Source: Bdellovibrionota bacterium
GTDB taxonomy: Bacteria; Bdellovibrionota; UBA2428
Assembly (NCBI GenBank): GCA_035539375.1
Contig: DATLIP010000010.1
Span: 6,364-70,363 of the forward strand
DNA length: 64,000 nucleotides
Direction: 5' to 3'
Shown: one piece after another, positions 1 to 64,000 of the stretch
Layout: each line of letters opens with the position of its first letter
Position numbering within the stretch: position 1 is the stretch's first letter
Position numbers and translations under genes: made by a program
The notes under the pieces: generated by a model
The model's database searches: none
Seen by the model: only the letters and a program-made list of their open reading frames with translations
What the model was told of the DNA's origin: nothing

Positions 1-473
1 GGCGGAAAGCCCTGGCTGAGCGAGCGCAGTTTCAGTGTACCGGTGTCGAGGCTGCTGAGACGGATGCGAAAGGGAATGTTGCGCGGTGATTCGGCAAGGC
101 TCAGTGCGATGACATCAAAAAAGTCCTCGAGACTGGGCTTAGGCTCCATCTTCGATTGCGCCTGAGTTTGCAGTTGCACAATGGCGTGCAAAAAGAGCGA
201 TGAAAGTCCAAAGGACGCTGTCCACAAGTGAACAAACCACAAGTGACGGCCGCTGGGCGAGGTGATGAGGTCGTAGGTGTCTGAGTTGAGCTGACCGGCG
301 CTGTAGTAGCGTGTGATGCAGTTCACGCCCGAAACGTTGTGCGTGCGGTTTGGCATCAAGAGCTTTTGCAGCGTGGTGGCGAGCTCCAGGTCTTGTCGCG
401 TGTTTTCGAGGATCTCGGCGATTTGCTTTTCGAGTTTGGCGATTTTGGCTTTTAAATCTTCCGCAGATCCCAT
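1..473 (-). CDS. PP2C/SpoIIE-like serine phosphatase, N-terminal part (gene continues past window start)
   Basis: Not in the ORF track because it is open at the window edge. My reverse-strand translation from ATG 473-471 reads MGSAEDLKAKIAKLEKQIAEILENTRQDLELATTLQKLLMPNRT...RYYSAGQLNSDTYDLITSPSG. A coiled-coil leader is followed by an LQxLLP ... Y.SA....D.YD pattern like the start of SpoIIE/RsbU PP2C domains. It begins 5 nt after the rsmB-like stop on the same strand. Confidence 0.4.
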   Translation of the reverse strand, partial: MGSAEDLKAKIAKLEKQIAEILENTRQDLELATTLQKLLMPNRTHNVSGVNCITRYYSAGQLNSDTYDLITSPSGRHLWFVHLWTASFGLSSLFLHAIVQLQTQAQSKMEPKPSLEDFFDVIALSLAESPRNIPFRIRLSSLDTGTLKLRSLSQGFP

Positions 474-477
474 GTCT

Positions 478-1728
478 TCATTGTAGGGGGCGAAGCGCGG
501 GGCCGCAATACCAGCCTACGATCCCTTCGCGCGCCCCATCATCGTCGTTCACGCTCTCCCAGGAGCGGAAACTGGGCTCGGCGCCCAGGGCGCGAGAGAC
601 GTTTGCGATCTCTACGGGGTCCACCGAGCAAATCGAAACGAAGAGTTTGGGGACCTTGAGTTCCCGGATATCGCGCAGAATAGAGCTCTGAATTTTCTCG
701 AGGCTCGCGATGTCCGCGGGCCACTCACGGTAGAGCACGTCGGGGCGGGTGTATAGGGTGCCGGAGCCCGAGCAGGGCAAGTCCACCAGGGCAAAGTGCC
801 AGCTACGCGCGGTGATCGCCTTGGGGGGCACTTCCGCACCCCATTCGTGCAGGGCAAAGAGCGACGAGGTTTCGGGGAGTTCCCAGCGTCGCCAATTTTC
901 TTTGAGGGGATTCATGCGCGCGGACTTCGACTCACAAAGCACCACGTCGCCGAGGCCAACGCTGCGGCTCAAATGGTTGGCCATGTAAATCGCTTTGCCA
1001 CCGGGGGCGGCGCAGGCGTCGAAAAAGTTTTTATCCTGGGTCCCGAGCCGCTCGCTCACCCAACGGCAAAAATCGAACGAGCCCGGGTCCATCGCCTGAA
1101 ACTGTGCGCGGAAGATTTCCGGAGACCATTCGCGGCGAACGTATTCGAGATTTTCTCCGAAACCGCCCACGCCGCGTTCCGGTCGCTTCACGAAATTCTG
1201 AGCAACTCGATCGAGGTCCATGGCGCCGGCCCAACGCTCGCGCAGCCACTCAGGTAGAGCGATTTGCGGTGAGGCGCGCAGCTCTTCGCGGAGCTTGGCA
1301 AGTTCGCGTTCAATGTGACGCAAAAAGGCGTTCGTGATGCCGCCCGTGTGCGCGCCGTAGCGGGCCTTGGCGAGACTCACGCACTCGGAGACGATGGCGA
1401 AGGCCGGCGGATTCTCGCGCGTCAGGAGCGCGGTAAAACCCAAGAGCCATAGGTCGAGCATCTCGGCGGGTTTGATTTTTTTGCTGCTAAAGGTTTTCAC
1501 CACGCGCTCAAACCAGTGCGCGTAACGGTAGCTCATCAGGATGAGGTCGAGCGCCGAGGGCGAGAGCGTTTGGTGCAGGCGGTAACCGTCGAAGGCGGCA
1601 TCGAGTGTTTGTTTCTGCTTGGCAAAGTGGCGCGGCAAGAAGGGCAGGATTTGGGCGATTTCTTGATAAAAGGAAGATTTCTCGGATTCGCGCTTAAACA
1701 TCACTCGTGTCGCCAGAAGAAACCACAA
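478..1728 (-). CDS. rsmB: 16S rRNA (cytosine-C5) methyltransferase, RsmB/NOP2/Sun family
   Basis: SAM-binding motif FDACAAPGGKAIYMANH and catalytic-Cys motif VDLPCSGSGTLYTRPD. N-terminal NusB-like region (GGITNAFLRHIEREL). An alternative ATG at 1701 (MFKRESEK) would reduce the overlap with the upstream ORF. Confidence 0.8.
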   Translation of the reverse strand: MWFLLATRVMFKRESEKSSFYQEIAQILPFLPRHFAKQKQTLDAAFDGYRLHQTLSPSALDLILMSYRYAHWFERVVKTFSSKKIKPAEMLDLWLLGFTALLTRENPPAFAIVSECVSLAKARYGAHTGGITNAFLRHIERELAKLREELRASPQIALPEWLRERWAGAMDLDRVAQNFVKRPERGVGGFGENLEYVRREWSPEIFRAQFQAMDPGSFDFCRWVSERLGTQDKNFFDACAAPGGKAIYMANHLSRSVGLGDVVLCESKSARMNPLKENWRRWELPETSSLFALHEWGAEVPPKAITARSWHFALVDLPCSGSGTLYTRPDVLYREWPADIASLEKIQSSILRDIRELKVPKLFVSICSVDPVEIANVSRALGAEPSFRSWESVNDDDGAREGIVGWYCGPALRPLQ

Positions 1729-2044
1729 TCTCCGCGCCAGGCAACTTATTCATGGGCGAAGTGGGGTTTTCTTTGGTGATGGCACGCTCAAGCTTGGTAT
1801 TGAGGCGTTTCAGGCGCAGGCAACGCGATTCGAGTACGATGAGTTCCACGATAAAAAAGAGCGAGGAGAAGATCGCCCCGAGCACAAAGGCGATGATCAG
1901 GATCAGGTACTTGGGCATGGGCTCGGAGACGTAGCTGAAGAGCGCGATCGCGGTGGGTTCGGAGTTTTGATTCACGAGGGCCACAGCGAGAATGATCACA
2001 AAAACCGTGAAGAGGGCCCAGATGCCAAGTTTGATACCGCGCAT
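1694..2044 (-). CDS. LapA-domain (DUF1049-like) small inner-membrane protein
   Basis: 116 aa with two hydrophobic helices (IWALFTVFVIILAVALV and YLILIIAFVLGAIFSSLFFIV) followed by a basic coiled segment (RCLRLKRLNTKLERA). This is the typical LapA/YciS layout. Confidence 0.5.
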   Translation of the reverse strand: MRGIKLGIWALFTVFVIILAVALVNQNSEPTAIALFSYVSEPMPKYLILIIAFVLGAIFSSLFFIVELIVLESRCLRLKRLNTKLERAITKENPTSPMNKLPGAEIVVSSGDTSDV

Positions 2045-2053
2045 GTGATCAGT

Positions 2054-2581
2054 TTAATCCTCAGCCATGCGATCTGCAAAGCTGTCAAAAACTTTGCTCA
2101 GGCTCTCGTAGACCTTTGCGTTGTGCGTGGGGATCGCCTTGGTCTCGGCCAGAATCGGCATGAAATTGGTGTCCGAATTCCAACGGGGAACGATATGCCA
2201 GTGCAAGTGTCCTGGGATGCCCGCACCTGCGGCAGTGCCGAGGTTGATACCGATGTTGGCACCGTCAAAGCGCACGACCTCGCGCACGGCTTCGTAGGCC
2301 TTTTGCACGCACTTAGCGAGGCGGGCCGAAACTTCGGCCGGCAGGTCGCCCAGGTCGGCCGCGTGGGCACGGGGGATCACGAGCAGGTGGTAGGGATTGT
2401 AGGGAAACTTGTTCATGATCACGGCCACGCTCGCGTCCTTGTAGAGCACGAGATTCTTGACCGAAGGCTTTTGCTTCAGCGCCGTGCAAAAGGGGCAGGC
2501 GTCTGAGAGCTTCTTTTTGTGAATGTACTCCAGGCGCCAGGGCGCCCAGAGGTTATCGCGCTTTTGCGGCTTCATGGGCAC
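2054..2581 (-). CDS. HIT (histidine triad) family nucleotide hydrolase/transferase
   Basis: Histidine triad GIPGHLHWHIVPRW near the C-terminus. N-terminal WAPWRLEYI ... CPFC is typical of the longer HIT subfamily. Confidence 0.85.
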   Translation of the reverse strand: MPMKPQKRDNLWAPWRLEYIHKKKLSDACPFCTALKQKPSVKNLVLYKDASVAVIMNKFPYNPYHLLVIPRAHAADLGDLPAEVSARLAKCVQKAYEAVREVVRFDGANIGINLGTAAGAGIPGHLHWHIVPRWNSDTNFMPILAETKAIPTHNAKVYESLSKVFDSFADRMAED

Positions 2582-3680
2582 CGAACCAGGTGTAAGGCAA
2601 GAAGTAGGGCACGCCAGAGCTGAGGCGGGGGCTCAGTTGGGGGGCCTTGGCGCCGATCCACTCGAGAATCTGGCGCGCTTCGGAGGGCGAGCGCGTTTCG
2701 GGTTTCATGAGCGACGAGAGGATGCCAAAGAATGAACGGTATTCGGGTTCGGGCACCGGAAAGCGCGAAAGCGTCGTGGGCGCTTCGACCTTGAGCACTT
2801 TGGCGAGGGCGTCGGTGGCTTCGTACTCACCCCCGAGCTCATCGGCGAATCCGTAGTCAATGGCCTGCGAGCCGAGGAAGATGCGACCGTCGGCGTATTC
2901 CTGGATGACTTCGTCGCCGAGTTTGCGTGCGTCTTTGACGGCGGTTTTGAATTGACGGTGAATCTCGTCAGCCATGTTTTGCAACAAGATGCGCTCATCG
3001 GCTGTCATTGGGCGAGACTCGGAGCCGATGTCTTTAAAGCGACCGGCCTTGATCAGCATCGGCTCGACTTTGATGAACTTGTAGAGCTCCTGCAAATTTG
3101 CAAAAGGCATGATCACGCCGATGGAACCTGTGATGGTGCCTGGGTTGGTGAAAATTTTAGAGCACGCCGTGGCCAGGTAATAGCCACCGCTCGCCGCGAT
3201 GTCGGCAAAGGAGCAGTAAATGGTTTTCTTTTCAGCGGTGAGACGGTGCAAAGCGGAGAGGATTTCCTGAGTGGGCGCCACGGCGCCGCCTGGAGTGTTC
3301 ACTCGCAGGATCACACCTTTGATTTTATCGTCTTCGCTGATTTGCTGAATGGCGTCGAGCAGGTCGACGGAGTCGAAGATCACGCCATCGACATCGAGGG
3401 CGACGATCGCGTCGTCGTTTTTGCTACCCGAGGAGAAGACGGCCGAAGGTTTCCACGCGGTGTTCGCGCTCTTCACAGCGCTCCAGGTGTTCACGATAGC
3501 GGAGATGATGAAGAGGGCGACGACACCCAAGATGCCGAGCACGATGTACATCGAAGATCGATTCTTTTTGGTGGCCGCTGGAGCGGCGGCGCTCGCGGCC
3601 GGTGCTGCTACCGTCTCAACGGGGGCGGCGGGCTTGGCAGAAAGATCTTCGGGCGCGTTGTCTTGGTTATCTGTTGTCAT
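2553..3680 (-). CDS. sppA: Signal peptide peptidase SppA (S49 family, 36K type)
   Basis: Motifs VILRVNTPGGAVAPTQEI, ASGGYYLATACSKIF and GSIGVIMPF, with an N-terminal TM anchor (YIVLGILGVVALFIISAIV). Start placed at MTTDNQDNAP (ATG 3680). The first 36 codons of the tracked ORF look like read-through of the upstream region. Confidence 0.8.
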   Translation of the reverse strand: MTTDNQDNAPEDLSAKPAAPVETVAAPAASAAAPAATKKNRSSMYIVLGILGVVALFIISAIVNTWSAVKSANTAWKPSAVFSSGSKNDDAIVALDVDGVIFDSVDLLDAIQQISEDDKIKGVILRVNTPGGAVAPTQEILSALHRLTAEKKTIYCSFADIAASGGYYLATACSKIFTNPGTITGSIGVIMPFANLQELYKFIKVEPMLIKAGRFKDIGSESRPMTADERILLQNMADEIHRQFKTAVKDARKLGDEVIQEYADGRIFLGSQAIDYGFADELGGEYEATDALAKVLKVEAPTTLSRFPVPEPEYRSFFGILSSLMKPETRSPSEARQILEWIGAKAPQLSPRLSSGVPYFLPYTWFGAHEAAKAR

Positions 3681-3802
3681 GATGACATGGAATATTAGGA
3701 CCTTAGCCGGACGCAAGCAATGGGGCACAACTGCAAAGAGGATGTCAGTTGTGCTCCTCGGGCTCCGGAGATAGACACAATGCAACAAGAAGGAGACCTT
3801 TT

Positions 3803-4195
3803 ATGAAATCAAAAGCTTTCGCCCTCGGCCTCTTCGCCACCCTCTCGGCCGCCTCCTCGGCTCACGCCGCAGAAGCCGTTAAAATCGCCACCAAAAAGTA
3901 CAACTGCTACGGTTATATCACCGACCGCACCAACGAAGGCTTCGTCAATTTCGAGAGCCGGACCGTTGCGCTCGCCCGTGGTGACAAAACCCAGCAAGTG
4001 ATCATCGGCGAAAACCTCGGCCTTCAATTGGTCGTCGGTCGTGATAAAAACGAGCTCAGTTTGAGCGCTCAGTACCAAACGGAGCGCGGCGTGGGCAGCA
4101 AAGGTTTTGCCGTGGCCGACACGGACGCGGAAAAGGTGATTTTCCTCGACGTCAACGAGGGTTCGATCATTTCGGGCACCTGCGAAGCTCTGTAA
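3803..4195 (+). CDS. Small secreted protein, function unknown
   Basis: Start at MKSKAFALGLFATLSAASSAHA|AEA, a Sec signal with AHA-A cleavage, preceded by AAGGAG at about 3791. Followed by two strong hairpin terminators. Confidence 0.55.
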   Translation: MKSKAFALGLFATLSAASSAHAAEAVKIATKKYNCYGYITDRTNEGFVNFESRTVALARGDKTQQVIIGENLGLQLVVGRDKNELSLSAQYQTERGVGSKGFAVADTDAEKVIFLDVNEGSIISGTCEAL

Positions 4196-4209
4196 GTCGG
4201 AGTTGGTAT

Positions 4210-4257
4210 AAAGGCGCCAAGGCACTTTTTGAATGCAAAAAGTGCCTTGGCGCCTTT
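4210..4257. terminator. Hairpin with a perfect 21-bp stem between convergent genes
   Basis: AAAGGCGCCAAGGCACTTTTT (4210-4230), loop GAATGC, then AAAAAGTGCCTTGGCGCCTTT (4237-4257). The arms are exact reverse complements. Confidence 0.6.
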
Positions 4258-4260
4258 GCA

Positions 4261-4303
4261 AAAAAAAACCCCCGCTTCGAGGAGACTCGAAGCGGGGGTT
4301 TTT
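4261..4303. terminator. Bidirectional rho-independent terminator
   Basis: A8 tract, stem CCCCCGCTTCGAG (4269-4281), loop GAGA, stem CTCGAAGCGGGGG (4286-4298), then T5. It works on both strands, directly 3-prime of rpsA. Confidence 0.75.
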
Positions 4304-4315
4304 GCTGATACGTTA

Positions 4316-6103
4316 CTAGCTGTCTTTTTTGCCGATGAGGCCGAGCTTGGCGGCGATCGCAGGATCCAGAGTATCCGCGAACGACGAGCGCGAGCTCGAT
4401 TCGGTCGACTTCTTATAAGTCTCGATGTTCTCTTGCTCTTCGCGGCGGAGGATCGCTTTGACCGACAGCGAGATCTTGCGATCTTTGTTGTCGATGTTGG
4501 TGATCATCGCTTTGATGCTGTCGCCCACTTTGACGACGGCTTCGGGGTGCATGATGCGCTCTTCGGAGAGTTCCGAGATGTGGATCATGCCCTCGAGACC
4601 TTCGGCGATTTCTACAAACGCACCGAAGTTAGCGAGCTTCGTGACTTTACCGTCGACGATGTGACCGATTTTGAAGCCGGTAGCTTTGTCGGCCCAAGGA
4701 TCACCCGAGAGCGACTTGATCGAGAGCGAAACGCGCTCGTTGTCTTTGTCGATGGAGACGACCATGGCTTCCACGGTTTGGCCTTTTTCGTAGGCTTCCG
4801 AGGGGTGGCCGATTTTCTCGTCCCAGCTAAGGTCGGAGATGTGCACAAGACCATCGATGCCTTCTTCGATTTCAACAAAGATACCGAAGTCGGTGATGTT
4901 CTTGACGAGGCCCTTCACGCGGGTGCCCGGAGGATACTTGTGCTCCAACGAGTCCCAAGGGTTGGGGGTGATCTGCTTGAGGCCGAGGCTCATGCGACGG
5001 GTCTCAAGGTCGATGTCGAGTACTACCGCTTCGATTTCCGAGTCGAGCTCGAGAATCTTGCGCGGGTCTTTCACACGCTGGGTCCAGCTCATTTCGGAGA
5101 CGTGGATGAGGCCTTCGATACCCGGCTCGATCTCAACGAACGCGCCGTAATCAGTAAGGTTCACCACGCGACCTTTCACGCGCTGACCAACCATGTAACG
5201 AGATTGAACGTCTTCCCATGGATCAGGCAGGGTCTGCTTGAGGCCGAGGGAAACGCGCTCTTTCTCGTGGTCGAACTTCAGCACGCGCACGTTGATGTCG
5301 GAACCCACTTTGAGGATTTCCGAAGGGTGCTTGACGCGACCCCACGACATGTCGGTGATGTGCAGAAGACCGTCGAGGCCGCCGAGGTCGATGAACGCGC
5401 CGTAATCCGTGATGTTCTTCACGGTACCGGTCACGATCGCGCCAACTTTGAGCTGCTTGAGGGTCGACTCTTTGAGCGAATCTCTTTCAAGTTCGACTAC
5501 CGAACGACGCGAAAGCACAATGTTGCCGCGGCGCTGGTTGAACTTGATCACTTTAAATTTAAGGGTTTGACCTAGGAATTGCTCGAGGTTCTTGACGGGA
5601 CGAACGTCGATCTGCGATCCGGGGAGGAACGCTTTCACGCCGATGTCTACCGAAAGACCACCCTTGACGACACCAACAACGGTGCCTTCGAGAATGTCGC
5701 CGCGCTCGCAAGCTTCGGCAATTTCATCCCAAGCGCGCATGATGTCGGCGCGTTCTTTGGACAAACGCAGAAGACCGTTCTTGGTCTCCATGCTGTCGAG
5801 GTAAACGTAGACTTCTTCACCAACTTGCACATCGAGTTCACCGGTTGGTGTTCTAAATTCGGAAGCAGGGACTTCGCCTTCGGCTTTGTATCCGACGTCT
5901 ACTAAAACGCGATCGTCACTGACGGATACGACTTTTCCTAGAATGACCTCTCCCTCATGAACGGGAGTATCTTCAACGCTCTTCGAAAAGAGCTCTTCAA
6001 AGGTAAGACCTTCTTCGGTGTAAGCCGAATCATCGTCCTCGCGAAATACCTTCGTGAAGAGGTTAGGATCATTATTTGTTGGGGTTCTCGTGTTTGGCAT
6101 CAA
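4316..6103 (-). CDS. rpsA: 30S ribosomal protein S1
   Basis: 595 aa with six tandem S1 domains: repeated G.V..V...G.FV.L..G..GL.H.SE patterns such as GAFIDLGGLDGLLHITDMSW and GAFVEIEPGIEGLIHVSEMSW. AGGAGG sits upstream of ATG 6103. Confidence 0.95.
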   Translation of the reverse strand: MMPNTRTPTNNDPNLFTKVFREDDDSAYTEEGLTFEELFSKSVEDTPVHEGEVILGKVVSVSDDRVLVDVGYKAEGEVPASEFRTPTGELDVQVGEEVYVYLDSMETKNGLLRLSKERADIMRAWDEIAEACERGDILEGTVVGVVKGGLSVDIGVKAFLPGSQIDVRPVKNLEQFLGQTLKFKVIKFNQRRGNIVLSRRSVVELERDSLKESTLKQLKVGAIVTGTVKNITDYGAFIDLGGLDGLLHITDMSWGRVKHPSEILKVGSDINVRVLKFDHEKERVSLGLKQTLPDPWEDVQSRYMVGQRVKGRVVNLTDYGAFVEIEPGIEGLIHVSEMSWTQRVKDPRKILELDSEIEAVVLDIDLETRRMSLGLKQITPNPWDSLEHKYPPGTRVKGLVKNITDFGIFVEIEEGIDGLVHISDLSWDEKIGHPSEAYEKGQTVEAMVVSIDKDNERVSLSIKSLSGDPWADKATGFKIGHIVDGKVTKLANFGAFVEIAEGLEGMIHISELSEERIMHPEAVVKVGDSIKAMITNIDNKDRKISLSVKAILRREEQENIETYKKSTESSSRSSFADTLDPAIAAKLGLIGKKDS

Positions 6104-6264
6104 AAGTTATTAATCCTCCTTGATTGAACTAAGGCGGGTGAAACTAGGGGATGTGTTGCTCTAAGTCAAAGACTTTAACCCCAAATAAAGAGTGAAATTC
6201 TGTGAGGAAATGGACCGCACTCTTCAGAGAGAAAATCCGCTCGCGCTGGTTTCAAAATGGGCAC

Positions 6265-6301
6265 AAAAAAGCGCCGGGTTCTTCTCGCGAAGATCCCGGC
6301 G
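6265..6301 (-). terminator. Putative rho-independent terminator downstream of the response-regulator gene
   Basis: Stem GCCGGGTTCTTC (6273-6284) pairs with GAAGATCCCGGC (6289-6300) with one T:T mismatch and loop TCGC. On the minus strand it is followed by T6 (A6 at 6265-6270 on plus). Confidence 0.45.
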
Positions 6302-6472
6302 TCGATGAGTTGTCAGCTCGTCATCACGACCGACGTTTCAAGTCGATCGCGCGGCCCTTATTTTGGAGGGCCCGCCCCATTTTTTACCTGAAATTCAAGT
6401 AAGTACGAAAGTTTAGCGTGAATCATAAAGCCTCCTCCAACGTTCCTCATTTGGCTCCACTCGAACCTTCGG

Positions 6473-6496
6473 AGCGGTCAGTTGACCGCTTTTTTT
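6473..6496 (+). terminator. Plus-strand intrinsic-terminator-like hairpin with no annotated plus-strand gene upstream
   Basis: AGCGGTC (6473-6479) pairs with GACCGCT (6484-6490), 4-nt loop, then a run of T to 6496. It overlaps the stop codon of the minus-strand response regulator. Confidence 0.3.
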
Positions 6497-7107
6497 CGCC
6501 CGATGCGGCGATGCACGACCGGAACCTCGGTCGCACGAAGGTCTCCACTCGCCGCGGACCAGTACTCTTCGCCATCTTCCTCTTCGGGGACGGGCGGGTC
6601 GGTCGCTACGGGTGGCAAAATTTCGCTCCAGGCTTTGTCGAAAGCCTGCGAGAACACTTCTTTGCGTAGGGGCTTATGGAGAAGCATGGGCTCGGGGATC
6701 AAATCCAGAAGCGCACGCTTCATGGGTTCGGTGGCCATGCCGGTCACCGCGATGATGCCCATTTCAGGATAGCGCCGGCGAAGGTCGCGGATGAGATCCA
6801 CGCCGGTGACTTGAGGGAGGAGAATGTCGACCACCGCCACGCGCACGTTCGAGAGATCCTGCTGAAGCAGGTCCCAGCCGCTTTCGCGTTGGTGGACTTT
6901 GGGTTCGGTGCCTTTGAGAATCTGCGCCGAACGAACGTATTTTTCGATGAGAGAACGCATTAGGAATTCATCGTCGATGATCATGATATCGCTGCCGCGA
7001 GGAGCGGAGGCCGACGTGCGGTAGTCTTTACCTTGCGAGGGATCTTCGGCGGACGTGAGGGGCTGGCCCATGGAATTCAAAAGCATGACGAACAACGTTC
7101 CTTTCAA
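6478..7107 (-). CDS. Single-domain response regulator (CheY-like receiver)
   Basis: IMIIDDEFLMRSLIEKYV (acidic pocket), VAVVDILLPQVTGVDLIRDLRR (phospho-acceptor Asp), IIAVTGMA and LLHKPL (conserved Lys). No output domain; Pro/Glu-rich C-terminal tail. No cognate kinase in the window. Confidence 0.75.
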   Translation of the reverse strand: MKGTLFVMLLNSMGQPLTSAEDPSQGKDYRTSASAPRGSDIMIIDDEFLMRSLIEKYVRSAQILKGTEPKVHQRESGWDLLQQDLSNVRVAVVDILLPQVTGVDLIRDLRRRYPEMGIIAVTGMATEPMKRALLDLIPEPMLLHKPLRKEVFSQAFDKAWSEILPPVATDPPVPEEEDGEEYWSAASGDLRATEVPVVHRRIGRKKAVN

Positions 7108-7173
7108 TAATGCATTGCGTTACCTTTCCAGAATGCCACACTTTTTCTGGGCCTGTGTTAAATTTAGGTAAAG

Positions 7174-14985: not shown

Positions 14986-16095
14986 ATGTTAATCGGAGTT
15001 CCAAAAGAAATAAAAAATTTCGAAAACCGCGTTGCCATTGTGCCGGCTGCCGTTAAAGCACTTGTCGACAGACAACACAAGGTACGCATTCAAACCGGCG
15101 CCGGTCTCGGCTCGGGCATCACCGACAAAGATTACGTCGCCTGCGGCGCCGAAATCGTCGCGACTGCCAAAGAAGCTTGGGCTGCCGATCTCGTGATGAA
15201 GGTGAAAGAACCCCAATCAAGCGAGTACGAATACCTGCGTCCAGGACTCTTGCTCTACACGTACTTGCACCTCGCTGCTGAGCCAGAACTCACGCAGGCG
15301 CTTATCAAGAACAAGGTGAACTCCATCGCCTACGAAACCATTCAGCTCAAAGACGGCTCGCTGCCGCTCTTGAAACCTATGAGTGAAGTCGCAGGTCGCA
15401 TGTCCACGCAAGTGGGCGCTACGCTCCTCGAAAACCGCTTCGGCGGCGCGGGCGTGCTCCTCGGCGGCGTGCCGGGCGTTGCGCGCGGCGTGGTGACTGT
15501 GATCGGTGGCGGTGTGGCCGGCATCAACGCGGCGAAGATCGCTGTGGGTCTTGGCGCTACGGTTAACGTGCTTGAGAAAAACCAAAAACGTCTCGAGTAC
15601 CTCGATGACATTTTCGGCACCTCGATCAACACGCTCATGTCGAACCCCCTCAACATCGAAGAAGCTGTGGTTCGCGCAGACGTCGTCATCGGCTCTGTGC
15701 TGATTCCGGGTGCTAAGGCTCCCAAGCTTGTCACTCGCAACATGATCAAGCGCATGCGTCCTGGCTCTGTGGTGGTAGACATCGCCATCGACCAAGGCGG
15801 TTGCTTTGAAACTTCGCGTCCGACTTCGCACCAGAGCCCGACTTATGTCGAAGAAGGCGTCACGCATTACTGCGTGACCAACATGCCTGGCGCCGTGGCG
15901 CGCACCTCGACCTTCGCGCTGACCAACTACACTCTCGACTACCTCTTGAAGCTGGTTTCGGGTCCCGTACAAGCCATCAAGTCCGACGAAGCGCTTGCGC
16001 TCGGCGTGAACACTTGGGGCGGCCATTGCACTTACAAACAAGTCGCGATGGACCTCGGTCTCGAATACACCCCGCTAGAGAAGGCTCTCGGGTAG
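14986..16095 (+). CDS. ald: Alanine dehydrogenase
   Basis: [22 protein letters not shown]-terminus and NAD-binding [22 protein letters not shown], about 370 aa. The first 43 codons of the tracked ORF are antisense to the NUDIX gene and are not used. Confidence 0.92.
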
Positions 16096-16103
16096 TTTCG
16101 CGA

Positions 16104-16862
16104 ATGTCCGACAAGAAGCTGCTGATCTGCATCCCGACCTACAACGAACGTGAAAATGTTCCGCTCCTCGTCGAAGAAATCTTTAAAGTGCTCCCTGCGG
16201 GCGCCCAAGTGCTTTTCATCGATGACAACAGTCCCGATGGTACGGGGGCGCTGATCGAAGACCTCGCCAAAGCCAATCCCAAGATTCACGGTTTGCACCG
16301 CAAGGGCAAGCTGGGTCTCGCCTCGGCCTATGTGGCCGGATTCGAGTGGGGATTGCGCGAAGGTTACGAGTGGGTGATGGAGATGGATGCGGACTTTTCG
16401 CACGATCCCGAACACCTGCGCGACTTCATGCGCCTCATCGGCGAAGGCAAGGCCACGGCCATCGTCGGTTCGCGCTATATCGAAGGCGGCGGGGTTTCCA
16501 ACTGGAGCCCCTCACGCGTGCTGCTCTCGCGCATGGGGTCCATCTACGCGCGCACGTGGCTGCGCCACTCAGTTTCGGATTTCACAGGCGGATTCAACGC
16601 CTGGCACCGCGACTTGCTCGCCAAGATGAATCTCGGCGACATCCAGTCCAAAGGTTACGCGTTTCAGATCGAGCTCAAGTACCGTGCGCTCGAAATCGGT
16701 GGCCGTCTTGTGGAAACTCCCATCGTGTTCCGCGAACGACGTTTCGGCGCCTCTAAGATGAGCGGCGACATCGTGCGCGAAGCCGTGATTGGTGTGATCA
16801 AGCTGCGCCTGCGCCGCGAACAAGACCAGCTATTTGATCCAAGTGCTGGGAATGGATCTTAA
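16104..16862 (+). CDS. GT2 polyprenol-phosphate mannosyl/glycosyl-transferase (Dpm1-like)
   Basis: LLICIPTYNERENVPLL, FIDDNSPDGTG, EMDADFSHDP. Start MSDKKL at ATG 16104, 9 nt after the ald stop. Confidence 0.85.
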   Translation: MSDKKLLICIPTYNERENVPLLVEEIFKVLPAGAQVLFIDDNSPDGTGALIEDLAKANPKIHGLHRKGKLGLASAYVAGFEWGLREGYEWVMEMDADFSHDPEHLRDFMRLIGEGKATAIVGSRYIEGGGVSNWSPSRVLLSRMGSIYARTWLRHSVSDFTGGFNAWHRDLLAKMNLGDIQSKGYAFQIELKYRALEIGGRLVETPIVFRERRFGASKMSGDIVREAVIGVIKLRLRREQDQLFDPSAGNGS

Positions 16863-18281
16863 GAACGCATCGATGAGCTCCACGCCGGCAGCCGGCTGGG
16901 GCTCGCTCTTGCCCGTCTGAGTACGAGGCGCAATCTTTTTGCCATCTACAAAATTGCCAAGCGATAGGGCGTGTGGTCCGAAGCCACGCACCACGTATTC
17001 GCGCACCCCGGTACCCGGGGGCAGCAGCGAGGCCGCCGTTTCCATCAGCCCGTCCGAAGGCGCGCGATAGCGAGCTTCGCGATACACGTGCTCTTGGAAC
17101 ATCAAATTCCATTCGTCGAGATACGACATGCCGTCCAGGGCTTCGGGGATCATTGCAAAAGAAACCCAGCGCATTTGCGGAAAGCGATCGCGCAGCGAGG
17201 TGGATTTGGGAGCGTAGACCCACGGCGAGTGCGATAGCGACTCGATGCCGGGCATGGCGTCGCGTTTGAAAACTTCCATCATGGTTCGGAAAAGTTCTGC
17301 ATTGGTGCGACGGACGTTCATCAACCAGTCGGCCACAAAGGATTCGCGCACCGATCCCGAAAGTGAAATGAAGATTTTGAGTTTGGCGCGTTCTTCGGCA
17401 CCGAGTTTTTGCGAATGCAAAAATACCCAATGCAAGAAATCTGCGACGCCCTTGGAGGCGCCGACGAAGATGGCTCGGTCCACCTTGGCGAGTTGCTGCG
17501 CCATCTGGGCGGCGATCTGAGCAGCGTTGTTCTTAGAGGAATCCGCAGGGCCGGTTTCAAAAGTATGTGTTACAAAACCCAGCTTGCGAGCGTAGTTTGA
17601 GGCTTCGCGAATTTGATCGCGATTGGGGCTGTGGTCGCTCACATCGATACCCAGGAAAAAGAAAATCCCCGTTCGTGAGTGATTGAGCGAGGCGTCCGCG
17701 ACCACCGCATCGGCAGCGCGCCAGCGTGCGTTGGCGGCCGCTTGGCGGAGGCGTGTTTCGAAAGCGCCACCCTCGGGATCCCTGCGGCGCATGAGATCCA
17801 CGAGCAGGTCGCGCGTTTGCGTGAGTCCGATTTTGAGCGCGCTGCTGCGAGACCACTTCAGCAGGTCACTTTTTTGAGGATCCACGCTGGCGATCTCGCG
17901 TCCGAGCTGGCGGGCACTGAGGCAATCGGGCGAGCCCGAGAGAAACACGTAGTAGCAGCGTTGTTCCTGAGTGCTGAGATCGGAGCGGGGCTTGAGCCAA
18001 GCGAGCGCCACGCCGTCGTAGCGTGAGCGGCCCACCTTGCGGTAGATCTTCGGGCGGATTTGGTAATCGGTGACATAATAATAGTCACCGGCCTCGCGGT
18101 TGGTGAGCGCCGCGCGCACGTGGTCGGGCAGGGGGCTCATGGTCTCGTCTTTGAGGTAGACGGCCTTGGACACCGGAGGCTCTCCGGGCTTGGCCTGGGC
18201 CATGGCGCCGGCGCCGAGCGCGGTGATGAGGCCTAGTTTTGCAAAAAAAATGCACGCGCGTTGCGCTTTAAAAATTCCCAC
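16830..18281 (-). CDS. Secreted protein, function unknown (possible alpha/beta-hydrolase-like, GxSxG)
   Basis: Signal MGIFKAQRACIFFAKLGLITALGAGAMAQA. FVGASKGVADFL contains G-A-S-K-G. No other motif recognised. Confidence 0.4.
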   Translation of the reverse strand: MGIFKAQRACIFFAKLGLITALGAGAMAQAKPGEPPVSKAVYLKDETMSPLPDHVRAALTNREAGDYYYVTDYQIRPKIYRKVGRSRYDGVALAWLKPRSDLSTQEQRCYYVFLSGSPDCLSARQLGREIASVDPQKSDLLKWSRSSALKIGLTQTRDLLVDLMRRRDPEGGAFETRLRQAAANARWRAADAVVADASLNHSRTGIFFFLGIDVSDHSPNRDQIREASNYARKLGFVTHTFETGPADSSKNNAAQIAAQMAQQLAKVDRAIFVGASKGVADFLHWVFLHSQKLGAEERAKLKIFISLSGSVRESFVADWLMNVRRTNAELFRTMMEVFKRDAMPGIESLSHSPWVYAPKSTSLRDRFPQMRWVSFAMIPEALDGMSYLDEWNLMFQEHVYREARYRAPSDGLMETAASLLPPGTGVREYVVRGFGPHALSLGNFVDGKKIAPRTQTGKSEPQPAAGVELIDAFLRSIPSTWIK

Positions 18282-18308
18282 CCCAATGTCCCCCGTCTAT
18301 TTTTCGCC

Positions 18309-19259
18309 TTAGTTGGCTTCCTCTTTGAGCGAGTACCAGCCCCGCAAGTTGATCAAATGATTTCCAAGCCAGCCGTAGCGTTTGGCGAGCTTTTTCAGCT
18401 CGGCTGAGTCGCCGCGGCACTCAAAGCCCATCTCGCGCGCCCGCGAAGTAACTTTTTGCAGGATCGTCTGTATACGAAAGGCTGAGCAATTGACCGACTC
18501 GCTCCAGGCCAGATCCACGTAGTGGTCGAGCTTCACGCGCGTGCTCACCTGCCAGCGATTTTGCCGGCATGTCACGAAGGGGCCGCGCTGGTGGCGCGAT
18601 CCGAAAATGTCGCGCTCGTAACCTAGGATATGGTTCCAAAAACGGTGACCCTGAAAATTCGCCGCGAGATCGGCATAAGAATAGACTCCTGTGTTGGTCG
18701 CGCCGAGGTAGGTTTGCTCGCTGCGCTCACCGAGCGCGAGGGCGTCTTCGATGGGACGTTTCTCCCAATGGTAAATTTTAAAGTACTTATAGCCCCACGC
18801 AAAAAAGTGCTCGAACTTGTCGAGGCCCACGACCACGTTGCCGAGTCGGAGTACCGGCGATAAGATTTTGTCAGAGCCGCTGACCACCTTGTTGAGTCCG
18901 AGGGCTTCCATGGTTTTTACGTCTCGGTAGATCGACTCTGGCTTAGGTGTGTAGAGCGGGTGCACGCCCGGATCGCGCAGAGCGCGTTTCACGAAATCGC
19001 CGAAAAAGTGATGGTGAAAATGATCGCGCAGTTCTTTGTACAACACCGCATCTTGGCAGCCTCGGCCCTTGGCGTTGGCCCGATCGACACCCTCTTGCAT
19101 CAGGCGATTGATCATGGCTTCAATCGCTGGTTGCGAGTCGGCAAGCTTGGCGCCGGTGCGGCGGTATGAAAATTCGTCCACCTCTGCGGCGCGCGCTGCG
19201 AGTGGCGCGTGCAAAACGGCGATCCCTAACACGAACGATAATGATTTTCCCCACCCCAT
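18309..19259 (-). CDS. Secreted protein, function unknown
   Basis: Signal MGWGKSLSFVLGIAVLHAPLAARA|AEV. 316 aa with no motif I can name. Confidence 0.4.
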   Translation of the reverse strand: MGWGKSLSFVLGIAVLHAPLAARAAEVDEFSYRRTGAKLADSQPAIEAMINRLMQEGVDRANAKGRGCQDAVLYKELRDHFHHHFFGDFVKRALRDPGVHPLYTPKPESIYRDVKTMEALGLNKVVSGSDKILSPVLRLGNVVVGLDKFEHFFAWGYKYFKIYHWEKRPIEDALALGERSEQTYLGATNTGVYSYADLAANFQGHRFWNHILGYERDIFGSRHQRGPFVTCRQNRWQVSTRVKLDHYVDLAWSESVNCSAFRIQTILQKVTSRAREMGFECRGDSAELKKLAKRYGWLGNHLINLRGWYSLKEEAN

Positions 19260-19339
19260 CGTGAGGCTATCGCTAGTATGCTCAAAACGTGTTGCACGAC
19301 TTAATAGAGCTTAATACGAATGCCGCGCCGCACACTTTC

Positions 19340-19417
19340 AAAAAGAACCTAGTTCCTTAACCCCGTACCTTTTGGGTGCCAGGTTATGGTAGCGGGTTAA
19401 GGAACTAGGTTCTTTTT
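19340..19417. repeat. Perfect 24-nt inverted repeat with 30-nt loop (palindrome family, site c)
   Basis: AAAAAGAACCTAGTTCCTTAACCC (19340-19363) and its exact reverse complement (19394-19417). The loop carries GGGTGCCAGGTTATGG. The right arm encodes the last codons and stop of addA. Confidence 0.9.
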
Positions 19418-22363
19418 AAAGAGCCATTTCAGGCGCACTTCGGGTTCGAAGATGATCGCGAGTGACCAGATCTCCACTTTTGGAATCACCGGTGCGAGTG
19501 AAGAGGCGTAGAGCGCCACTTGGGCTTCGGTTTTGACGAGTTTCAGTTCCGCTGTTGCGGACCATTCGGTAGACGAGGATTTCCAGTCGAGCACGATGGC
19601 CTCGCCCGGCGCACGGAACCATACGAGGTCGGCAAAGCCGCTCAAACGGTAGCGATCGCGGTGTACAAAGAGGCCCATCTCGCGCTGCACGCGTTCGGGG
19701 TGCGCTTGGGCATCGGCCCAGAGTGGCTGCAGTTCGTCAAAAGCGGCAAGTTGTTCTAGCGCCGAGCGTAGTTTCGTGCGCTGTTCCGGCAAGGTGTGGG
19801 TTAAAAATTCGCCGATGGATTCGGCGCGGCCATCCCAGCGTTCGAGAACTTTGTGCAGGGCAGAGCCGAGCTCTTTGGCGCTGTTGGGATCCACCGGAGT
19901 CGCGCTGAGAGGTCTCGGCACGGAAATGTTCGAAAGGGGAATCAAAGGCTGTTCTAGCGGGAACATCACTTCATCGATGTAAGTGCGCGTGCCCGAACGT
20001 TTGAGCTCCGGCGGCAGCTCTCCCCATTCGGAGCGAGGAGCGGGTAGGGTCCACGCTTCGGTGCCAAGGCTAGCGGATTCTTCAGTGCGCTCGAGGCGGC
20101 GCTCACGAACCGGCACGTGATCCGCCACGCGCGCGGCGGCTTCGCTCACCACGCCCTGCCAGCCGAGGCCTTCGGTGCGGGGCCATCCCCATACCGCGGA
20201 CTCGAGACTTTCGCTGCGTTTGGCGCTGTCGCCGCGTTCATCCAGGTAAAAGAACAAATTCCGCTCGGCGCGGGTATAAGCCACATAAAATAGCCGCTTC
20301 TTCTCGGCGAGCACGCGCTGATCGTCCTGAACCTTTTTGTACTTAAAGTAGAGCGGCTTGAGGATTTTGCCACTGGCGCTGCGCAGGGGAAGGGATTCGA
20401 GGCTCTCTTCTTCGTCCGCGTCGCTCACGCTATGGGCGGCGCCTCGTCGACTGCCGCTGAAAAGTTCGATGAGAAATACCGAGTCGTACTGCAGCCCTTT
20501 GGATTTGTGAATCGTGGTGATCACCACTTTGCCCGCGCGCTCACCGCCCGCGAAGTATTCGCTCGGGGAGTCGAGGTTGAGGCGCGTGTTCATGGACTTT
20601 TCAAAGGAGGAGGCAAGTTCCAGAGCGCCTGGAATCCAGCGCAGTTGCGCGCAGTGCGCCTGCAGCCAGGTTTCGAGCGAGGCGAGCCAGGCACTGCCCT
20701 CGGGCCAGCGGTGGGGAGCCGCCGCGCGCACAAAGAGTCTGAGCCACGCGCGTGGGTCTTGAGCCGGCGGCGTTTCTTCATCAACAAGCGGCACGAGATC
20801 CCACTCACGCGCCAGGTGATTCCAGTACTCTCGCGCTTCGCCGCTCGCTGCGGAATCCTGCGCTTTGAGAAAGGCAATCCACAGCGCGCTGAGGTGGTGC
20901 TGACTGAGGTCGAGATCGTTGCCGAGCTCCACGGGGATGCCGCGACGTGCGAGTTCTTCAAAGGCGGCAAAAGCGCGGCTCCACTGCTGGCAGAGAATGG
21001 CTTTGGAAGCCTCGCTCGGCAGCGCACGGATGTCACGCGCCAGATCATCCCAGAACTTGGGATCTTTTTTGTCACCTACGGTGACGAGTGTGATTTCCGA
21101 AGTAGAGCTTTGCGAGGCGAGGATCTTTTCGTCGCAGGGCTGCAGGGTTTGGGGAGCCGGGTCGCTCTCGGGATCGTTAAAAATGCCGCGCGTGAGCTCG
21201 TTCATAAAGGTGAGCGCGTGCGGATAAGAACGGCGGTTGATGTCGAGGCTCGAGAGCTGGAGCTTTTGTTTTTGGCTTTCGAAAACGCGCACGTCGCCGC
21301 CGCGGAAGGAATAAATGGCCTGCTTGGGGTCGCCCACAAAATAGAGTTCGGTGGACTCGTGCATCAGGAGCTCTAAGATTTCCACCTGGCGGCGATTTGT
21401 GTCTTGAAACTCGTCGACAATGATGAGGTCGTATTTGGGAGCCTCCTGGGGATGCTCGGAGAGAAACTTTTGCGTTTCGACTTCGAGCGCATCGAAATCC
21501 AGCAGCGGCGGAGCCGAACGCTGGACCTCTTCGAGAAAATCAAAAAGCACCGAATAGGCGAGTTTTTCGCGGCCGCGAGTGTCGGCATTCAGGTACTCGT
21601 GCAGATCTTTTTGCGCAAAGTCGCGGGCGAGGCCCGCGAGCGCGCGGAACTCAGGATGATCCTTGGCCCAGGCGGGTTTGTGACCTTTGCCGTTGAACTT
21701 GATCTCGGCGAGTTTGGACCACTCACGAGTCTCTAGGGCTTCGAGCGTTTGGTAGGGCCAAACTTCAGGGTTCTCGAACATCGTAGGGTCGAGAGTGGAA
21801 AACTTTTTACAAACGGCGAGGCTTTCGCGAATCCAGCGCTCGGAACGTTCGGTAACCTGGCGGTAGACCTCGTCGATCTCGGACTCGAGCTCGCGTCGCG
21901 GGCGTCGCCAATTGGCCACGCAAAATTGGTAAAGGCGCTTGAGATCCACAAGCCGCTGCACGGATTCCGAAAGTGGCGAGGTCGCCAGTACCCCCAGCAC
22001 GTGGCTCATCTTGTGCGCCTGCGACTCGATGAGGGAGAGCACGTCGCCATCACTGTAGCCGAGTTTGGGAAGATGCGGTTTGATGACTTTGTAACAAAAG
22101 GAGTGGAAGGTCGAAATGCGTCCCTGCTCCTCGACCGAGCGCGCGAGCTCGAGCTCACGGGCGTCTACGAGCGCCTGCACAATGCGCGTGCGCATCTCGG
22201 TGGCGGCATCGTTGGTGAAGGTCAGAGTAAGAATCTTGCTGGGCGTGGTGCGACGGGAGGCGCGGCTGGCGCCCTCGCGATAAACGCCCAGGGCGGCAAG
22301 GTAGCGTGTGACCAGTCCGTATGTTTTGCCGCAACCCGCGCCGGCTTCGACGATCTCCCTCAT
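19397..22363 (-). CDS. addA: UvrD/Rep-family helicase with C-terminal RecB-type nuclease (AddA-like)
   Basis: Walker A EAGAGCGKTYG, motif II LIIVDEFQDTNRRQ, and C-terminal nuclease motif GFADLVWF...IVLDWKSS. ATGA overlap with the upstream addB-like stop. Confidence 0.8.
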   Translation of the reverse strand: MREIVEAGAGCGKTYGLVTRYLAALGVYREGASRASRRTTPSKILTLTFTNDAATEMRTRIVQALVDARELELARSVEEQGRISTFHSFCYKVIKPHLPKLGYSDGDVLSLIESQAHKMSHVLGVLATSPLSESVQRLVDLKRLYQFCVANWRRPRRELESEIDEVYRQVTERSERWIRESLAVCKKFSTLDPTMFENPEVWPYQTLEALETREWSKLAEIKFNGKGHKPAWAKDHPEFRALAGLARDFAQKDLHEYLNADTRGREKLAYSVLFDFLEEVQRSAPPLLDFDALEVETQKFLSEHPQEAPKYDLIIVDEFQDTNRRQVEILELLMHESTELYFVGDPKQAIYSFRGGDVRVFESQKQKLQLSSLDINRRSYPHALTFMNELTRGIFNDPESDPAPQTLQPCDEKILASQSSTSEITLVTVGDKKDPKFWDDLARDIRALPSEASKAILCQQWSRAFAAFEELARRGIPVELGNDLDLSQHHLSALWIAFLKAQDSAASGEAREYWNHLAREWDLVPLVDEETPPAQDPRAWLRLFVRAAAPHRWPEGSAWLASLETWLQAHCAQLRWIPGALELASSFEKSMNTRLNLDSPSEYFAGGERAGKVVITTIHKSKGLQYDSVFLIELFSGSRRGAAHSVSDADEEESLESLPLRSASGKILKPLYFKYKKVQDDQRVLAEKKRLFYVAYTRAERNLFFYLDERGDSAKRSESLESAVWGWPRTEGLGWQGVVSEAAARVADHVPVRERRLERTEESASLGTEAWTLPAPRSEWGELPPELKRSGTRTYIDEVMFPLEQPLIPLSNISVPRPLSATPVDPNSAKELGSALHKVLERWDGRAESIGEFLTHTLPEQRTKLRSALEQLAAFDELQPLWADAQAHPERVQREMGLFVHRDRYRLSGFADLVWFRAPGEAIVLDWKSSSTEWSATAELKLVKTEAQVALYASSLAPVIPKVEIWSLAIIFEPEVRLKWLFKKNLVP

Positions 22364-24654
22364 GCCTCGCCCTCCGCTGAGGTGGCGGCAAAGTAGGGCC
22401 GGCCGCAGATGACTTTGGTGGGACAGGTCTCACAGAGCGTTTCTTTGAGCGGACGGCGCAGGAATTCTCCCCGGCGCACGGTTTCACTCGCGCTTTCCAT
22501 GGCGGATGCAAATTCGCGTTCGCTCTCTGCAATTTCTTTGGCGTCGAGAAAGCGAGCGCCGTAGTCTCGCATCGGGAGCCGTGCGATCAGTTGTTCACAA
22601 GTGTCTTCGTCGAGATGATCGCGCAAAAAGTAGATGCCCGACTTTTCGGGACGCAGCAGTTGCACGTAGCCGCCACCGACAACTTGAACACCGAGCTCCT
22701 GCTCGACCATCTTGGCGTAGAGATACCACTGAATTTTGCGGTGACTCGGGCCCATCATGGTTGAGAGCTTCAACGCGAATTCCCCGCCGCTTTTGTAATC
22801 CCATAGCAGCACGTGCTCGGGCCCGATGAAGTCGATGCGGTCCATTTTGCCTTTGACGGCCAGGCCGTGCACGGTGGCGCGGTGGTGCGATTCCAGGCGA
22901 AAGGTTCTCTGGGGCCAGAGCTTTTGCAGAGGGAATTCGAAGTTCTCGAGGTAGAGCGCCAGGTCCTCGGCGAATTTGGGTATGCGGTGGCGCAGCGAGG
23001 CCAGGTAAGCGGGTGAGGAGATCTCTCCGAAGAATTTCTCCAGGTTCTCACCTAGCGAGGCGCGAAGAGCGTCGCGCGGGTCGCGCTCAAAGTCCGGCTG
23101 CTTGAAAAAATCTTCGAGTGCCCGGTGCAGCCATTCGCCGCGGCGGAGGGCGTTGATGCTGAGTGCGTCGCGCTCGGGCATCTCGCGCGTGCGGCGCACA
23201 CGCTGGTCGTAAAATCGGTAACCACAGCGCAAAAGATCTTCGAGACTCGAAGGTGAGAATTGCTCGAGCGAAGTGCGCTCGAGCGCGTTCAGCGCGGGCG
23301 GGGCGGGGGCAGGGCCGACCGTGCTCACGAGGGCCGCGGCAAGTTCCCAGCGGGTAAAGTCTTCGGCGCGCTCGCACCAAAATTCGCGAGCGCCGAGAGT
23401 TTCGTCTGCGTCGTGGGTGATCTTGACGTGGTTGTTGATGAGCAGCTGATTGACGGGGTGAGGAAGAGGCGCGCGCGTTTTGGCGAGCCTCGATAGAGGG
23501 TCAAAGAGTTCGCGAAAATCTTCGGCGTGGGTCACAAGGCAAATGCTCGCGCGCGGAAGCGCCCAGGCATCGTCAAGGCTGATGCAGTGAACACCCGCAG
23601 CAGCCCACCGCGAATGCACTTCCGCCGAGGCGGCATTCGTATTTAAGGTGCCGGCAAAGTCGGCGGCGGCGAGAATCTCACGCACCGGAAAATCCTCAAT
23701 CGAGCGGTGCCGAGCGATGATCTCTCGCAAGGGCGAGAGATCGGGGTGTTCGGGGTCGCGTGCGTAGTCCAGGCGCTTGGGGGATTCGGGAATCGCGGGA
23801 AGGTCCAGCCCCCAACGCGAGATCTCCGACTCGAGCAAGGTGTAGGCGAGCGGGCGCAGCGCGCCGGTGATCACAAAGGACGAAGGTCGCACGGATCTGT
23901 CGTGCTGCGGAACGCGTTCGTAGTGGGGGGCACCGAAATGATCTTCGGTGGCCGGCCGGTAGTAAATCACTTGGCAGTACGGACTGGTTTCGAGCGCGTG
24001 AAAAAATTCATTCTCCAGAGGAAACGCATTTTTTAAGAGAGGCACATGCACCGCGATGGGCTCGTCTCCGGAGATCATCCACGGGTTGCGTTCAAAAAGC
24101 GTGAGAACTTGCGCACGGCTGAGGCTCGGCATTTCACGCGCGACGCGCTCCAGGCGGTGCCAGCGCGAGCCTACGAGGTTGGCCTCTCGGCAGAAATGCG
24201 ACCAGTAGAGGGTGGTGACGACAGCCGGAAGCCAGTCGGTGAGTTCGGGGTCCTTTTCATCCTTGGCGTCGCCGTAAACCCCTTGCCACACTTCGGGGTC
24301 GGTGGAGCAAGCAAGTAGGGTGTCCACACGGTCCCAGGAATCGGCGAGGGTGGTGAGTGAGGCCTCAGGCCAGAGCGTGAGCCAGCGGTCGATGAGTTCG
24401 AGCTTCGAGAGCTCGGCTGGGATATCGGCCACTTTGTCAAAAGCGCGGGCGAGGCGATGGGTGGTAAAAACGCCGGGGCTGGGCCAGGGGTGCTGGCAGC
24501 GGGCAGGGTCCGAGCGAAAGTCCATCAGCACCTGTTCGGCCGAAGGGCCTACGGCGCGGTCGGGAAACACGATGACGTCGCGGTGGCGCAGGTTGGCCCC
24601 GCGGTCTTCAAAGAGCTTTAGGTAGTCTCGATAGCGACGTTCGGACGAGCTCAC
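22360..24654 (-). CDS. addB: PD-(D/E)xK nuclease subunit with Fe-S cysteines (AddB-like)
   Basis: KGKMDRIDFIGPEHVLLWDYKSGG (nuclease) and a C-terminal CETCPTKVIC (CxxCxxxxxC) cluster as in AddB. No intact Walker A noticed. GTG start overlaps the ferredoxin stop (GTGA). Confidence 0.7.
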   Translation of the reverse strand: MSSSERRYRDYLKLFEDRGANLRHRDVIVFPDRAVGPSAEQVLMDFRSDPARCQHPWPSPGVFTTHRLARAFDKVADIPAELSKLELIDRWLTLWPEASLTTLADSWDRVDTLLACSTDPEVWQGVYGDAKDEKDPELTDWLPAVVTTLYWSHFCREANLVGSRWHRLERVAREMPSLSRAQVLTLFERNPWMISGDEPIAVHVPLLKNAFPLENEFFHALETSPYCQVIYYRPATEDHFGAPHYERVPQHDRSVRPSSFVITGALRPLAYTLLESEISRWGLDLPAIPESPKRLDYARDPEHPDLSPLREIIARHRSIEDFPVREILAAADFAGTLNTNAASAEVHSRWAAAGVHCISLDDAWALPRASICLVTHAEDFRELFDPLSRLAKTRAPLPHPVNQLLINNHVKITHDADETLGAREFWCERAEDFTRWELAAALVSTVGPAPAPPALNALERTSLEQFSPSSLEDLLRCGYRFYDQRVRRTREMPERDALSINALRRGEWLHRALEDFFKQPDFERDPRDALRASLGENLEKFFGEISSPAYLASLRHRIPKFAEDLALYLENFEFPLQKLWPQRTFRLESHHRATVHGLAVKGKMDRIDFIGPEHVLLWDYKSGGEFALKLSTMMGPSHRKIQWYLYAKMVEQELGVQVVGGGYVQLLRPEKSGIYFLRDHLDEDTCEQLIARLPMRDYGARFLDAKEIAESEREFASAMESASETVRRGEFLRRPLKETLCETCPTKVICGRPYFAATSAEGEA

Positions 24655-25172
24655 GCTTGCGGAGGTTCGTCGCCACTGGGAGCGGCGGCGGCGCTGTCCA
24701 CGTCAGTGACGGCAGCGGCAGTTTCGGCGGCGGGTGCGCTTTCTTCTTCCTCAGCGCCCCAGAGCATGTCTTTGCCCTGGCGGGGAAGCTTCACGACGGT
24801 TTTCAGGGTCCACTCATTGGCCTTGTCGAAAGCCACATCGCTCGCGATCATGTCGATGGTGTCCCAGGGGCAGTATTTAGCGCAGAGTTTGCAACCGATG
24901 CAGCGGTCGAGATCGACTTCGACGGTCTGGCCGTGTTGCACGAATTTGGTGCCCGGAACGATTTCGATGCAGTCTACGGGGCAGAACTGAATGCAGGCCT
25001 CACAGCCCGTGCAGCCCGACTGGTTGATCACCGCCAGCACTTTGGGCAGTTTGATCTTGCGCGCAGGCTTTTCCAGCATGGCATCAAAGGTTTCTTGGGC
25101 CTTCTTGGCCGACTCGTCGCTATAGTCGAACATATAGCCGGTATTATAACCCAAAAGCCTTAAAGGGGCCAC
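24651..25172 (-). CDS. 2x[4Fe-4S] ferredoxin-domain protein
   Basis: CTGCEACIQFCPVDCI and CIGCKLCAKYCPWDTI, with an acidic/Ala-rich C-terminal tail. The tracked start is GTG 25172 (AAAGGGG upstream). An alternative ATG at 25133 (MFDYSDE) lies just after a TATAAT (minus strand, 25148-25143). Confidence 0.8.
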   Translation of the reverse strand: MAPLRLLGYNTGYMFDYSDESAKKAQETFDAMLEKPARKIKLPKVLAVINQSGCTGCEACIQFCPVDCIEIVPGTKFVQHGQTVEVDLDRCIGCKLCAKYCPWDTIDMIASDVAFDKANEWTLKTVVKLPRQGKDMLWGAEEEESAPAAETAAAVTDVDSAAAAPSGDEPPQA

Positions 25173-25193
25173 CGCTACCCCTTTAAGCTTTGG

Positions 25194-28100
25194 TTAAGGG
25201 GCCTGGGGTAGGATCCAGCCCGCGTCCGCAGGCCAAATCTTCATCAGACCAAGGTTTGTGATGGCCGGGGTCTCGTCGTAAACCGAGAACGGCATGAAGC
25301 TGCTGCCCCGCATTGCGAGGATTTCCGGTTTCGTGTCCCCGCGGTCGAGGATGTACTTATCGATCTGGGCCGTAAGGTCGCGATTCGCGCGACCGATCGT
25401 TTGGGTCAAACGGCGGTACTGATCGGGACTCATCTCGATGGAACCGTCGGGTTCTCTCACCAGACCTTCGCTCTTCACGAAACGCTCTAGAGTGAGCTCC
25501 ACTTGCTTGCGGTGATCGGTGAGCTTGGGTCGGTATTCGTTGCTCGCCCAAGTCTCGCGGCTCATAAACTTGTAAGTCATGAACACGTCGAGTGACACGT
25601 CGACGACGAACGAAGCCCAAGCGCGGAATTTTCGATGGCGTAGGTGCTCAGCATCTTTTCGAAGCTTTTCAGCGGCCGCGTAGTTGCCGCGCTTTTCTTC
25701 CATCTGCGCTTGCTTCATGTTGTTGTCGTAGTCCTGATTGATCGATTGCAATTCGGCCTGCACCATCTCCCAAGACTGGTTGTTAAAGTAGAGCGACATG
25801 GGGATGTTACCGATGATGTTACCGGCGCGAAGTTCACCGATGAGCAGCGAGCCGCCGTTGATGGTGGTCGCCTTGGCGCGTGCTTTGGTGGCGAGATCGG
25901 TAAAGAACTGCGCCTGCGAGGTTTGGCCTTGGCTAGCGAAGTGCTGGGCGCGCGTTTCGTAGTTCTGGATGGTCTTTTCGGCGAGCTTCAGATTGCTGGC
26001 CAAGAGCGCATCTTTGGCTTCTTGAACGGCCTGGGCACTGCGACGCGGACGCCACACGTTTTTCGCGAGGTTAGAAGCGCCTTTGGCAAACCAGTCACCC
26101 GTACGGATGACGGAGTTCATCACGAGGAGATCCTTGGCGCCGTTGCCGCCGATGAGGGCCTGTAGTACTTGGTCCTCCATCAACTGCCATTCTTTTCCGG
26201 ACACGCTGTCGCCTTGCATCCATGCCACGCCGTGCTTGAAGCCCGAGGCAACGCCGCTCGATCCGGCGCCCATCAGTTTCATCATCCAAAACATGCGCCA
26301 AGCTTCGTCTTTGCCTTCGTGGTATCCCTTGTAAAAAAGGCTCTTGGCGTTTTCGAGATCCCATGCGTGTTTGAGTCTGGCTTGGGTGAATTTCGGCAAT
26401 CGCATTTCGTCGACGAGGGGCTTAAGTTTGCTACCCACCAGACGCGTACCATCCTTCGTTACTTGCCAGGCGTTCGAAGCCAAATCCGCCGGACTGTGGT
26501 GAATTCGCACCCCGAGATCTCCTAGCGTTGCGAGGGTCTTCTCGCCCGCGGCGACCGTTTGTGACGGGATGTGACTAAGAGTAGTGGCGGCTTGCTTCAA
26601 CACTCCGGGAATTTGCTTTGTGGTGTAGGAGAGGGGCATGTTCCAGAGTCTCGTGCCCAGGGCCGCGGCAAAGTTTTCGTATTTTTCCGCGATGCCGAGT
26701 TTGCCTATGACCCCGAGAGATTTGTAGGTCAGGGTGGCGAGCCGTGCTTTGCTGTAGCCGTAAGCCACTTTGGAAGTTGCCATCAAGCTTCGCGACACGC
26801 CCAATGACATACCGCCCATAGGGCGCACCGATACGGGCAAACTCACGAGCCCCGCTGTGATCACGGCACCGTTGCCGGCCAGACCGAGCTCGTAGCTAGA
26901 GAAGGGATTCAAGTTCGCATTCAGAACCCCCATGAAGGTTGTCGGCATCTTATCGCTGTTGCCGTTCCACTGCACGTTGGCGGCTTCGTCGGTAGAGTGG
27001 ATTTGTTTGCTATTGAGGAAGGCTAGCTCTGCGTAAGCATCGGTGAAGTGCGCCCCTTGACCACCGTTTTGTTCGGCCAAGGTTTCCGGACTTTTCGCCA
27101 TGGGGATGCCTAGCTCGAGGAACTGTCGGTGCAAGTCGACCAATTTGCGGCTGATGTCATCGACTGTGCGCTCGTAGCGTTTGAAAGTCTCAGTGCCGTC
27201 GGTACCCTCGCGCTTCAAGAGCCAGAGGTTGAAGGCTTTCTTAGCTTCGGCATTGCTCTTGGCTTCGTTGTAAGACTTAAAGTTTTTGATCTCGCTATAA
27301 TTGGGAGCGTAGCGCTGATCCCTCAGGTACTCCTGGTAGCGCGCTTCTTGCTCGTGCGGTTTCATTTGACCCGCGTAGTCTATCGACTCGCGAACCTTTT
27401 CCATGACCTTATCGTATGCATAGGGGAGAAGCACTTTGCCGGCGCTGTCGAAATAGCCTTTAGCACCTTGTTCGAGACCGTTTAAGAAGGTGAGCAATTT
27501 TTCAGAATTGATAGAGCTCATTTCGGCGAGAGCCTGGGATTTGTCGACGAGCTTTCGGGCCCGGTTGATGTAGTCGATATAGTCGTATTGCTTCAGTCCG
27601 TGTGGAGTATCCACGAAGACGGTGTCTTGGAGCACGTAGGGCTTTTTGGTCGCAAAGAGGGGCGATACGGGATCGCCCGCCACCATGGCTGGCGCCATGT
27701 AGCGATCGCCGGCCTTGGTCTTGGTCATCTTATTGTAAAGATCTTCTTTAGCGATTTTTAGCATTTCGGTCAGGGCTGGATGGGTAAGAGATCCATCTTC
27801 GCCGCGAACGCAGGGGTGATCTTCGCCGCTCACGCTGTCGGGCACTTGTTGGCAGATCAGCATATGAAGCGTTTTGAGGGTGGCTGCGTTCTCGGCGGCC
27901 GAAGCGAAGAGAGGAAAGGGCGTCCCGAATAGGGGGAAGGGAATGTTGTTCTGCTTGGCAAGCATCACGTTGGTCATCAGGTAAGACTGGAAAGCGGCCG
28001 CGCCCATGTGGTCAAACATGACGGCCAAGTCTTCGGGGTGGCGGAAGATGTCGGTCTGGGGCAGGAACACTTTGGCGCCCTGGAATTTGAACTGGGGGCA

Positions 28101-29708
28101 ATAGCTGTACTTGATGGTTTTATAGTCGCCGAAGTCGAAGGTCTTCGACTGGTTCGCGTACTCTTTGGTGCACTCTTCATTGCGCACGGTAAGATTGTAG
28201 CGCTCGCGTAAACGATCACCCGCGGCGGCGAGGTCTTCTGCCATTTGCGGTTCGAAGGCGTGCTTGGGCAGGAGGGAGCTGTGTGCGCCCTTGGTTTGCT
28301 GCTCCCAGCGGGTAAAAATTTCGTCGCCCCAGGTAAGCTTTTCTTTGCGTAAGTATCGCGTCTTGATGCGGTTCCAGTGCGGGAGGGTACCCTTTTGGAG
28401 CGAAGCCTCGAGGAATTGCTGCAGGTCGAGCACGTCTTCAGGGGCATCGATGCCCGGCCCGTCGGCATTCAGTGACCATTTGCCGTTTTTGTCCTGCTTA
28501 AAGTAGACCGGGTCGAGCAAAGGGCGCACGCACTCGATCAAGCCGCTGCGTACCTCAGTGTCGAAGCTCTGCACTTCGGCGAGGGCCAGCGCCGGGTCCA
28601 TGTGTTTGGTCAATTCGTTGGGCTGAAGGCCATCGACACTCGCGGCGATACGTTGATCCATGCAGTTGGCCACGCTCTTGTAACCCACCATGATTTTCAT
28701 GTAGTGCATTTTTTGTTCGTCGGGTAGGGCGTTGAACTCTTCCCGATTTTGTAAAAACGTGTTCGCGGTCGTAACTTGCTCTAGGAAGTTGGAGTAGGAT
28801 TTTTCGGGCGTGAGCGGATTTTTTTCCTCCGCTTTGCGCCGCGGAGTGGGCTTGTCCATCAGGTAATTTGTCAGATCGGTCGTGGCCTGGGTGTGCGCCG
28901 TGGGGGAATTGCCCGTGATACCCGGGTAAGCGGCTTCGAACACTTCGGCGGGACCGTTGTAGATTTCCTGCAGAATGGCGCGGGCCATGGAATCGGTGAG
29001 GTCTTTCTCCATTTTGGCCAGCAGTTTTTTAAGTTCGGGAGACGGATTTTGGGGCAGTGATTTGCGCGCTTTGAGGTAGGCCCAGTACTTGAAGCGCACG
29101 TTGGCATCGAGGTCAGAAATCGCGGTGCCCTTGAGTTCAAAAATGTCGTTCAGGGATTTTGACCATTCCGCTGGCCCCGCGGAGGTGGGGGTTCCGAAGA
29201 ATCTGCTCATGACACCGGCCACGTTGAGATTGGACTGATTGGCGATTGTCGACGTGCGCCATTTGGGCTCTTCGCCGTATTTGCGGCTGACGTAGTCTTG
29301 GTACTTGTTGGCGAGGTCCGATTCGCTATCGACGGCTCGCTCGAAACCTTTCATCAGGAGCAGTAGGAGCTGATTCTGGTCCCCTTCGGTGCTGTCTCCG
29401 AAATCGATTTCACTCAGGCTCGCGCTCTCGAAAGAGCGGCGTTGGTTGGTGCAAACGGTCTTTTGTCCGATGCACGAGAGCATGGGGCCAATGTTGGGGC
29501 CGCTCGGCGAAAAACCGCGGTCCAGGCTGTTGTAGAGATCCCCCATGCGAATGGGCTGGTCGACGCGCAGGCCACTGAAGGGATCTTGGCTCAGACGCTG
29601 GTAAGAGGGGTGAAAAGCCTCAACGGCGTTCTCGACGTTGCGATGCTTCGTTTGCGCGAAGGCAGAAATGGCGACGAAAGCCGCGATCACAAAAAACGCA
29701 CGTTTCAT
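25194..29708 (-). CDS. Giant secreted protein (about 1504 aa), function unknown
   Basis: Start at MKRAFFVIAAFVAISAFA|QTK (ATG 29708). Long uninterrupted ORF, largely helical/low-complexity-free, with Gly-rich hydrophobic stretches around GLAGNGAVITAGLVSLPVSV and MKLMGAGSSGVASGF. No enzymatic motif recognised. Confidence 0.6.
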   Translation of the reverse strand: MKRAFFVIAAFVAISAFAQTKHRNVENAVEAFHPSYQRLSQDPFSGLRVDQPIRMGDLYNSLDRGFSPSGPNIGPMLSCIGQKTVCTNQRRSFESASLSEIDFGDSTEGDQNQLLLLLMKGFERAVDSESDLANKYQDYVSRKYGEEPKWRTSTIANQSNLNVAGVMSRFFGTPTSAGPAEWSKSLNDIFELKGTAISDLDANVRFKYWAYLKARKSLPQNPSPELKKLLAKMEKDLTDSMARAILQEIYNGPAEVFEAAYPGITGNSPTAHTQATTDLTNYLMDKPTPRRKAEEKNPLTPEKSYSNFLEQVTTANTFLQNREEFNALPDEQKMHYMKIMVGYKSVANCMDQRIAASVDGLQPNELTKHMDPALALAEVQSFDTEVRSGLIECVRPLLDPVYFKQDKNGKWSLNADGPGIDAPEDVLDLQQFLEASLQKGTLPHWNRIKTRYLRKEKLTWGDEIFTRWEQQTKGAHSSLLPKHAFEPQMAEDLAAAGDRLRERYNLTVRNEECTKEYANQSKTFDFGDYKTIKYSYCPQFKFQGAKVFLPQTDIFRHPEDLAVMFDHMGAAAFQSYLMTNVMLAKQNNIPFPLFGTPFPLFASAAENAATLKTLHMLICQQVPDSVSGEDHPCVRGEDGSLTHPALTEMLKIAKEDLYNKMTKTKAGDRYMAPAMVAGDPVSPLFATKKPYVLQDTVFVDTPHGLKQYDYIDYINRARKLVDKSQALAEMSSINSEKLLTFLNGLEQGAKGYFDSAGKVLLPYAYDKVMEKVRESIDYAGQMKPHEQEARYQEYLRDQRYAPNYSEIKNFKSYNEAKSNAEAKKAFNLWLLKREGTDGTETFKRYERTVDDISRKLVDLHRQFLELGIPMAKSPETLAEQNGGQGAHFTDAYAELAFLNSKQIHSTDEAANVQWNGNSDKMPTTFMGVLNANLNPFSSYELGLAGNGAVITAGLVSLPVSVRPMGGMSLGVSRSLMATSKVAYGYSKARLATLTYKSLGVIGKLGIAEKYENFAAALGTRLWNMPLSYTTKQIPGVLKQAATTLSHIPSQTVAAGEKTLATLGDLGVRIHHSPADLASNAWQVTKDGTRLVGSKLKPLVDEMRLPKFTQARLKHAWDLENAKSLFYKGYHEGKDEAWRMFWMMKLMGAGSSGVASGFKHGVAWMQGDSVSGKEWQLMEDQVLQALIGGNGAKDLLVMNSVIRTGDWFAKGASNLAKNVWRPRRSAQAVQEAKDALLASNLKLAEKTIQNYETRAQHFASQGQTSQAQFFTDLATKARAKATTINGGSLLIGELRAGNIIGNIPMSLYFNNQSWEMVQAELQSINQDYDNNMKQAQMEEKRGNYAAAEKLRKDAEHLRHRKFRAWASFVVDVSLDVFMTYKFMSRETWASNEYRPKLTDHRKQVELTLERFVKSEGLVREPDGSIEMSPDQYRRLTQTIGRANRDLTAQIDKYILDRGDTKPEILAMRGSSFMPFSVYDETPAITNLGLMKIWPADAGWILPQAP

Positions 29709-30236
29709 AAGCAACTTATCGGTAGGGGATAAGCCAAAAATAAGAAATGTCATGCCAACAGCCCCCGAGGTAACCCCGCGGATTACCATAAACTTAGAGT
29801 ACCCATTAATGCACCGCAGCTCAATACTATTAAGTGCGCGCAAGCTAGTCCGCTAAGCGCATGAATACAAAGTCCTTATTATTTGAAAATGATGAGGACA
29901 AAGGACTTGGGAGCGGAGTGTTAATTTTTGTTGAAGTTGGTGGCTCACTGCGTTATACGTGGAGGATGTCTATTTTGAGGGGCATTGGCCTAGGTAGACA
30001 GGGTTTTCGGAGCCCATCTGAGAGTGTGTAAAGCACTTGTAAGGCGGAAGTGCCGGAACGCAGTGGACTCTGTGTCAAAACTTTGGTTTGTCATCTAGTC
30101 CAAGGCAAATGACAATGATCTTGACTTTAGACCGTTAGCCAGGCTGAAAGGATGCCAAATTTATTTTGGTACTTATTTTAGCCTTTGATTAGAGAATACC
30201 GAAAGAAGCATGAAACCAAAAAGGGGTACAATAAAG

Positions 30237-31442
30237 ATGAACAAGAAGCTATTAACTAAAGTTTTGGCCAGCGCCACTCTTCTGAGCACCGTTCCGGCGA
30301 TCGCTCAAGCCGTCAAAGATGCGCCTGCAGTCAAAGGCCACCTGCCTCACACTGTAGAGTCCATCCGCGAAATGGAACGCAAAAACCCTGAAGAAGCGAC
30401 GCGTATGCGCGAAGAAAACGAAGCCGCTGCGGCTCGTCGTTCGCAAGGCGCTAACCGCGCTGCCGGTGCACTGCCCGTTAGCGAGCGCGCTGCGAAGTCC
30501 ATCAACGTACCCACGAAGTCGGGCCTCGCTGGTTCGGAAGCGGCTAAAGTAGGTCTCCCTACGGCTCGTCAAAACGCTCCCCAAGTAGAATTGCAAAAAC
30601 TTCGCGCGGACATCGCCGGATCCCTCGGTTCAGCCGAAGTCTCGATGCGCTCGGACGGCGCTGCCGGTACTGACCACCTTAACATCAACAAACTCCGTGA
30701 AGACGGCGTAAAAGTCATGTCGCAAGCACAGGGCGTTCTTAAGAGCCTCGGCTTCAACACCGAGTCGATCAAAGATATCAACTCTAAGCTGGGCAACGAT
30801 CTGCAAAAGTGGAACTACTTCCTCGCGGTCGTGTCGAAATTCGACGCTACTCAACTTCGCGAGTTCAACCTGAACGCCAAAGCGGCCGAAACCGACGCCG
30901 TCGGTTACCGCGATGCCCTGCTCAACGTTGCTAAAAACTTCGGTGAATTGCCGATCGAAGGCATCTCGCTCGCCGCTAAAGACGGCGCGGCTCGTGCCGA
31001 TGCTTTTGCTGACATCATCAAGACCTACGATGTGAAAACGCTCCAGACCCTGACGAACCTTCGCGGTGATTCTGCCAAAGGCTTGCTCAGAACCATCGAT
31101 AGCGTCAAGGCTGCAGAATCGGGCAAAGCTGCCATCACGACGCTCCAAACCTTCCTGACTGACAACCAAGTTGCGAACGCCGCTCAGATCATGGGCAACT
31201 TCAAGGCTCTGGTAACGCGAGTTCACGGTGAAAACGCAACCCCTGCTCAGGTTGCGGATCTCCTGCGCCACGACACTTCGCCCGAAGCTATCGAAGCTAG
31301 GAACGCCGCATTTGGTGCTAACGTTTGGCTGAAGATTGCCGATGCCGATGGCAACGGTAAAGTTTCGTCCGAAGAAGCTGCCAAAGCTCCGATCACGCAC
31401 GAACAGGTTAAAGATTTAGAAGGCTGCGGATTGAAAGCCTAA
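30237..31442 (+). CDS. Secreted helical protein with a C-terminal EF-hand loop
   Basis: Signal MNKKLLTKVLASATLLSTVPAIAQA. Canonical 12-residue EF-hand loop DADGNGKVSSEE near the C-terminus. AAAGGGG lies upstream of ATG 30237. Confidence 0.55.
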   Translation: MNKKLLTKVLASATLLSTVPAIAQAVKDAPAVKGHLPHTVESIREMERKNPEEATRMREENEAAAARRSQGANRAAGALPVSERAAKSINVPTKSGLAGSEAAKVGLPTARQNAPQVELQKLRADIAGSLGSAEVSMRSDGAAGTDHLNINKLREDGVKVMSQAQGVLKSLGFNTESIKDINSKLGNDLQKWNYFLAVVSKFDATQLREFNLNAKAAETDAVGYRDALLNVAKNFGELPIEGISLAAKDGAARADAFADIIKTYDVKTLQTLTNLRGDSAKGLLRTIDSVKAAESGKAAITTLQTFLTDNQVANAAQIMGNFKALVTRVHGENATPAQVADLLRHDTSPEAIEARNAAFGANVWLKIADADGNGKVSSEEAAKAPITHEQVKDLEGCGLKA

Positions 31443-31465
31443 CTTAGCCCCTCTAGTATGGGGTG

Positions 31466-32593
31466 ATGAATCGAAAGGTTTCTCGCCCCGCACTGTACAC
31501 CCTTGCTAGTCTTATCTCTTTGACGGTTTTGTTCTCATGCACTGAGAGCAAAACCGTTTTTATTTCCAAAAAGAATCCCGTCCTTCGCGCTGATCTCCTC
31601 GCCGCGGGCGATAAGTATTACGCCGCGAGCGATGCTCACTCGCTCTCCACCTTGGTCTTTTTGGGTCCCTTAGACAGTCAGATTGAGCCATGTCATTGTT
31701 TTATTCGCCCCTACGGTGGTTTGAAGCGCGTTCAAAAGTACCTGAGCCAAACGCCTTCGGGTTTTGTGGTGGCGGGGTCCCTTACGGAACCCAATGTCGA
31801 TGGTCCCGTAGACCGTAAAACGTTGGAAACGAGAGTCGTAGAGTTTTTGAACCAAACCAAGCCCATCGCCACCGCCTTCGATCCCGTGGATTGGGATTTT
31901 TGGAAGTCCCAGGGATCGCGCCTCACCTCGCAAAAGTTGGTGGCGACGAACGTGACTTTTACGGATACGGCGCTACAGACCAAGTTGAAAGTTGAACCCT
32001 TCGTTCAGAGTGAAATCGGAGGCGTCGCCTATCGATTCTTCTATTTTGTGAACCCCGAACGCAAGGTTGCCGGTTCCCTTGAGGTCAGTCCGATTGACGA
32101 CGCTTTCAAAAAGCAAATCGCCGAGGTCCCCGCCAACGTGGTGATCGTGGTGATGGCGGCTGCCTACGACGACGTGAAGCCCATCGTGGAAACTTATCGG
32201 CAATTCACTCGCCCTCTAGTTAGCGTTGTGGCCTCCGCCTTGGAGAGCCGCGCCTTTGGCGACGTTCGCGAACCGTGGCTAAACGTTTTCATCGAGCGAC
32301 GTTCCCGTTCCGTGGCGCAGCTGCAGTTCACCCCCGGTGAAGGATTGTACACTTCGCAGCTCATCGAGTTGAGTGGCCTCGAAAGCAAGATTCGCCTCTA
32401 CGGTGAAACGATCAAGAGATTGCTGCGCGATAAGGTATCGGAAGAGTCCATCGTGGAAAAGCCCGAGGGTTTCGAAGTTGCTAAGGCGGACGCCGGGGTC
32501 TTCGACGTCATCGTGAAATCCTTACCGCAAGAAAAGTCGCCCAAAAGCGCAACCAAATTAGAGTCCGTCAATTTGACCGACGATTTCAACTGA
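31466..32593 (+). CDS. Putative lipoprotein, function unknown
   Basis: MNRKVSRPALYTLASLISLTVLFSC|TESK (lipobox-like LFSC). Confidence 0.5.
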   Translation: MNRKVSRPALYTLASLISLTVLFSCTESKTVFISKKNPVLRADLLAAGDKYYAASDAHSLSTLVFLGPLDSQIEPCHCFIRPYGGLKRVQKYLSQTPSGFVVAGSLTEPNVDGPVDRKTLETRVVEFLNQTKPIATAFDPVDWDFWKSQGSRLTSQKLVATNVTFTDTALQTKLKVEPFVQSEIGGVAYRFFYFVNPERKVAGSLEVSPIDDAFKKQIAEVPANVVIVVMAAAYDDVKPIVETYRQFTRPLVSVVASALESRAFGDVREPWLNVFIERRSRSVAQLQFTPGEGLYTSQLIELSGLESKIRLYGETIKRLLRDKVSEESIVEKPEGFEVAKADAGVFDVIVKSLPQEKSPKSATKLESVNLTDDFN

Positions 32594-33605
32594 GTTCACG
32601 CAACCGTTTTAAAAGCCGATCGCATTGGCTGAGGTGCATGGCGTAGCAGAGGCGCACCGCGCTTGCGTCGCCTTGCTCGTCGCCCGTGAGCACTTCGATG
32701 CCCATGGCGCGCAGGCGGGCCTGCAGGCGTTTGGCATCTAGGGGGCTCGGGGTTTCGAGGCGTAAGTAGAGACCCGAACTCGGCCAGTGGGGGATGCGAA
32801 ATCCCCAGGCCTGAGCCAAAGGCTGCAAAGTTGCCGAAATGCGCTTTAGGGATTCTCGCACCACGAGGGTGATCTTGTGAAATTCGGCCGCAAAGGGGCC
32901 TTGCTGCGTTTTAAAGTTCGAAATCAGGTACAGAGCTCCGGCCAGGGCTTCGGGGCTGGGAGAGGCCACAGCGCTCGCGTCCGAGGGGGCCTCGTTCGAC
33001 CAGGTCCACACGAGTTCGGGCCTTTCAGGGCCCAGGGCGGGGTGGGTGGAGTCGATCACCACGTAGGGGTTGGGGATCTTCATCTTGTTGGCGTCGCCGG
33101 GGGCGAGCTCTTCCCAACAAAACACGCGCTGGCGTTGGTCGATGACGATGAGCAAGTGCGGATTCAGCGCGTGCACCGTTTCCAGGGCGCGCTCCAAGAT
33201 GGCTTCGGGCAGGTAATAGCCGTCCCCGGTGCCGGGGTTGGGCACGAGCAGGGCGTCGCATTGCGCAAAGGTGTCCCTATTCCAGTCGGCGGGATCGCGC
33301 GAAAGCGTGCGTACTTGTGCGTGCGCGGGCAGGGTCGTTGTCGTGGGCGTCCAGGTGGCGATCACAGTGTTGGGTCTGACGGCTAAGAATGAGGCGAGGG
33401 CGGCTTCGGCGCTGGCCCAGAACTCAACGATTTCCCCGGGACGTTGCGGATGGCGCAGGAGTCGGCGCAGCGAGGCTTCGAGCGTTTTCACTTCGCCGGG
33501 ATCTTTCATCAAGGGAGCCGGGACTTGATCGCGCAGCAGGGTTTTTTGCGGCGACCTGAGATCAAAGATCTCGCGTTCTCTGTTCAAGTCCGTTTCACTG
33601 CCCAT
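32586..33605 (-). CDS. Aminotransferase class I/II fold-like protein (possibly non-catalytic)
   Basis: ALLVPNPGTGDGYYLPEAILERALE...LLIVIDQRQRVF resembles the NPxNPTG ... DE.Y core of fold-type I aminotransferases. The position where S.SK is expected reads VIDSTHPALG, so there is no obvious PLP Lys. Start MGSETDL (ATG 33605) is 2 nt after the upstream stop. Confidence 0.3.
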   Translation of the reverse strand: MGSETDLNREREIFDLRSPQKTLLRDQVPAPLMKDPGEVKTLEASLRRLLRHPQRPGEIVEFWASAEAALASFLAVRPNTVIATWTPTTTTLPAHAQVRTLSRDPADWNRDTFAQCDALLVPNPGTGDGYYLPEAILERALETVHALNPHLLIVIDQRQRVFCWEELAPGDANKMKIPNPYVVIDSTHPALGPERPELVWTWSNEAPSDASAVASPSPEALAGALYLISNFKTQQGPFAAEFHKITLVVRESLKRISATLQPLAQAWGFRIPHWPSSGLYLRLETPSPLDAKRLQARLRAMGIEVLTGDEQGDASAVRLCYAMHLSQCDRLLKRLRELS

Positions 33606-33607
33606 GG

Positions 33608-34558
33608 CTACATCCCCCCGCGCTGTACCTGAATGCGCACACCGCTGCTCTGGGTAGTGTAAACCACAAAGTCCCACTTGATCGAGACCTGGTCGAGGCT
33701 GTCGATCATGTCGCTAGGGGGGTGAGGAAAGGGCGCGGCCGCGCGGAACGCTTCCGAGGCGGCGCGGTCGAGTTCAAAGACTCCCGACGAGGTGAGGATG
33801 CGCGTTTGCACGATCTCGCCGCGGCGGCTGAGGCGGACTTCGACTTTGGTGATCTTTTCGCTGTCGCTGAACTTGGCGCCACCGGCGTAGAGCTCGGTGA
33901 GCTCTTGCTTCACGCGGTACGACCACTGGGCCGAGAGCGCTTCGCGCACGCGCGCGTAGAACGAATAAAACTTGTACTCTTCGGTATTGAGAATTGTCTG
34001 CGCACCGATGGCGACGTCTTTGAGGTAATCGTCCGTGGCCGAAAAACCATCGCCCTGTGGCCCCAGCGAAGCGGGCGAGCGGCTGGGCGGAGTGAAGAGC
34101 CTTCCGGAGGGCGCCTGGGGATCTTTCGACTCGGTCAGGCGTTTTTCGTCTTCGGCTTTGAGCAGGTCCTTAGGTAATTCAAAGAGCTTGGCAGCGCTCA
34201 CGCTTTCGGCGCCGCTCTTGTCGACGTTTTTGAATTTCCCGACATGCTCGGCGCGCATGTTTTGATCGGCCACTTGGTCGTGCTTGGAAAGGTAGACTTT
34301 TTGTTTCTCATCGGGCTTGGACTCCGACTTGAGGCGTTCGTCCATTTGCACGATCTGGCGCGTTTCCTTTTTGTAACGCGCTTTGAGTTTGCTGAGGTAG
34401 TCCTTCTCGTTCATCGTCTCCACTTGCATGGCTCCGGCGGGGCCGTTGGCGAAGGGGCGGGGCGAACGAGAGGTGTGGTAGGCGAGGCCGGCAAAAACGA
34501 GGTGCAAGAGGGCCGATGCCCCTAGTGCCCAAGCTCCCGAAATGCGAAACCGCCTCAT
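33608..34558 (-). CDS. TonB-family C-terminal-domain protein
   Basis: N-terminal anchor ISGAWALGASALLHLVFAGLAY, a charged Lys/Glu-rich spacer, and a C-terminal KVEVRLSRRGEIVQTRILTSSGVFELDRAASEAFRAAAPFPHPP typical of the TonB_C fold. Confidence 0.65.
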   Translation of the reverse strand: MRRFRISGAWALGASALLHLVFAGLAYHTSRSPRPFANGPAGAMQVETMNEKDYLSKLKARYKKETRQIVQMDERLKSESKPDEKQKVYLSKHDQVADQNMRAEHVGKFKNVDKSGAESVSAAKLFELPKDLLKAEDEKRLTESKDPQAPSGRLFTPPSRSPASLGPQGDGFSATDDYLKDVAIGAQTILNTEEYKFYSFYARVREALSAQWSYRVKQELTELYAGGAKFSDSEKITKVEVRLSRRGEIVQTRILTSSGVFELDRAASEAFRAAAPFPHPPSDMIDSLDQVSIKWDFVVYTTQSSGVRIQVQRGGM

Positions 34559-34703
34559 GAGTTTTTTATCGGTGCCGGGCCCCTAGAACTAGAGCGTTTC
34601 CGGGTTCAAAACTTGGGTTTTGCGGGGATTTCTGCCGTCAAAAAAACATCACCCACAGTGGGCGATGCCCTTTGCCCGTAGAATGAGGTCTGGAGGAATT
34701 CAC

Positions 34704-35243
34704 ATGCGTCATTACACGTTCGCAGCGAAGTTTTTTTTAAGCACTTGGGTCTGTGCGTCAGGCCTCGTTTTTGCCCAGACCAAGGGCGATTTGGTTTCGC
34801 CCGGTCGCGACGTCTACCACAATAACAGTGCTGCTGGCTCGTCCGACAAAGAAGACGCTCCCAAGGTTGAGTTCACCTCGCGAGTTTCTTTCAAAAAAGG
34901 CGAGTACCAACTCCCCGCCGGAGAGACTTCCAACAATCTCGTGCGTCACATGATCGACCACAGTTTCCAAGCGACGGAAGTGGGTGCCAATTCCGGTGGC
35001 ACCAATTTTGGTACCTACGCGGGTTTCGTCAAGTGCGATGTGCTGCGAGACGGCGCGGCCGTGACGAGCTCAAATTGCGTGGTCTCCAAAGAACCGCCCG
35101 TAGGCTTCTCGTGCTCCACGGGTGCCGTTCAGGGAGTGACGGATCACTCTAATGTTGAACCGACCCTGCTACCCCGACGTGGCGTGAGCGGCAATGTCCA
35201 GTCTATGCCCAGCACGGGCGGCGTTCCTCGTAAAAAGAACTAG
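34704..35243 (+). CDS. Small secreted protein, function unknown
   Basis: GGAGGA at 34692-34697, then ATG 34704. Signal MRHYTFAAKFFLSTWVCASGLVFA|QTK. Confidence 0.5.
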   Translation: MRHYTFAAKFFLSTWVCASGLVFAQTKGDLVSPGRDVYHNNSAAGSSDKEDAPKVEFTSRVSFKKGEYQLPAGETSNNLVRHMIDHSFQATEVGANSGGTNFGTYAGFVKCDVLRDGAAVTSSNCVVSKEPPVGFSCSTGAVQGVTDHSNVEPTLLPRRGVSGNVQSMPSTGGVPRKKN

Positions 35244-36214
35244 GCCAGACCGATCTCTCGCAGACGCTCCTGCAAATACTCACCCGCAGTCGTGTCGGGA
35301 TCACGCTGAGGCGTGGTGTTCGACACGGTCTGCGGCAGCGCTTTGAGCGACATTTCCGAAACCGGATGCAAAAAGAAGGGAACCGAGAGGCGCGACTCGC
35401 GCAGCTTCTGAGGATCCTTGGGGTTCACCACTTGATGCGTGGTGCTGACATAGTAGTAATTTGTGAGACGCTGGAGCATGTCGCCCACGTTGATCACGAT
35501 CTCGTCGGCCTTGGTCTGCACCGGAATCCATTCTCCCGAACGGCTCTTGGCTTCGAGCCCCGGGTTCGAGGCGCCGATGAGCAGCGTGATGAGGTTGATG
35601 TCTTCGTGCGGCGCCGAGCGCAGCGCCTTGGCCTCCACGTTGGCCGAAATCGGCGGGTAATGTATCGGGCGCAAAATGGAATTTCCATAGCGCACGTACT
35701 CGGTGAAATACTCAGGGTCGAGCTTCAACGAAATCGCCAGCGCGCGCAGCACGTCCATGCCGAGATCCAGCAGACCTGAATAAAGATTTCTCAGTGTCGC
35801 ATCGAATTCGGCGACGTCCGGAACGCTCACGTTCTTGGGATAAGTCTTGGCGAGGGGATTGTCTTCGGGCACATCCACACCGACGTGGTAAAACTCTTTG
35901 AGGTCGCCCACGTTGTGATTCTTAGCGTGTTCTTTGCCAAAGGGCGTGTAGCCGCGCGCGCCGCCGATGCCGGGTACGTGGTACTGCATCTTGGTGGCTT
36001 CGGGCAGGGCGAAAAAGCTGGTCATCGCCGAGTAGGATTTTTCTTGCAGCTCATGCGAGATGTTGTGACCTTTGATGATCACAAAGCCAATGTCGCGAAA
36101 CGAGGCCTGCAGATTTTCGACGAAGGCGGATTTTTTGGCCGCGTCGTCTGAGTAGAAATCGCGGATGTCGAGCGTTTTGATTCCGGGTACGTAATTTGAG
36201 GTCGATGCGTTCAT
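35240..36214 (-). CDS. 2-oxoglutarate/Fe(II)-dependent oxygenase (isopenicillin-N-synthase-like family)
   Basis: RPIHYPPI, H-x-D in APHEDINLITLL, distal His in STTHQVVNP, and RLSVPFFLHP. Start MNASTSNY (ATG 36214) with GGAGGA 12 nt upstream. Confidence 0.8.
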   Translation of the reverse strand: MNASTSNYVPGIKTLDIRDFYSDDAAKKSAFVENLQASFRDIGFVIIKGHNISHELQEKSYSAMTSFFALPEATKMQYHVPGIGGARGYTPFGKEHAKNHNVGDLKEFYHVGVDVPEDNPLAKTYPKNVSVPDVAEFDATLRNLYSGLLDLGMDVLRALAISLKLDPEYFTEYVRYGNSILRPIHYPPISANVEAKALRSAPHEDINLITLLIGASNPGLEAKSRSGEWIPVQTKADEIVINVGDMLQRLTNYYYVSTTHQVVNPKDPQKLRESRLSVPFFLHPVSEMSLKALPQTVSNTTPQRDPDTTAGEYLQERLREIGLA

Positions 36215-36237
36215 GGGCTTGGTCTCCTCCTCTGGAG

Positions 36238-36299
36238 GGTTCCAGGAACCTATACCTGGCACCTCTTCCGTGAGGTGCCAGGTATAGGTTCCTGGAACC
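36238..36299. repeat. Perfect 28-nt inverted repeat with 6-nt loop (palindrome family, site a)
   Basis: GGTTCCAGGAACCTATACCTGGCACCTC (36238-36265), loop TTCCGT, exact reverse complement (36272-36299). It lies 24 nt upstream of the oxygenase ATG in a divergent intergenic region. Confidence 0.9.
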
Positions 36300-36348
36300 A
36301 CTGCGAACAACTAAAAAAAGCTAAACAGGCTCATTTTATTAAGAAAAA

Positions 36349-36377
36349 TTGACATGGTCTTTGTCGGATTCGGCTAT
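36349..36377 (+). promoter_or_regulatory. Candidate sigma70-type promoter for the OmpA-family gene
   Basis: Perfect -35 TTGACA (36349-36354) preceded by an A/T-rich tract. Only a weak -10 candidate, GGCTAT, after a 17-nt spacer. Sequence resemblance only. Confidence 0.25.
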
Positions 36378-36473
36378 CCGTCTTGATTAAATGGGTTCAA
36401 GTTCGCAAGAACCCAACATCAAGTTCCGCTGAGGCCCCCATTAACCGAGGCGGAACAAACAAAGCGCAAACCA

Positions 36474-37115
36474 ATGAAGGAGTGCATCAACATCATGAAA
36501 ATCAAATCTTCGATCAAACGCCTTATCAAGGGCTCGTGTCTCACCGCTGGACTTTCCATGGTTGTGGGCGCTCAGCTCCATGCTTTTTCTGTGCAAGATC
36601 GTGAATACGATTGGTACCAAGACCGCGGTGGCGATTGCTGGTTCTTCGGCAAAACCGCTAGCGACCCCCTCTGCCGTAGCACCACCGACACCTCGACCCC
36701 CAAAGTGGTCACCAGCACCCGCGATGCGGCGGCTACGGTTCCCGCTCCGATCTCCCTGGATTCGGGAGGTCTCTTTGAACTTAATAGCGCCGAACTCCGC
36801 CCCAGCTCCAAAGCCAAGGTGGTAGAGATCGCCAAGAAAATCAAAAACGAAAAACCCAACGCCCGAGAGCTTTCGGTGACCGGCTACGCCGACCCCACGG
36901 GGCCTTCGTCGCTCAACCAAGAACTCTCGGAGCTTCGAGCGCAGAGCGTGAAAAATGTCCTCGTCGAAGAGGGCGTGCGTTCGTCGAGCATCAAAACCGA
37001 TGGTCGGGGTTCGCAGAACGCCGTGGTGCCCCTGAACAAGTGTGAGGGCAAAACTGGCAGCGCGCTTTCTGGCTGCCTCGCCCCCAATCGCCGCATCGAA
37101 GTCGATGTGCTGTAA
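36474..37115 (+). CDS. OmpA-family peptidoglycan-binding protein
   Basis: C-terminal OmpA-like domain LSVTGYADPTGPSSLNQELSELRAQSVKNVLVEEGV ... NRRIEVDV. Signal-like MKIKSSIKRLIKGSCLTAGLSMVVGAQLHA (alternative start ATG 36495). Confidence 0.8.
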   Translation: MKECINIMKIKSSIKRLIKGSCLTAGLSMVVGAQLHAFSVQDREYDWYQDRGGDCWFFGKTASDPLCRSTTDTSTPKVVTSTRDAAATVPAPISLDSGGLFELNSAELRPSSKAKVVEIAKKIKNEKPNARELSVTGYADPTGPSSLNQELSELRAQSVKNVLVEEGVRSSSIKTDGRGSQNAVVPLNKCEGKTGSALSGCLAPNRRIEVDVL

Positions 37116-37154
37116 CTCATCCCCATAAAGCCAACCCCCATTTGGCTGACGCCC

Positions 37155-37192
37155 GCCCGCCATGCACCCCCAATTGCATGGCGGGCATTTTT
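37155..37192 (+). terminator. Rho-independent terminator after the OmpA-family gene
   Basis: GCCCGCCATGCA (37155-37166), 8-nt loop, TGCATGGCGGGC (37175-37186), then ATTTTT. Confidence 0.75.
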
Positions 37193-37210
37193 GTATCATA
37201 GATAAGGCTT

Positions 37211-38206
37211 ATGCGAGCCAATGTCTTTGTATTGGGTTCTGGACGCGCGGCCCGCGCGCTCACCGAGAGCCTCAGAATTCTCGAAATCAACGACCCGGAT
37301 TTTAAAGTGGAGTCGATGCGCACCTTGGCGCGCGGCGCTTCGCTCAAGAGCGTGGCGAGCGGCGTGGAGAATCCGATTCTGATCATCGCCAACCCGCATG
37401 GTCTCCATGCGCGCACCTTGCTGGATGCGGACACCGAGGGATTTCGCTTCATCGTCTGCGAAAAGCCCGCCGCGGTTTCGCTCGCCGAGATCGCCTCTCT
37501 AGCTAAGATTCGCACCCCTGTGGCCGTGTGCCATGGCTACCGTCAGAGCTGGGGCGTGCAAACGCTGCGCCGTAAGATCGCCGCGGGCGAATTCGGCAAG
37601 CTCCTGAGCATCGAAGGACGCTACTGGCAGTCTTCGGCGGCACAGGCGGCTCTGGCGGATGTGAAAAAATCCAATTGGAAAAACGACACGGCGCTGGGGG
37701 GCACCTCGGACGCGCTCATCGACATCTCCTCACACTGGCTCGATACCGCGTGTTTTTTGCTGAACGACTTTGACTCGCCCCGCGGCGAGATCTCGCTCTC
37801 GTATCTCAATGCCGAGGCCTCGCATCGCGATACTCACGTGCATCTCAATTTGCTCGCCAAATCTGGCGCGCGTCTCTTTGCTTCGGTTTCGAAAACCGTG
37901 CACGGCGCGGGCAACCACTTTGAAGTGAACGTCATTGGCGAAAAGAAATCCGCCACCTGGAAATTCTTAGAGCCCGACATTATCGAAGAGGGCGTGGGCG
38001 CCACGCGCACCACCATTGCTCGCCGTGCGGACGAGATCTACGGATCGGGGCATTCGCCCTTTCACGCTACGGGATGGCTCGAAGGTTATGCGGAGATCTT
38101 GCGTCAGGCGCTGCGCCAGGCGCGCGGAGAGGCCTTTGCCTATCCGACGCTCGCCGAACACCTCAAGGTGCTTGGCCGTTTGCTAGAACCCGCGCGAGCT
38201 GAATAA
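37211..38206 (+). CDS. Gfo/Idh/MocA-family NAD(P)-dependent oxidoreductase
   Basis: N-terminal Rossmann VFVLGSGRAARA and the family EKP motif in FIVCEKPAA. Confidence 0.65.
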   Translation: MRANVFVLGSGRAARALTESLRILEINDPDFKVESMRTLARGASLKSVASGVENPILIIANPHGLHARTLLDADTEGFRFIVCEKPAAVSLAEIASLAKIRTPVAVCHGYRQSWGVQTLRRKIAAGEFGKLLSIEGRYWQSSAAQAALADVKKSNWKNDTALGGTSDALIDISSHWLDTACFLLNDFDSPRGEISLSYLNAEASHRDTHVHLNLLAKSGARLFASVSKTVHGAGNHFEVNVIGEKKSATWKFLEPDIIEEGVGATRTTIARRADEIYGSGHSPFHATGWLEGYAEILRQALRQARGEAFAYPTLAEHLKVLGRLLEPARAE

Positions 38207-39470
38207 GCTCAGGGGTTGTGAGCGGAGTTTCTTCGGGGTTTCCGTAGACGAAACGTTCGGCGAAGTCTTTTTCGTAGTGGGTTTCCATGAAGTCGAGAAT
38301 GCGCTGGCTGTGGTCGAGCTGTTTTTGAACGGCGTCTGCGCGGCGCACGAGCTCTTCGGCGATGTGGGCGTTCATTACCCAGGTCTTGGGGAAATCTTTT
38401 TCATCGAATTTCATAAAAACGGAAAGTCCGGTGCCCGAACTGGCATCCACATAGATGCTGATACGCTTCAAACCGCCGCGGTAGGGCTCGATGTCGATCC
38501 ATTTGTCTTCCCGGACAACTCGCGTCGCCCGATCGTAAGTTTCCACCACGTCGCGGCCCACTCGGTTATGGTGCAACAAGACACGTAGGGTTTCGCGCGC
38601 TTCGAGTCGCAAATCCTCTCGCCACGCGGTTTCGCTATAACTCTCGTGCACTTGTCGGCGCAGCACCTGACCAAGGTTAAACTCCTGGGCCTTGATGCTC
38701 CCCCAAAAAGTGAGCGTTTCGCTGAGAGAGAGGAACTTTGTTTCTTTGAGGTACTTGCTTTGCGCCCACGGCGGCGTGCCGTGGATTTCTCCCAAGTACG
38801 GCAGCACCCATTCTTTTCGTTGCCCCTGGGCGATCAAGACAAGCGCGTGGGTGTCCTCGTGGAACATGATCGTCGGAATGGTGTCAATGCTGAGCAGATC
38901 CTTGGCGCTGAGGTAGAGCACGCCCTCGCCGTGTTCGTAGCTGCCGAGGTTGGACTCCGAGTGAGTCGGGCTAAAGACAATGCGCAGGTGAGGGGAGCGT
39001 CGTAGCGTGTTGCGCAGGACCCGTTCGAAGGGAGTTTGGGACACGTGCGAAGGGTCGATCACTCGCGACCACTTCATGGTGATTTGCAGCTCGGGTTGGG
39101 GTTTGCGTCCGAGGGGCCAGGGCTTCGAGCGTTTGGGGGTGACGATCACGGCTTCGATGTCGGCGTGCAGATGAATCTGGTTGAAGGTGTCACGTACCTG
39201 TTCCAGGTAGGGCAAGAGGGTTGCCGTTTTGACCCGCCGGGCGTTCTTGATGAGCTCCATCGAAGTGGCGAAGGCCTGGGCCGCCCTCATGGGGAGCTTG
39301 TCTTGAATACGAGCAAAATAGGCCGCGCAGCGGGCGCGCAGGGGTAGGGCTAAGTCGGCGTTGGGGACGAAGGGAACAAGGGTGCCGGCGGCTTGGGCCG
39401 AGGCACCCAGGAAGAGCACCAGGCCGGCGAAGCAGCTCAGGCGTGGGCATCGTCCTTGAAGGGGAATCAT
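38163..39470 (-). CDS. Secreted protein with HExxH motif (putative metalloprotease), otherwise unknown
   Basis: Signal LSCFAGLVLFLGASAQA|AGT. IMFHEDTHALV contains H-E-D-T-H. The 3-prime end overlaps the convergent oxidoreductase gene by 44 nt. Confidence 0.4.
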   Translation of the reverse strand: MIPLQGRCPRLSCFAGLVLFLGASAQAAGTLVPFVPNADLALPLRARCAAYFARIQDKLPMRAAQAFATSMELIKNARRVKTATLLPYLEQVRDTFNQIHLHADIEAVIVTPKRSKPWPLGRKPQPELQITMKWSRVIDPSHVSQTPFERVLRNTLRRSPHLRIVFSPTHSESNLGSYEHGEGVLYLSAKDLLSIDTIPTIMFHEDTHALVLIAQGQRKEWVLPYLGEIHGTPPWAQSKYLKETKFLSLSETLTFWGSIKAQEFNLGQVLRRQVHESYSETAWREDLRLEARETLRVLLHHNRVGRDVVETYDRATRVVREDKWIDIEPYRGGLKRISIYVDASSGTGLSVFMKFDEKDFPKTWVMNAHIAEELVRRADAVQKQLDHSQRILDFMETHYEKDFAERFVYGNPEETPLTTPELIQLARVLANGQAP

Positions 39471-39542
39471 TGGGGGCCTCTCTAGCCCAAAAGACGCAGT
39501 GTGTCACCAGGCGAATGCCCTTTAAATACGGATTTTATGGCC

Positions 39543-39569
39543 AGGTGCCAGGTATAGGTTCCAGGAACC
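39543..39569. repeat. Single-arm copy of the site-a palindrome (site b)
   Basis: AGGTGCCAGGTATAGGTTCCAGGAACC is 26/27 identical to the right arm at 36273-36299. It retains the internal mini-palindrome GGTTCCAGGAACC and is followed by T5 on the plus strand. It sits 3 nt from the DHS-like stop codon. Confidence 0.85.
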
Positions 39570-39572
39570 TTT

Positions 39573-40553
39573 TTACCAGCCCAGCAGGTAGGCAAACATC
39601 AGCGGGGCGACGATCGTGGCGTCCGACTCGATGACGTGCTTGGGCGTTTTCACGCCGAGCTTGCCCCAGGTGATCTTCTCGTTGGGCACGGCGCCCGAGT
39701 AGGAGCCGTAGCTCGTGGTGGAGTCCGAGATCTGGCAGAAGTAGCCCCACAGCGGCACGTCGTTCAGCTCAAGATCTTGGTGCAGCATAGGCACCACGCA
39801 GATCGGGAAATCGCCCGCGATGCCGCCGCCGATTTGGAAGAAACCGATCGACGAGTTTTTGCTCGCCTCTTGGTACCAGGTGGCAAGTTCCATCATGTAC
39901 TCGATGCCGCCCTTTACGGTGAGCGGGTTTTTGACTTCGCCCGTGATGCAATACGAGGCGTAGAAGTTCGCGGTGGTGGAGTCTTCCCAGCCGGGCACGA
40001 AGATCGGCAGGTTCTTTTCGCAGGCGGCGATGAGCCACGAGTCTTTAGGATCGATGTCATAGGAGGGCTTCAGGCGGCCCGAGCGGATGATCTTGTAGAG
40101 GATCTCGTGCGGAAAGAAGCGTTCGCCTTTTTTGTCGGCGGCGAACCACTCTTCTTTGAGGGCCACTTCGAGGTGACGCATGGCTTCGCCTTCGGGAATG
40201 CAAGTGTCGGTGACGCGGTTCATGTGACGCTCTAGCAGGTTTTGCTCATCTTGCGGGCTGAGGTCGCGGTAGTGCGGCACGCGCACGTAGTGCGAGTGCG
40301 CCACGAGGTTAAAAAGGTCTTCTTCGAGGTTGGCGCCCGTGCAGGAGATGCCGTGCACTTTGCCCTGGCGAATCATCTCGGCGAGCGATTTGCCCAGCTC
40401 CGCGGTGCTCATGGCACCGGCGAGGGTGACAAACATCTTTCCGCCCTTTGCGAGGTGCTCTTCGTAGCCCTTGGCGGCGTCCACTAGCGCGGCGGCGTTG
40501 AAGTGTTTGTAGTGGTGCAGGAGAAATTCGCTAACGGGGCCTTTTTTGGTCAT
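39573..40553 (-). CDS. Deoxyhypusine synthase-like (homospermidine-synthase-like) protein
   Basis: LLHHYKHFNAAALVDAAKGYEEH, TLAGAMSTAELG and ISCTGANLEEDLFNLVAH match the DHS family signature layout. About 326 aa. Confidence 0.8.
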   Translation of the reverse strand: MTKKGPVSEFLLHHYKHFNAAALVDAAKGYEEHLAKGGKMFVTLAGAMSTAELGKSLAEMIRQGKVHGISCTGANLEEDLFNLVAHSHYVRVPHYRDLSPQDEQNLLERHMNRVTDTCIPEGEAMRHLEVALKEEWFAADKKGERFFPHEILYKIIRSGRLKPSYDIDPKDSWLIAACEKNLPIFVPGWEDSTTANFYASYCITGEVKNPLTVKGGIEYMMELATWYQEASKNSSIGFFQIGGGIAGDFPICVVPMLHQDLELNDVPLWGYFCQISDSTTSYGSYSGAVPNEKITWGKLGVKTPKHVIESDATIVAPLMFAYLLGW

Positions 40554-40555
40554 GT

Positions 40556-43500
40556 CTATTTACCTCGGGGATTCTTATATAGAGCCCGCGCTCGCTTTTC
40601 AACCGCCGCGGCCTTGGGATTTTGAGGAGTGCAAATGTCATTGGGTAGCCAGAATTTGTAGCCGTGTTTGGCGAGGTGAACGCCATAGCGGCTAAAGAGC
40701 TGCGCGGCGCTGTCGTGGTCGAAAGACCCCAGTTGGTTTGACGCAAAACCATTCGTGTTGAAGGAGGCCTGGTCGGAGCTGATGCCGGTCAGAGCTAAAA
40801 TCGGGTTATTGTGGCCCGGACAGTTCAACGTCGAAAGCACGTCGATACCTTCGGGGTGTTGGTTGAACTCGTTGCCGATGGTGAGGTTTGACTTGGGCGA
40901 GGGGGCAAAGTGAAAGTTCGGACTCAGGGGCTGGGATTCGACAAAGCGCTCTCCTTTCATTCTCCAAAGCGCCGAGGTCGCATTGATCACGCCCATGCTG
41001 CCCGGCCGATTGAGGATGATGGATTCGTTGGCCATTTGGCCGGTGTAAAAGACTCCGGGAATTTTTTGAAGAGCTTCCAGTCGGTTCTCGGCGTTGACTT
41101 TGACAAAGACCGTCTCCAGTTTCGAAAAATCCGGTTCACCGTAGCTCGTGACGTAGTAGCCGGGGTGCTGAAGCATGGACGTCGAAAATGGCAGCCCGTC
41201 GAAGACCATGCGATCGGTAACATGGAACTCGTTGTCGAAACTCAAGAATTCGTGAACGTCTCCGTACTGTCGCTGCCAGAGATTCGCTCGCAGCGGCTGG
41301 TAGACGCCTTTGGTCCACTGGGTGACCTTGCCATTGGTCTTTTCGTAGGCGAGGGGAGGGACTTCCACGTCGTCGCACTCGAGCTCGCAATTGTAAAAGA
41401 TCAGGTGCGAGCCGGTGTCGTAGAGTGCTGCGTAGTTGCGAAAGCGGGCGTCGACTTTTTCGAAGCCTAGGTGCGGACGGTGGGAGTCGAAGACGTAGAG
41501 CTCGTTTTGCTCGTCACGCATGAGTCGCGAGGTGTGGGCGTTTTTTAGCACCAGGGCTAGGTTTTGAGGCTTGAGCGAGTCGATGAGCTCCAGTGCGGCG
41601 TTTTGCCTATGGTAGAGGCGAAGTTCGGTGCCTATCGCAACGAGAAAATAAGGGTCGTTCGCTTCGATAAAGACGGGGGTAGATCCCGGCGCCAGGCTTT
41701 CGGGAAAAGCCCAAGTCATTTCGGCTCGCTCGGGCGCACTCATTTTGGCGAGATGCGTGCCATCGAGAATGGCCCAGTTTCCGTCGAGGCTGAGGGTGGT
41801 CCAGCGATGAAAAGGCGTGGGCGGTGTCAGGCTTTGACCATTGTCGAAATGCTTCATCTGACCGGAATTCAGGTCGAGCAGGAAGTGCGTGTCGCTAAGG
41901 ATCTGCCGGCTACCCGGAGTGAAGACACGATGCTTGTAGGAATCTTTGGTGGCCCAACGCGCGTGAGCGTCTTTGGCAGAAGAAGACCAGAAGGCAAAAT
42001 TTTCAAAAACTTCCTCGTAGTTCTGGAGCGGAACGGTGGGGATCTGGACGGGCGTCTCGCGGAGCGAGCGGTAGAAGTGCTGGCGGAATGTCTCTCCCCA
42101 CATGGAGAAGGAGTCGGTGGTGCCTTTGACGAGCGAGCCGATCGTGTTGTCGAGGGAAGCCGAAACGGCGGACTTTTGCACCCGCTCGGCCCGGCGTTCG
42201 AGGAAAGGTTTCAGCGCTTCGGCAATCTTGCGAGCACTGATGCTCGGGTCGAGGCCCCAGCGAATCTGCGGGGGATCTTTGGGATCGGACGAATAAAGAT
42301 TGCGACGAAAGATGGCCGCTGCAGCTAGCATCGAAACGGATTCGCCCTCGACGTTGAAGGTTTCTTGGTGAAAGTTTTTCACCAAGTCGCCGCACTTGTT
42401 GCAGAGGCTAAGGATGGCGTCAGAATTGCCCAGGTGTTCGGCGATGCGGCCGTCGCGGCTGGGGGTGCTCCAGTCGTCGTAGTTTTTGGAACCCGGAGGG
42501 CAGGGGTTGCTTTTGCAAAATGCGTAACCCTCGGCCACCACATTCACGCGCTCGAGGATCTGTGCTTTGATGTCGCTGACGATTTGGCCCGCTACTTTGA
42601 CAACATCAAAGGAGGGATCGAGTTTCTTGACGAGCGCCAGACCAAAGTTCTTTTCGCTACCAAAGAAGTCTTTGGAGTACTGATCGAGCGAAAACCACGG
42701 GTGCGTGGAAGCTTCGCGCAGCGAGCCGGATTGTGGCCAGCGCATGCGCACAAAACCACTGGTCTTGGGATCTGTGGGCTGTTCCCCCCAGTAAAAATGC
42801 GCGCTCACTTTGCGAATCGCACGCGGAACGGTCGAAGAAAAAAGCATGAAAGGCAAGCCGAAGGCATTGCCCGAGGATCTGTAGATGTACTGAGTGTGGC
42901 CCGTGGTGCCGCGAATGACGACATGGTAGGAGCCGGCGCTAAAGGCCTCGGTAGTGATGGCCACGGGGTAAGAGTCGCGCAGCAAGGTGTGCGTGTAGGT
43001 GTTGTTCATGATGTAGTCGAGGGCGGCGCGCAGGCGGCGATCTTTTGCCCAATCGGGATGGGTGGGCAGGCGGCTCCACTCAGAGCGCATGTGCTGGTTG
43101 GTGAGCAACTGTCCTGAGCCGGCAAGGCGGTTGGCGGCTGGCAGGCTGTGCAAGCGCGCGAAGACCCATCTCAGCACGTAGGCGACGTCGGCACAGTCGG
43201 TGGCGATTTGGTGTTTGACGAAAAAATTCTCGTCGACGTTCGCGACGATCCACTTGGAGAACTCGAGCTCCCAGTGGGAATCCCATTCGCGCGTGGCTTT
43301 CCAAAGCGGCTCCGCGGCCGCATCCATTGGCGGGGCAATGAGCGGCCGGCTCTGCGCGGCCACGGCGGGGGCGTTGCTACGGGTGTACTTGGTGTGGAGA
43401 TATTTTTGCGCCTGCTCGTAAGATTCAAAGTTTTGCGTGCGCTCGCGATCTTGCCAGCCGTCGCGGGCGATGCGAAATTCGTCTAGGGTGAGCACCCCTT

Positions 43501-43633
43501 CGGAGAGGTGCAGTATGGCGAAGGCGTTTTGCGGACCTCGGTAGAACTCTTCGGTGCTCGGGGCGGCGACTGCCGTGAGACTCAAAAGGCTAGATAAAAA
43601 AAGAATGACGGAGTGGCGAGAAATCCATTTCAT
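40556..43633 (-). CDS. Large secreted protein (1025 aa), function unknown
   Basis: Signal MKWISRHSVILFLSSLLSLTAVA|APS. The N-terminal region has DCADVAYVLRWVFAR ... GSYHVVIRGTTGHTQYIY, a weak Cys...His papain/NlpC-P60-like pattern (speculative). The stop is 2 nt from the DHS-like start. Confidence 0.5.
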   Translation of the reverse strand: MKWISRHSVILFLSSLLSLTAVAAPSTEEFYRGPQNAFAILHLSEGVLTLDEFRIARDGWQDRERTQNFESYEQAQKYLHTKYTRSNAPAVAAQSRPLIAPPMDAAAEPLWKATREWDSHWELEFSKWIVANVDENFFVKHQIATDCADVAYVLRWVFARLHSLPAANRLAGSGQLLTNQHMRSEWSRLPTHPDWAKDRRLRAALDYIMNNTYTHTLLRDSYPVAITTEAFSAGSYHVVIRGTTGHTQYIYRSSGNAFGLPFMLFSSTVPRAIRKVSAHFYWGEQPTDPKTSGFVRMRWPQSGSLREASTHPWFSLDQYSKDFFGSEKNFGLALVKKLDPSFDVVKVAGQIVSDIKAQILERVNVVAEGYAFCKSNPCPPGSKNYDDWSTPSRDGRIAEHLGNSDAILSLCNKCGDLVKNFHQETFNVEGESVSMLAAAAIFRRNLYSSDPKDPPQIRWGLDPSISARKIAEALKPFLERRAERVQKSAVSASLDNTIGSLVKGTTDSFSMWGETFRQHFYRSLRETPVQIPTVPLQNYEEVFENFAFWSSSAKDAHARWATKDSYKHRVFTPGSRQILSDTHFLLDLNSGQMKHFDNGQSLTPPTPFHRWTTLSLDGNWAILDGTHLAKMSAPERAEMTWAFPESLAPGSTPVFIEANDPYFLVAIGTELRLYHRQNAALELIDSLKPQNLALVLKNAHTSRLMRDEQNELYVFDSHRPHLGFEKVDARFRNYAALYDTGSHLIFYNCELECDDVEVPPLAYEKTNGKVTQWTKGVYQPLRANLWQRQYGDVHEFLSFDNEFHVTDRMVFDGLPFSTSMLQHPGYYVTSYGEPDFSKLETVFVKVNAENRLEALQKIPGVFYTGQMANESIILNRPGSMGVINATSALWRMKGERFVESQPLSPNFHFAPSPKSNLTIGNEFNQHPEGIDVLSTLNCPGHNNPILALTGISSDQASFNTNGFASNQLGSFDHDSAAQLFSRYGVHLAKHGYKFWLPNDICTPQNPKAAAVEKRARALYKNPRGK

Positions 43634-43662
43634 AGATGTGAGTACTCTAGTGCGGGATCAAA

Positions 43663-44175
43663 TTACGGACTGAAGAGGCCGTAGCCGCCGATGCCCTGCG
43701 TGGGGCCGAGATCGATGAACTCGAACTTGAGTTCGCTGACTCCGGCCTTCGCGGTGCCCAGGTAGAGCCTCGCGTAAGCTTCGGTAGAGAGCGACACGTC
43801 GGCGTCGTCGGCGAGCTTGGCAAAGGACGCTTCGTCGATTTCGAGTTGAGCGAAGGGAATCGGAGTGCCCGCTTTGGCGATGGCGCGCATCTGGCCGGCC
43901 TTCACGCTCGAATCTTCGAACTCGGCGACTTCGTCGGTGATGTCAAAGTCGAGGGTTTTGCTGCCCTTGGCGTAGGCTTTGGCGAGATCCTTGGGCGCAA
44001 TGGATGCGCAGGCGAGCAGGGTTTCTTTGAGGCAGTGGCCATCGCAGCTCTCGTCGCCCATCTCGAGGCTCAAGAGGTGCGGTGTGGCTTTGAGCGATGC
44101 GCAGGGGTTTAGCGTTTTCGCTTGGGTCGTTAGGCCCACGGATAAAGTTCCGATAATAAAAAACAAGTTCTTCAT
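43663..44175 (-). CDS. Small secreted protein, function unknown
   Basis: GGAGGATGG upstream of ATG 44175. Signal MKNLFFIIGTLSVGLTTQA|KT. Four Cys in the first 50 mature residues. Confidence 0.5.
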   Translation of the reverse strand: MKNLFFIIGTLSVGLTTQAKTLNPCASLKATPHLLSLEMGDESCDGHCLKETLLACASIAPKDLAKAYAKGSKTLDFDITDEVAEFEDSSVKAGQMRAIAKAGTPIPFAQLEIDEASFAKLADDADVSLSTEAYARLYLGTAKAGVSELKFEFIDLGPTQGIGGYGLFSP

Positions 44176-44285
44176 ATCCCATCCTCCATGATGATTTTTT
44201 AGATCGTTTTCATGACTAGCGCGTGCCCGAGCCAAGTCAATTTTCTTTGACTTTTGTCGCGGCCTCTCATTAGGGTCACCGCATC

Positions 44286-45140
44286 ATGGTTTTCAAAATT
44301 TTGGCATGGAGTTTGGCCATGGGAATGAGTTTGGCGACATCGGCCATGACGCCATTTTCGCCAAGGTGTTCGGCGGTCCTTGCTCACGTGGAACTCGTCC
44401 CCCCTCTTCGTCGTCCCCCATCGCGGGAAGAAGCGTGGATGAGGGATGCTGCTAAGAGCTTCGCCCGTCAGGTACCCACGGGTGCGTTAAACGCTCGCGC
44501 TGAGCAGCTACTTCACGAGCCGGTAGATATTCTTGGAGGGCGTGCATGGCGCGAGATCGACGACTCCGATGGCCTGGTAAAACCACTCCGGATTCAAATA
44601 CATTTCTTTCCGCTGGCTCCTATGAAGCGTCTCATGACAGAGCTTTGGAGTATTCCCTACTTTCAAAGGCTGCTTGATACGGAGCAGCTCAATGAGATCA
44701 AAAAACATCGACGGCTTACCTTGAACTTTCACATCGTAGAAGAAGAGGGTTTTAACGATCTTAAAAATTTGATCGAGTCTTTGAATTCCAATGTAGATGT
44801 CTATCAAGTGGATTACGAGTTGGGTGAGGTGTCGTTGCTGTTTGCAAAATTTGATAACAACATGAAGCAGTGGATGATCTCCCGTTTTGTGGACCCGGGA
44901 AAAGCGATGAATCCTAAAGAGATGGCCGAATTTACCTTTTCAACCTCAACACCGGCTTCGTTCTTCGCTGAACTTCGAAAAATGACGGAGACTTACGGTT
45001 TAAAGTACGAATTCCTAGGCGATTATCATTCGCGTTCACGCAGTGTGCGGATGCGCGCCGATGTTTTTAACATTTACCAAATTGCGGGGATGACGCGCGC
45101 CACTTATTCGATGCTCCGTGGACCCAAGTTATCAAAATAA
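44286..45140 (+). CDS. Hypothetical protein with signal-like N-terminus, in a low-GC segment
   Basis: MVFKILAWSLAMGMSLATSA. Three 60-nt lines counted by hand (44641-44820) give 45%, 40% and 32% G+C, against 55% for line 45361-45420. Confidence 0.45.
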   Translation: MVFKILAWSLAMGMSLATSAMTPFSPRCSAVLAHVELVPPLRRPPSREEAWMRDAAKSFARQVPTGALNARAEQLLHEPVDILGGRAWREIDDSDGLVKPLRIQIHFFPLAPMKRLMTELWSIPYFQRLLDTEQLNEIKKHRRLTLNFHIVEEEGFNDLKNLIESLNSNVDVYQVDYELGEVSLLFAKFDNNMKQWMISRFVDPGKAMNPKEMAEFTFSTSTPASFFAELRKMTETYGLKYEFLGDYHSRSRSVRMRADVFNIYQIAGMTRATYSMLRGPKLSK

Positions 45141-45144
45141 AAAA

Positions 45145-45175
45145 AGCCCTCCCACGCAGCAAGCGTGGGAGGGCT
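45145..45175. terminator. Bidirectional rho-independent terminator
   Basis: AGCCCTCCCACGC (45145-45157), loop AGCAA, GCGTGGGAGGGCT (45163-45175). Flanked by an A-run upstream and TTT downstream, between convergent genes. Confidence 0.75.
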
Positions 45176-45189
45176 TTTGCGTTTGGGGT

Positions 45190-46998
45190 TTAGAGCAAGC
45201 GCAGCGCGGGATTCAGAATCTCGCCGCCGCGTTCGATCGACGGGACGTTCGGATGGTGAATGCGGATGCCGTTCGAGTGCTGGCGGTAGTTTTCTACCGA
45301 GGTCAGAGTCATCTTTGACTCCATCAGCGGGTTCAGCGGCAGCACGATCTCGGCCTTGTCGACGAGCTTCGAGGTAAACGAATCCGCCATAACGAGGGCC
45401 TTGGCTTGCGACAGGTAGTACGCAAAGGTTTCGTCGAGTGGGCGGGCGTTGGTTTGGCCGAAGTAGAAGACAGGACCTTTAGGCGTTTTGCCTTTGAGGA
45501 ACTGCGACTGGGCTTCGACAGGCACGATGCCTTCGTTCAGGAGGCCGCGCGAGTTAGGGTTCGTCCACGCGATGAGCACTTTGGCTTCAGGGGCGATCTT
45601 CTCGAGCGCTTTGAGTTCGTCTTCGGTGCGCGGCACAGGCACGATCCAAGCCGTAGACTCATTAGCTTTGGTTTTGGCGAGCGAATCCCAATCGGCTTGT
45701 TTCCAAGCGATCTGACCGGCGCGGATCTTTTGGCCGAGCTTGAGGCTCAAGATGGCGAGCACGTTCTCGAGTTCGCGGTAGTCGGCCCAAGGGCTGACGA
45801 TGGTCTTGATGCCTTCCCACTTGGCCTCTCCAGCGAACCACGGCGAAGCGGCGCGCGTTTTCCAGTACTCCATGAAGCGTTTGCTCCAGGTAGATTCGTT
45901 GATCGGGGCGACCTTGCGGCCGCGCTCGTTCCACGAGCCGAAAATTTCTTTGGCCCAGGCGATCTCTTCGTGAGGAGTGTTATCGGATACCCAGAATTCC
46001 CAGGTGGCGCCCTCAAAGTTTTGCGCGATGTTTTCGAGCTTGAGCTGAATCTCTTTGAGCGAGGTGGGCACGAGCGATTCGCCTGCCGCACGGCGAGCCA
46101 TGGGGGAGGCCAAGCGGTTGGCGAGCTCGTTGTGGTAGTGGTAACCCCAGCGACCGCGGTCGCACATCCACCACTGGTTGAGGTCGAGGTTCTCGCGCGG
46201 AACAATGCGCACGAGTTCGGGCACGGGTGCGAGGTGGTCGGGTCGTTCGATGCCCGGGTGACGGTGCTTGGTGTGCAGCTCGATGTTGCAACCGCTCGAA
46301 CAGCCAGTGCAAATGCCTTCGTGTTTCATCAGTTCCCAGGGACGCGCGACAAAGCGGTAGTCCTTGGCAGTGAGCGCGCCCACGGGGCAGAGATCCACCA
46401 CGTTGCCGCTAAAGGGAGTGTCAAAGGGTTTGTCTTCGAAGACGTCGATGACGTTCTCGCTGCCGCGGTTGTTGACCACGAGCTGAGCACGGCCGTCGAC
46501 TTCGCTAGAGAAACGTACGCAGCGCGTGCACAGGATGCAGCGCTCTTGGTCGAGCACGATGGTGTCGCCCAGTGAGTAGTGTTTTTTAGACTCACGCTTG
46601 TCGTCCACGAGGCGCGACGAGGGCAGACCATGGTCGTAGGTGTAATCTTGGAGCTTGCACTCACCGCCGCGATCGCAAATGGGGCAATCGAGGGGGTGGT
46701 TCAGGAGTGTGAATTCGAGCGTGGAGTTTTGGCCGGCGATGACCTTCTCCGATTGCGTGAGCACTTTCATGCCCGGCGCGACGGGAGTGGAACAGGCGGT
46801 GGCAAGCTTGGGCATGCCTTCGACTTCCACAAAACACATGCGGCACTGACCCGCGATCGAAAGACCCGGGTGGTAGCAGAAGTGCGGAATCGTTTTGTGC
46901 ACTTGTTCGGCGGCGGTGATCACTTTGGTGCCCGGCGGAACCGAAACTTCGATGCCGTCGATGCTGAGGGTAACTAGGTTTGGCTTGTTTTCACTCAT
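45190..46998 (-). CDS. nuoG: NADH-quinone oxidoreductase subunit G-like (short form, 602 aa)
   Basis: 2Fe-2S region HFCYHPGLSIAGQCRMCFVEVEG...ACSTPV; HPLDCPICDRGGECKLQDY; CILCTRCVRF; CPVGALT; extra CTGCSSGCNIELHTKH. The C-terminal half is divergent. Confidence 0.85.
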   Translation of the reverse strand: MSENKPNLVTLSIDGIEVSVPPGTKVITAAEQVHKTIPHFCYHPGLSIAGQCRMCFVEVEGMPKLATACSTPVAPGMKVLTQSEKVIAGQNSTLEFTLLNHPLDCPICDRGGECKLQDYTYDHGLPSSRLVDDKRESKKHYSLGDTIVLDQERCILCTRCVRFSSEVDGRAQLVVNNRGSENVIDVFEDKPFDTPFSGNVVDLCPVGALTAKDYRFVARPWELMKHEGICTGCSSGCNIELHTKHRHPGIERPDHLAPVPELVRIVPRENLDLNQWWMCDRGRWGYHYHNELANRLASPMARRAAGESLVPTSLKEIQLKLENIAQNFEGATWEFWVSDNTPHEEIAWAKEIFGSWNERGRKVAPINESTWSKRFMEYWKTRAASPWFAGEAKWEGIKTIVSPWADYRELENVLAILSLKLGQKIRAGQIAWKQADWDSLAKTKANESTAWIVPVPRTEDELKALEKIAPEAKVLIAWTNPNSRGLLNEGIVPVEAQSQFLKGKTPKGPVFYFGQTNARPLDETFAYYLSQAKALVMADSFTSKLVDKAEIVLPLNPLMESKMTLTSVENYRQHSNGIRIHHPNVPSIERGGEILNPALRLL

Positions 46999-47016
46999 GT
47001 CGTCTTAATCTCTTTT

Positions 47017-48723
47017 TTAGCGGTCAATTTCACCGAGCACGGGGTCGAGGCTCGCCACGGTGGTGACGACGTCCGCGATGATGTTGCCCGGAACGATTTC
47101 TTGGAGCACCTGGATCGAGCGGAACGCGGGGCTATGGATGTGCACGCGCGAGGGCTGATTGGTGCCGTCGGATTTGATAAAGAAGCCGAATTCCCCTTTG
47201 GGGTTTTCGATCGCCGAGTAGACTTGGCCCACTGGGGGTTTGAAGCCTTCGGAGATGATCTTGAAGTGCCAGATCAGCGCTTCCATCTCGGTGTAGATCT
47301 CTTGTTTGGTGGGGATCACCACTTCGGGCACGTCGGCGTTGACGGGGCCCGAGGGCAGGTTGGCGATGGCCTGGTTGATGATCTTGATCGACTCTTTCAT
47401 CTCGAGGATGCGCACGAGGTAACGGTCGTAGGCGTCGCCGTTGGTGCCCACAGGCACGTTGAAGTCGAAATCTTTGTAGGCCATGTACGGCATGTCTTTG
47501 CGCAGATCCCAGTTCACGCCTGAGGCGCGCAGGTTGGGACCAGTGACGCCGTAGCGAATGGCGGTGTCTTTGTTGATGACGCCCACGCCGCGTGTGCGGT
47601 CGATCCAAATGCGGTTGTTGGTGAGCAGACCTTCCATCTCGTCCAGAGTTTGCGGCAGCTGCTTGAGGAACTCAGTGAGACCGTTCAAGAAGTCTTTAGA
47701 GGCATCGCGCGAGACGCCACCCACGCGGGTGTACGAAGTGGTGAAGCGGTGACCGGCGAGTTTTTCGATAAGGTCGTAGATCTTCTCGCGCTCGTCGAAG
47801 GTGTGGAAGAATACAGTGCCGGCGCCCACGTCGAGGGCGTAGGTGCCCATCGAGAGCAAGTGCGCCGAGATGCGCGCCAGCTCGCAGGCGATGATGCGGA
47901 TGTACTGTGCGCGCTTGGGCGTTTCGATACCCAGGAGCTTCTCGACGGCGAGCGTGTAGCTCACGTTGTTCGAGAGCGGCGCCATGTAGTCGAGGCGGTC
48001 GGTGTAAGGGATGAACTGGTGGTAGCGTTTGTTCTCGGCGATCTTTTCAAATCCGCGGTGTAGGAATCCGATGTCCGGAACGCACTGGAGCACCGTTTCA
48101 CCGTCGATCTCAAGCATCAGGCGCAATACGCCGTGCGTGGACGGGTGCTGTGGGCCCATGTTCAGAATCAGCGTGTCGCTGTTCTTGGCTTTGATAGGGG
48201 TTTCGGTTTCGGGCATCGAAATGTCTGGCTGCATTTCCGAGCGCAGCGTGGGGCGCGTGCCCTTGTCGCGGCGGATGCGTTTTTGCACCGTCATGAGCGC
48301 TTGCAGGAGCGCCTCGGGTCGCGGCGGGCAACCGGGCACGTAAACGTCTACGGGAAGCACGTGGTCGAGGCCCTGCACCACAGGGTAGGAGTCGAACATG
48401 CCGCCCGTGCAAAGACAGGTGCCCATGGCGATGACCCACTTGGGTTCCATCATTTGGTCGTAAATACGGCGCACCACGGGCGCCATTTTGTAGGTGAGCG
48501 TGCCGGCGACGAGCATGAGGTCCGCTTGGCGCGGCGAAAAGCGCAGCACTTCGGAGCCAAAGCGCGACATGTCGTACTTGGGACCTACGGTGGCCATCAT
48601 CTCGATCGCGCAGCAGGAGATGCCCATCGGCATCGGCCATACGGAGTTCGAACGGCCCCAGTTGATGAGGTCGTCTAGGCGGGTGGTGATAATCGATTCG
48701 CTGAGTTTAGCTTCAAGACCCAT
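47017..48723 (-). CDS. Fused NADH-quinone oxidoreductase subunits B and D (no NuoC segment)
   Basis: NuoB part: [46 protein letters not shown] linker of roughly 35 aa. NuoD part: [18 protein letters not shown]...[12 protein letters not shown]...DRLDY... ending [12 protein letters not shown] 48723 preferred; the track start at 48744 is TTG. Confidence 0.85.
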
Positions 48724-48740
48724 GAGTAATTTATTACACC

Positions 48741-49100
48741 TCAAACGGGCTGGTGGCGACTCTCGTTTTCGTTAATATCTTCGAGTTCCGCGGGGGAGTC
48801 TGACTGCATTTGGTAGGATTTTAAGAGTCGATCAAGACGCTTTAAAACGTGCTCGTTGTACTCGAGTTTGGCGATCAGGCGCTCCGCTTCGATGGGCATG
48901 GGGCCCTTGTCGAAAACACGGCTGCGTGTGAGTTCGCCGAGCTGTTGGTAGAGGCGGCGCTCCTTTTTTTGAAGCTGTGCAGCATCCCACAGGGTTCGGG
49001 CAATGCGACCCGCGCGCGAGAGCTCCGCGAGGCTGGGGGCGATGAGTTTGCGGGATTGGGTGGCGACGCGGCGGACGAAAGACTTGTCGGGATTTGCCAT
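48741..49100 (-). CDS. Small hydrophilic coiled-coil protein, function unknown
   Basis: 119 aa with no TM segment and heptad-like segments ([38 protein letters not shown]). The stop lies 17 nt upstream of (or overlaps) the nuoB-D start. Confidence 0.4.
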
Positions 49101-49140
49101 GAAACAATCTTAGCAGCGAAAACCCGAGGCCGCCATAACG

Positions 49141-49194
49141 TACCCGTCCCCGCGGTAGCTGGAACTAAAGTTCCAGCTACCGCGGGGACGGGTA
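49141..49194. repeat. Perfect 25-nt inverted repeat with 4-nt loop (palindrome family, site e)
   Basis: TACCCGTCCCCGCGGTAGCTGGAAC (49141-49165), loop TAAA, exact reverse complement (49170-49194). Confidence 0.9.
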
Positions 49195-49252
49195 GCGAAG
49201 CGATAGCCGTCTTGGGACGGGTAGCGAAGCGATAGCCGTCTTGGGACGGGTA
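49195..49252. repeat. Perfect 2 x 29-nt tandem direct repeat abutting the palindrome
   Basis: GCGAAGCGATAGCCGTCTTGGGACGGGTA at 49195-49223 and again at 49224-49252. Each unit ends with the same GGGACGGGTA that ends the palindrome arm. Confidence 0.9.
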
Positions 49253-49263
49253 TGGAATGGGAC

Positions 49264-49806
49264 TTAGAATTGGTAGCCGAGGAGCAGGTCGACGGAGCGG
49301 GTTTTGATGGAGTTGCTGTCTGTACCGCCTTCGAGAACGTTGGCGAGACCCAGGTTGTAGCGCGCTTCGAAAGTGATGCCGTTAAGGCCCACTCCGACGC
49401 CGAAGACGGCACCGTAGTCCGTGGTTTTCATTCCGCTGAAATTCTCTTTGTTGAGGCCGATGGCGTAATAACCGCCAGCCGTAGTGAAGAGAGCGGGGAT
49501 CAGGCTCAGCTTGATTTGCGCTGGAATGTGCAAAAAGTTCAGGGTCGAGGAAGCGTCTGAGCTGAGTTTGCGCTGAGCAAAGAGCGCGTCAACCACGAAG
49601 CCCACGAGGCCGGCATTCACATCGAGGCTCAGGCCGCCGATCATGCCCATTTCGTAGTCCATGTTCAGCGTCTGGGGTACGGTGACAATGCTGGCGAGGC
49701 CAGCGCCGCCCTTGATGCCGAGGCTTACCAGCGCGTGCGCAGGCATGGCGGTGGCGATGAGGCCAGTGGCGATAAGGAATTGAGAAACCTTGAGTTTTAG
49801 TGACAT
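49264..49806 (-). CDS. Small outer-membrane beta-barrel protein (OmpW/OMP_b-brl-like)
   Basis: GGAGGATCC upstream of ATG 49806. Signal MSLKLKVSQFLIATGLIATAMPAHA|LV. Alternating Gly/aromatic strands, ending LLLGYQF. Confidence 0.7.
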   Translation of the reverse strand: MSLKLKVSQFLIATGLIATAMPAHALVSLGIKGGAGLASIVTVPQTLNMDYEMGMIGGLSLDVNAGLVGFVVDALFAQRKLSSDASSTLNFLHIPAQIKLSLIPALFTTAGGYYAIGLNKENFSGMKTTDYGAVFGVGVGLNGITFEARYNLGLANVLEGGTDSNSIKTRSVDLLLGYQF

Positions 49807-49972
49807 GTGGTGGATCCTCCCAAATGATGGATACCGCTTGAGATTTGCGCCCGCGAGCATTGACGGCTCGGCGCAAATGCCGTAAATCCATCTCTCCTTA
49901 GTTTACCAAACTAGGGTGTGTTGTGGGATTTGGAGCCGTCACTTCGCTGGCGCTTTGACCCACCAAAGTCGT

Positions 49973-50059
49973 GCCGAAGTGGCGGAATTGGTAGACGCAG
50001 TGGATTCAAAATCCACCGTCCGTTAGGGCTTGAGAGTTCGAGTCTCTCCTTCGGTACCA
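49973..50059 (+). tRNA. tRNA-Leu (anticodon CAA), type II with long variable arm, CCA encoded
   Basis: Folded by hand. Acceptor GCCGAAG/CTTCGGT (G1:U72 wobble), D-arm GCGG-AATTGGTAGA-CGC, anticodon stem GTGGA/TCCAC with loop TTCAAAA, variable arm CGTCCGTTAGGGCTT, T-arm GAGAG-TTCGAGT-CTCTC, then A-CCA. 87 nt. Confidence 0.9.
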
Positions 50060-50210
50060 TTAACATTCGGGCAATCGCCCGAATGAACACATGTCTCAAA
50101 GGACCGCTGCGCGGTCTCCTTCGGTACCATAATATATTCGGGCTAGCGCCCGAATGATTCTTTGTCTCAGGGACTCCGCTTCGCGGAGTAACCTTCGGTA
50201 TTGCGCACCA
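50045..50210 (+). repeat. About 2.5 degenerate tandem modules (roughly 70 nt), each starting with a copy of the tRNA-Leu 3-prime end
   Basis: TCTCCTTCGGTACCAT at 50045-50060 (tRNA end) and again at 50115-50130; CCTTCGGTA at 50192-50200. Each module then carries ATTCGGGC-NNN(N)-GCCCGAAT, TGTCTCA, and a GC hairpin (GACCGC/GCGGTC; ACTCCGC/GCGGAGT). Confidence 0.8.
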
Positions 50211-50264
50211 CAAAAGTTGGATGTCAAGGGACCCGCTTCGCGGAGTCCCCGTACAAAATTAGAA

Positions 50265-51284
50265 TTACTTGAGCAAAAATTCTTTGATGGTCTTTTCGTC
50301 GATCGCTTGGGTGGCGTTGAGCTCTAGGCTGCGACCGGAGAGATTTTCGATGATCTGATTTTTTGTTCCCAAGTTGATGGATTGAAGATCGGGGCCGATG
50401 GAGAATCCTCGAGCCAAAAATTTCAAAAGTTGCTCCGCGCTTTTGCGGTCTACTTCGGCGTAATTGATGTAAAGACGAAATTCAGGGATGAAGGGTTTGA
50501 GGTGTTCTTCAAGTCGTGCACGTTGCTCTTCGAGGGCTTCTCGATTTTGCGTCGTTTTGAGAGTTTCTTTTTTGATGAGCAAATTGACTTGTTCCGCTTC
50601 GCGATCTCCGCGCGACGCCGCATTCAGAGTTACGGAGCGGCCAATGACGTATTCGTTATTGGCAATGGAAATGAGCGAAAGGTTTTCGATCTTAGGGAGA
50701 GTTTTCTGAATTCGCTGAGTGGTCTCTAAAATCTGGGCAGCGCTGAGGTTTTCATAATCCACATCGAGTTGGATGTTTTTCTTTTCGAGCTCATCGGCCA
50801 CTCTGACCAACTCACCCCAGACTTCGACCTTTACCTTGCTGGCTTTGAGCGATTCTGTGTGTTCTAAAAAGTAGCTTTGTTTTTTGCTGTCAAAGGCAGA
50901 CTGAACGTCGAGCGTGAGATTCGTGGCGACTTCGTAGATTCCAAATTGGTTGCCACTGGCTCCGTTAAAGCGATTGAAGACGATATAAGTCACGTGCTTG
51001 TTGATGAGGGTTTCTGGGTTCAGCAAAAGCCGAAGAGTGGACTCGAGGGCTTCGTTGTTGACGTCTAGTCCTTTGGCGAATTCAAAACGGATCTTGGGAT
51101 ACTGGCGACGAACCTCTTCGACGAGGGCCAGGTTCGATTCCGAAACCGGAGCCAGGCGGGCTTGGGGAGCCTTTTGGGCCTTAGGGGCGACGGTTGTAGA
51201 GGGCTTGTTCACGCCGCATGCAGAGGCAAAAAGGACGACGGTAAGGGGGGTGGTGGTGAGCCATGGAAATCGGCTGGTTTTCAT
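50265..51284 (-). CDS. Putative lipoprotein, function unknown (lower-GC gene)
   Basis: Start MKTSRFPWLTTTPLTVVLFASAC|GVN (ATG 51284). Lines counted by hand (50341-50520 and 50701-50760) give 40-50% G+C. Confidence 0.5.
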   Translation of the reverse strand: MKTSRFPWLTTTPLTVVLFASACGVNKPSTTVAPKAQKAPQARLAPVSESNLALVEEVRRQYPKIRFEFAKGLDVNNEALESTLRLLLNPETLINKHVTYIVFNRFNGASGNQFGIYEVATNLTLDVQSAFDSKKQSYFLEHTESLKASKVKVEVWGELVRVADELEKKNIQLDVDYENLSAAQILETTQRIQKTLPKIENLSLISIANNEYVIGRSVTLNAASRGDREAEQVNLLIKKETLKTTQNREALEEQRARLEEHLKPFIPEFRLYINYAEVDRKSAEQLLKFLARGFSIGPDLQSINLGTKNQIIENLSGRSLELNATQAIDEKTIKEFLLK

Positions 51285-51421
51285 GGCCAGACTAATATTG
51301 CGGTGCGTAAACGGCGTCAAGCCAAATCCTGCTTGGAGCAGGCCGGAGGGCGCGCTCACGTATGGGGAAAATTTAACAGAGTCCTCATACACCTTAAATC
51401 CTTAGGGTTTAGATTCGGCTT

Positions 51422-51928
51422 GTGGGAAATTTATCAAATTCATTGGGAGTGACCTTTCGCAATGTTCTTTTCGCTATGGCCGTAGCTTTGATGGGCTTGG
51501 TGGCCTCGAAGTCGGCCTTTGCACAGCGGAGCTTTACCAACTACGTCGATGTTGAAATGCGCACCGAGCTTCAGCCCGGACAAACGATTTCGGTATTTCG
51601 CCATTTGAATTTTGGTTTTGGCAAACGCGGTGAGTGCGGACGCGAGCTCAATGCCGTCACTGTCACGGTGGAACGCACGGTGCCCAAGCGCGAAACCACA
51701 CTCAGTCTCTATTCCAATGTCGACGTGAGCGAATCCAAGATTTCTGTAAAAAAAGCTCCGCAAAATTATCTGCTGCGTGTGCAAAAGCTCAAAATTTTCT
51801 GTGAGCAACTCGAGAATCTGGACCTCGTGAATGAGGGGACTTCGACCATATATATAGACCGCATTCGCCTAGAACTCGGCAAGGGCTTTGGCGCCTTTCC
51901 TGAAACTCGGGTCCTCTCTCGCGAGTGA
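51422..51928 (+). CDS. Small secreted protein, function unknown
   Basis: GTG 51422 or ATG 51476. Signal ...FAMAVALMGLVASKSAFA|QRS. Confidence 0.4.
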   Translation: MGNLSNSLGVTFRNVLFAMAVALMGLVASKSAFAQRSFTNYVDVEMRTELQPGQTISVFRHLNFGFGKRGECGRELNAVTVTVERTVPKRETTLSLYSNVDVSESKISVKKAPQNYLLRVQKLKIFCEQLENLDLVNEGTSTIYIDRIRLELGKGFGAFPETRVLSRE

Positions 51929-52032
51929 AGAATCGGCACTTTGCCCCTTTATGTAGCAAATTTGTGATATTTTGATGAGTTCTGCCCTTTGACGATTGGA
52001 TTTTCACGTCATATGACTACGCACCAATCCTT

Positions 52033-53979
52033 ATGAAGCAGAACAAATTCTTTTCGGTACTTCAAAAAGTTGGCCAAAGTCTCATGATTCCCGTGTCGGT
52101 GCTGCCGGCGGCGGGTCTTCTCGTAGCGTTGGGTCGTATGATTCTCAACGCTACCGAGGTTGCGGGCGCCACTCCGGCCACCCCGATCATTACGAACGTC
52201 TTTTTTCATACGATAGGACAGCTGTGCTTCTCGGGCGGCATCGCGATCTTTGAACAACTCTCGGTGGTTTTCGCCATCGGTGTGGCCATCGGCTTTACCA
52301 GCGGGGCTGGCGTCGCGGGTCTCGCGGCGGTGGTGGGTTACTTCACCATGGCCAACGTGCTTGTGGTGATGCAAAAGTTTCTCGGCCTCGAATCGCTCAT
52401 CAATACGGGCGTTTTTGGCGGCATCATCATGGGTCTCATCTCTGCTAAGGTTTATCAGCGCTTTTACCAAACCAAACTCCACCCTGTGTTTGGCTTTTTT
52501 GCGGGCAAGCGCTTGGTGCCCATCGTTACTGCCGGTGCTGCAATTCTCGCCGGTGTGGTGCTCGGTTTTGTGTGGCCTCCCATCCAGGGCGTCATTCACG
52601 ACTTCGGTACCATGGTAACAAACTCGTTCTGGGGCCCGGCTTTCTACGCCGCGGGCAAACGTCTTCTTATCCCTGTGGGCTTGCACCACGTTTATTACCC
52701 TTCGTTCCTTTATGAATTCGGTGAATTCGTATCGTCCACCGGTCAGGTATTCCGCGGCGACTCGACTCGCTATTTTGCGGGCGACCCGAATGCTGGACTC
52801 TTCATGGCCTCGGAATTCCCCATCATGCTTTTCGGTCTTCCGGCTGCAGCTTATGCCATGTACCGTCGCGCACTGCCCTCCAAGCGCAAAATGATCGCCG
52901 GTGTGATGCTCTCCGCTGCGCTCACGTCGATCATCACTGGCATCACCGAGCCCATCGAATTTGCCTTTATCTTTGTGGCGCCCGTGCTCTATGTCTTCCA
53001 CGTGCTCGTGGCCTTCTGCTCGGGCATCCTGATTTCGATCTTCGACATCCACCAGGGTTATACCTTCTCGGCGTCGCTCATCGACTTCGTTCTCGGCTAC
53101 TTCAACCAAAAGAACGCGCTCAAACTTTTCCTTATCGTAGGCCCCGCGATTGCGGCGCTCTACTTTGTGGTCTTCTACTGGGCGATCGGCTTCTTCAACC
53201 TTAAGACCCCGGGCCGTGACGAAGACGAAGATAGCGGTGAAGCCTCGAATCTCAAGATTTCTGACAAAGCCGTAGAGGTGCTCAAAGCCCTCGGTGGTGG
53301 CGCCAACATCGTGAACCTCGACGCGTGCATCACGCGCCTGCGCCTCACGGTAAAAGACGGCTCTAAAGTTTCTAAAGCTCGTCTCAAAGACCTCGGCGCC
53401 AGCGGCACGCTTGACGCCGGTGGTGGCAACTTCCAGGTGATCTTCGGCACACAGTCGGATTTCCTCAAAGAAGAGATCAAAGCTCTCATCGCCCGCGGCG
53501 GTGTGGTTTCTGCTTCGTCTGAGTCTGGCGTTCTTAAGTCGCCCCTCAAAGGTACGGTGCTCGAGCTCTCTAAAGTTCCCGATCCCACCTTCGCCGATAA
53601 GATCATGGGCGACGGCGTTGCGATCGAACCTGTAGATGGCGTCGTGCTCTCGCCTGTTAGTGGCGAAGTGGTACAGGTATTCCGCACCAACCACGCCCTC
53701 GGACTCAAAACCGACGACGGCCTCGAGATTCTGATTCACATCGGCATCGACACCGTGAAAATGAACGGCGAAGGCTTCCGAGCTTTTGTCAAAGCGGGTG
53801 ACCGCGTGCATGCTGGCGACAAAGTGCTTGAGTTCGACCTCGCACTTGTCAAAGCCAAAGCCAAGTCGGCCATCACGCCGATTGTGGTGACCAATATGGA
53901 TGCCGTTGCCTCGGTGAAGATCGTAGCTGGTGCCAAGGTCAATGCCGGCGACGACCTGCTCAAAGTGACATGCAAATAA
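52033..53979 (+). CDS. PTS glucose/N-acetylglucosamine-family EIICBA component
   Basis: EIIC N-terminus FSVLQKVGQSLMIPVSVLPAAGLLVALG; EIIB NLDACITRLRLTVKD (phospho-Cys); EIIA GDGVAIEP ... HIGIDTVKMNGEGF (phospho-His). Confidence 0.9.
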   Translation: MKQNKFFSVLQKVGQSLMIPVSVLPAAGLLVALGRMILNATEVAGATPATPIITNVFFHTIGQLCFSGGIAIFEQLSVVFAIGVAIGFTSGAGVAGLAAVVGYFTMANVLVVMQKFLGLESLINTGVFGGIIMGLISAKVYQRFYQTKLHPVFGFFAGKRLVPIVTAGAAILAGVVLGFVWPPIQGVIHDFGTMVTNSFWGPAFYAAGKRLLIPVGLHHVYYPSFLYEFGEFVSSTGQVFRGDSTRYFAGDPNAGLFMASEFPIMLFGLPAAAYAMYRRALPSKRKMIAGVMLSAALTSIITGITEPIEFAFIFVAPVLYVFHVLVAFCSGILISIFDIHQGYTFSASLIDFVLGYFNQKNALKLFLIVGPAIAALYFVVFYWAIGFFNLKTPGRDEDEDSGEASNLKISDKAVEVLKALGGGANIVNLDACITRLRLTVKDGSKVSKARLKDLGASGTLDAGGGNFQVIFGTQSDFLKEEIKALIARGGVVSASSESGVLKSPLKGTVLELSKVPDPTFADKIMGDGVAIEPVDGVVLSPVSGEVVQVFRTNHALGLKTDDGLEILIHIGIDTVKMNGEGFRAFVKAGDRVHAGDKVLEFDLALVKAKAKSAITPIVVTNMDAVASVKIVAGAKVNAGDDLLKVTCK

Positions 53980-54003
53980 GGGCTTTAGGGACGGAGGAAC
54001 ACG

Positions 54004-54267
54004 ATGATGGAAAAGACGGTATACATTAAAAATGAAGAAGGCTTCCACGCCCGTCCGGCGGGAATCTTTGTGAAAAAAGCTTCGGCCTTTGCCTCGAATA
54101 TCGAAGTCAAATCGGGCGAGGCCACCAAAAATGGCAAGTCGATCATGGGACTCATGAGCCTCGGACTCAAAAAAGACTCACCGCTGACGATCATCGCCAG
54201 CGGTGCCGACGAAGCGGCGGCAGTGGCCGCTCTCGCCGAGCTCGTAGAGCGCAAGTTCGAGGAGTAG
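54004..54267 (+). CDS. ptsH: Phosphocarrier protein HPr
   Basis: EEGFHARPAGIFV (His15 site) and GKSIMGLMSLG (Ser46 region). 87 aa. Confidence 0.92.
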   Translation: MMEKTVYIKNEEGFHARPAGIFVKKASAFASNIEVKSGEATKNGKSIMGLMSLGLKKDSPLTIIASGADEAAAVAALAELVERKFEE

Positions 54268-54271
54268 GGCG

Positions 54272-55984
54272 TTGTCCACACTGATCGGCAAAAGTGCGTC
54301 TAGCGGTGTGGCGGTCGGAAAAGTGCTGCTCGTGCAGCAAGCTCCGCTCGTCATCGACGAAAAGAAAATCTCTGATGTTGATGGCGAAATTCGCCGCTTT
54401 CACGACGCCGTGACCAAGTCTAAAGCTGATCTCGCGGGTATCCGCGACCAAGTGCGCACCAAGCTCGGGCCCGACAAGGCCGAGATCTTTGATGCTCATA
54501 TCCTCGTGCTCGAAGATCCCGAACTCGTCGGGGAGACCGAGCGCCAAATCCGCGATACCAAGACCAACGCTCTCTTCGCCTTTCGCGAAGTCGCACAGAA
54601 CTTCATTACGATCTTTGAGACCATGGACAACGAGTACATGCGTGAGCGTGCCTCCGACATCAAAGACATCTCCGACCGCGTGCTCCGCACCATGGCTGAC
54701 CTGCAGATCGTCGACCTCTCGCTGATTGCCGAAGACGTGATCCTTGTGGCGCACGACCTGACGCCCTCTGAGACCGCCACCATGAACCGCGACAAGGTGC
54801 TCGGCATCTTGACCAATATCGGTGGCAAAACCAGTCACACCGCTATTATGGCCCGCACGCTTGAAGTGCCTGCGGTACTGGGGTTGCGCAATATCACCGA
54901 GCTCGTGAAGAACGGCGACTGGGTGGCCCTGGACGGTGAAAAGGGACAGGTGATCCTGAATCCCGATGCCGCCACACGCAGCGATTTTGCCGAACGCAAA
55001 AAGGCCGGAGAAGCGGCCAAAGCTCTGCTTCAAAAGCTCGTGGGCCTGGAAAGTTGCACGCTCGATGGCCACCACGTGGAGCTCGCCGGCAACATCGGCA
55101 CCCCCCAGGACATCACTTCGCTCGAGAGACACGACGCCGAAGGCGTGGGCCTCTACCGCACGGAATTTCTCTTTGTGGATCGCAATGAGATGCCCACCGA
55201 AGACGAGCAATACGCGGCCTACAAGGTGGTTTTAGAAGCCATGGGCAGCAAGCGCGTGGTGATTCGCACCTTCGACATTGGCGGCGACAAGGTCGTGCCT
55301 TTCATTCACATCGGCAAAGAAGAGAACCCCTTTCTGGGTTACCGAGCGATTCGCTACTGTCTTGACCACACGGATCTTTTCCGTACGCAGCTGCGCGCTC
55401 TCATGCGCGCGAGCGTGCACGGCAAGCTCGCCGTCATGTTTCCCATGATCTCCTCGCTGGAAGAGCTCCTGGCTGCCAAAGAACACCTTGCGGCCGTGTG
55501 CGAAGAGCTCAAAAAAGAAAATATCCCCTACCGCGACAACGTCGAAGTGGGCACGATGATCGAAATCCCCTCGGCCGCGCTCGTCTCCGACGTGCTCGCC
55601 CAGCATTGCGATTTTCTCAGCATCGGTACCAACGATTTGATCCAATATACGGTCGCCGTCGATCGCCTCAACGAAAAGGTTCAGGATCTCTACGATCCTT
55701 TCCATCCTGGCGTTCTACGCCTCATCAAGATAATCATCGACAACGGGCACCGGAACGGCGCCTGGGTGGGCATGTGTGGTGAGATGGGTGGCTCTGAGCT
55801 GCACTTACCCCTGCTGCTGGGCATGGGACTCGACGAGTTCAGCATGGCGCCCACGCTAGTGCTGCGCGCTCGCGCTCAGCTGCGAGAGTGGAAGCTCTCC
55901 GACGCCAAAGCGCTCAGCGAAAAGGTGCTCGCACAGGCGAAATCTAAAGACATCGAAGCGCTGCTCACCGAAGCTCAGCGCTAA
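54272..55984 (+). CDS. ptsI: Phosphoenolpyruvate-protein phosphotransferase (PTS Enzyme I)
   Basis: GGKTSHTAIMARTLEVPAV (active His), GLYRTEFLF, SIGTNDLIQYT, CGEMGG. TTG start at 54272. Confidence 0.92.
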   Translation: MSTLIGKSASSGVAVGKVLLVQQAPLVIDEKKISDVDGEIRRFHDAVTKSKADLAGIRDQVRTKLGPDKAEIFDAHILVLEDPELVGETERQIRDTKTNALFAFREVAQNFITIFETMDNEYMRERASDIKDISDRVLRTMADLQIVDLSLIAEDVILVAHDLTPSETATMNRDKVLGILTNIGGKTSHTAIMARTLEVPAVLGLRNITELVKNGDWVALDGEKGQVILNPDAATRSDFAERKKAGEAAKALLQKLVGLESCTLDGHHVELAGNIGTPQDITSLERHDAEGVGLYRTEFLFVDRNEMPTEDEQYAAYKVVLEAMGSKRVVIRTFDIGGDKVVPFIHIGKEENPFLGYRAIRYCLDHTDLFRTQLRALMRASVHGKLAVMFPMISSLEELLAAKEHLAAVCEELKKENIPYRDNVEVGTMIEIPSAALVSDVLAQHCDFLSIGTNDLIQYTVAVDRLNEKVQDLYDPFHPGVLRLIKIIIDNGHRNGAWVGMCGEMGGSELHLPLLLGMGLDEFSMAPTLVLRARAQLREWKLSDAKALSEKVLAQAKSKDIEALLTEAQR

Positions 55985-57423
55985 GGATCCCGGGCGTATA
56001 TGCCCTGCCAGGCCTTAAGGTTCTCGATTAGCAGTGGCGAGGCGACCTTGGGGTCGATCTCTTGGAGTACCCGGTTCACAAAAACATCAAAGCGTTTCAG
56101 GTTGACGCTGAGGAATTGTCCGAGGCGATAAATTTCCTCGGGGCACGGCTCCTTTTGGGTGTCTGGGTTGACCTTTGATGTGGCGTATTCGTGGTAAGTG
56201 TTGCTCGCAAAAAATCGCAAGTTGCGGATGAGTTTCTCATCCATGATCGTGACGTTGTTCTCGGAAGCAAGTCCGAGCAGGGCGATGGCGGCTTTGTAGT
56301 ACTTATTTTCGACCAAATGCTGGAGGGCGTAGATCACTTCGGTAGCGGTGATTTCTTCGCCTTCTAAGGGAAGCTCATCAATTTGGCTATAGTGGTGCGT
56401 GGGGTCGAGGTCGGGGTTGCGCATCTTTGGATCGCGGTGGGGGTACCAGTGGTCGAGGTTGCGGATGATTTCGGATTCTGCGAGGAGGGCCCGGTGTGAT
56501 TCCAAGTCTTTGGGGTGGATGGCGATGCGCATGCGCAGGTAGAGGCGACGCGCGAAAGGACGATCCGTGCGGTTCAGCCCCTCTAGGTTTTCGAGGTATT
56601 CGTCCAGTTCACGGCGAAAGGCGACGCCGCGGTTCCCTGGTGGCGTGAACTGCGGAAAGTGCAGATGCAAACCGAAAAAATGCTGACTTTGATCGATGAG
56701 CTGAATCTGGGCAGGCTCGAGGTCCCGTTTTCCGAGTTGCTCTTTCATTTGGACGAGGGCGGCGTTCGTGTCGGTGAGGAGCGCATGTATCGCGGGCTGC
56801 AGGATGGGCGTGATGCTGGTGTAGGGTTTGGCCAGCGAGGTGCCGAGCCCCGGAAACATGTCGTTGAGCATATGCAGCTGCGTGGGAGACTTTTCGAGGT
56901 TCACCGGCAATGCGGGATCTCCATTGTGGTGTACGGCGATGGCGTGTTCGAAATCGATTTCGGAAATGACGAGCAGGGCGGTGAAGGCCCGCACGCCGGG
57001 ATCTGAAGCATTCAAATAGAGCAAGTGCAGGTGGGCGAGTTGAAGATTGCGCTGTATGAGCTGCTCGAAGGCCTTCACATTTCCGTAGTAATCCTCGCCG
57101 GCCAGGAAAGCGGACTCACGAGCTTCCTCATCGAGGGAGCGGGCGGAGCTTTCGATGTATCTGGCGAGATGCTTGTTTTCGCTAAAGTAAGTCTCTTCGA
57201 AGGGAGGATTTTCTCGGAGGCCATTCTGATTGAGTTCGTCGGATTCGCTCAGGAAGGCCTTCTTCATGAAGGGAGGCATCGAGGCTTGCAGATCGTTCAC
57301 CTTGATGAGTTTGCGCAGCACGAAGGGGCAGCGGTCGGTCGGGTCACCGAAATCTGAGCTCCGGGCGGGCATAGACAGCACCAGACCACATATAATGATG
57401 AGATATTCGTAGAATCGCCCCAT
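55981..57423 (-). CDS. Secreted protein, function unknown
   Basis: Signal MGRFYEYLIIICGLVLSMPARS|SD. 480 aa, helical, with no recognised motif. A 4-nt convergent overlap with ptsI. Confidence 0.45.
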   Translation of the reverse strand: MGRFYEYLIIICGLVLSMPARSSDFGDPTDRCPFVLRKLIKVNDLQASMPPFMKKAFLSESDELNQNGLRENPPFEETYFSENKHLARYIESSARSLDEEARESAFLAGEDYYGNVKAFEQLIQRNLQLAHLHLLYLNASDPGVRAFTALLVISEIDFEHAIAVHHNGDPALPVNLEKSPTQLHMLNDMFPGLGTSLAKPYTSITPILQPAIHALLTDTNAALVQMKEQLGKRDLEPAQIQLIDQSQHFFGLHLHFPQFTPPGNRGVAFRRELDEYLENLEGLNRTDRPFARRLYLRMRIAIHPKDLESHRALLAESEIIRNLDHWYPHRDPKMRNPDLDPTHHYSQIDELPLEGEEITATEVIYALQHLVENKYYKAAIALLGLASENNVTIMDEKLIRNLRFFASNTYHEYATSKVNPDTQKEPCPEEIYRLGQFLSVNLKRFDVFVNRVLQEIDPKVASPLLIENLKAWQGIYARDP

Positions 57424-57476
57424 AGCCGTTTCGAGCCTAGGACCTAGTCCAAAATGCTCCCTGACGCACGCAGAAG

Positions 57477-57534
57477 GTACCGGGTTAAGGTAACGGATAC
57501 CTTTCAGAAGGTATCCGTTACCTTAACCCGGTAC
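57477..57534. repeat. Perfect 27-nt inverted repeat with 4-nt loop (palindrome family, site d)
   Basis: GTACCGGGTTAAGGTAACGGATACCTT (57477-57503), loop TCAG, exact reverse complement (57508-57534). Followed by TTTAACCCGTCCCC. Confidence 0.9.
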
Positions 57535-57766
57535 TTTAACCCGTCCCCAGGGTGACGAAAGTTTTTACAGTCGGTGCCGCTGGTGGGCCCAAGAGCGTTT
57601 GACTCCTGAGTTTTTAGGGCGATGGCGAAGGGGTCCCTGAAAATACCCATAAAAATCATACTCTTGAAGGGTGGGGACCCTGCTTATTACCCTGGCATGG
57701 TCCCTGCTTTACCAGCTCCAAAGGGTTCTGCGTGACCCGCTTGAATGGTGATGAGGTAGATTTGAG

Positions 57767-58966
57767 ATGGCGACTACAGATGTGAAACGCAATGTGCGGA
57801 TGCTAATGGGATTGATCTTTGCCCTGTCTTCGACGCAACCCGGATTTTCGCAAACGGCTCCGAGCCTGGTGACCAAATCCTGGGCTCTGGTGGGTACTTA
57901 CGGCATCGACGCTCGTAAAGCTTGGTCTCAGCTGCGCGGCAGTTGCGCTTCGGTTACCGTAGCGGTGATCGATACCGGCGTGGACTTCTCGCACCCCGAT
58001 CTCAAGAATTCTGCTTGGATCAATACTAAGGAACTGAATGGCAAGCCGAACCACGACGACGATGGCAACGGCTTTAATGACGATATCTATGGATACGACT
58101 TTGTCGAAAAAACAGGCAAGGTTTCGGTAGACGAACACGGTCACGGCTCGCACATCGCGGGTATCATCGCGGCCGATTCTAAAGACGGCAGTGGTATCAA
58201 GGGTGTTTGCCCCGGCGCAAAGATCATGTCGCTTCGCTACCACGGTCCTAAGGTCACGGGTCCCCAGGCTCTGGAATACACCGTGAATGCGATTCACTAC
58301 GCCATCAAGAATGGCGCAAAAATCATCAACTACTCTGGTGGTGGTCGTTACTACAGCGGCGAAGAGTTCGCCGCCATGAAAGCCGCCGAAGCGGCAGGTG
58401 TTCTGGTGGTTGCGGCCGCTGGTAACGAAACCAGCAACGTGGACCAAGAAGAGAACCGCTACTACCCGGCTTCTTACGGCCTGACGAACATCATTTCAGT
58501 GGGTGGTATTGATTCTACGGGCAGCAAAGTGCGCTCTTCGAACTGGGGCTCGCACAGCGTAGACATCGCGGCACCCGGCAAAGAGATTCTCTCGACCACA
58601 TCGACCCGCAAAGGTCTCTACGAAATGCTCACGGGCACTTCGCAGGCGACGGCTTTTGTGAGTGGGGTGGCTGCGCTGATTTACGCTCAGAACTCGAATC
58701 TAAAGTTTAACGACGTGAGAGACATCATTGTGAATTCGGGTAAGAAAACCAAAACCCTCGCAGGTATGGTGAAACAGTCTTCGCGACTGAGTGCCGCTTC
58801 GGCCTTGGAGAGTGCGAAGAAACGTCAGGTGATCGCTCGCAAATCGGCCAAACCGGCTAAGCGGGTCGCCAAGAAAAAGCCCGACTTAGAACGGTCGACG
58901 GCAACTTGGCAAAATCACCGGAATCAAACACCGCAATCACAAATCCACCCCGCCCTGAACCAGTGA
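57767..58966 (+). CDS. Secreted subtilisin-like serine protease (S8 family)
   Basis: Catalytic triad motifs VAVIDTGVDFSHPDL (Asp), HGHGSHIAGIIAA (His) and GTSQATAFVSGVAALI (Ser). Signal LMGLIFALSSTQPGFS. Lys-rich C-terminal tail. Confidence 0.92.
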   Translation: MATTDVKRNVRMLMGLIFALSSTQPGFSQTAPSLVTKSWALVGTYGIDARKAWSQLRGSCASVTVAVIDTGVDFSHPDLKNSAWINTKELNGKPNHDDDGNGFNDDIYGYDFVEKTGKVSVDEHGHGSHIAGIIAADSKDGSGIKGVCPGAKIMSLRYHGPKVTGPQALEYTVNAIHYAIKNGAKIINYSGGGRYYSGEEFAAMKAAEAAGVLVVAAAGNETSNVDQEENRYYPASYGLTNIISVGGIDSTGSKVRSSNWGSHSVDIAAPGKEILSTTSTRKGLYEMLTGTSQATAFVSGVAALIYAQNSNLKFNDVRDIIVNSGKKTKTLAGMVKQSSRLSAASALESAKKRQVIARKSAKPAKRVAKKKPDLERSTATWQNHRNQTPQSQIHPALNQ

Positions 58967-59744
58967 TTTTGGCGCCTTGAGCGCCGAGTGAATAGAGCTC
59001 AGCAATATTCGCTTCGATCGCAGGAGATGAAGCTCCGAGATCGCTTAACTTTGACTGGATACGGTGCATACAGGGTGCGATTTGTTTCGCGTCACGGTCG
59101 ACGGCCTCGAGCATTTTTCGTGCTTCGCTGGCGAGCTCACGGATGAGCGTCTCTTTGCTCATTGCCATTTGCAGCTGCGTACGAGTGGAGTGTTCTCCGC
59201 CCGAATCGCGCAGCAAAAATACCAACCCCGATTTTTTAAGGTCGTGCATAGCTAGCGGCTGCGCACTGCGCGGTTCGCGTACGTAGGCGATGGGTTTTTC
59301 GAAGCTCACACAATAGGGATCCACGCCGCTTGGATTGCCATGAAAAAGTTTTTCTCCCTCGAGGGCAATCTCTGCAATTTGAGTGTTCGACGGCGAGGTC
59401 ACATGGTAGCGCGCCATCGCCACACTGAGCGCTGCCGAAGAACCGAGCCCTTTGCCGATGGGGATTCTCGTGGTGACGTGAATCTCGGCGCTGGCGCGCG
59501 CTCGCGGCGCGATGATTTGGCGCAGAGCGAGCACCTTGGCAAGGCGGCCTTCGTCGTGGATCTCTTCGTTGTTGAGAAAAACTCGTGTCGGCGTTTCAGT
59601 GGTGGCGGGTGCGGATTCTCTATAGCTCAGGCGCAATTCGGGCAGCGGAATGGCGAGTGCTGGACCCTCGAGCAGAACGGAATATTCCCCAGCCAGCAGG
59701 AACTTGGCGGGTGCGGAAGCTTCGTTTAGGCGAACGTGATCCAT
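58857..59744 (-). CDS. GHMP kinase, probably phosphomevalonate kinase
   Basis: PAKFLLAGEYSVL (GEYAV-like), PIGKGLGSSAALSVA, and C-terminal GSGRGGFVIAV. It is the last gene of the mevalonate operon. The mvk versus pmk assignment between the two GHMP genes is by motif flavour and gene order only. Confidence 0.55.
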   Translation of the reverse strand: MDHVRLNEASAPAKFLLAGEYSVLLEGPALAIPLPELRLSYRESAPATTETPTRVFLNNEEIHDEGRLAKVLALRQIIAPRARASAEIHVTTRIPIGKGLGSSAALSVAMARYHVTSPSNTQIAEIALEGEKLFHGNPSGVDPYCVSFEKPIAYVREPRSAQPLAMHDLKKSGLVFLLRDSGGEHSTRTQLQMAMSKETLIRELASEARKMLEAVDRDAKQIAPCMHRIQSKLSDLGASSPAIEANIAELYSLGAQGAKITGSGRGGFVIAVFDSGDFAKLPSTVLSRAFSWRPA

Positions 59745-60292
59745 GCAAGACCAATCACCAGGCGTACAAGCGCCGAAGCCAAGGCGTTCTTCGGAGCGAT
59801 CACGCGCGAAGTGAGCCAGCCAGTGGCAAAGATCCAAGTGAAGGGCACGAAGCTCTGTGTGGCGAGACCCCAGGTGAGAGCTTCGAGAAAGGCGGCAGAT
59901 GCGGGGCCCCAGGCCGGCGCAAAAAAGCGGCGATAAGAAAAATCACTCAGCGCGAGCGTGACGGCGAGGCCCACGGTGGCGGCAGCAGGAGAGGCGTGAA
60001 TCGCGATGGATTGCTCGCTGAGATAAGCGGGAAAGAGGAATTTCAGAACGAGCAGGTACCCTAGGCCGATGAAGAGCGAACCGATGCCAGCAAGGCGCGA
60101 TCGGGTGTCGGCGAAGGCAACGCCCGGTGGGCTGAGCTCGGCTTTGTTGCGTTTGATGAGGGTGATCGCGACGACGGCGTAAACGGCGAGGGCTACCCAC
60201 ACACGGCTTGCGAAGGCGCCGGGGAGCGCTCCGGCACTGGCCCAAAGCGTGACGAGAGTGAGGAGTCCGTAGCTGATAGCAAAGGCAATCAC
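59726..60292 (-). CDS. Polytopic membrane protein of unknown function embedded in the mevalonate operon
   Basis: 188 aa, about five or six hydrophobic helices (FAISYGLLTLVTLWASAGAL, VWVALAVYAVVAITLI, IGSLFIGLGYLLVLKFLF, ...). It overlaps the next gene by 19 nt. No motif recognised. Confidence 0.5.
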   Translation of the reverse strand: MIAFAISYGLLTLVTLWASAGALPGAFASRVWVALAVYAVVAITLIKRNKAELSPPGVAFADTRSRLAGIGSLFIGLGYLLVLKFLFPAYLSEQSIAIHASPAAATVGLAVTLALSDFSYRRFFAPAWGPASAAFLEALTWGLATQSFVPFTWIFATGWLTSRVIAPKNALASALVRLVIGLAWITFA

Positions 60293-60301
60293 GGGCCCAG
60301 A

Positions 60302-61285
60302 TTACTCCAAAGTGGGGCCAGTGCCTAGGGCGTCTTCCCAGATCTCCGCCTTTAGATTCAGGCGACTTAGCAACTCGTGTAGGGTCTGGGCCACTTGTTT
60401 TTGGTCTCTCTGATGCGAGATCAGGTGCAGGTTGGGGCCGGCGTCTATTGTAAAATAAAAGTCCCTCTCGGGAAGCGCGCGGATGGCCGCTACGAGACGG
60501 CGCGTGTCGTTGCTCACGTAATGCACAGGTGGCACCGAGGTTTCGGCGATGTGGTGCATCTCTAGGGCTTCGGTTTCGAGAATCTCACCGAGGCTGGAGA
60601 GGTCTTCACGCGCGAGGGCTTCTAGGAGCTGCGCTGTGCGTTCGGGCAAGCGTCGTTGGCGCTCGGCAAAGTGTGGGCTTGTGAGAGCCGCTTGATGACC
60701 GTCGCTGCTGCTGACGTTTTTAGCTGCCTGCGAGAGGATCACGATGGTGTCGCAGAGCTGCCACTTTGAGTTCACTGTGGTGGCGTGCTCACCGTCCCAG
60801 CGCATGTAGCCGCCGCAAACGCTGCGGGCGGCCGAGCCCGAGCCACGGCGTGCGAGCCTCGAGAGCACGTCCGTGCCGCTTGTCATCAGCTCGCGCGTGC
60901 GGGCCTTGCCCAGCAGCGCAGCACAGATGCCAATCGTGAGAGCGCAGAACGCCGATGCTGACGAGGCGATGCCCGCGGAGGCGGGGAAGTTGTTTTCGCT
61001 ACGGATCTCGAGCGTGTGACTTAGTCGAGTGTCGAAGTGGGATTCGATGCGTTCGATGTGGTGAAGGATTTTTTTGCGATCGGCTTCACTCGCGATTTTG
61101 CGGTTGATGAGAATCTCGTGGGCGTCTCCGGTGGCGGGGCTGATCTCCACTTGTGTTTGGGCGCGAGAGAGGGTCATGGATACGGATTCGTTGATGCCGA
61201 TGTTGCGTGTTTCGTCGCGCTCACTTGCGCGTTTTCCCCAATACTTGATGAAGGCGATGTTCGGCGCGGCGCTGACCTTGATCAT
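60302..61285 (-). CDS. mvaD: Diphosphomevalonate decarboxylase
   Basis: NIAFIKYWGKR, NFPASAGIASSASAF, RRGSGSAARS. ATG 61285 forms an ATGA overlap with the upstream kinase stop. Confidence 0.88.
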   Translation of the reverse strand: MIKVSAAPNIAFIKYWGKRASERDETRNIGINESVSMTLSRAQTQVEISPATGDAHEILINRKIASEADRKKILHHIERIESHFDTRLSHTLEIRSENNFPASAGIASSASAFCALTIGICAALLGKARTRELMTSGTDVLSRLARRGSGSAARSVCGGYMRWDGEHATTVNSKWQLCDTIVILSQAAKNVSSSDGHQAALTSPHFAERQRRLPERTAQLLEALAREDLSSLGEILETEALEMHHIAETSVPPVHYVSNDTRRLVAAIRALPERDFYFTIDAGPNLHLISHQRDQKQVAQTLHELLSRLNLKAEIWEDALGTGPTLE

Positions 61286-62154
61286 GTTTCGAGGGCTCCG
61301 TAGGGGCTGAGATACCAGCCGAATTTTGCGAGGTCCTCGCCGCGCGCTCGGAAGGCGTCGGGGTCGCGAGCCCACACCAGAAAACCGTCCATGCCACCTG
61401 CGCCCACGCTTTTCATGGCTTCGAGCTCTAGGCTGCGATCGCCAAAGAGTTCAAAGGCCTCGGGTGGGATGATCTTCATCTCCGTTTGCACTTCGGCGTG
61501 TTCGCGCATGGCGCGGATCCAGGCCTCAGCAGAAAAGTCGCTGTTCAAGAAGGCTTCGACGCTCGCGCCAAGGATCGCGCAATGCGCGTCGGTGAATTCG
61601 GTGCGACGTATCGCGAGCGCGCTGTTGGCCTTGCGGTGACCGTGCATCAAAATCAGCTCGCGCGGCCAGCGCAGCGAGAGGCGTTCGGGCCGAAAGTTTC
61701 GATATACGATGGGGGTGCGCGCTCGCTGAATGGCGAGGTCCATGCCCGAGCCGAGATTCTCGGGAATCTTGCGGAAGAGCTCTAGTGTCTGCGACCACTC
61801 GAGCCGAGTGCCGCGAATGCTTTCGTGCAACTCTAGAAGTGCGAGAAATAAAGCGGACGAAGAGCCAAGGCCCTCGCGCAGTTGCCACTCGCGCTGCGTG
61901 CGCATGAGAAAGTTTTGACCGATAGGCAGGACGGATGCTATCGCGCGCCAAGCTTCGCGTACCCAGGGATCTGTTTCGAGAAGGTTCTCAGAGGCGTGGA
62001 GGTCGGCGTTCTCGGTGCGTAGCTCGCTTTGCGCTGCGCTTGTGGCATGTAGAGTGAAATTCGCGTTCAGCGGTAGGCCCACGCAGGCTTTGCCGCGCAG
62101 GACGGCCCATTCTCCGAAGAGAAGGATCTTGGCCGGAATGCGAATCGAGATCAT
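61282..62154 (-). CDS. mvk: GHMP kinase, probably mevalonate kinase
   Basis: PAKILLFGEWAVL (GEHAV-like) and REGLGSSSALFLAL. Positioned between HMG-CoA reductase and mvaD. Confidence 0.6.
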   Translation of the reverse strand: MISIRIPAKILLFGEWAVLRGKACVGLPLNANFTLHATSAAQSELRTENADLHASENLLETDPWVREAWRAIASVLPIGQNFLMRTQREWQLREGLGSSSALFLALLELHESIRGTRLEWSQTLELFRKIPENLGSGMDLAIQRARTPIVYRNFRPERLSLRWPRELILMHGHRKANSALAIRRTEFTDAHCAILGASVEAFLNSDFSAEAWIRAMREHAEVQTEMKIIPPEAFELFGDRSLELEAMKSVGAGGMDGFLVWARDPDAFRARGEDLAKFGWYLSPYGALET

Positions 62155-62164
62155 GAGATGCTGC

Positions 62165-63538
62165 CTAGGCGCCCATTTCGAGCGATGCGTTCACGCTCGA
62201 GGCTTTGCTCGGCACGGAGCCGCTGCGAAGAAGCTGCAAGATCTCTTCGGCCGATGTCGAAGAAATGCATTTTTTGGCGACGAGCATCTGAGCCACTTGC
62301 TCGACTTCGCGACCTACGGCACCAGCGGCGAGGGCGACGTTCTTGGCGTGTAGACGCATGTGCCCTTTTTGGATGCCTGCAGTGCAGAGTGCGCGCAAAG
62401 CGGCGAGGTTCGAGGCAAGGCCCGCCGAGGCGATGACCATGCCGAGCTCCGCGGCCGAAGGGTTGCGTAAAATTTTGAGTGTGGTTTGCGCGACGGGGTG
62501 CAGTTTGGTGACGCCGCCCACCGTGCCCAGTTGCAAGGGCAGGGTGAGTTCGCCGTGCAGGTATTTGCCGTCGAAAGACCAACGGCTGAGACTGCGGTAG
62601 TGGCCGCGCTGGGCGGCGTAGGCGTGCACGCCGGCTTCGATGGCGCGCCAATCGTTGCCCGTTGCGATCACCACAGGGTCCACGCCGTTCATGATGCCCT
62701 TGTTGTGGGTGGCAGCGCGGTAGGGATCGTTGTCGGCGAATACATAGGCTTCGACGATGCGTCGGGCGATGTCGGCACCCGTGACGGCGCCGTTGAGATT
62801 CTTATCTTGAGTCTTGAGCATGTCGGGATCGATCGAACAACGAGCGGTGAAAAGGCGGTGCGAGGCGAGGTTCGAGAGGATGCGCAGGCACACACGTGCG
62901 CCAGTAATGATCTCGATGTGTGGTGCGAGGCTCTCGCAGGCGGTGTTCACAAGGTTCGCGCCCATGGCATCCTGCGCATCGATCAAGATGTGCAGCACCA
63001 TGAAGGGGATTTCGGCGTTAGGAAAAGAACGCACTTCGATGCCGCGCGCGCCGCCGCCTCGCGCGACGAGGCGAGGGTGGCAGTCGTTGGCGAGTTGCAG
63101 AATTTTGCGCTCATTGGCAAAGAGGGTTTTTTCGACGTTTGGCATTTCGCTCGGGAGCAAATCGAGGAGCTGAATCTGTCCGATCATGATTTGCTGCGTG
63201 GCTTCGGCGCGGAAGCCGCCCGTTTCGTAGGCCCAGCGAGCGGCGTTGCTTGCTGCGGCCACCACGGAAGATTCTTCGACGGCCATGGGCACAAGATAAT
63301 CGCGGTCATTCACTTTAAAGCTGGTGGCGATGCCCAGGGGCAGGGGAAAGGAGCCGATGGCGTTTTCGATGAAGGTGTCGCTGAGCTCAAAGCCTACGGG
63401 ATTGTCGCGCGCCAAGATCGCGAGGTTTTCGTAATCAAGATTCGAAAACGCGCGTATGGCTTCGAGGCGCTCTCCGCGGGTCTTGGTGTAAAAACCGCGA
63501 ATACGGCTCGAGACGGTTTTTTCGTTGGCGTTGCTCAT
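62165..63538 (-). CDS. mvaA: Class II hydroxymethylglutaryl-CoA reductase
   Basis: ENAIGSFPLPLGIATSFKVNDRDYLVPMAVEESSVVAAAS is typical of bacterial class II enzymes. DAMGANLVNT. Start MSNANEK (ATG 63538) forms an ATGA overlap with the fni stop. Confidence 0.88.
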   Translation of the reverse strand: MSNANEKTVSSRIRGFYTKTRGERLEAIRAFSNLDYENLAILARDNPVGFELSDTFIENAIGSFPLPLGIATSFKVNDRDYLVPMAVEESSVVAAASNAARWAYETGGFRAEATQQIMIGQIQLLDLLPSEMPNVEKTLFANERKILQLANDCHPRLVARGGGARGIEVRSFPNAEIPFMVLHILIDAQDAMGANLVNTACESLAPHIEIITGARVCLRILSNLASHRLFTARCSIDPDMLKTQDKNLNGAVTGADIARRIVEAYVFADNDPYRAATHNKGIMNGVDPVVIATGNDWRAIEAGVHAYAAQRGHYRSLSRWSFDGKYLHGELTLPLQLGTVGGVTKLHPVAQTTLKILRNPSAAELGMVIASAGLASNLAALRALCTAGIQKGHMRLHAKNVALAAGAVGREVEQVAQMLVAKKCISSTSAEEILQLLRSGSVPSKASSVNASLEMGA

Positions 63539-64000
63539 GGTTGGGATGCCTCCATCGTGGAAGTGGCCGCGCGGGCCGCGGGAATGTTCGCGCAAAAGAG
63601 CGCGGTTTTGAGGGCGTGTTTGAGGGAGCGGTTAAAATTCTCGAGAGCCTCGTCGCCGGCGTCGGCCGCCACGAGAAAAGGTTTGGCGAGGCCCGCTAGA
63701 CGGGCGCCCAGGGCGAGCGCTTTGGCGACGTCGAGTCCATGGCGCACACCGCCCGAGGCGATGATGGGCGTGTCGGGTAGGGCAGAGCGAATTTCGCTGA
63801 GGGCTTGCGGCGTGGGGATGCCCCAGTTGCGGAAGGTTTCGGCGAGGTCTTTGTGTTCTGGATTGCGGCGGCCTTCGATGTAGCCCCAATGTGTGCCGCC
63901 GAGGCCCGCAACGTCGATGGCATCTGCACCGGCTTCGACAAAGCGCTGAGCGGTGCGCACGTCGATGCCGCTGCCCGTTTCTTTGATGATGATGGGGAGG
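63535..64000 (-). CDS. fni: Type 2 (FMN-dependent) isopentenyl-diphosphate isomerase, C-terminal part (gene continues past window end)
   Basis: GLGGTHWGYIEGRR and IIASGGVRHGLDVAKALALGA. My translation of 64000-63961 (LPIIIKETGSGIDVRT) shows the frame stays open to the window edge. Confidence 0.8.
   Translation of the reverse strand, partial: LPIIIKETGSGIDVRTAQRFVEAGADAIDVAGLGGTHWGYIEGRRNPEHKDLAETFRNWGIPTPQALSEIRSALPDTPIIASGGVRHGLDVAKALALGARLAGLAKPFLVAADAGDEALENFNRSLKHALKTALFCANIPAARAATSTMEASQP

What the first reader, a model, noticed from the sequence alone, without database searches (positions are those of the whole stretch)
36238..36299. Five sites carrying very long perfect palindromes (one a single-arm copy) linked by shared sequence modules
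Seen in the sequence, by site. (a) 36238-36299: 28-nt arms GGTTCCAGGAACCTATACCTGGCACCTC, 6-nt loop. (b) 39543-39569: a single-arm copy, 26/27 identical to the right arm of (a). (c) 19340-19417: 24-nt arms AAAAAGAACCTAGTTCCTTAACCC, 30-nt loop. (d) 57477-57534: 27-nt arms GTACCGGGTTAAGGTAACGGATACCTT, 4-nt loop. (e) 49141-49194: 25-nt arms TACCCGTCCCCGCGGTAGCTGGAAC, 4-nt loop. Every arm pair is an exact reverse complement. The arms differ between sites but are chained by shared modules. GGTGCCAGGT occurs in a, b and the loop of c. CCTTAACCC-N-GTAC occurs in c and d. ACCCGTCCCC flanks d and opens e. GGAAC/GTTCC occurs in a, b, c and e. Sites a and d lie in divergent promoter regions where no terminator is expected, and none has a clean T-tract on the relevant strand. 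Simple rho-independent termination therefore does not explain them. Inference: a REP/BIME-like or MITE-like mosaic repeat family, or recognition sites for an unidentified DNA/RNA-binding or nicking protein.
Basis: partly seen in the sequence, partly recalled or inferred. Interest (0 to 1): 0.7.

Follow-up and report, generated by a model that had tools for sequence, protein, structure and literature searches.

The report
REP/REPIN palindromes with a RAYT partner
The five long palindromes are copies of a short repeated DNA element (REP/REPIN type) scattered between genes of an uncultured bacterium; elsewhere in what is probably the same genome, the same element brackets a domesticated transposase gene (RAYT), so this is a real but already known kind of system.

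Summary
All five sites exist exactly as described, and they are far beyond chance. They form one family, built from in-phase 13-nt units (about GGTNSCNGGNWNN, derived from GGTACC-N-GGTACC).

The a/b arm (GGTGCCAGGTATA+GGTTCCWGGAACC) occurs nearly unchanged at 16 further places on 14 contigs of JGI metagenome Ga0247823. Those contigs match the window in composition. The copies occur as singlets, tail-to-tail doublets (like site a) and head-to-head 39-nt palindromes, almost always between genes.

In locus L008 a perfect 28-nt inverted repeat of this arm brackets a 181-aa HUH/Tyr transposase. Its best matches are the REP-associated tyrosine transposase family and E. coli TnpA_REP (PDB 4ER8). Orthologous RAYTs in two relatives are also bracketed by inverted arrays of the same 13-nt unit. 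A weight matrix trained only on one relative's RAYT flanks finds exactly sites a, b, c and d in the window: 7 arrays against 0.1 expected.

Distant syntenic relatives lack the element at a and b. At site e they carry a rearranged palindrome made of the same units.

It is a new member of a known kind, of moderate to low interest. No RAYT lies in the window, and mobility and mechanism are inferred.

The parts
36238..36299 (.). Site a: a REP doublet (REPIN-like, tail-to-tail). Layout: GGTTCCAGGAACC TATACCTGGCACC TC - ttccgt - GA GGTGCCAGGTATA GGTTCCTGGAACC. It starts 24 nt upstream of the ATG (36214) of the minus-strand 2OG-Fe(II) oxygenase, just downstream of a promoter-like box that is conserved in relatives.
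   Evidence: 28-nt perfect arms; both arms are found by a weight matrix trained on a foreign RAYT's flanks; the same 28-nt inverted repeat brackets the RAYT gene in L008; the element is absent at the orthologous site in L022 and L023; dG -36.7 kcal/mol.
39544..39569 (+). Site b: a REP singlet (units GGTGCCAGGTATA + GGTTCCAGGAACC) followed by TTTTT. It lies 3 nt after the stop codon of the deoxyhypusine-synthase-like gene (39573-40553, -).
   Evidence: absent in L022 and L023; present but diverged (21/26) in L026, a population about 88% identical in DNA.
19340..19417 (.). Site c: an asymmetric REP doublet. The right side is three in-phase units, GGTGCCAGGTTAT GGTAGCGGGTTAA GGAACTAGGTTCT (19375-13). 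The left arm is the inverted copy of the last ~1.5 units. A and T runs flank it. The stop codon of the UvrD/PD-(D/E)XK helicase ORF (19397-22363, -) lies inside the right arm.
   Evidence: No second copy of the whole arm in ~270 kb; dG -29.6 kcal/mol.
57474..57548 (.). Site d: a REP doublet (arms GGTACCGGGTTAA GGTAACGGATACC) plus one further in-phase unit, GGGGACGGGTTAA, read on the minus strand at 57536-57548. It lies in the divergent region between the 480-aa ORF and the S8 peptidase.
   Evidence: TRF reports a 13-nt period at 57515-57543; arm plus extra unit recur as single copies at L010:13665-13704 and L018:1136-1175; dG -34.4 kcal/mol.
49141..49194 (.). Site e: a REP doublet with arms AGTTCCAGCTACC-GC-GGGGACGGGTA, between the OMP beta-barrel gene (49264-49860, -) and the first nuo gene (48741-49100, -).
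   Evidence: the copy at L011:8508-8561 has 2 substitutions per arm, mirrored on both arms. L022 and L023 carry a palindrome of the same units in the opposite arrangement at the orthologous site. The weight matrix does not find it; the link to the family is the GGGGACGGGTA unit.
49185..49252 (+). A 29-bp tandem array (x2.3) of GGGACGGGTAGCGAAGCGATAGCCGTCTT, overlapping the right arm of e. It is an accessory module of the e-type element.
   Evidence: TRF, 100% matches; one copy of the unit accompanies the e-type palindrome in L011.

Best explanation
The five sites are members of a REP/REPIN-type family of interspersed extragenic palindromic repeats. Their partner enzyme is a RAYT, a domesticated IS200-like HUH/Y1 transposase encoded elsewhere in what is probably the same genome.

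The building block is a 13-nt quasi-palindromic unit (about GGTNSCNGGNWNN, derived from GGTACC-N-GGTACC). Two or three in-phase units make one 'arm' (a REP). An arm alone is a singlet (site b). Two inverted arms a few bases apart form a hairpin-forming doublet (a REPIN: sites a, c, d, e).

Site a has the same layout as the RAYT locus with the gene removed. This is what is expected of a non-autonomous derivative of the RAYT's own ends.

Inferred mechanism, by analogy with E. coli TnpA_REP and IS608: the RAYT dimer recognises the folded repeat in single-stranded DNA at the replication fork. It cuts and rejoins next to it through a 5'-phosphotyrosine link. This spreads or maintains copies without target-site duplications.

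Once in place, the hairpins sit in 5' UTRs (a, probably d) and 3' ends (b, c, e). There they may secondarily affect mRNA stability or read-through.
For: Shown:

1. The a/b arm is multi-copy. An exact 22-mer search found 16 stretches on 14 contigs of JGI metagenome Ga0247823, none overlapping the window. They hold about 27 copies, nearly all exact, in three configurations.
2. Those contigs match the window's tetranucleotide usage (r 0.91-0.97). Unrelated contigs of similar GC give 0.57-0.71.
3. The automatic rule places 41 of 43 unit arrays at gene edges or between genes. The other two, on inspection, lie after a terminator (L009) and upstream of the true panD start (L006).
4. L008:1880-2425(-) encodes a 181-aa protein that matches:
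   - Pfam Y1_Tnp: 23.6 bits, cut-off 23.
   - NCBIfam NF047646, REP-associated tyrosine transposase: E 2.8e-15.
   - In the PDB, at E <= 0.1 with the profile, only 4ER8 TnpA_REP: E 0.002-0.009.
   - The NHYH and YRYxxxNP motifs are conserved in its relatives.
   - Its nearest database relatives are named 'REP element-mobilizing transposase RayT'.
5. That gene is bracketed by a perfect 28-nt inverted repeat of the a/b arm.
6. Orthologous RAYTs are also bracketed by inverted arrays of the same 13-nt unit. These are P0122 (59% identical, in a syntenic position on a 2.73-Mb contig, L024) and P0121 (63%, L025). TRF reports a period of 13, with 5.8 and 6.5 copies.
7. A weight matrix trained only on the L025 RAYT flanks finds exactly sites a, b, c and d in the 64-kb window and nothing else: 7 arrays against 0.1 expected, maximum 1 in 50 shuffles.
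8. A second RAYT paralogue (L021:1-372) is flanked by a sequence matching the arms of another 28-nt perfect palindrome at L007:8259-8315.
9. Substitutions are mirrored on both arms of the e palindrome when the window, L011 and L022 are compared. The same is reported for REPINs (PMC3116915).
10. No target-site duplications flank any doublet.
Against: - No RAYT gene lies in the window (tblastn best E 0.12).
- The link between the window and L008 rests on identical repeats and matching composition, not on an assembled genome.
- The NCBIfam score (56.5) is below the curated equivalog cut-off (80). The Pfam score is barely above its cut-off.
- The near-perfect identity of the a/b copies is partly an ascertainment effect, because they were fetched with an exact 22-mer.
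- The c arm has no second full copy in ~270 kb.
- Site e is not found by the weight matrix.
- The canonical unpaired GTAG tag is only partly present: ATAG in most a/b copies, GTAG next to the RAYT and inside many units.
- A single 13-nt unit cannot fold on its own (6-bp stem, 1-nt loop), so what the enzyme actually recognises is unknown.
- No excision or insertion event was observed, and no transcript data exist.
Confidence: 0.8

Rival explanations
1. The palindromes are independent RNA-level elements: intrinsic or bidirectional terminators, or mRNA-stabilising hairpins. Each evolved in place, and the sequence similarities are coincidental.
For: - Site c has flanking A and T runs like the canonical bidirectional terminators at 4264-4303 and 45142-45178.
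- Sites b, c and e lie downstream of genes.
- Singlet copies are often followed by TTTT.
Against: - Sites a and d lie between divergent genes, and no terminator-like site is scored there.
- The T run after singlets is on the strand antisense to the upstream gene.
- Identical arms occur at more than 16 unrelated loci.
- A weight matrix from a foreign RAYT's flanks picks out a-d.
- Secondary terminator or stabiliser roles remain possible, but they do not explain the origin.
Confidence: 0.04
2. They are MITEs: internally deleted derivatives of a DDE-type insertion sequence, mobilised by its transposase through terminal inverted repeats.
For: - Tail-to-tail doublets look like two terminal inverted repeats with a minimal interior.
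- A DDE transposase gene sits near the e-site in relative L022.
Against: - No target-site duplications flank any doublet.
- The same arm also occurs head-to-head and alone.
- The gene bracketed by the arms is a Y1/HUH RAYT, not a DDE enzyme.
- The L022 transposase is not flanked by the units.
Confidence: 0.03
3. The 13-nt palindromic units are double-stranded binding sites for a host protein, for example a nucleoid-associated or dimeric regulator, or a DNA-uptake-signal-like system. They are kept exact by selection. The RAYT association is incidental, or the RAYT only trims them.
For: - The unit GGTACC-N-GGTACC has the symmetry of a dimer binding site.
- A single unit is too short to fold alone.
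- Copies are unusually exact.
- The same intergenic sites are occupied in relatives by rearranged versions.
- Uptake sequences in Neisseria and Haemophilus also occur as inverted pairs after genes (general knowledge).
Against: - Three orthologous RAYT genes in three organisms are each bracketed by lineage-specific variants of the unit. This is the defining signature of REP-RAYT co-evolution (PMC5581495, PMC3116915).
- No candidate binding protein is known.
- The exactness is partly an ascertainment effect.
Confidence: 0.07
4. Only single arms are spread (by the RAYT or otherwise). The perfect palindromes arise afterwards, by replication template switching or hairpin-templated repair that copies one arm into an inverted partner. 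On this reading the doublets are not the mobile unit.
For: - Arms stay perfectly complementary beyond the unit core into variable bases next to the loop: TC, T, TAAC and C in different copies.
- Sub-modules form their own small perfect palindromes (L011:3937-3963, L010:13739-13774, L027 downstream of rpsA).
- Variants differ between loci but never between the two arms.
Against: - The RAYT locus itself has the doublet layout.
- REPIN theory explains mirrored changes by selection on the hairpin (PMC3116915).
- No intermediate, imperfect young doublets were seen.
- This rival concerns a sub-step and is compatible with the main explanation.
Confidence: 0.1

Closest known systems
REPIN-RAYT systems of Pseudomonas fluorescens SBW25 and other Proteobacteria (Bertels & Rainey 2011, PMC3116915; Bertels et al. 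2017, PMC5581495)
   Same: - A short extragenic repeat occurs as singlets and as inverted doublets that fold into hairpins.
- The most abundant repeat flanks a RAYT gene in inverted orientation.
- There are several RAYT/REP pairs per genome.
- The RAYT sits in a syntenic position in relatives, suggesting vertical inheritance.
- Changes are mirrored on the two sides of the hairpin.
   Different: - Here the two REPs of a doublet are 0-9 nt apart (30 nt in site c), against about 70-110 bp in SBW25, so the whole element is one perfect 24-30-bp stem.
- The REP is an array of 13-nt units rather than one 20-25-nt imperfect palindrome.
- The host is a probable Bdellovibrionota-like uncultured lineage.
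- The RAYT is only distantly related: the E. coli TnpA_REP match has E about 0.002-0.009.
E. coli REP/BIME elements and TnpA_REP (Ton-Hoang et al. 2012; Messing et al. 2012, PMC3479197, PDB 4ER8)
   Same: - Clusters are mosaics of different short motifs, as at L011:8480-8620, L018:1087-1176 and L010:13665-13800.
- The HUH/Y1 enzyme is the only solved-structure match at E <= 0.1 with the profile.
- HUH and Tyr motifs are conserved.
- The location is extragenic, often at 3' ends.
   Different: - There is no sequence similarity to PU Y/Z motifs.
- The GTAG tag is not consistently present as an unpaired 5' tail.
- The arms pair perfectly, whereas PUs have mismatches.
- Biochemistry is untested here.
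GTAG-tagged REP superfamily, including the Opitutus terrae GTAG-17/19 dimers spaced by 1-2 bp and the Thauera 5-bp-stem REPs (Di Nocera et al. 2013, PMC3733652)
   Same: - Head-head, tail-tail and head-tail dimers, singletons and tandem clusters all occur.
- Dimers can have almost no spacer.
- Stems can be very short.
- REP ends supply or overlap stop codons: L021 (a TAG from TAGGTTCC, read from the sequence) and window site c.
- The repeats are associated with transposase genes.
   Different: The tag is ATAG in most a/b copies. GTAG occurs next to the RAYT and inside many units (GGTAGC...). The periodic 13-nt array structure is not described there, as far as I read.
IS200/IS605 insertion sequences (IS608, ISDra2)
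   Same: - They use a Y1 HUH transposase.
- The ends are subterminal hairpins.
- There are no target-site duplications.
- They supply the single-strand mechanism that the proposal borrows.
   Different: Those elements carry their own transposase in every copy and are multi-copy as whole elements. Here the enzyme gene looks single and fixed in place, and only the ends are multiplied.

Membership tests
REP/REPIN-RAYT system | A short palindromic or inverted-repeat sequence present in many copies per genome | tested here: met
   The a/b arm has 3 copies in the window and about 27 more on 14 other contigs of matching composition. The d and e arms recur 1-2 times each in ~200 kb. The window, an unbiased 64-kb sample, has 5 sites, or about 1 per 13 kb. 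The whole-genome count is not available.
REP/REPIN-RAYT system | Predominantly extragenic location | tested here: met
   The automatic rule puts 41 of 43 unit arrays at gene edges or between genes. The other two are extragenic on inspection. Site c overlaps the last 7 codons and the stop of a helicase ORF.
REP/REPIN-RAYT system | The same repeat flanks a RAYT gene in inverted orientation | tested here: met
   L008 has a perfect 28-nt inverted repeat of the a/b arm, 572 nt apart, around the 181-aa ORF. The same holds for orthologues in L024 and L025 with lineage-specific unit variants. This was not found inside the window itself.
REP/REPIN-RAYT system | The partner protein is a Y1/HUH tyrosine transposase of the RAYT type | tested here: met
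   - PF01797: 23.6 bits against a cut-off of 23.
- NF047646: E 2.8e-15, but 56.5 bits against a cut-off of 80.
- The only PDB hit at E <= 0.1 with the profile is 4ER8 TnpA_REP.
- NHYH and Y115/Y121 are invariant in 4 relatives.
- Neighbours are named RayT.

Caveat: the score is below NCBI's equivalog threshold, so this is a distant member.
REP/REPIN-RAYT system | The RAYT is single-copy per type and vertically inherited | tested here: inconclusive
   The syntenic position in L008 and L024 (a 257-258-aa gene upstream, an IMPDH-like gene downstream) supports vertical descent. The copy number per genome cannot be counted without the genome. A second, divergent paralogue exists in L021.
REP/REPIN-RAYT system | Inverted doublets that fold into hairpins (REPINs), with changes mirrored on both arms | tested here: met
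   Sites a, c, d and e fold at -30 to -37 kcal/mol (-53 kcal/mol for e together with its tandem array), with z of -9.7 or lower. The e variants in the window, L011 and L022 differ from one another but are mirrored on both arms.
REP/REPIN-RAYT system | A conserved unpaired GTAG (or CGTC) tag at one end | tested here: inconclusive
   Most a/b copies read ATAG-GTTCC-W-GGAAC. GTAG-GTTCC occurs next to the RAYT (L008) and in L007. GTAG lies inside the commonest unit, GGTAGCGGGTACA. It is not a consistent unpaired tail.
REP/REPIN-RAYT system | Mobility: insertion and excision polymorphism, RAYT-dependent cleavage | not testable with these tools
   The evidence is only indirect. Sites a and b are empty in distant relatives L022 and L023. 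Site b is present but diverged in an ~88%-identical population. Three same-strain contigs from other samples are identical at the sites they cover.
MITE (DDE transposon derivative) | Terminal inverted repeats plus target-site duplications, and a matching autonomous insertion sequence | tested here: not met
   No direct repeats flank any of 9 doublets. The bracketed gene is a Y1 enzyme.
Intrinsic (rho-independent) terminator | A GC-rich hairpin followed by a U tract, downstream of a gene on the transcribed strand | tested here: not met
   No terminator-like site is scored at a or d, which lie between divergent genes. For b the T run is antisense to the upstream gene. Only c has A and T runs on both sides.
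Known RNA families (Rfam 15) | A match at or above a family's gathering score | tested here: not met
   The only match in the window is tRNA-Leu at 49973-50056.

The most novel reading that the evidence does not exclude
The family may be an unusual array-type REP. The unit of recognition would be a 13-nt GGTACC-N-GGTACC-derived mini-palindrome that cannot fold alone. The RAYT ends would be tandem arrays of up to 7 such units. Perfect zero-spacer palindromes would be made by copying one arm onto the other, by RAYT-primed or replication fold-back, rather than by transposition of a fixed doublet.

The same intergenic slots (OMP-nuoA, downstream of rpsA) are occupied across species by rearranged versions. 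That persistence would then point to a host-level role, for example 24-28-bp duplex RNA as RNase III or decay signals in 5' and 3' UTRs.
Probability: 0.15. Interest if true: 0.6.

Novelty: new member of a known kind. Interest (0 to 1): 0.33.

Why it matters
It extends REP/REPIN-RAYT systems to an uncultured lineage where I found none described. That lineage is probably Bdellovibrionota-like. A literature search on Bdellovibrio plus RAYT gave only irrelevant hits.

It offers a compact example with three features: a modular 13-nt unit, near-zero spacers, and at least two RAYT/REP pairs.

There are practical consequences.
- These repeats may break metagenome assemblies; one same-strain contig ends about 200 nt from site d.
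- They create spurious ORF extensions. The longest-ORF listing runs the 2OG-oxygenase ORF through site a, and a gene caller called a 51-aa ORF over site d.
- They can supply stop codons (site c).

Biologically, insertions in the 5' leaders of a 2OG oxygenase and next to an S8 peptidase are candidates for altered expression.

It does not change current understanding of how such systems work.

Tried and rejected
- **GTDB genome search.** An exact 19-mer of the a/b arm searched in 185,579 representative genomes gave only 4 hits. All were coding or chance matches in unrelated taxa. The source species is therefore not in that collection, and the genome-wide count could not be made.
- **Rfam.** At gathering thresholds it found only a tRNA.
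- **Promoter and terminator scans.** Sigma-70 and terminator consensus scans at a and d found nothing at the palindromes.
- **RAYT in the window.** tblastn of the RAYT against the window found no copy.
- **De novo k-mer catalogues.** Catalogues with k of 11-12 were swamped by coding-sequence repeats. I replaced them with targeted fuzzy matching and a unit weight matrix.
- **Strain-level variants.** Exact-protein look-ups for sites d and e found either nothing or contigs 100% identical to the window.
- **Target-site duplications.** I looked for them and found none.
- **Taxonomy.** The deoxyhypusine synthase gave no taxonomic signal, being about 77% identical across several phyla. Ribosomal protein S1 gave best named hits in Bdellovibrionota at 58-63%. 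The taxon remains tentative.
- **The hairpin at 4210-4257.** I considered it as a family member. Its core, GGCGCCAAGGCAC, matches the unit consensus at only 8 of 13 positions by eye, so I left it out.
Full report
**1. Observation**

All five sites are present at the stated coordinates.

- Site a (36238-36299): 28-nt perfect arms and a 6-nt loop.
- Site b (39543-39569): a single copy of a's right arm, 26/27 identical.
- Site c (19340-19417): 24-nt perfect arms and a 30-nt loop.
- Site d (57477-57534): 27-nt perfect arms and a 4-nt loop.
- Site e (49141-49194): 26-nt perfect arms and a 2-nt loop.

None of 300 Markov shuffles reaches their counts. No shuffle of the 40 tested contains a perfect hairpin with arms of 16 nt or more, whereas the window has 7. 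As single-stranded DNA the doublets fold at about -30 to -37 kcal/mol, and e with its tandem array at -53 kcal/mol. The z-scores run from -9.7 to -13.3.

Two corrections are needed.

- The GGAAC pentamer is not enriched: 108 occurrences against about 143 expected.
- Site e carries an attached 29-bp x2.3 tandem array at 49185-49252.

Two are ordinary A-tract/T-tract bidirectional terminators (4264-4303 and 45142-45178). One is a separate repeated palindrome (4210-4257).

**2. Gene context**

Pfam scans place the sites as follows.

| Site | Position relative to genes |
|---|---|
| a | Between a 2OG-Fe(II) oxygenase (35240-36214, -) and an OmpA-family gene (36474-37115, +) |
| b | 3 nt after the stop of a deoxyhypusine-synthase-like gene (39573-40553, -) |
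| c | Over the stop codon of a UvrD/PD-(D/E)XK helicase (19397-22363, -) |
| d | Between a 480-aa ORF (55981-57423, -) and an S8 peptidase (57767-58966, +) |
| e | Between an OMP beta-barrel gene (49264-49860, -) and the first nuo gene (48741-49100, -) |

So a and d do lie in divergent regions. The consensus scans score no terminator at either.

**3. The arms are a genuine multi-copy repeat**

The source species is not among the GTDB representative genomes: a 19-mer search gave only chance or coding hits.

In JGI metagenomes, an exact 22-mer of the a/b arm hit 16 stretches on 14 contigs. All came from one sample (Ga0247823), and none overlapped the window. These contigs match the window's tetranucleotide usage (r 0.91-0.97). 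That is like known same-strain pieces (0.955-0.985) and unlike unrelated contigs of similar GC (0.57-0.71). I infer that they come from the same genome or a very close one.

They hold about 27 copies of the arm, nearly all exact, although the fetch used an exact 22-mer. The copies take three configurations.

- Tail-to-tail doublets like site a, with loops of 0-4 nt in these contigs (6 nt at site a).
- Head-to-head 39-nt palindromes centred on GGTTCC-W-GGAACC.
- Singlets like site b.

Other arms recur too.

- The d arm with its flanking ACCCGTCCCC recurs as a single copy at L010:13665-13704 and L018:1136-1175.
- The e palindrome with one 29-bp unit recurs at L011:8489-8561.

The arrays lie almost always between genes (41 of 43 by an automatic rule; the other two on inspection). 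They often sit directly after a stop codon or next to a canonical terminator.

**4. The partner gene**

In L008 the arm occurs twice, 572 nt apart, as a perfect 28-nt inverted repeat. Between the copies lies a 181-aa ORF. It matches the following.

- Pfam Y1_Tnp: 23.6 bits, cut-off 23.
- NCBIfam NF047646, 'REP-associated tyrosine transposase': E 2.8e-15. The score of 56.5 bits is below the equivalog cut-off of 80.
- Among solved structures, at E <= 0.1 with the profile, only E. coli TnpA_REP, 4ER8: E 0.009 alone and 0.002 as a profile. The single-sequence search also lists three weaker, unrelated chains at E 0.04-0.5.

The HUH motif (NHYH) and the tyrosines of YRY(I/V)AxNP are invariant among its relatives. 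A profile search of 1.84 billion representatives finds 8,288 relatives at E <= 0.001 but only 34 at E <= 1e-30. The named ones among the closest are called 'REP element-mobilizing transposase RayT'.

The layout is 5'-GGTTCCTGGAACC TATACCTGGCACC-[RAYT]-GGTGCCAGGTATA GGTGCCAGGTATA GGTTCCAGGAACC-3'. This is site a with a gene in the loop.

**5. Co-evolution in relatives and the 13-nt unit**

Two orthologous RAYTs were found.

- P0122 (59% identical) lies on a 2.73-Mb contig of a 46%-GC relative, in the same gene neighbourhood as in L008.
- P0121 (63% identical) lies on a short Logan contig.

Both are bracketed by inverted arrays of a 13-nt unit. TRF reports a period of 13 with 5.8 and 6.5 copies in L025. 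The two arrays form an 87-nt inverted repeat at 78%.

All window sites parse into the same units in phase.

- a and b: GGTGCCAGGTATA + GGTTCCWGGAACC.
- c: GGTGCCAGGTTAT GGTAGCGGGTTAA GGAACTAGGTTCT.
- d: GGGGACGGGTTAA AGTACCGGGTTAA GGTAACGGATACC.

TRF independently reports a 13-nt period in d.

A weight matrix trained only on the 13 units flanking the L025 RAYT finds exactly a, b, c and d in the 64-kb window and nothing else. That is 7 arrays against 0.1 expected, with a maximum of 1 in 50 shuffles.

Site e escapes this matrix. Its GGGGACGGGTA unit nevertheless sits in phase next to the a/b arm (L015) and next to the d arm (window, L010, L018). It also resembles the GGGGTCGGGTATA unit that flanks the RAYT in L024.

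A second RAYT paralogue (L021:1-372, 32% identical) is flanked by a sequence that matches the arms of yet another 28-nt perfect palindrome, at L007:8259-8315. The genome therefore has at least two RAYT/REP pairs.

**6. Orthologous sites**

- The 46%-GC relatives L022 and L023 are syntenic with window 35-50 kb.
- They lack the element at a and b.
- At a, the palindrome in the window follows directly after a promoter-like box conserved in the relatives (TTAGCTTTTTTTAGTTG). It would therefore sit in the 5' leader of the oxygenase mRNA; this is an inference.
- At e, the relatives carry a different perfect palindrome: GTTCCAGGTACCAAAGGGACGGGTAC, a 9-nt loop, then its complement. It is built of the same units in the opposite arrangement.
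- A population about 88% identical in DNA (L026) has a diverged copy of the arm at b, 21/26 identical.
- Downstream of rpsA, an ~85%-identical relative (L027) has a small AGGTGCCAGG palindrome where the window has the 4210-4257 palindrome.
- Three same-strain contigs from two other samples are identical to the window at the sites they cover.

So some slots are old and persistently occupied while their content turns over. Variant arms differ between loci or species, but never between the two arms of one palindrome.

**7. Mechanism**

Shown:

- A family of extragenic, hairpin-forming, multi-copy repeats.
- The arms bracket RAYT genes in three organisms.
- No target-site duplications.

Inferred from the E. 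coli TnpA_REP and IS608 literature (PMC3479197; PMC3116915; PMC5581495):

- The RAYT dimer recognises the folded repeat in single-stranded DNA and cuts and rejoins beside it through a phosphotyrosine link.
- Doublets are the replicating unit, and singlets are their remnants.

Not known:

- What the enzyme recognises, since one 13-nt unit cannot fold alone.
- Whether doublets move as units or are made in place by copying one arm.
- Whether the hairpins act on transcripts.

**8. Comparison and verdict**

The system works like, and by the tests available is a member of, the REP/REPIN-RAYT kind. Three features are shared with the GTAG-type REPs described by Di Nocera et al. (PMC3733652): near-zero spacers, head-head and tail-tail dimers, and REP ends that overlap stop codons.

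It differs in three respects.

- The periodic 13-nt unit arrays.
- The inconsistent GTAG tag.
- The host lineage, probably Bdellovibrionota-like. This rests on ribosomal protein S1, whose best named hits are 58-63% identical, and is tentative.

It is not a DDE-type MITE, not a set of independent terminators, and not a known Rfam family.

Novelty: a new member of a known kind. Interest: moderate to low.

Noticed in passing
window 4210-4257 (with 4264-4303): A 22-nt-arm perfect palindrome, AAAGGCGCCAAGGCACTTTTTG, lies downstream of rpsA, next to a canonical bidirectional terminator. It is itself a repeat. The outer stem GGCGCCAAGGCACTT recurs at L014:1878-1928 and L015:1539-1583 with different inner stems and loops, each perfectly paired. 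In relative L027 the same slot holds an AGGTGCCAGG palindrome instead. It may be another REP class; no RAYT link was seen.
   Followed up: partly
window 49973-50250: tRNA-Leu(CAA) is followed by two partial duplications of its 3' end (TCTCCTTCGGTACCA at ~50118; CCTTCGGTA at ~50193). The tRNA and its first duplicate are each followed by a small ATTCGGGC..GCCCGAAT hairpin; the second is flanked by GGGACTCCGCTTCGCGGAGT-type inverted repeats. This looks like scars of old integrations at the tRNA. The ORFs listed at 49589-49891 and 49911-50213 are probably spurious.
   Followed up: no
window 19397-19423: The last 7 codons and the stop codon of the 988-aa UvrD/PD-(D/E)XK helicase ORF are encoded by the right arm of repeat c (...K K N L V P stop). 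The repeat may have replaced the native 3' end.
   Followed up: no
window 46102-46150: Seven of the 8 differences between the window and the 99.96%-identical ENA contig (L001) cluster within 49 nt of the nuoG-like gene. This suggests a short recombination or conversion tract rather than scattered mutation.
   Followed up: no
L007:2872-2967: The a/b arm sits inside a 70-bp unit that is tandemly duplicated together with its flanks (CACAGACGCGAAGATTTAGAATAATTG + arm). This is the ordered-cluster arrangement also described for REPINs.
   Followed up: no
L021:1-372 and L007:8259-8315: A second, divergent RAYT paralogue (32% identical, cut by the locus end) has a 5' flank (CTCAAAGGTGTGTCCGTGC) that matches the arms of a separate 28-nt perfect palindrome. 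This indicates a second RAYT/REP pair.
   Followed up: partly
window 62165-63595 and 58857-61375 (L028 genes): An HMG-CoA reductase is accompanied by GHMP-kinase and diphosphomevalonate-decarboxylase-like genes. This is a mevalonate pathway cluster, which is uncommon in bacteria.
   Followed up: no
window 47017-48744: A single 575-aa ORF carries both NuoB (Oxidored_q6) and NuoD (Complex1_49kDa) domains. This fused complex I subunit is conserved in relatives L022 and L023.
   Followed up: no
window 40556-45140 versus L022:8127-10000: The window has three extra genes (1025, 190 and 284 aa; the 1025-aa one has no Pfam match and the other two were not scanned) between nuoG and the deoxyhypusine synthase gene. 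The 46%-GC relatives lack them.
   Followed up: no
window 36215-36310 and 57504-57659: The repeats distort gene calls. The longest-ORF call runs the oxygenase 32 codons upstream through palindrome a. A public gene call in the same-strain contig L028 places a 51-aa ORF over the right arm of d.
   Followed up: no
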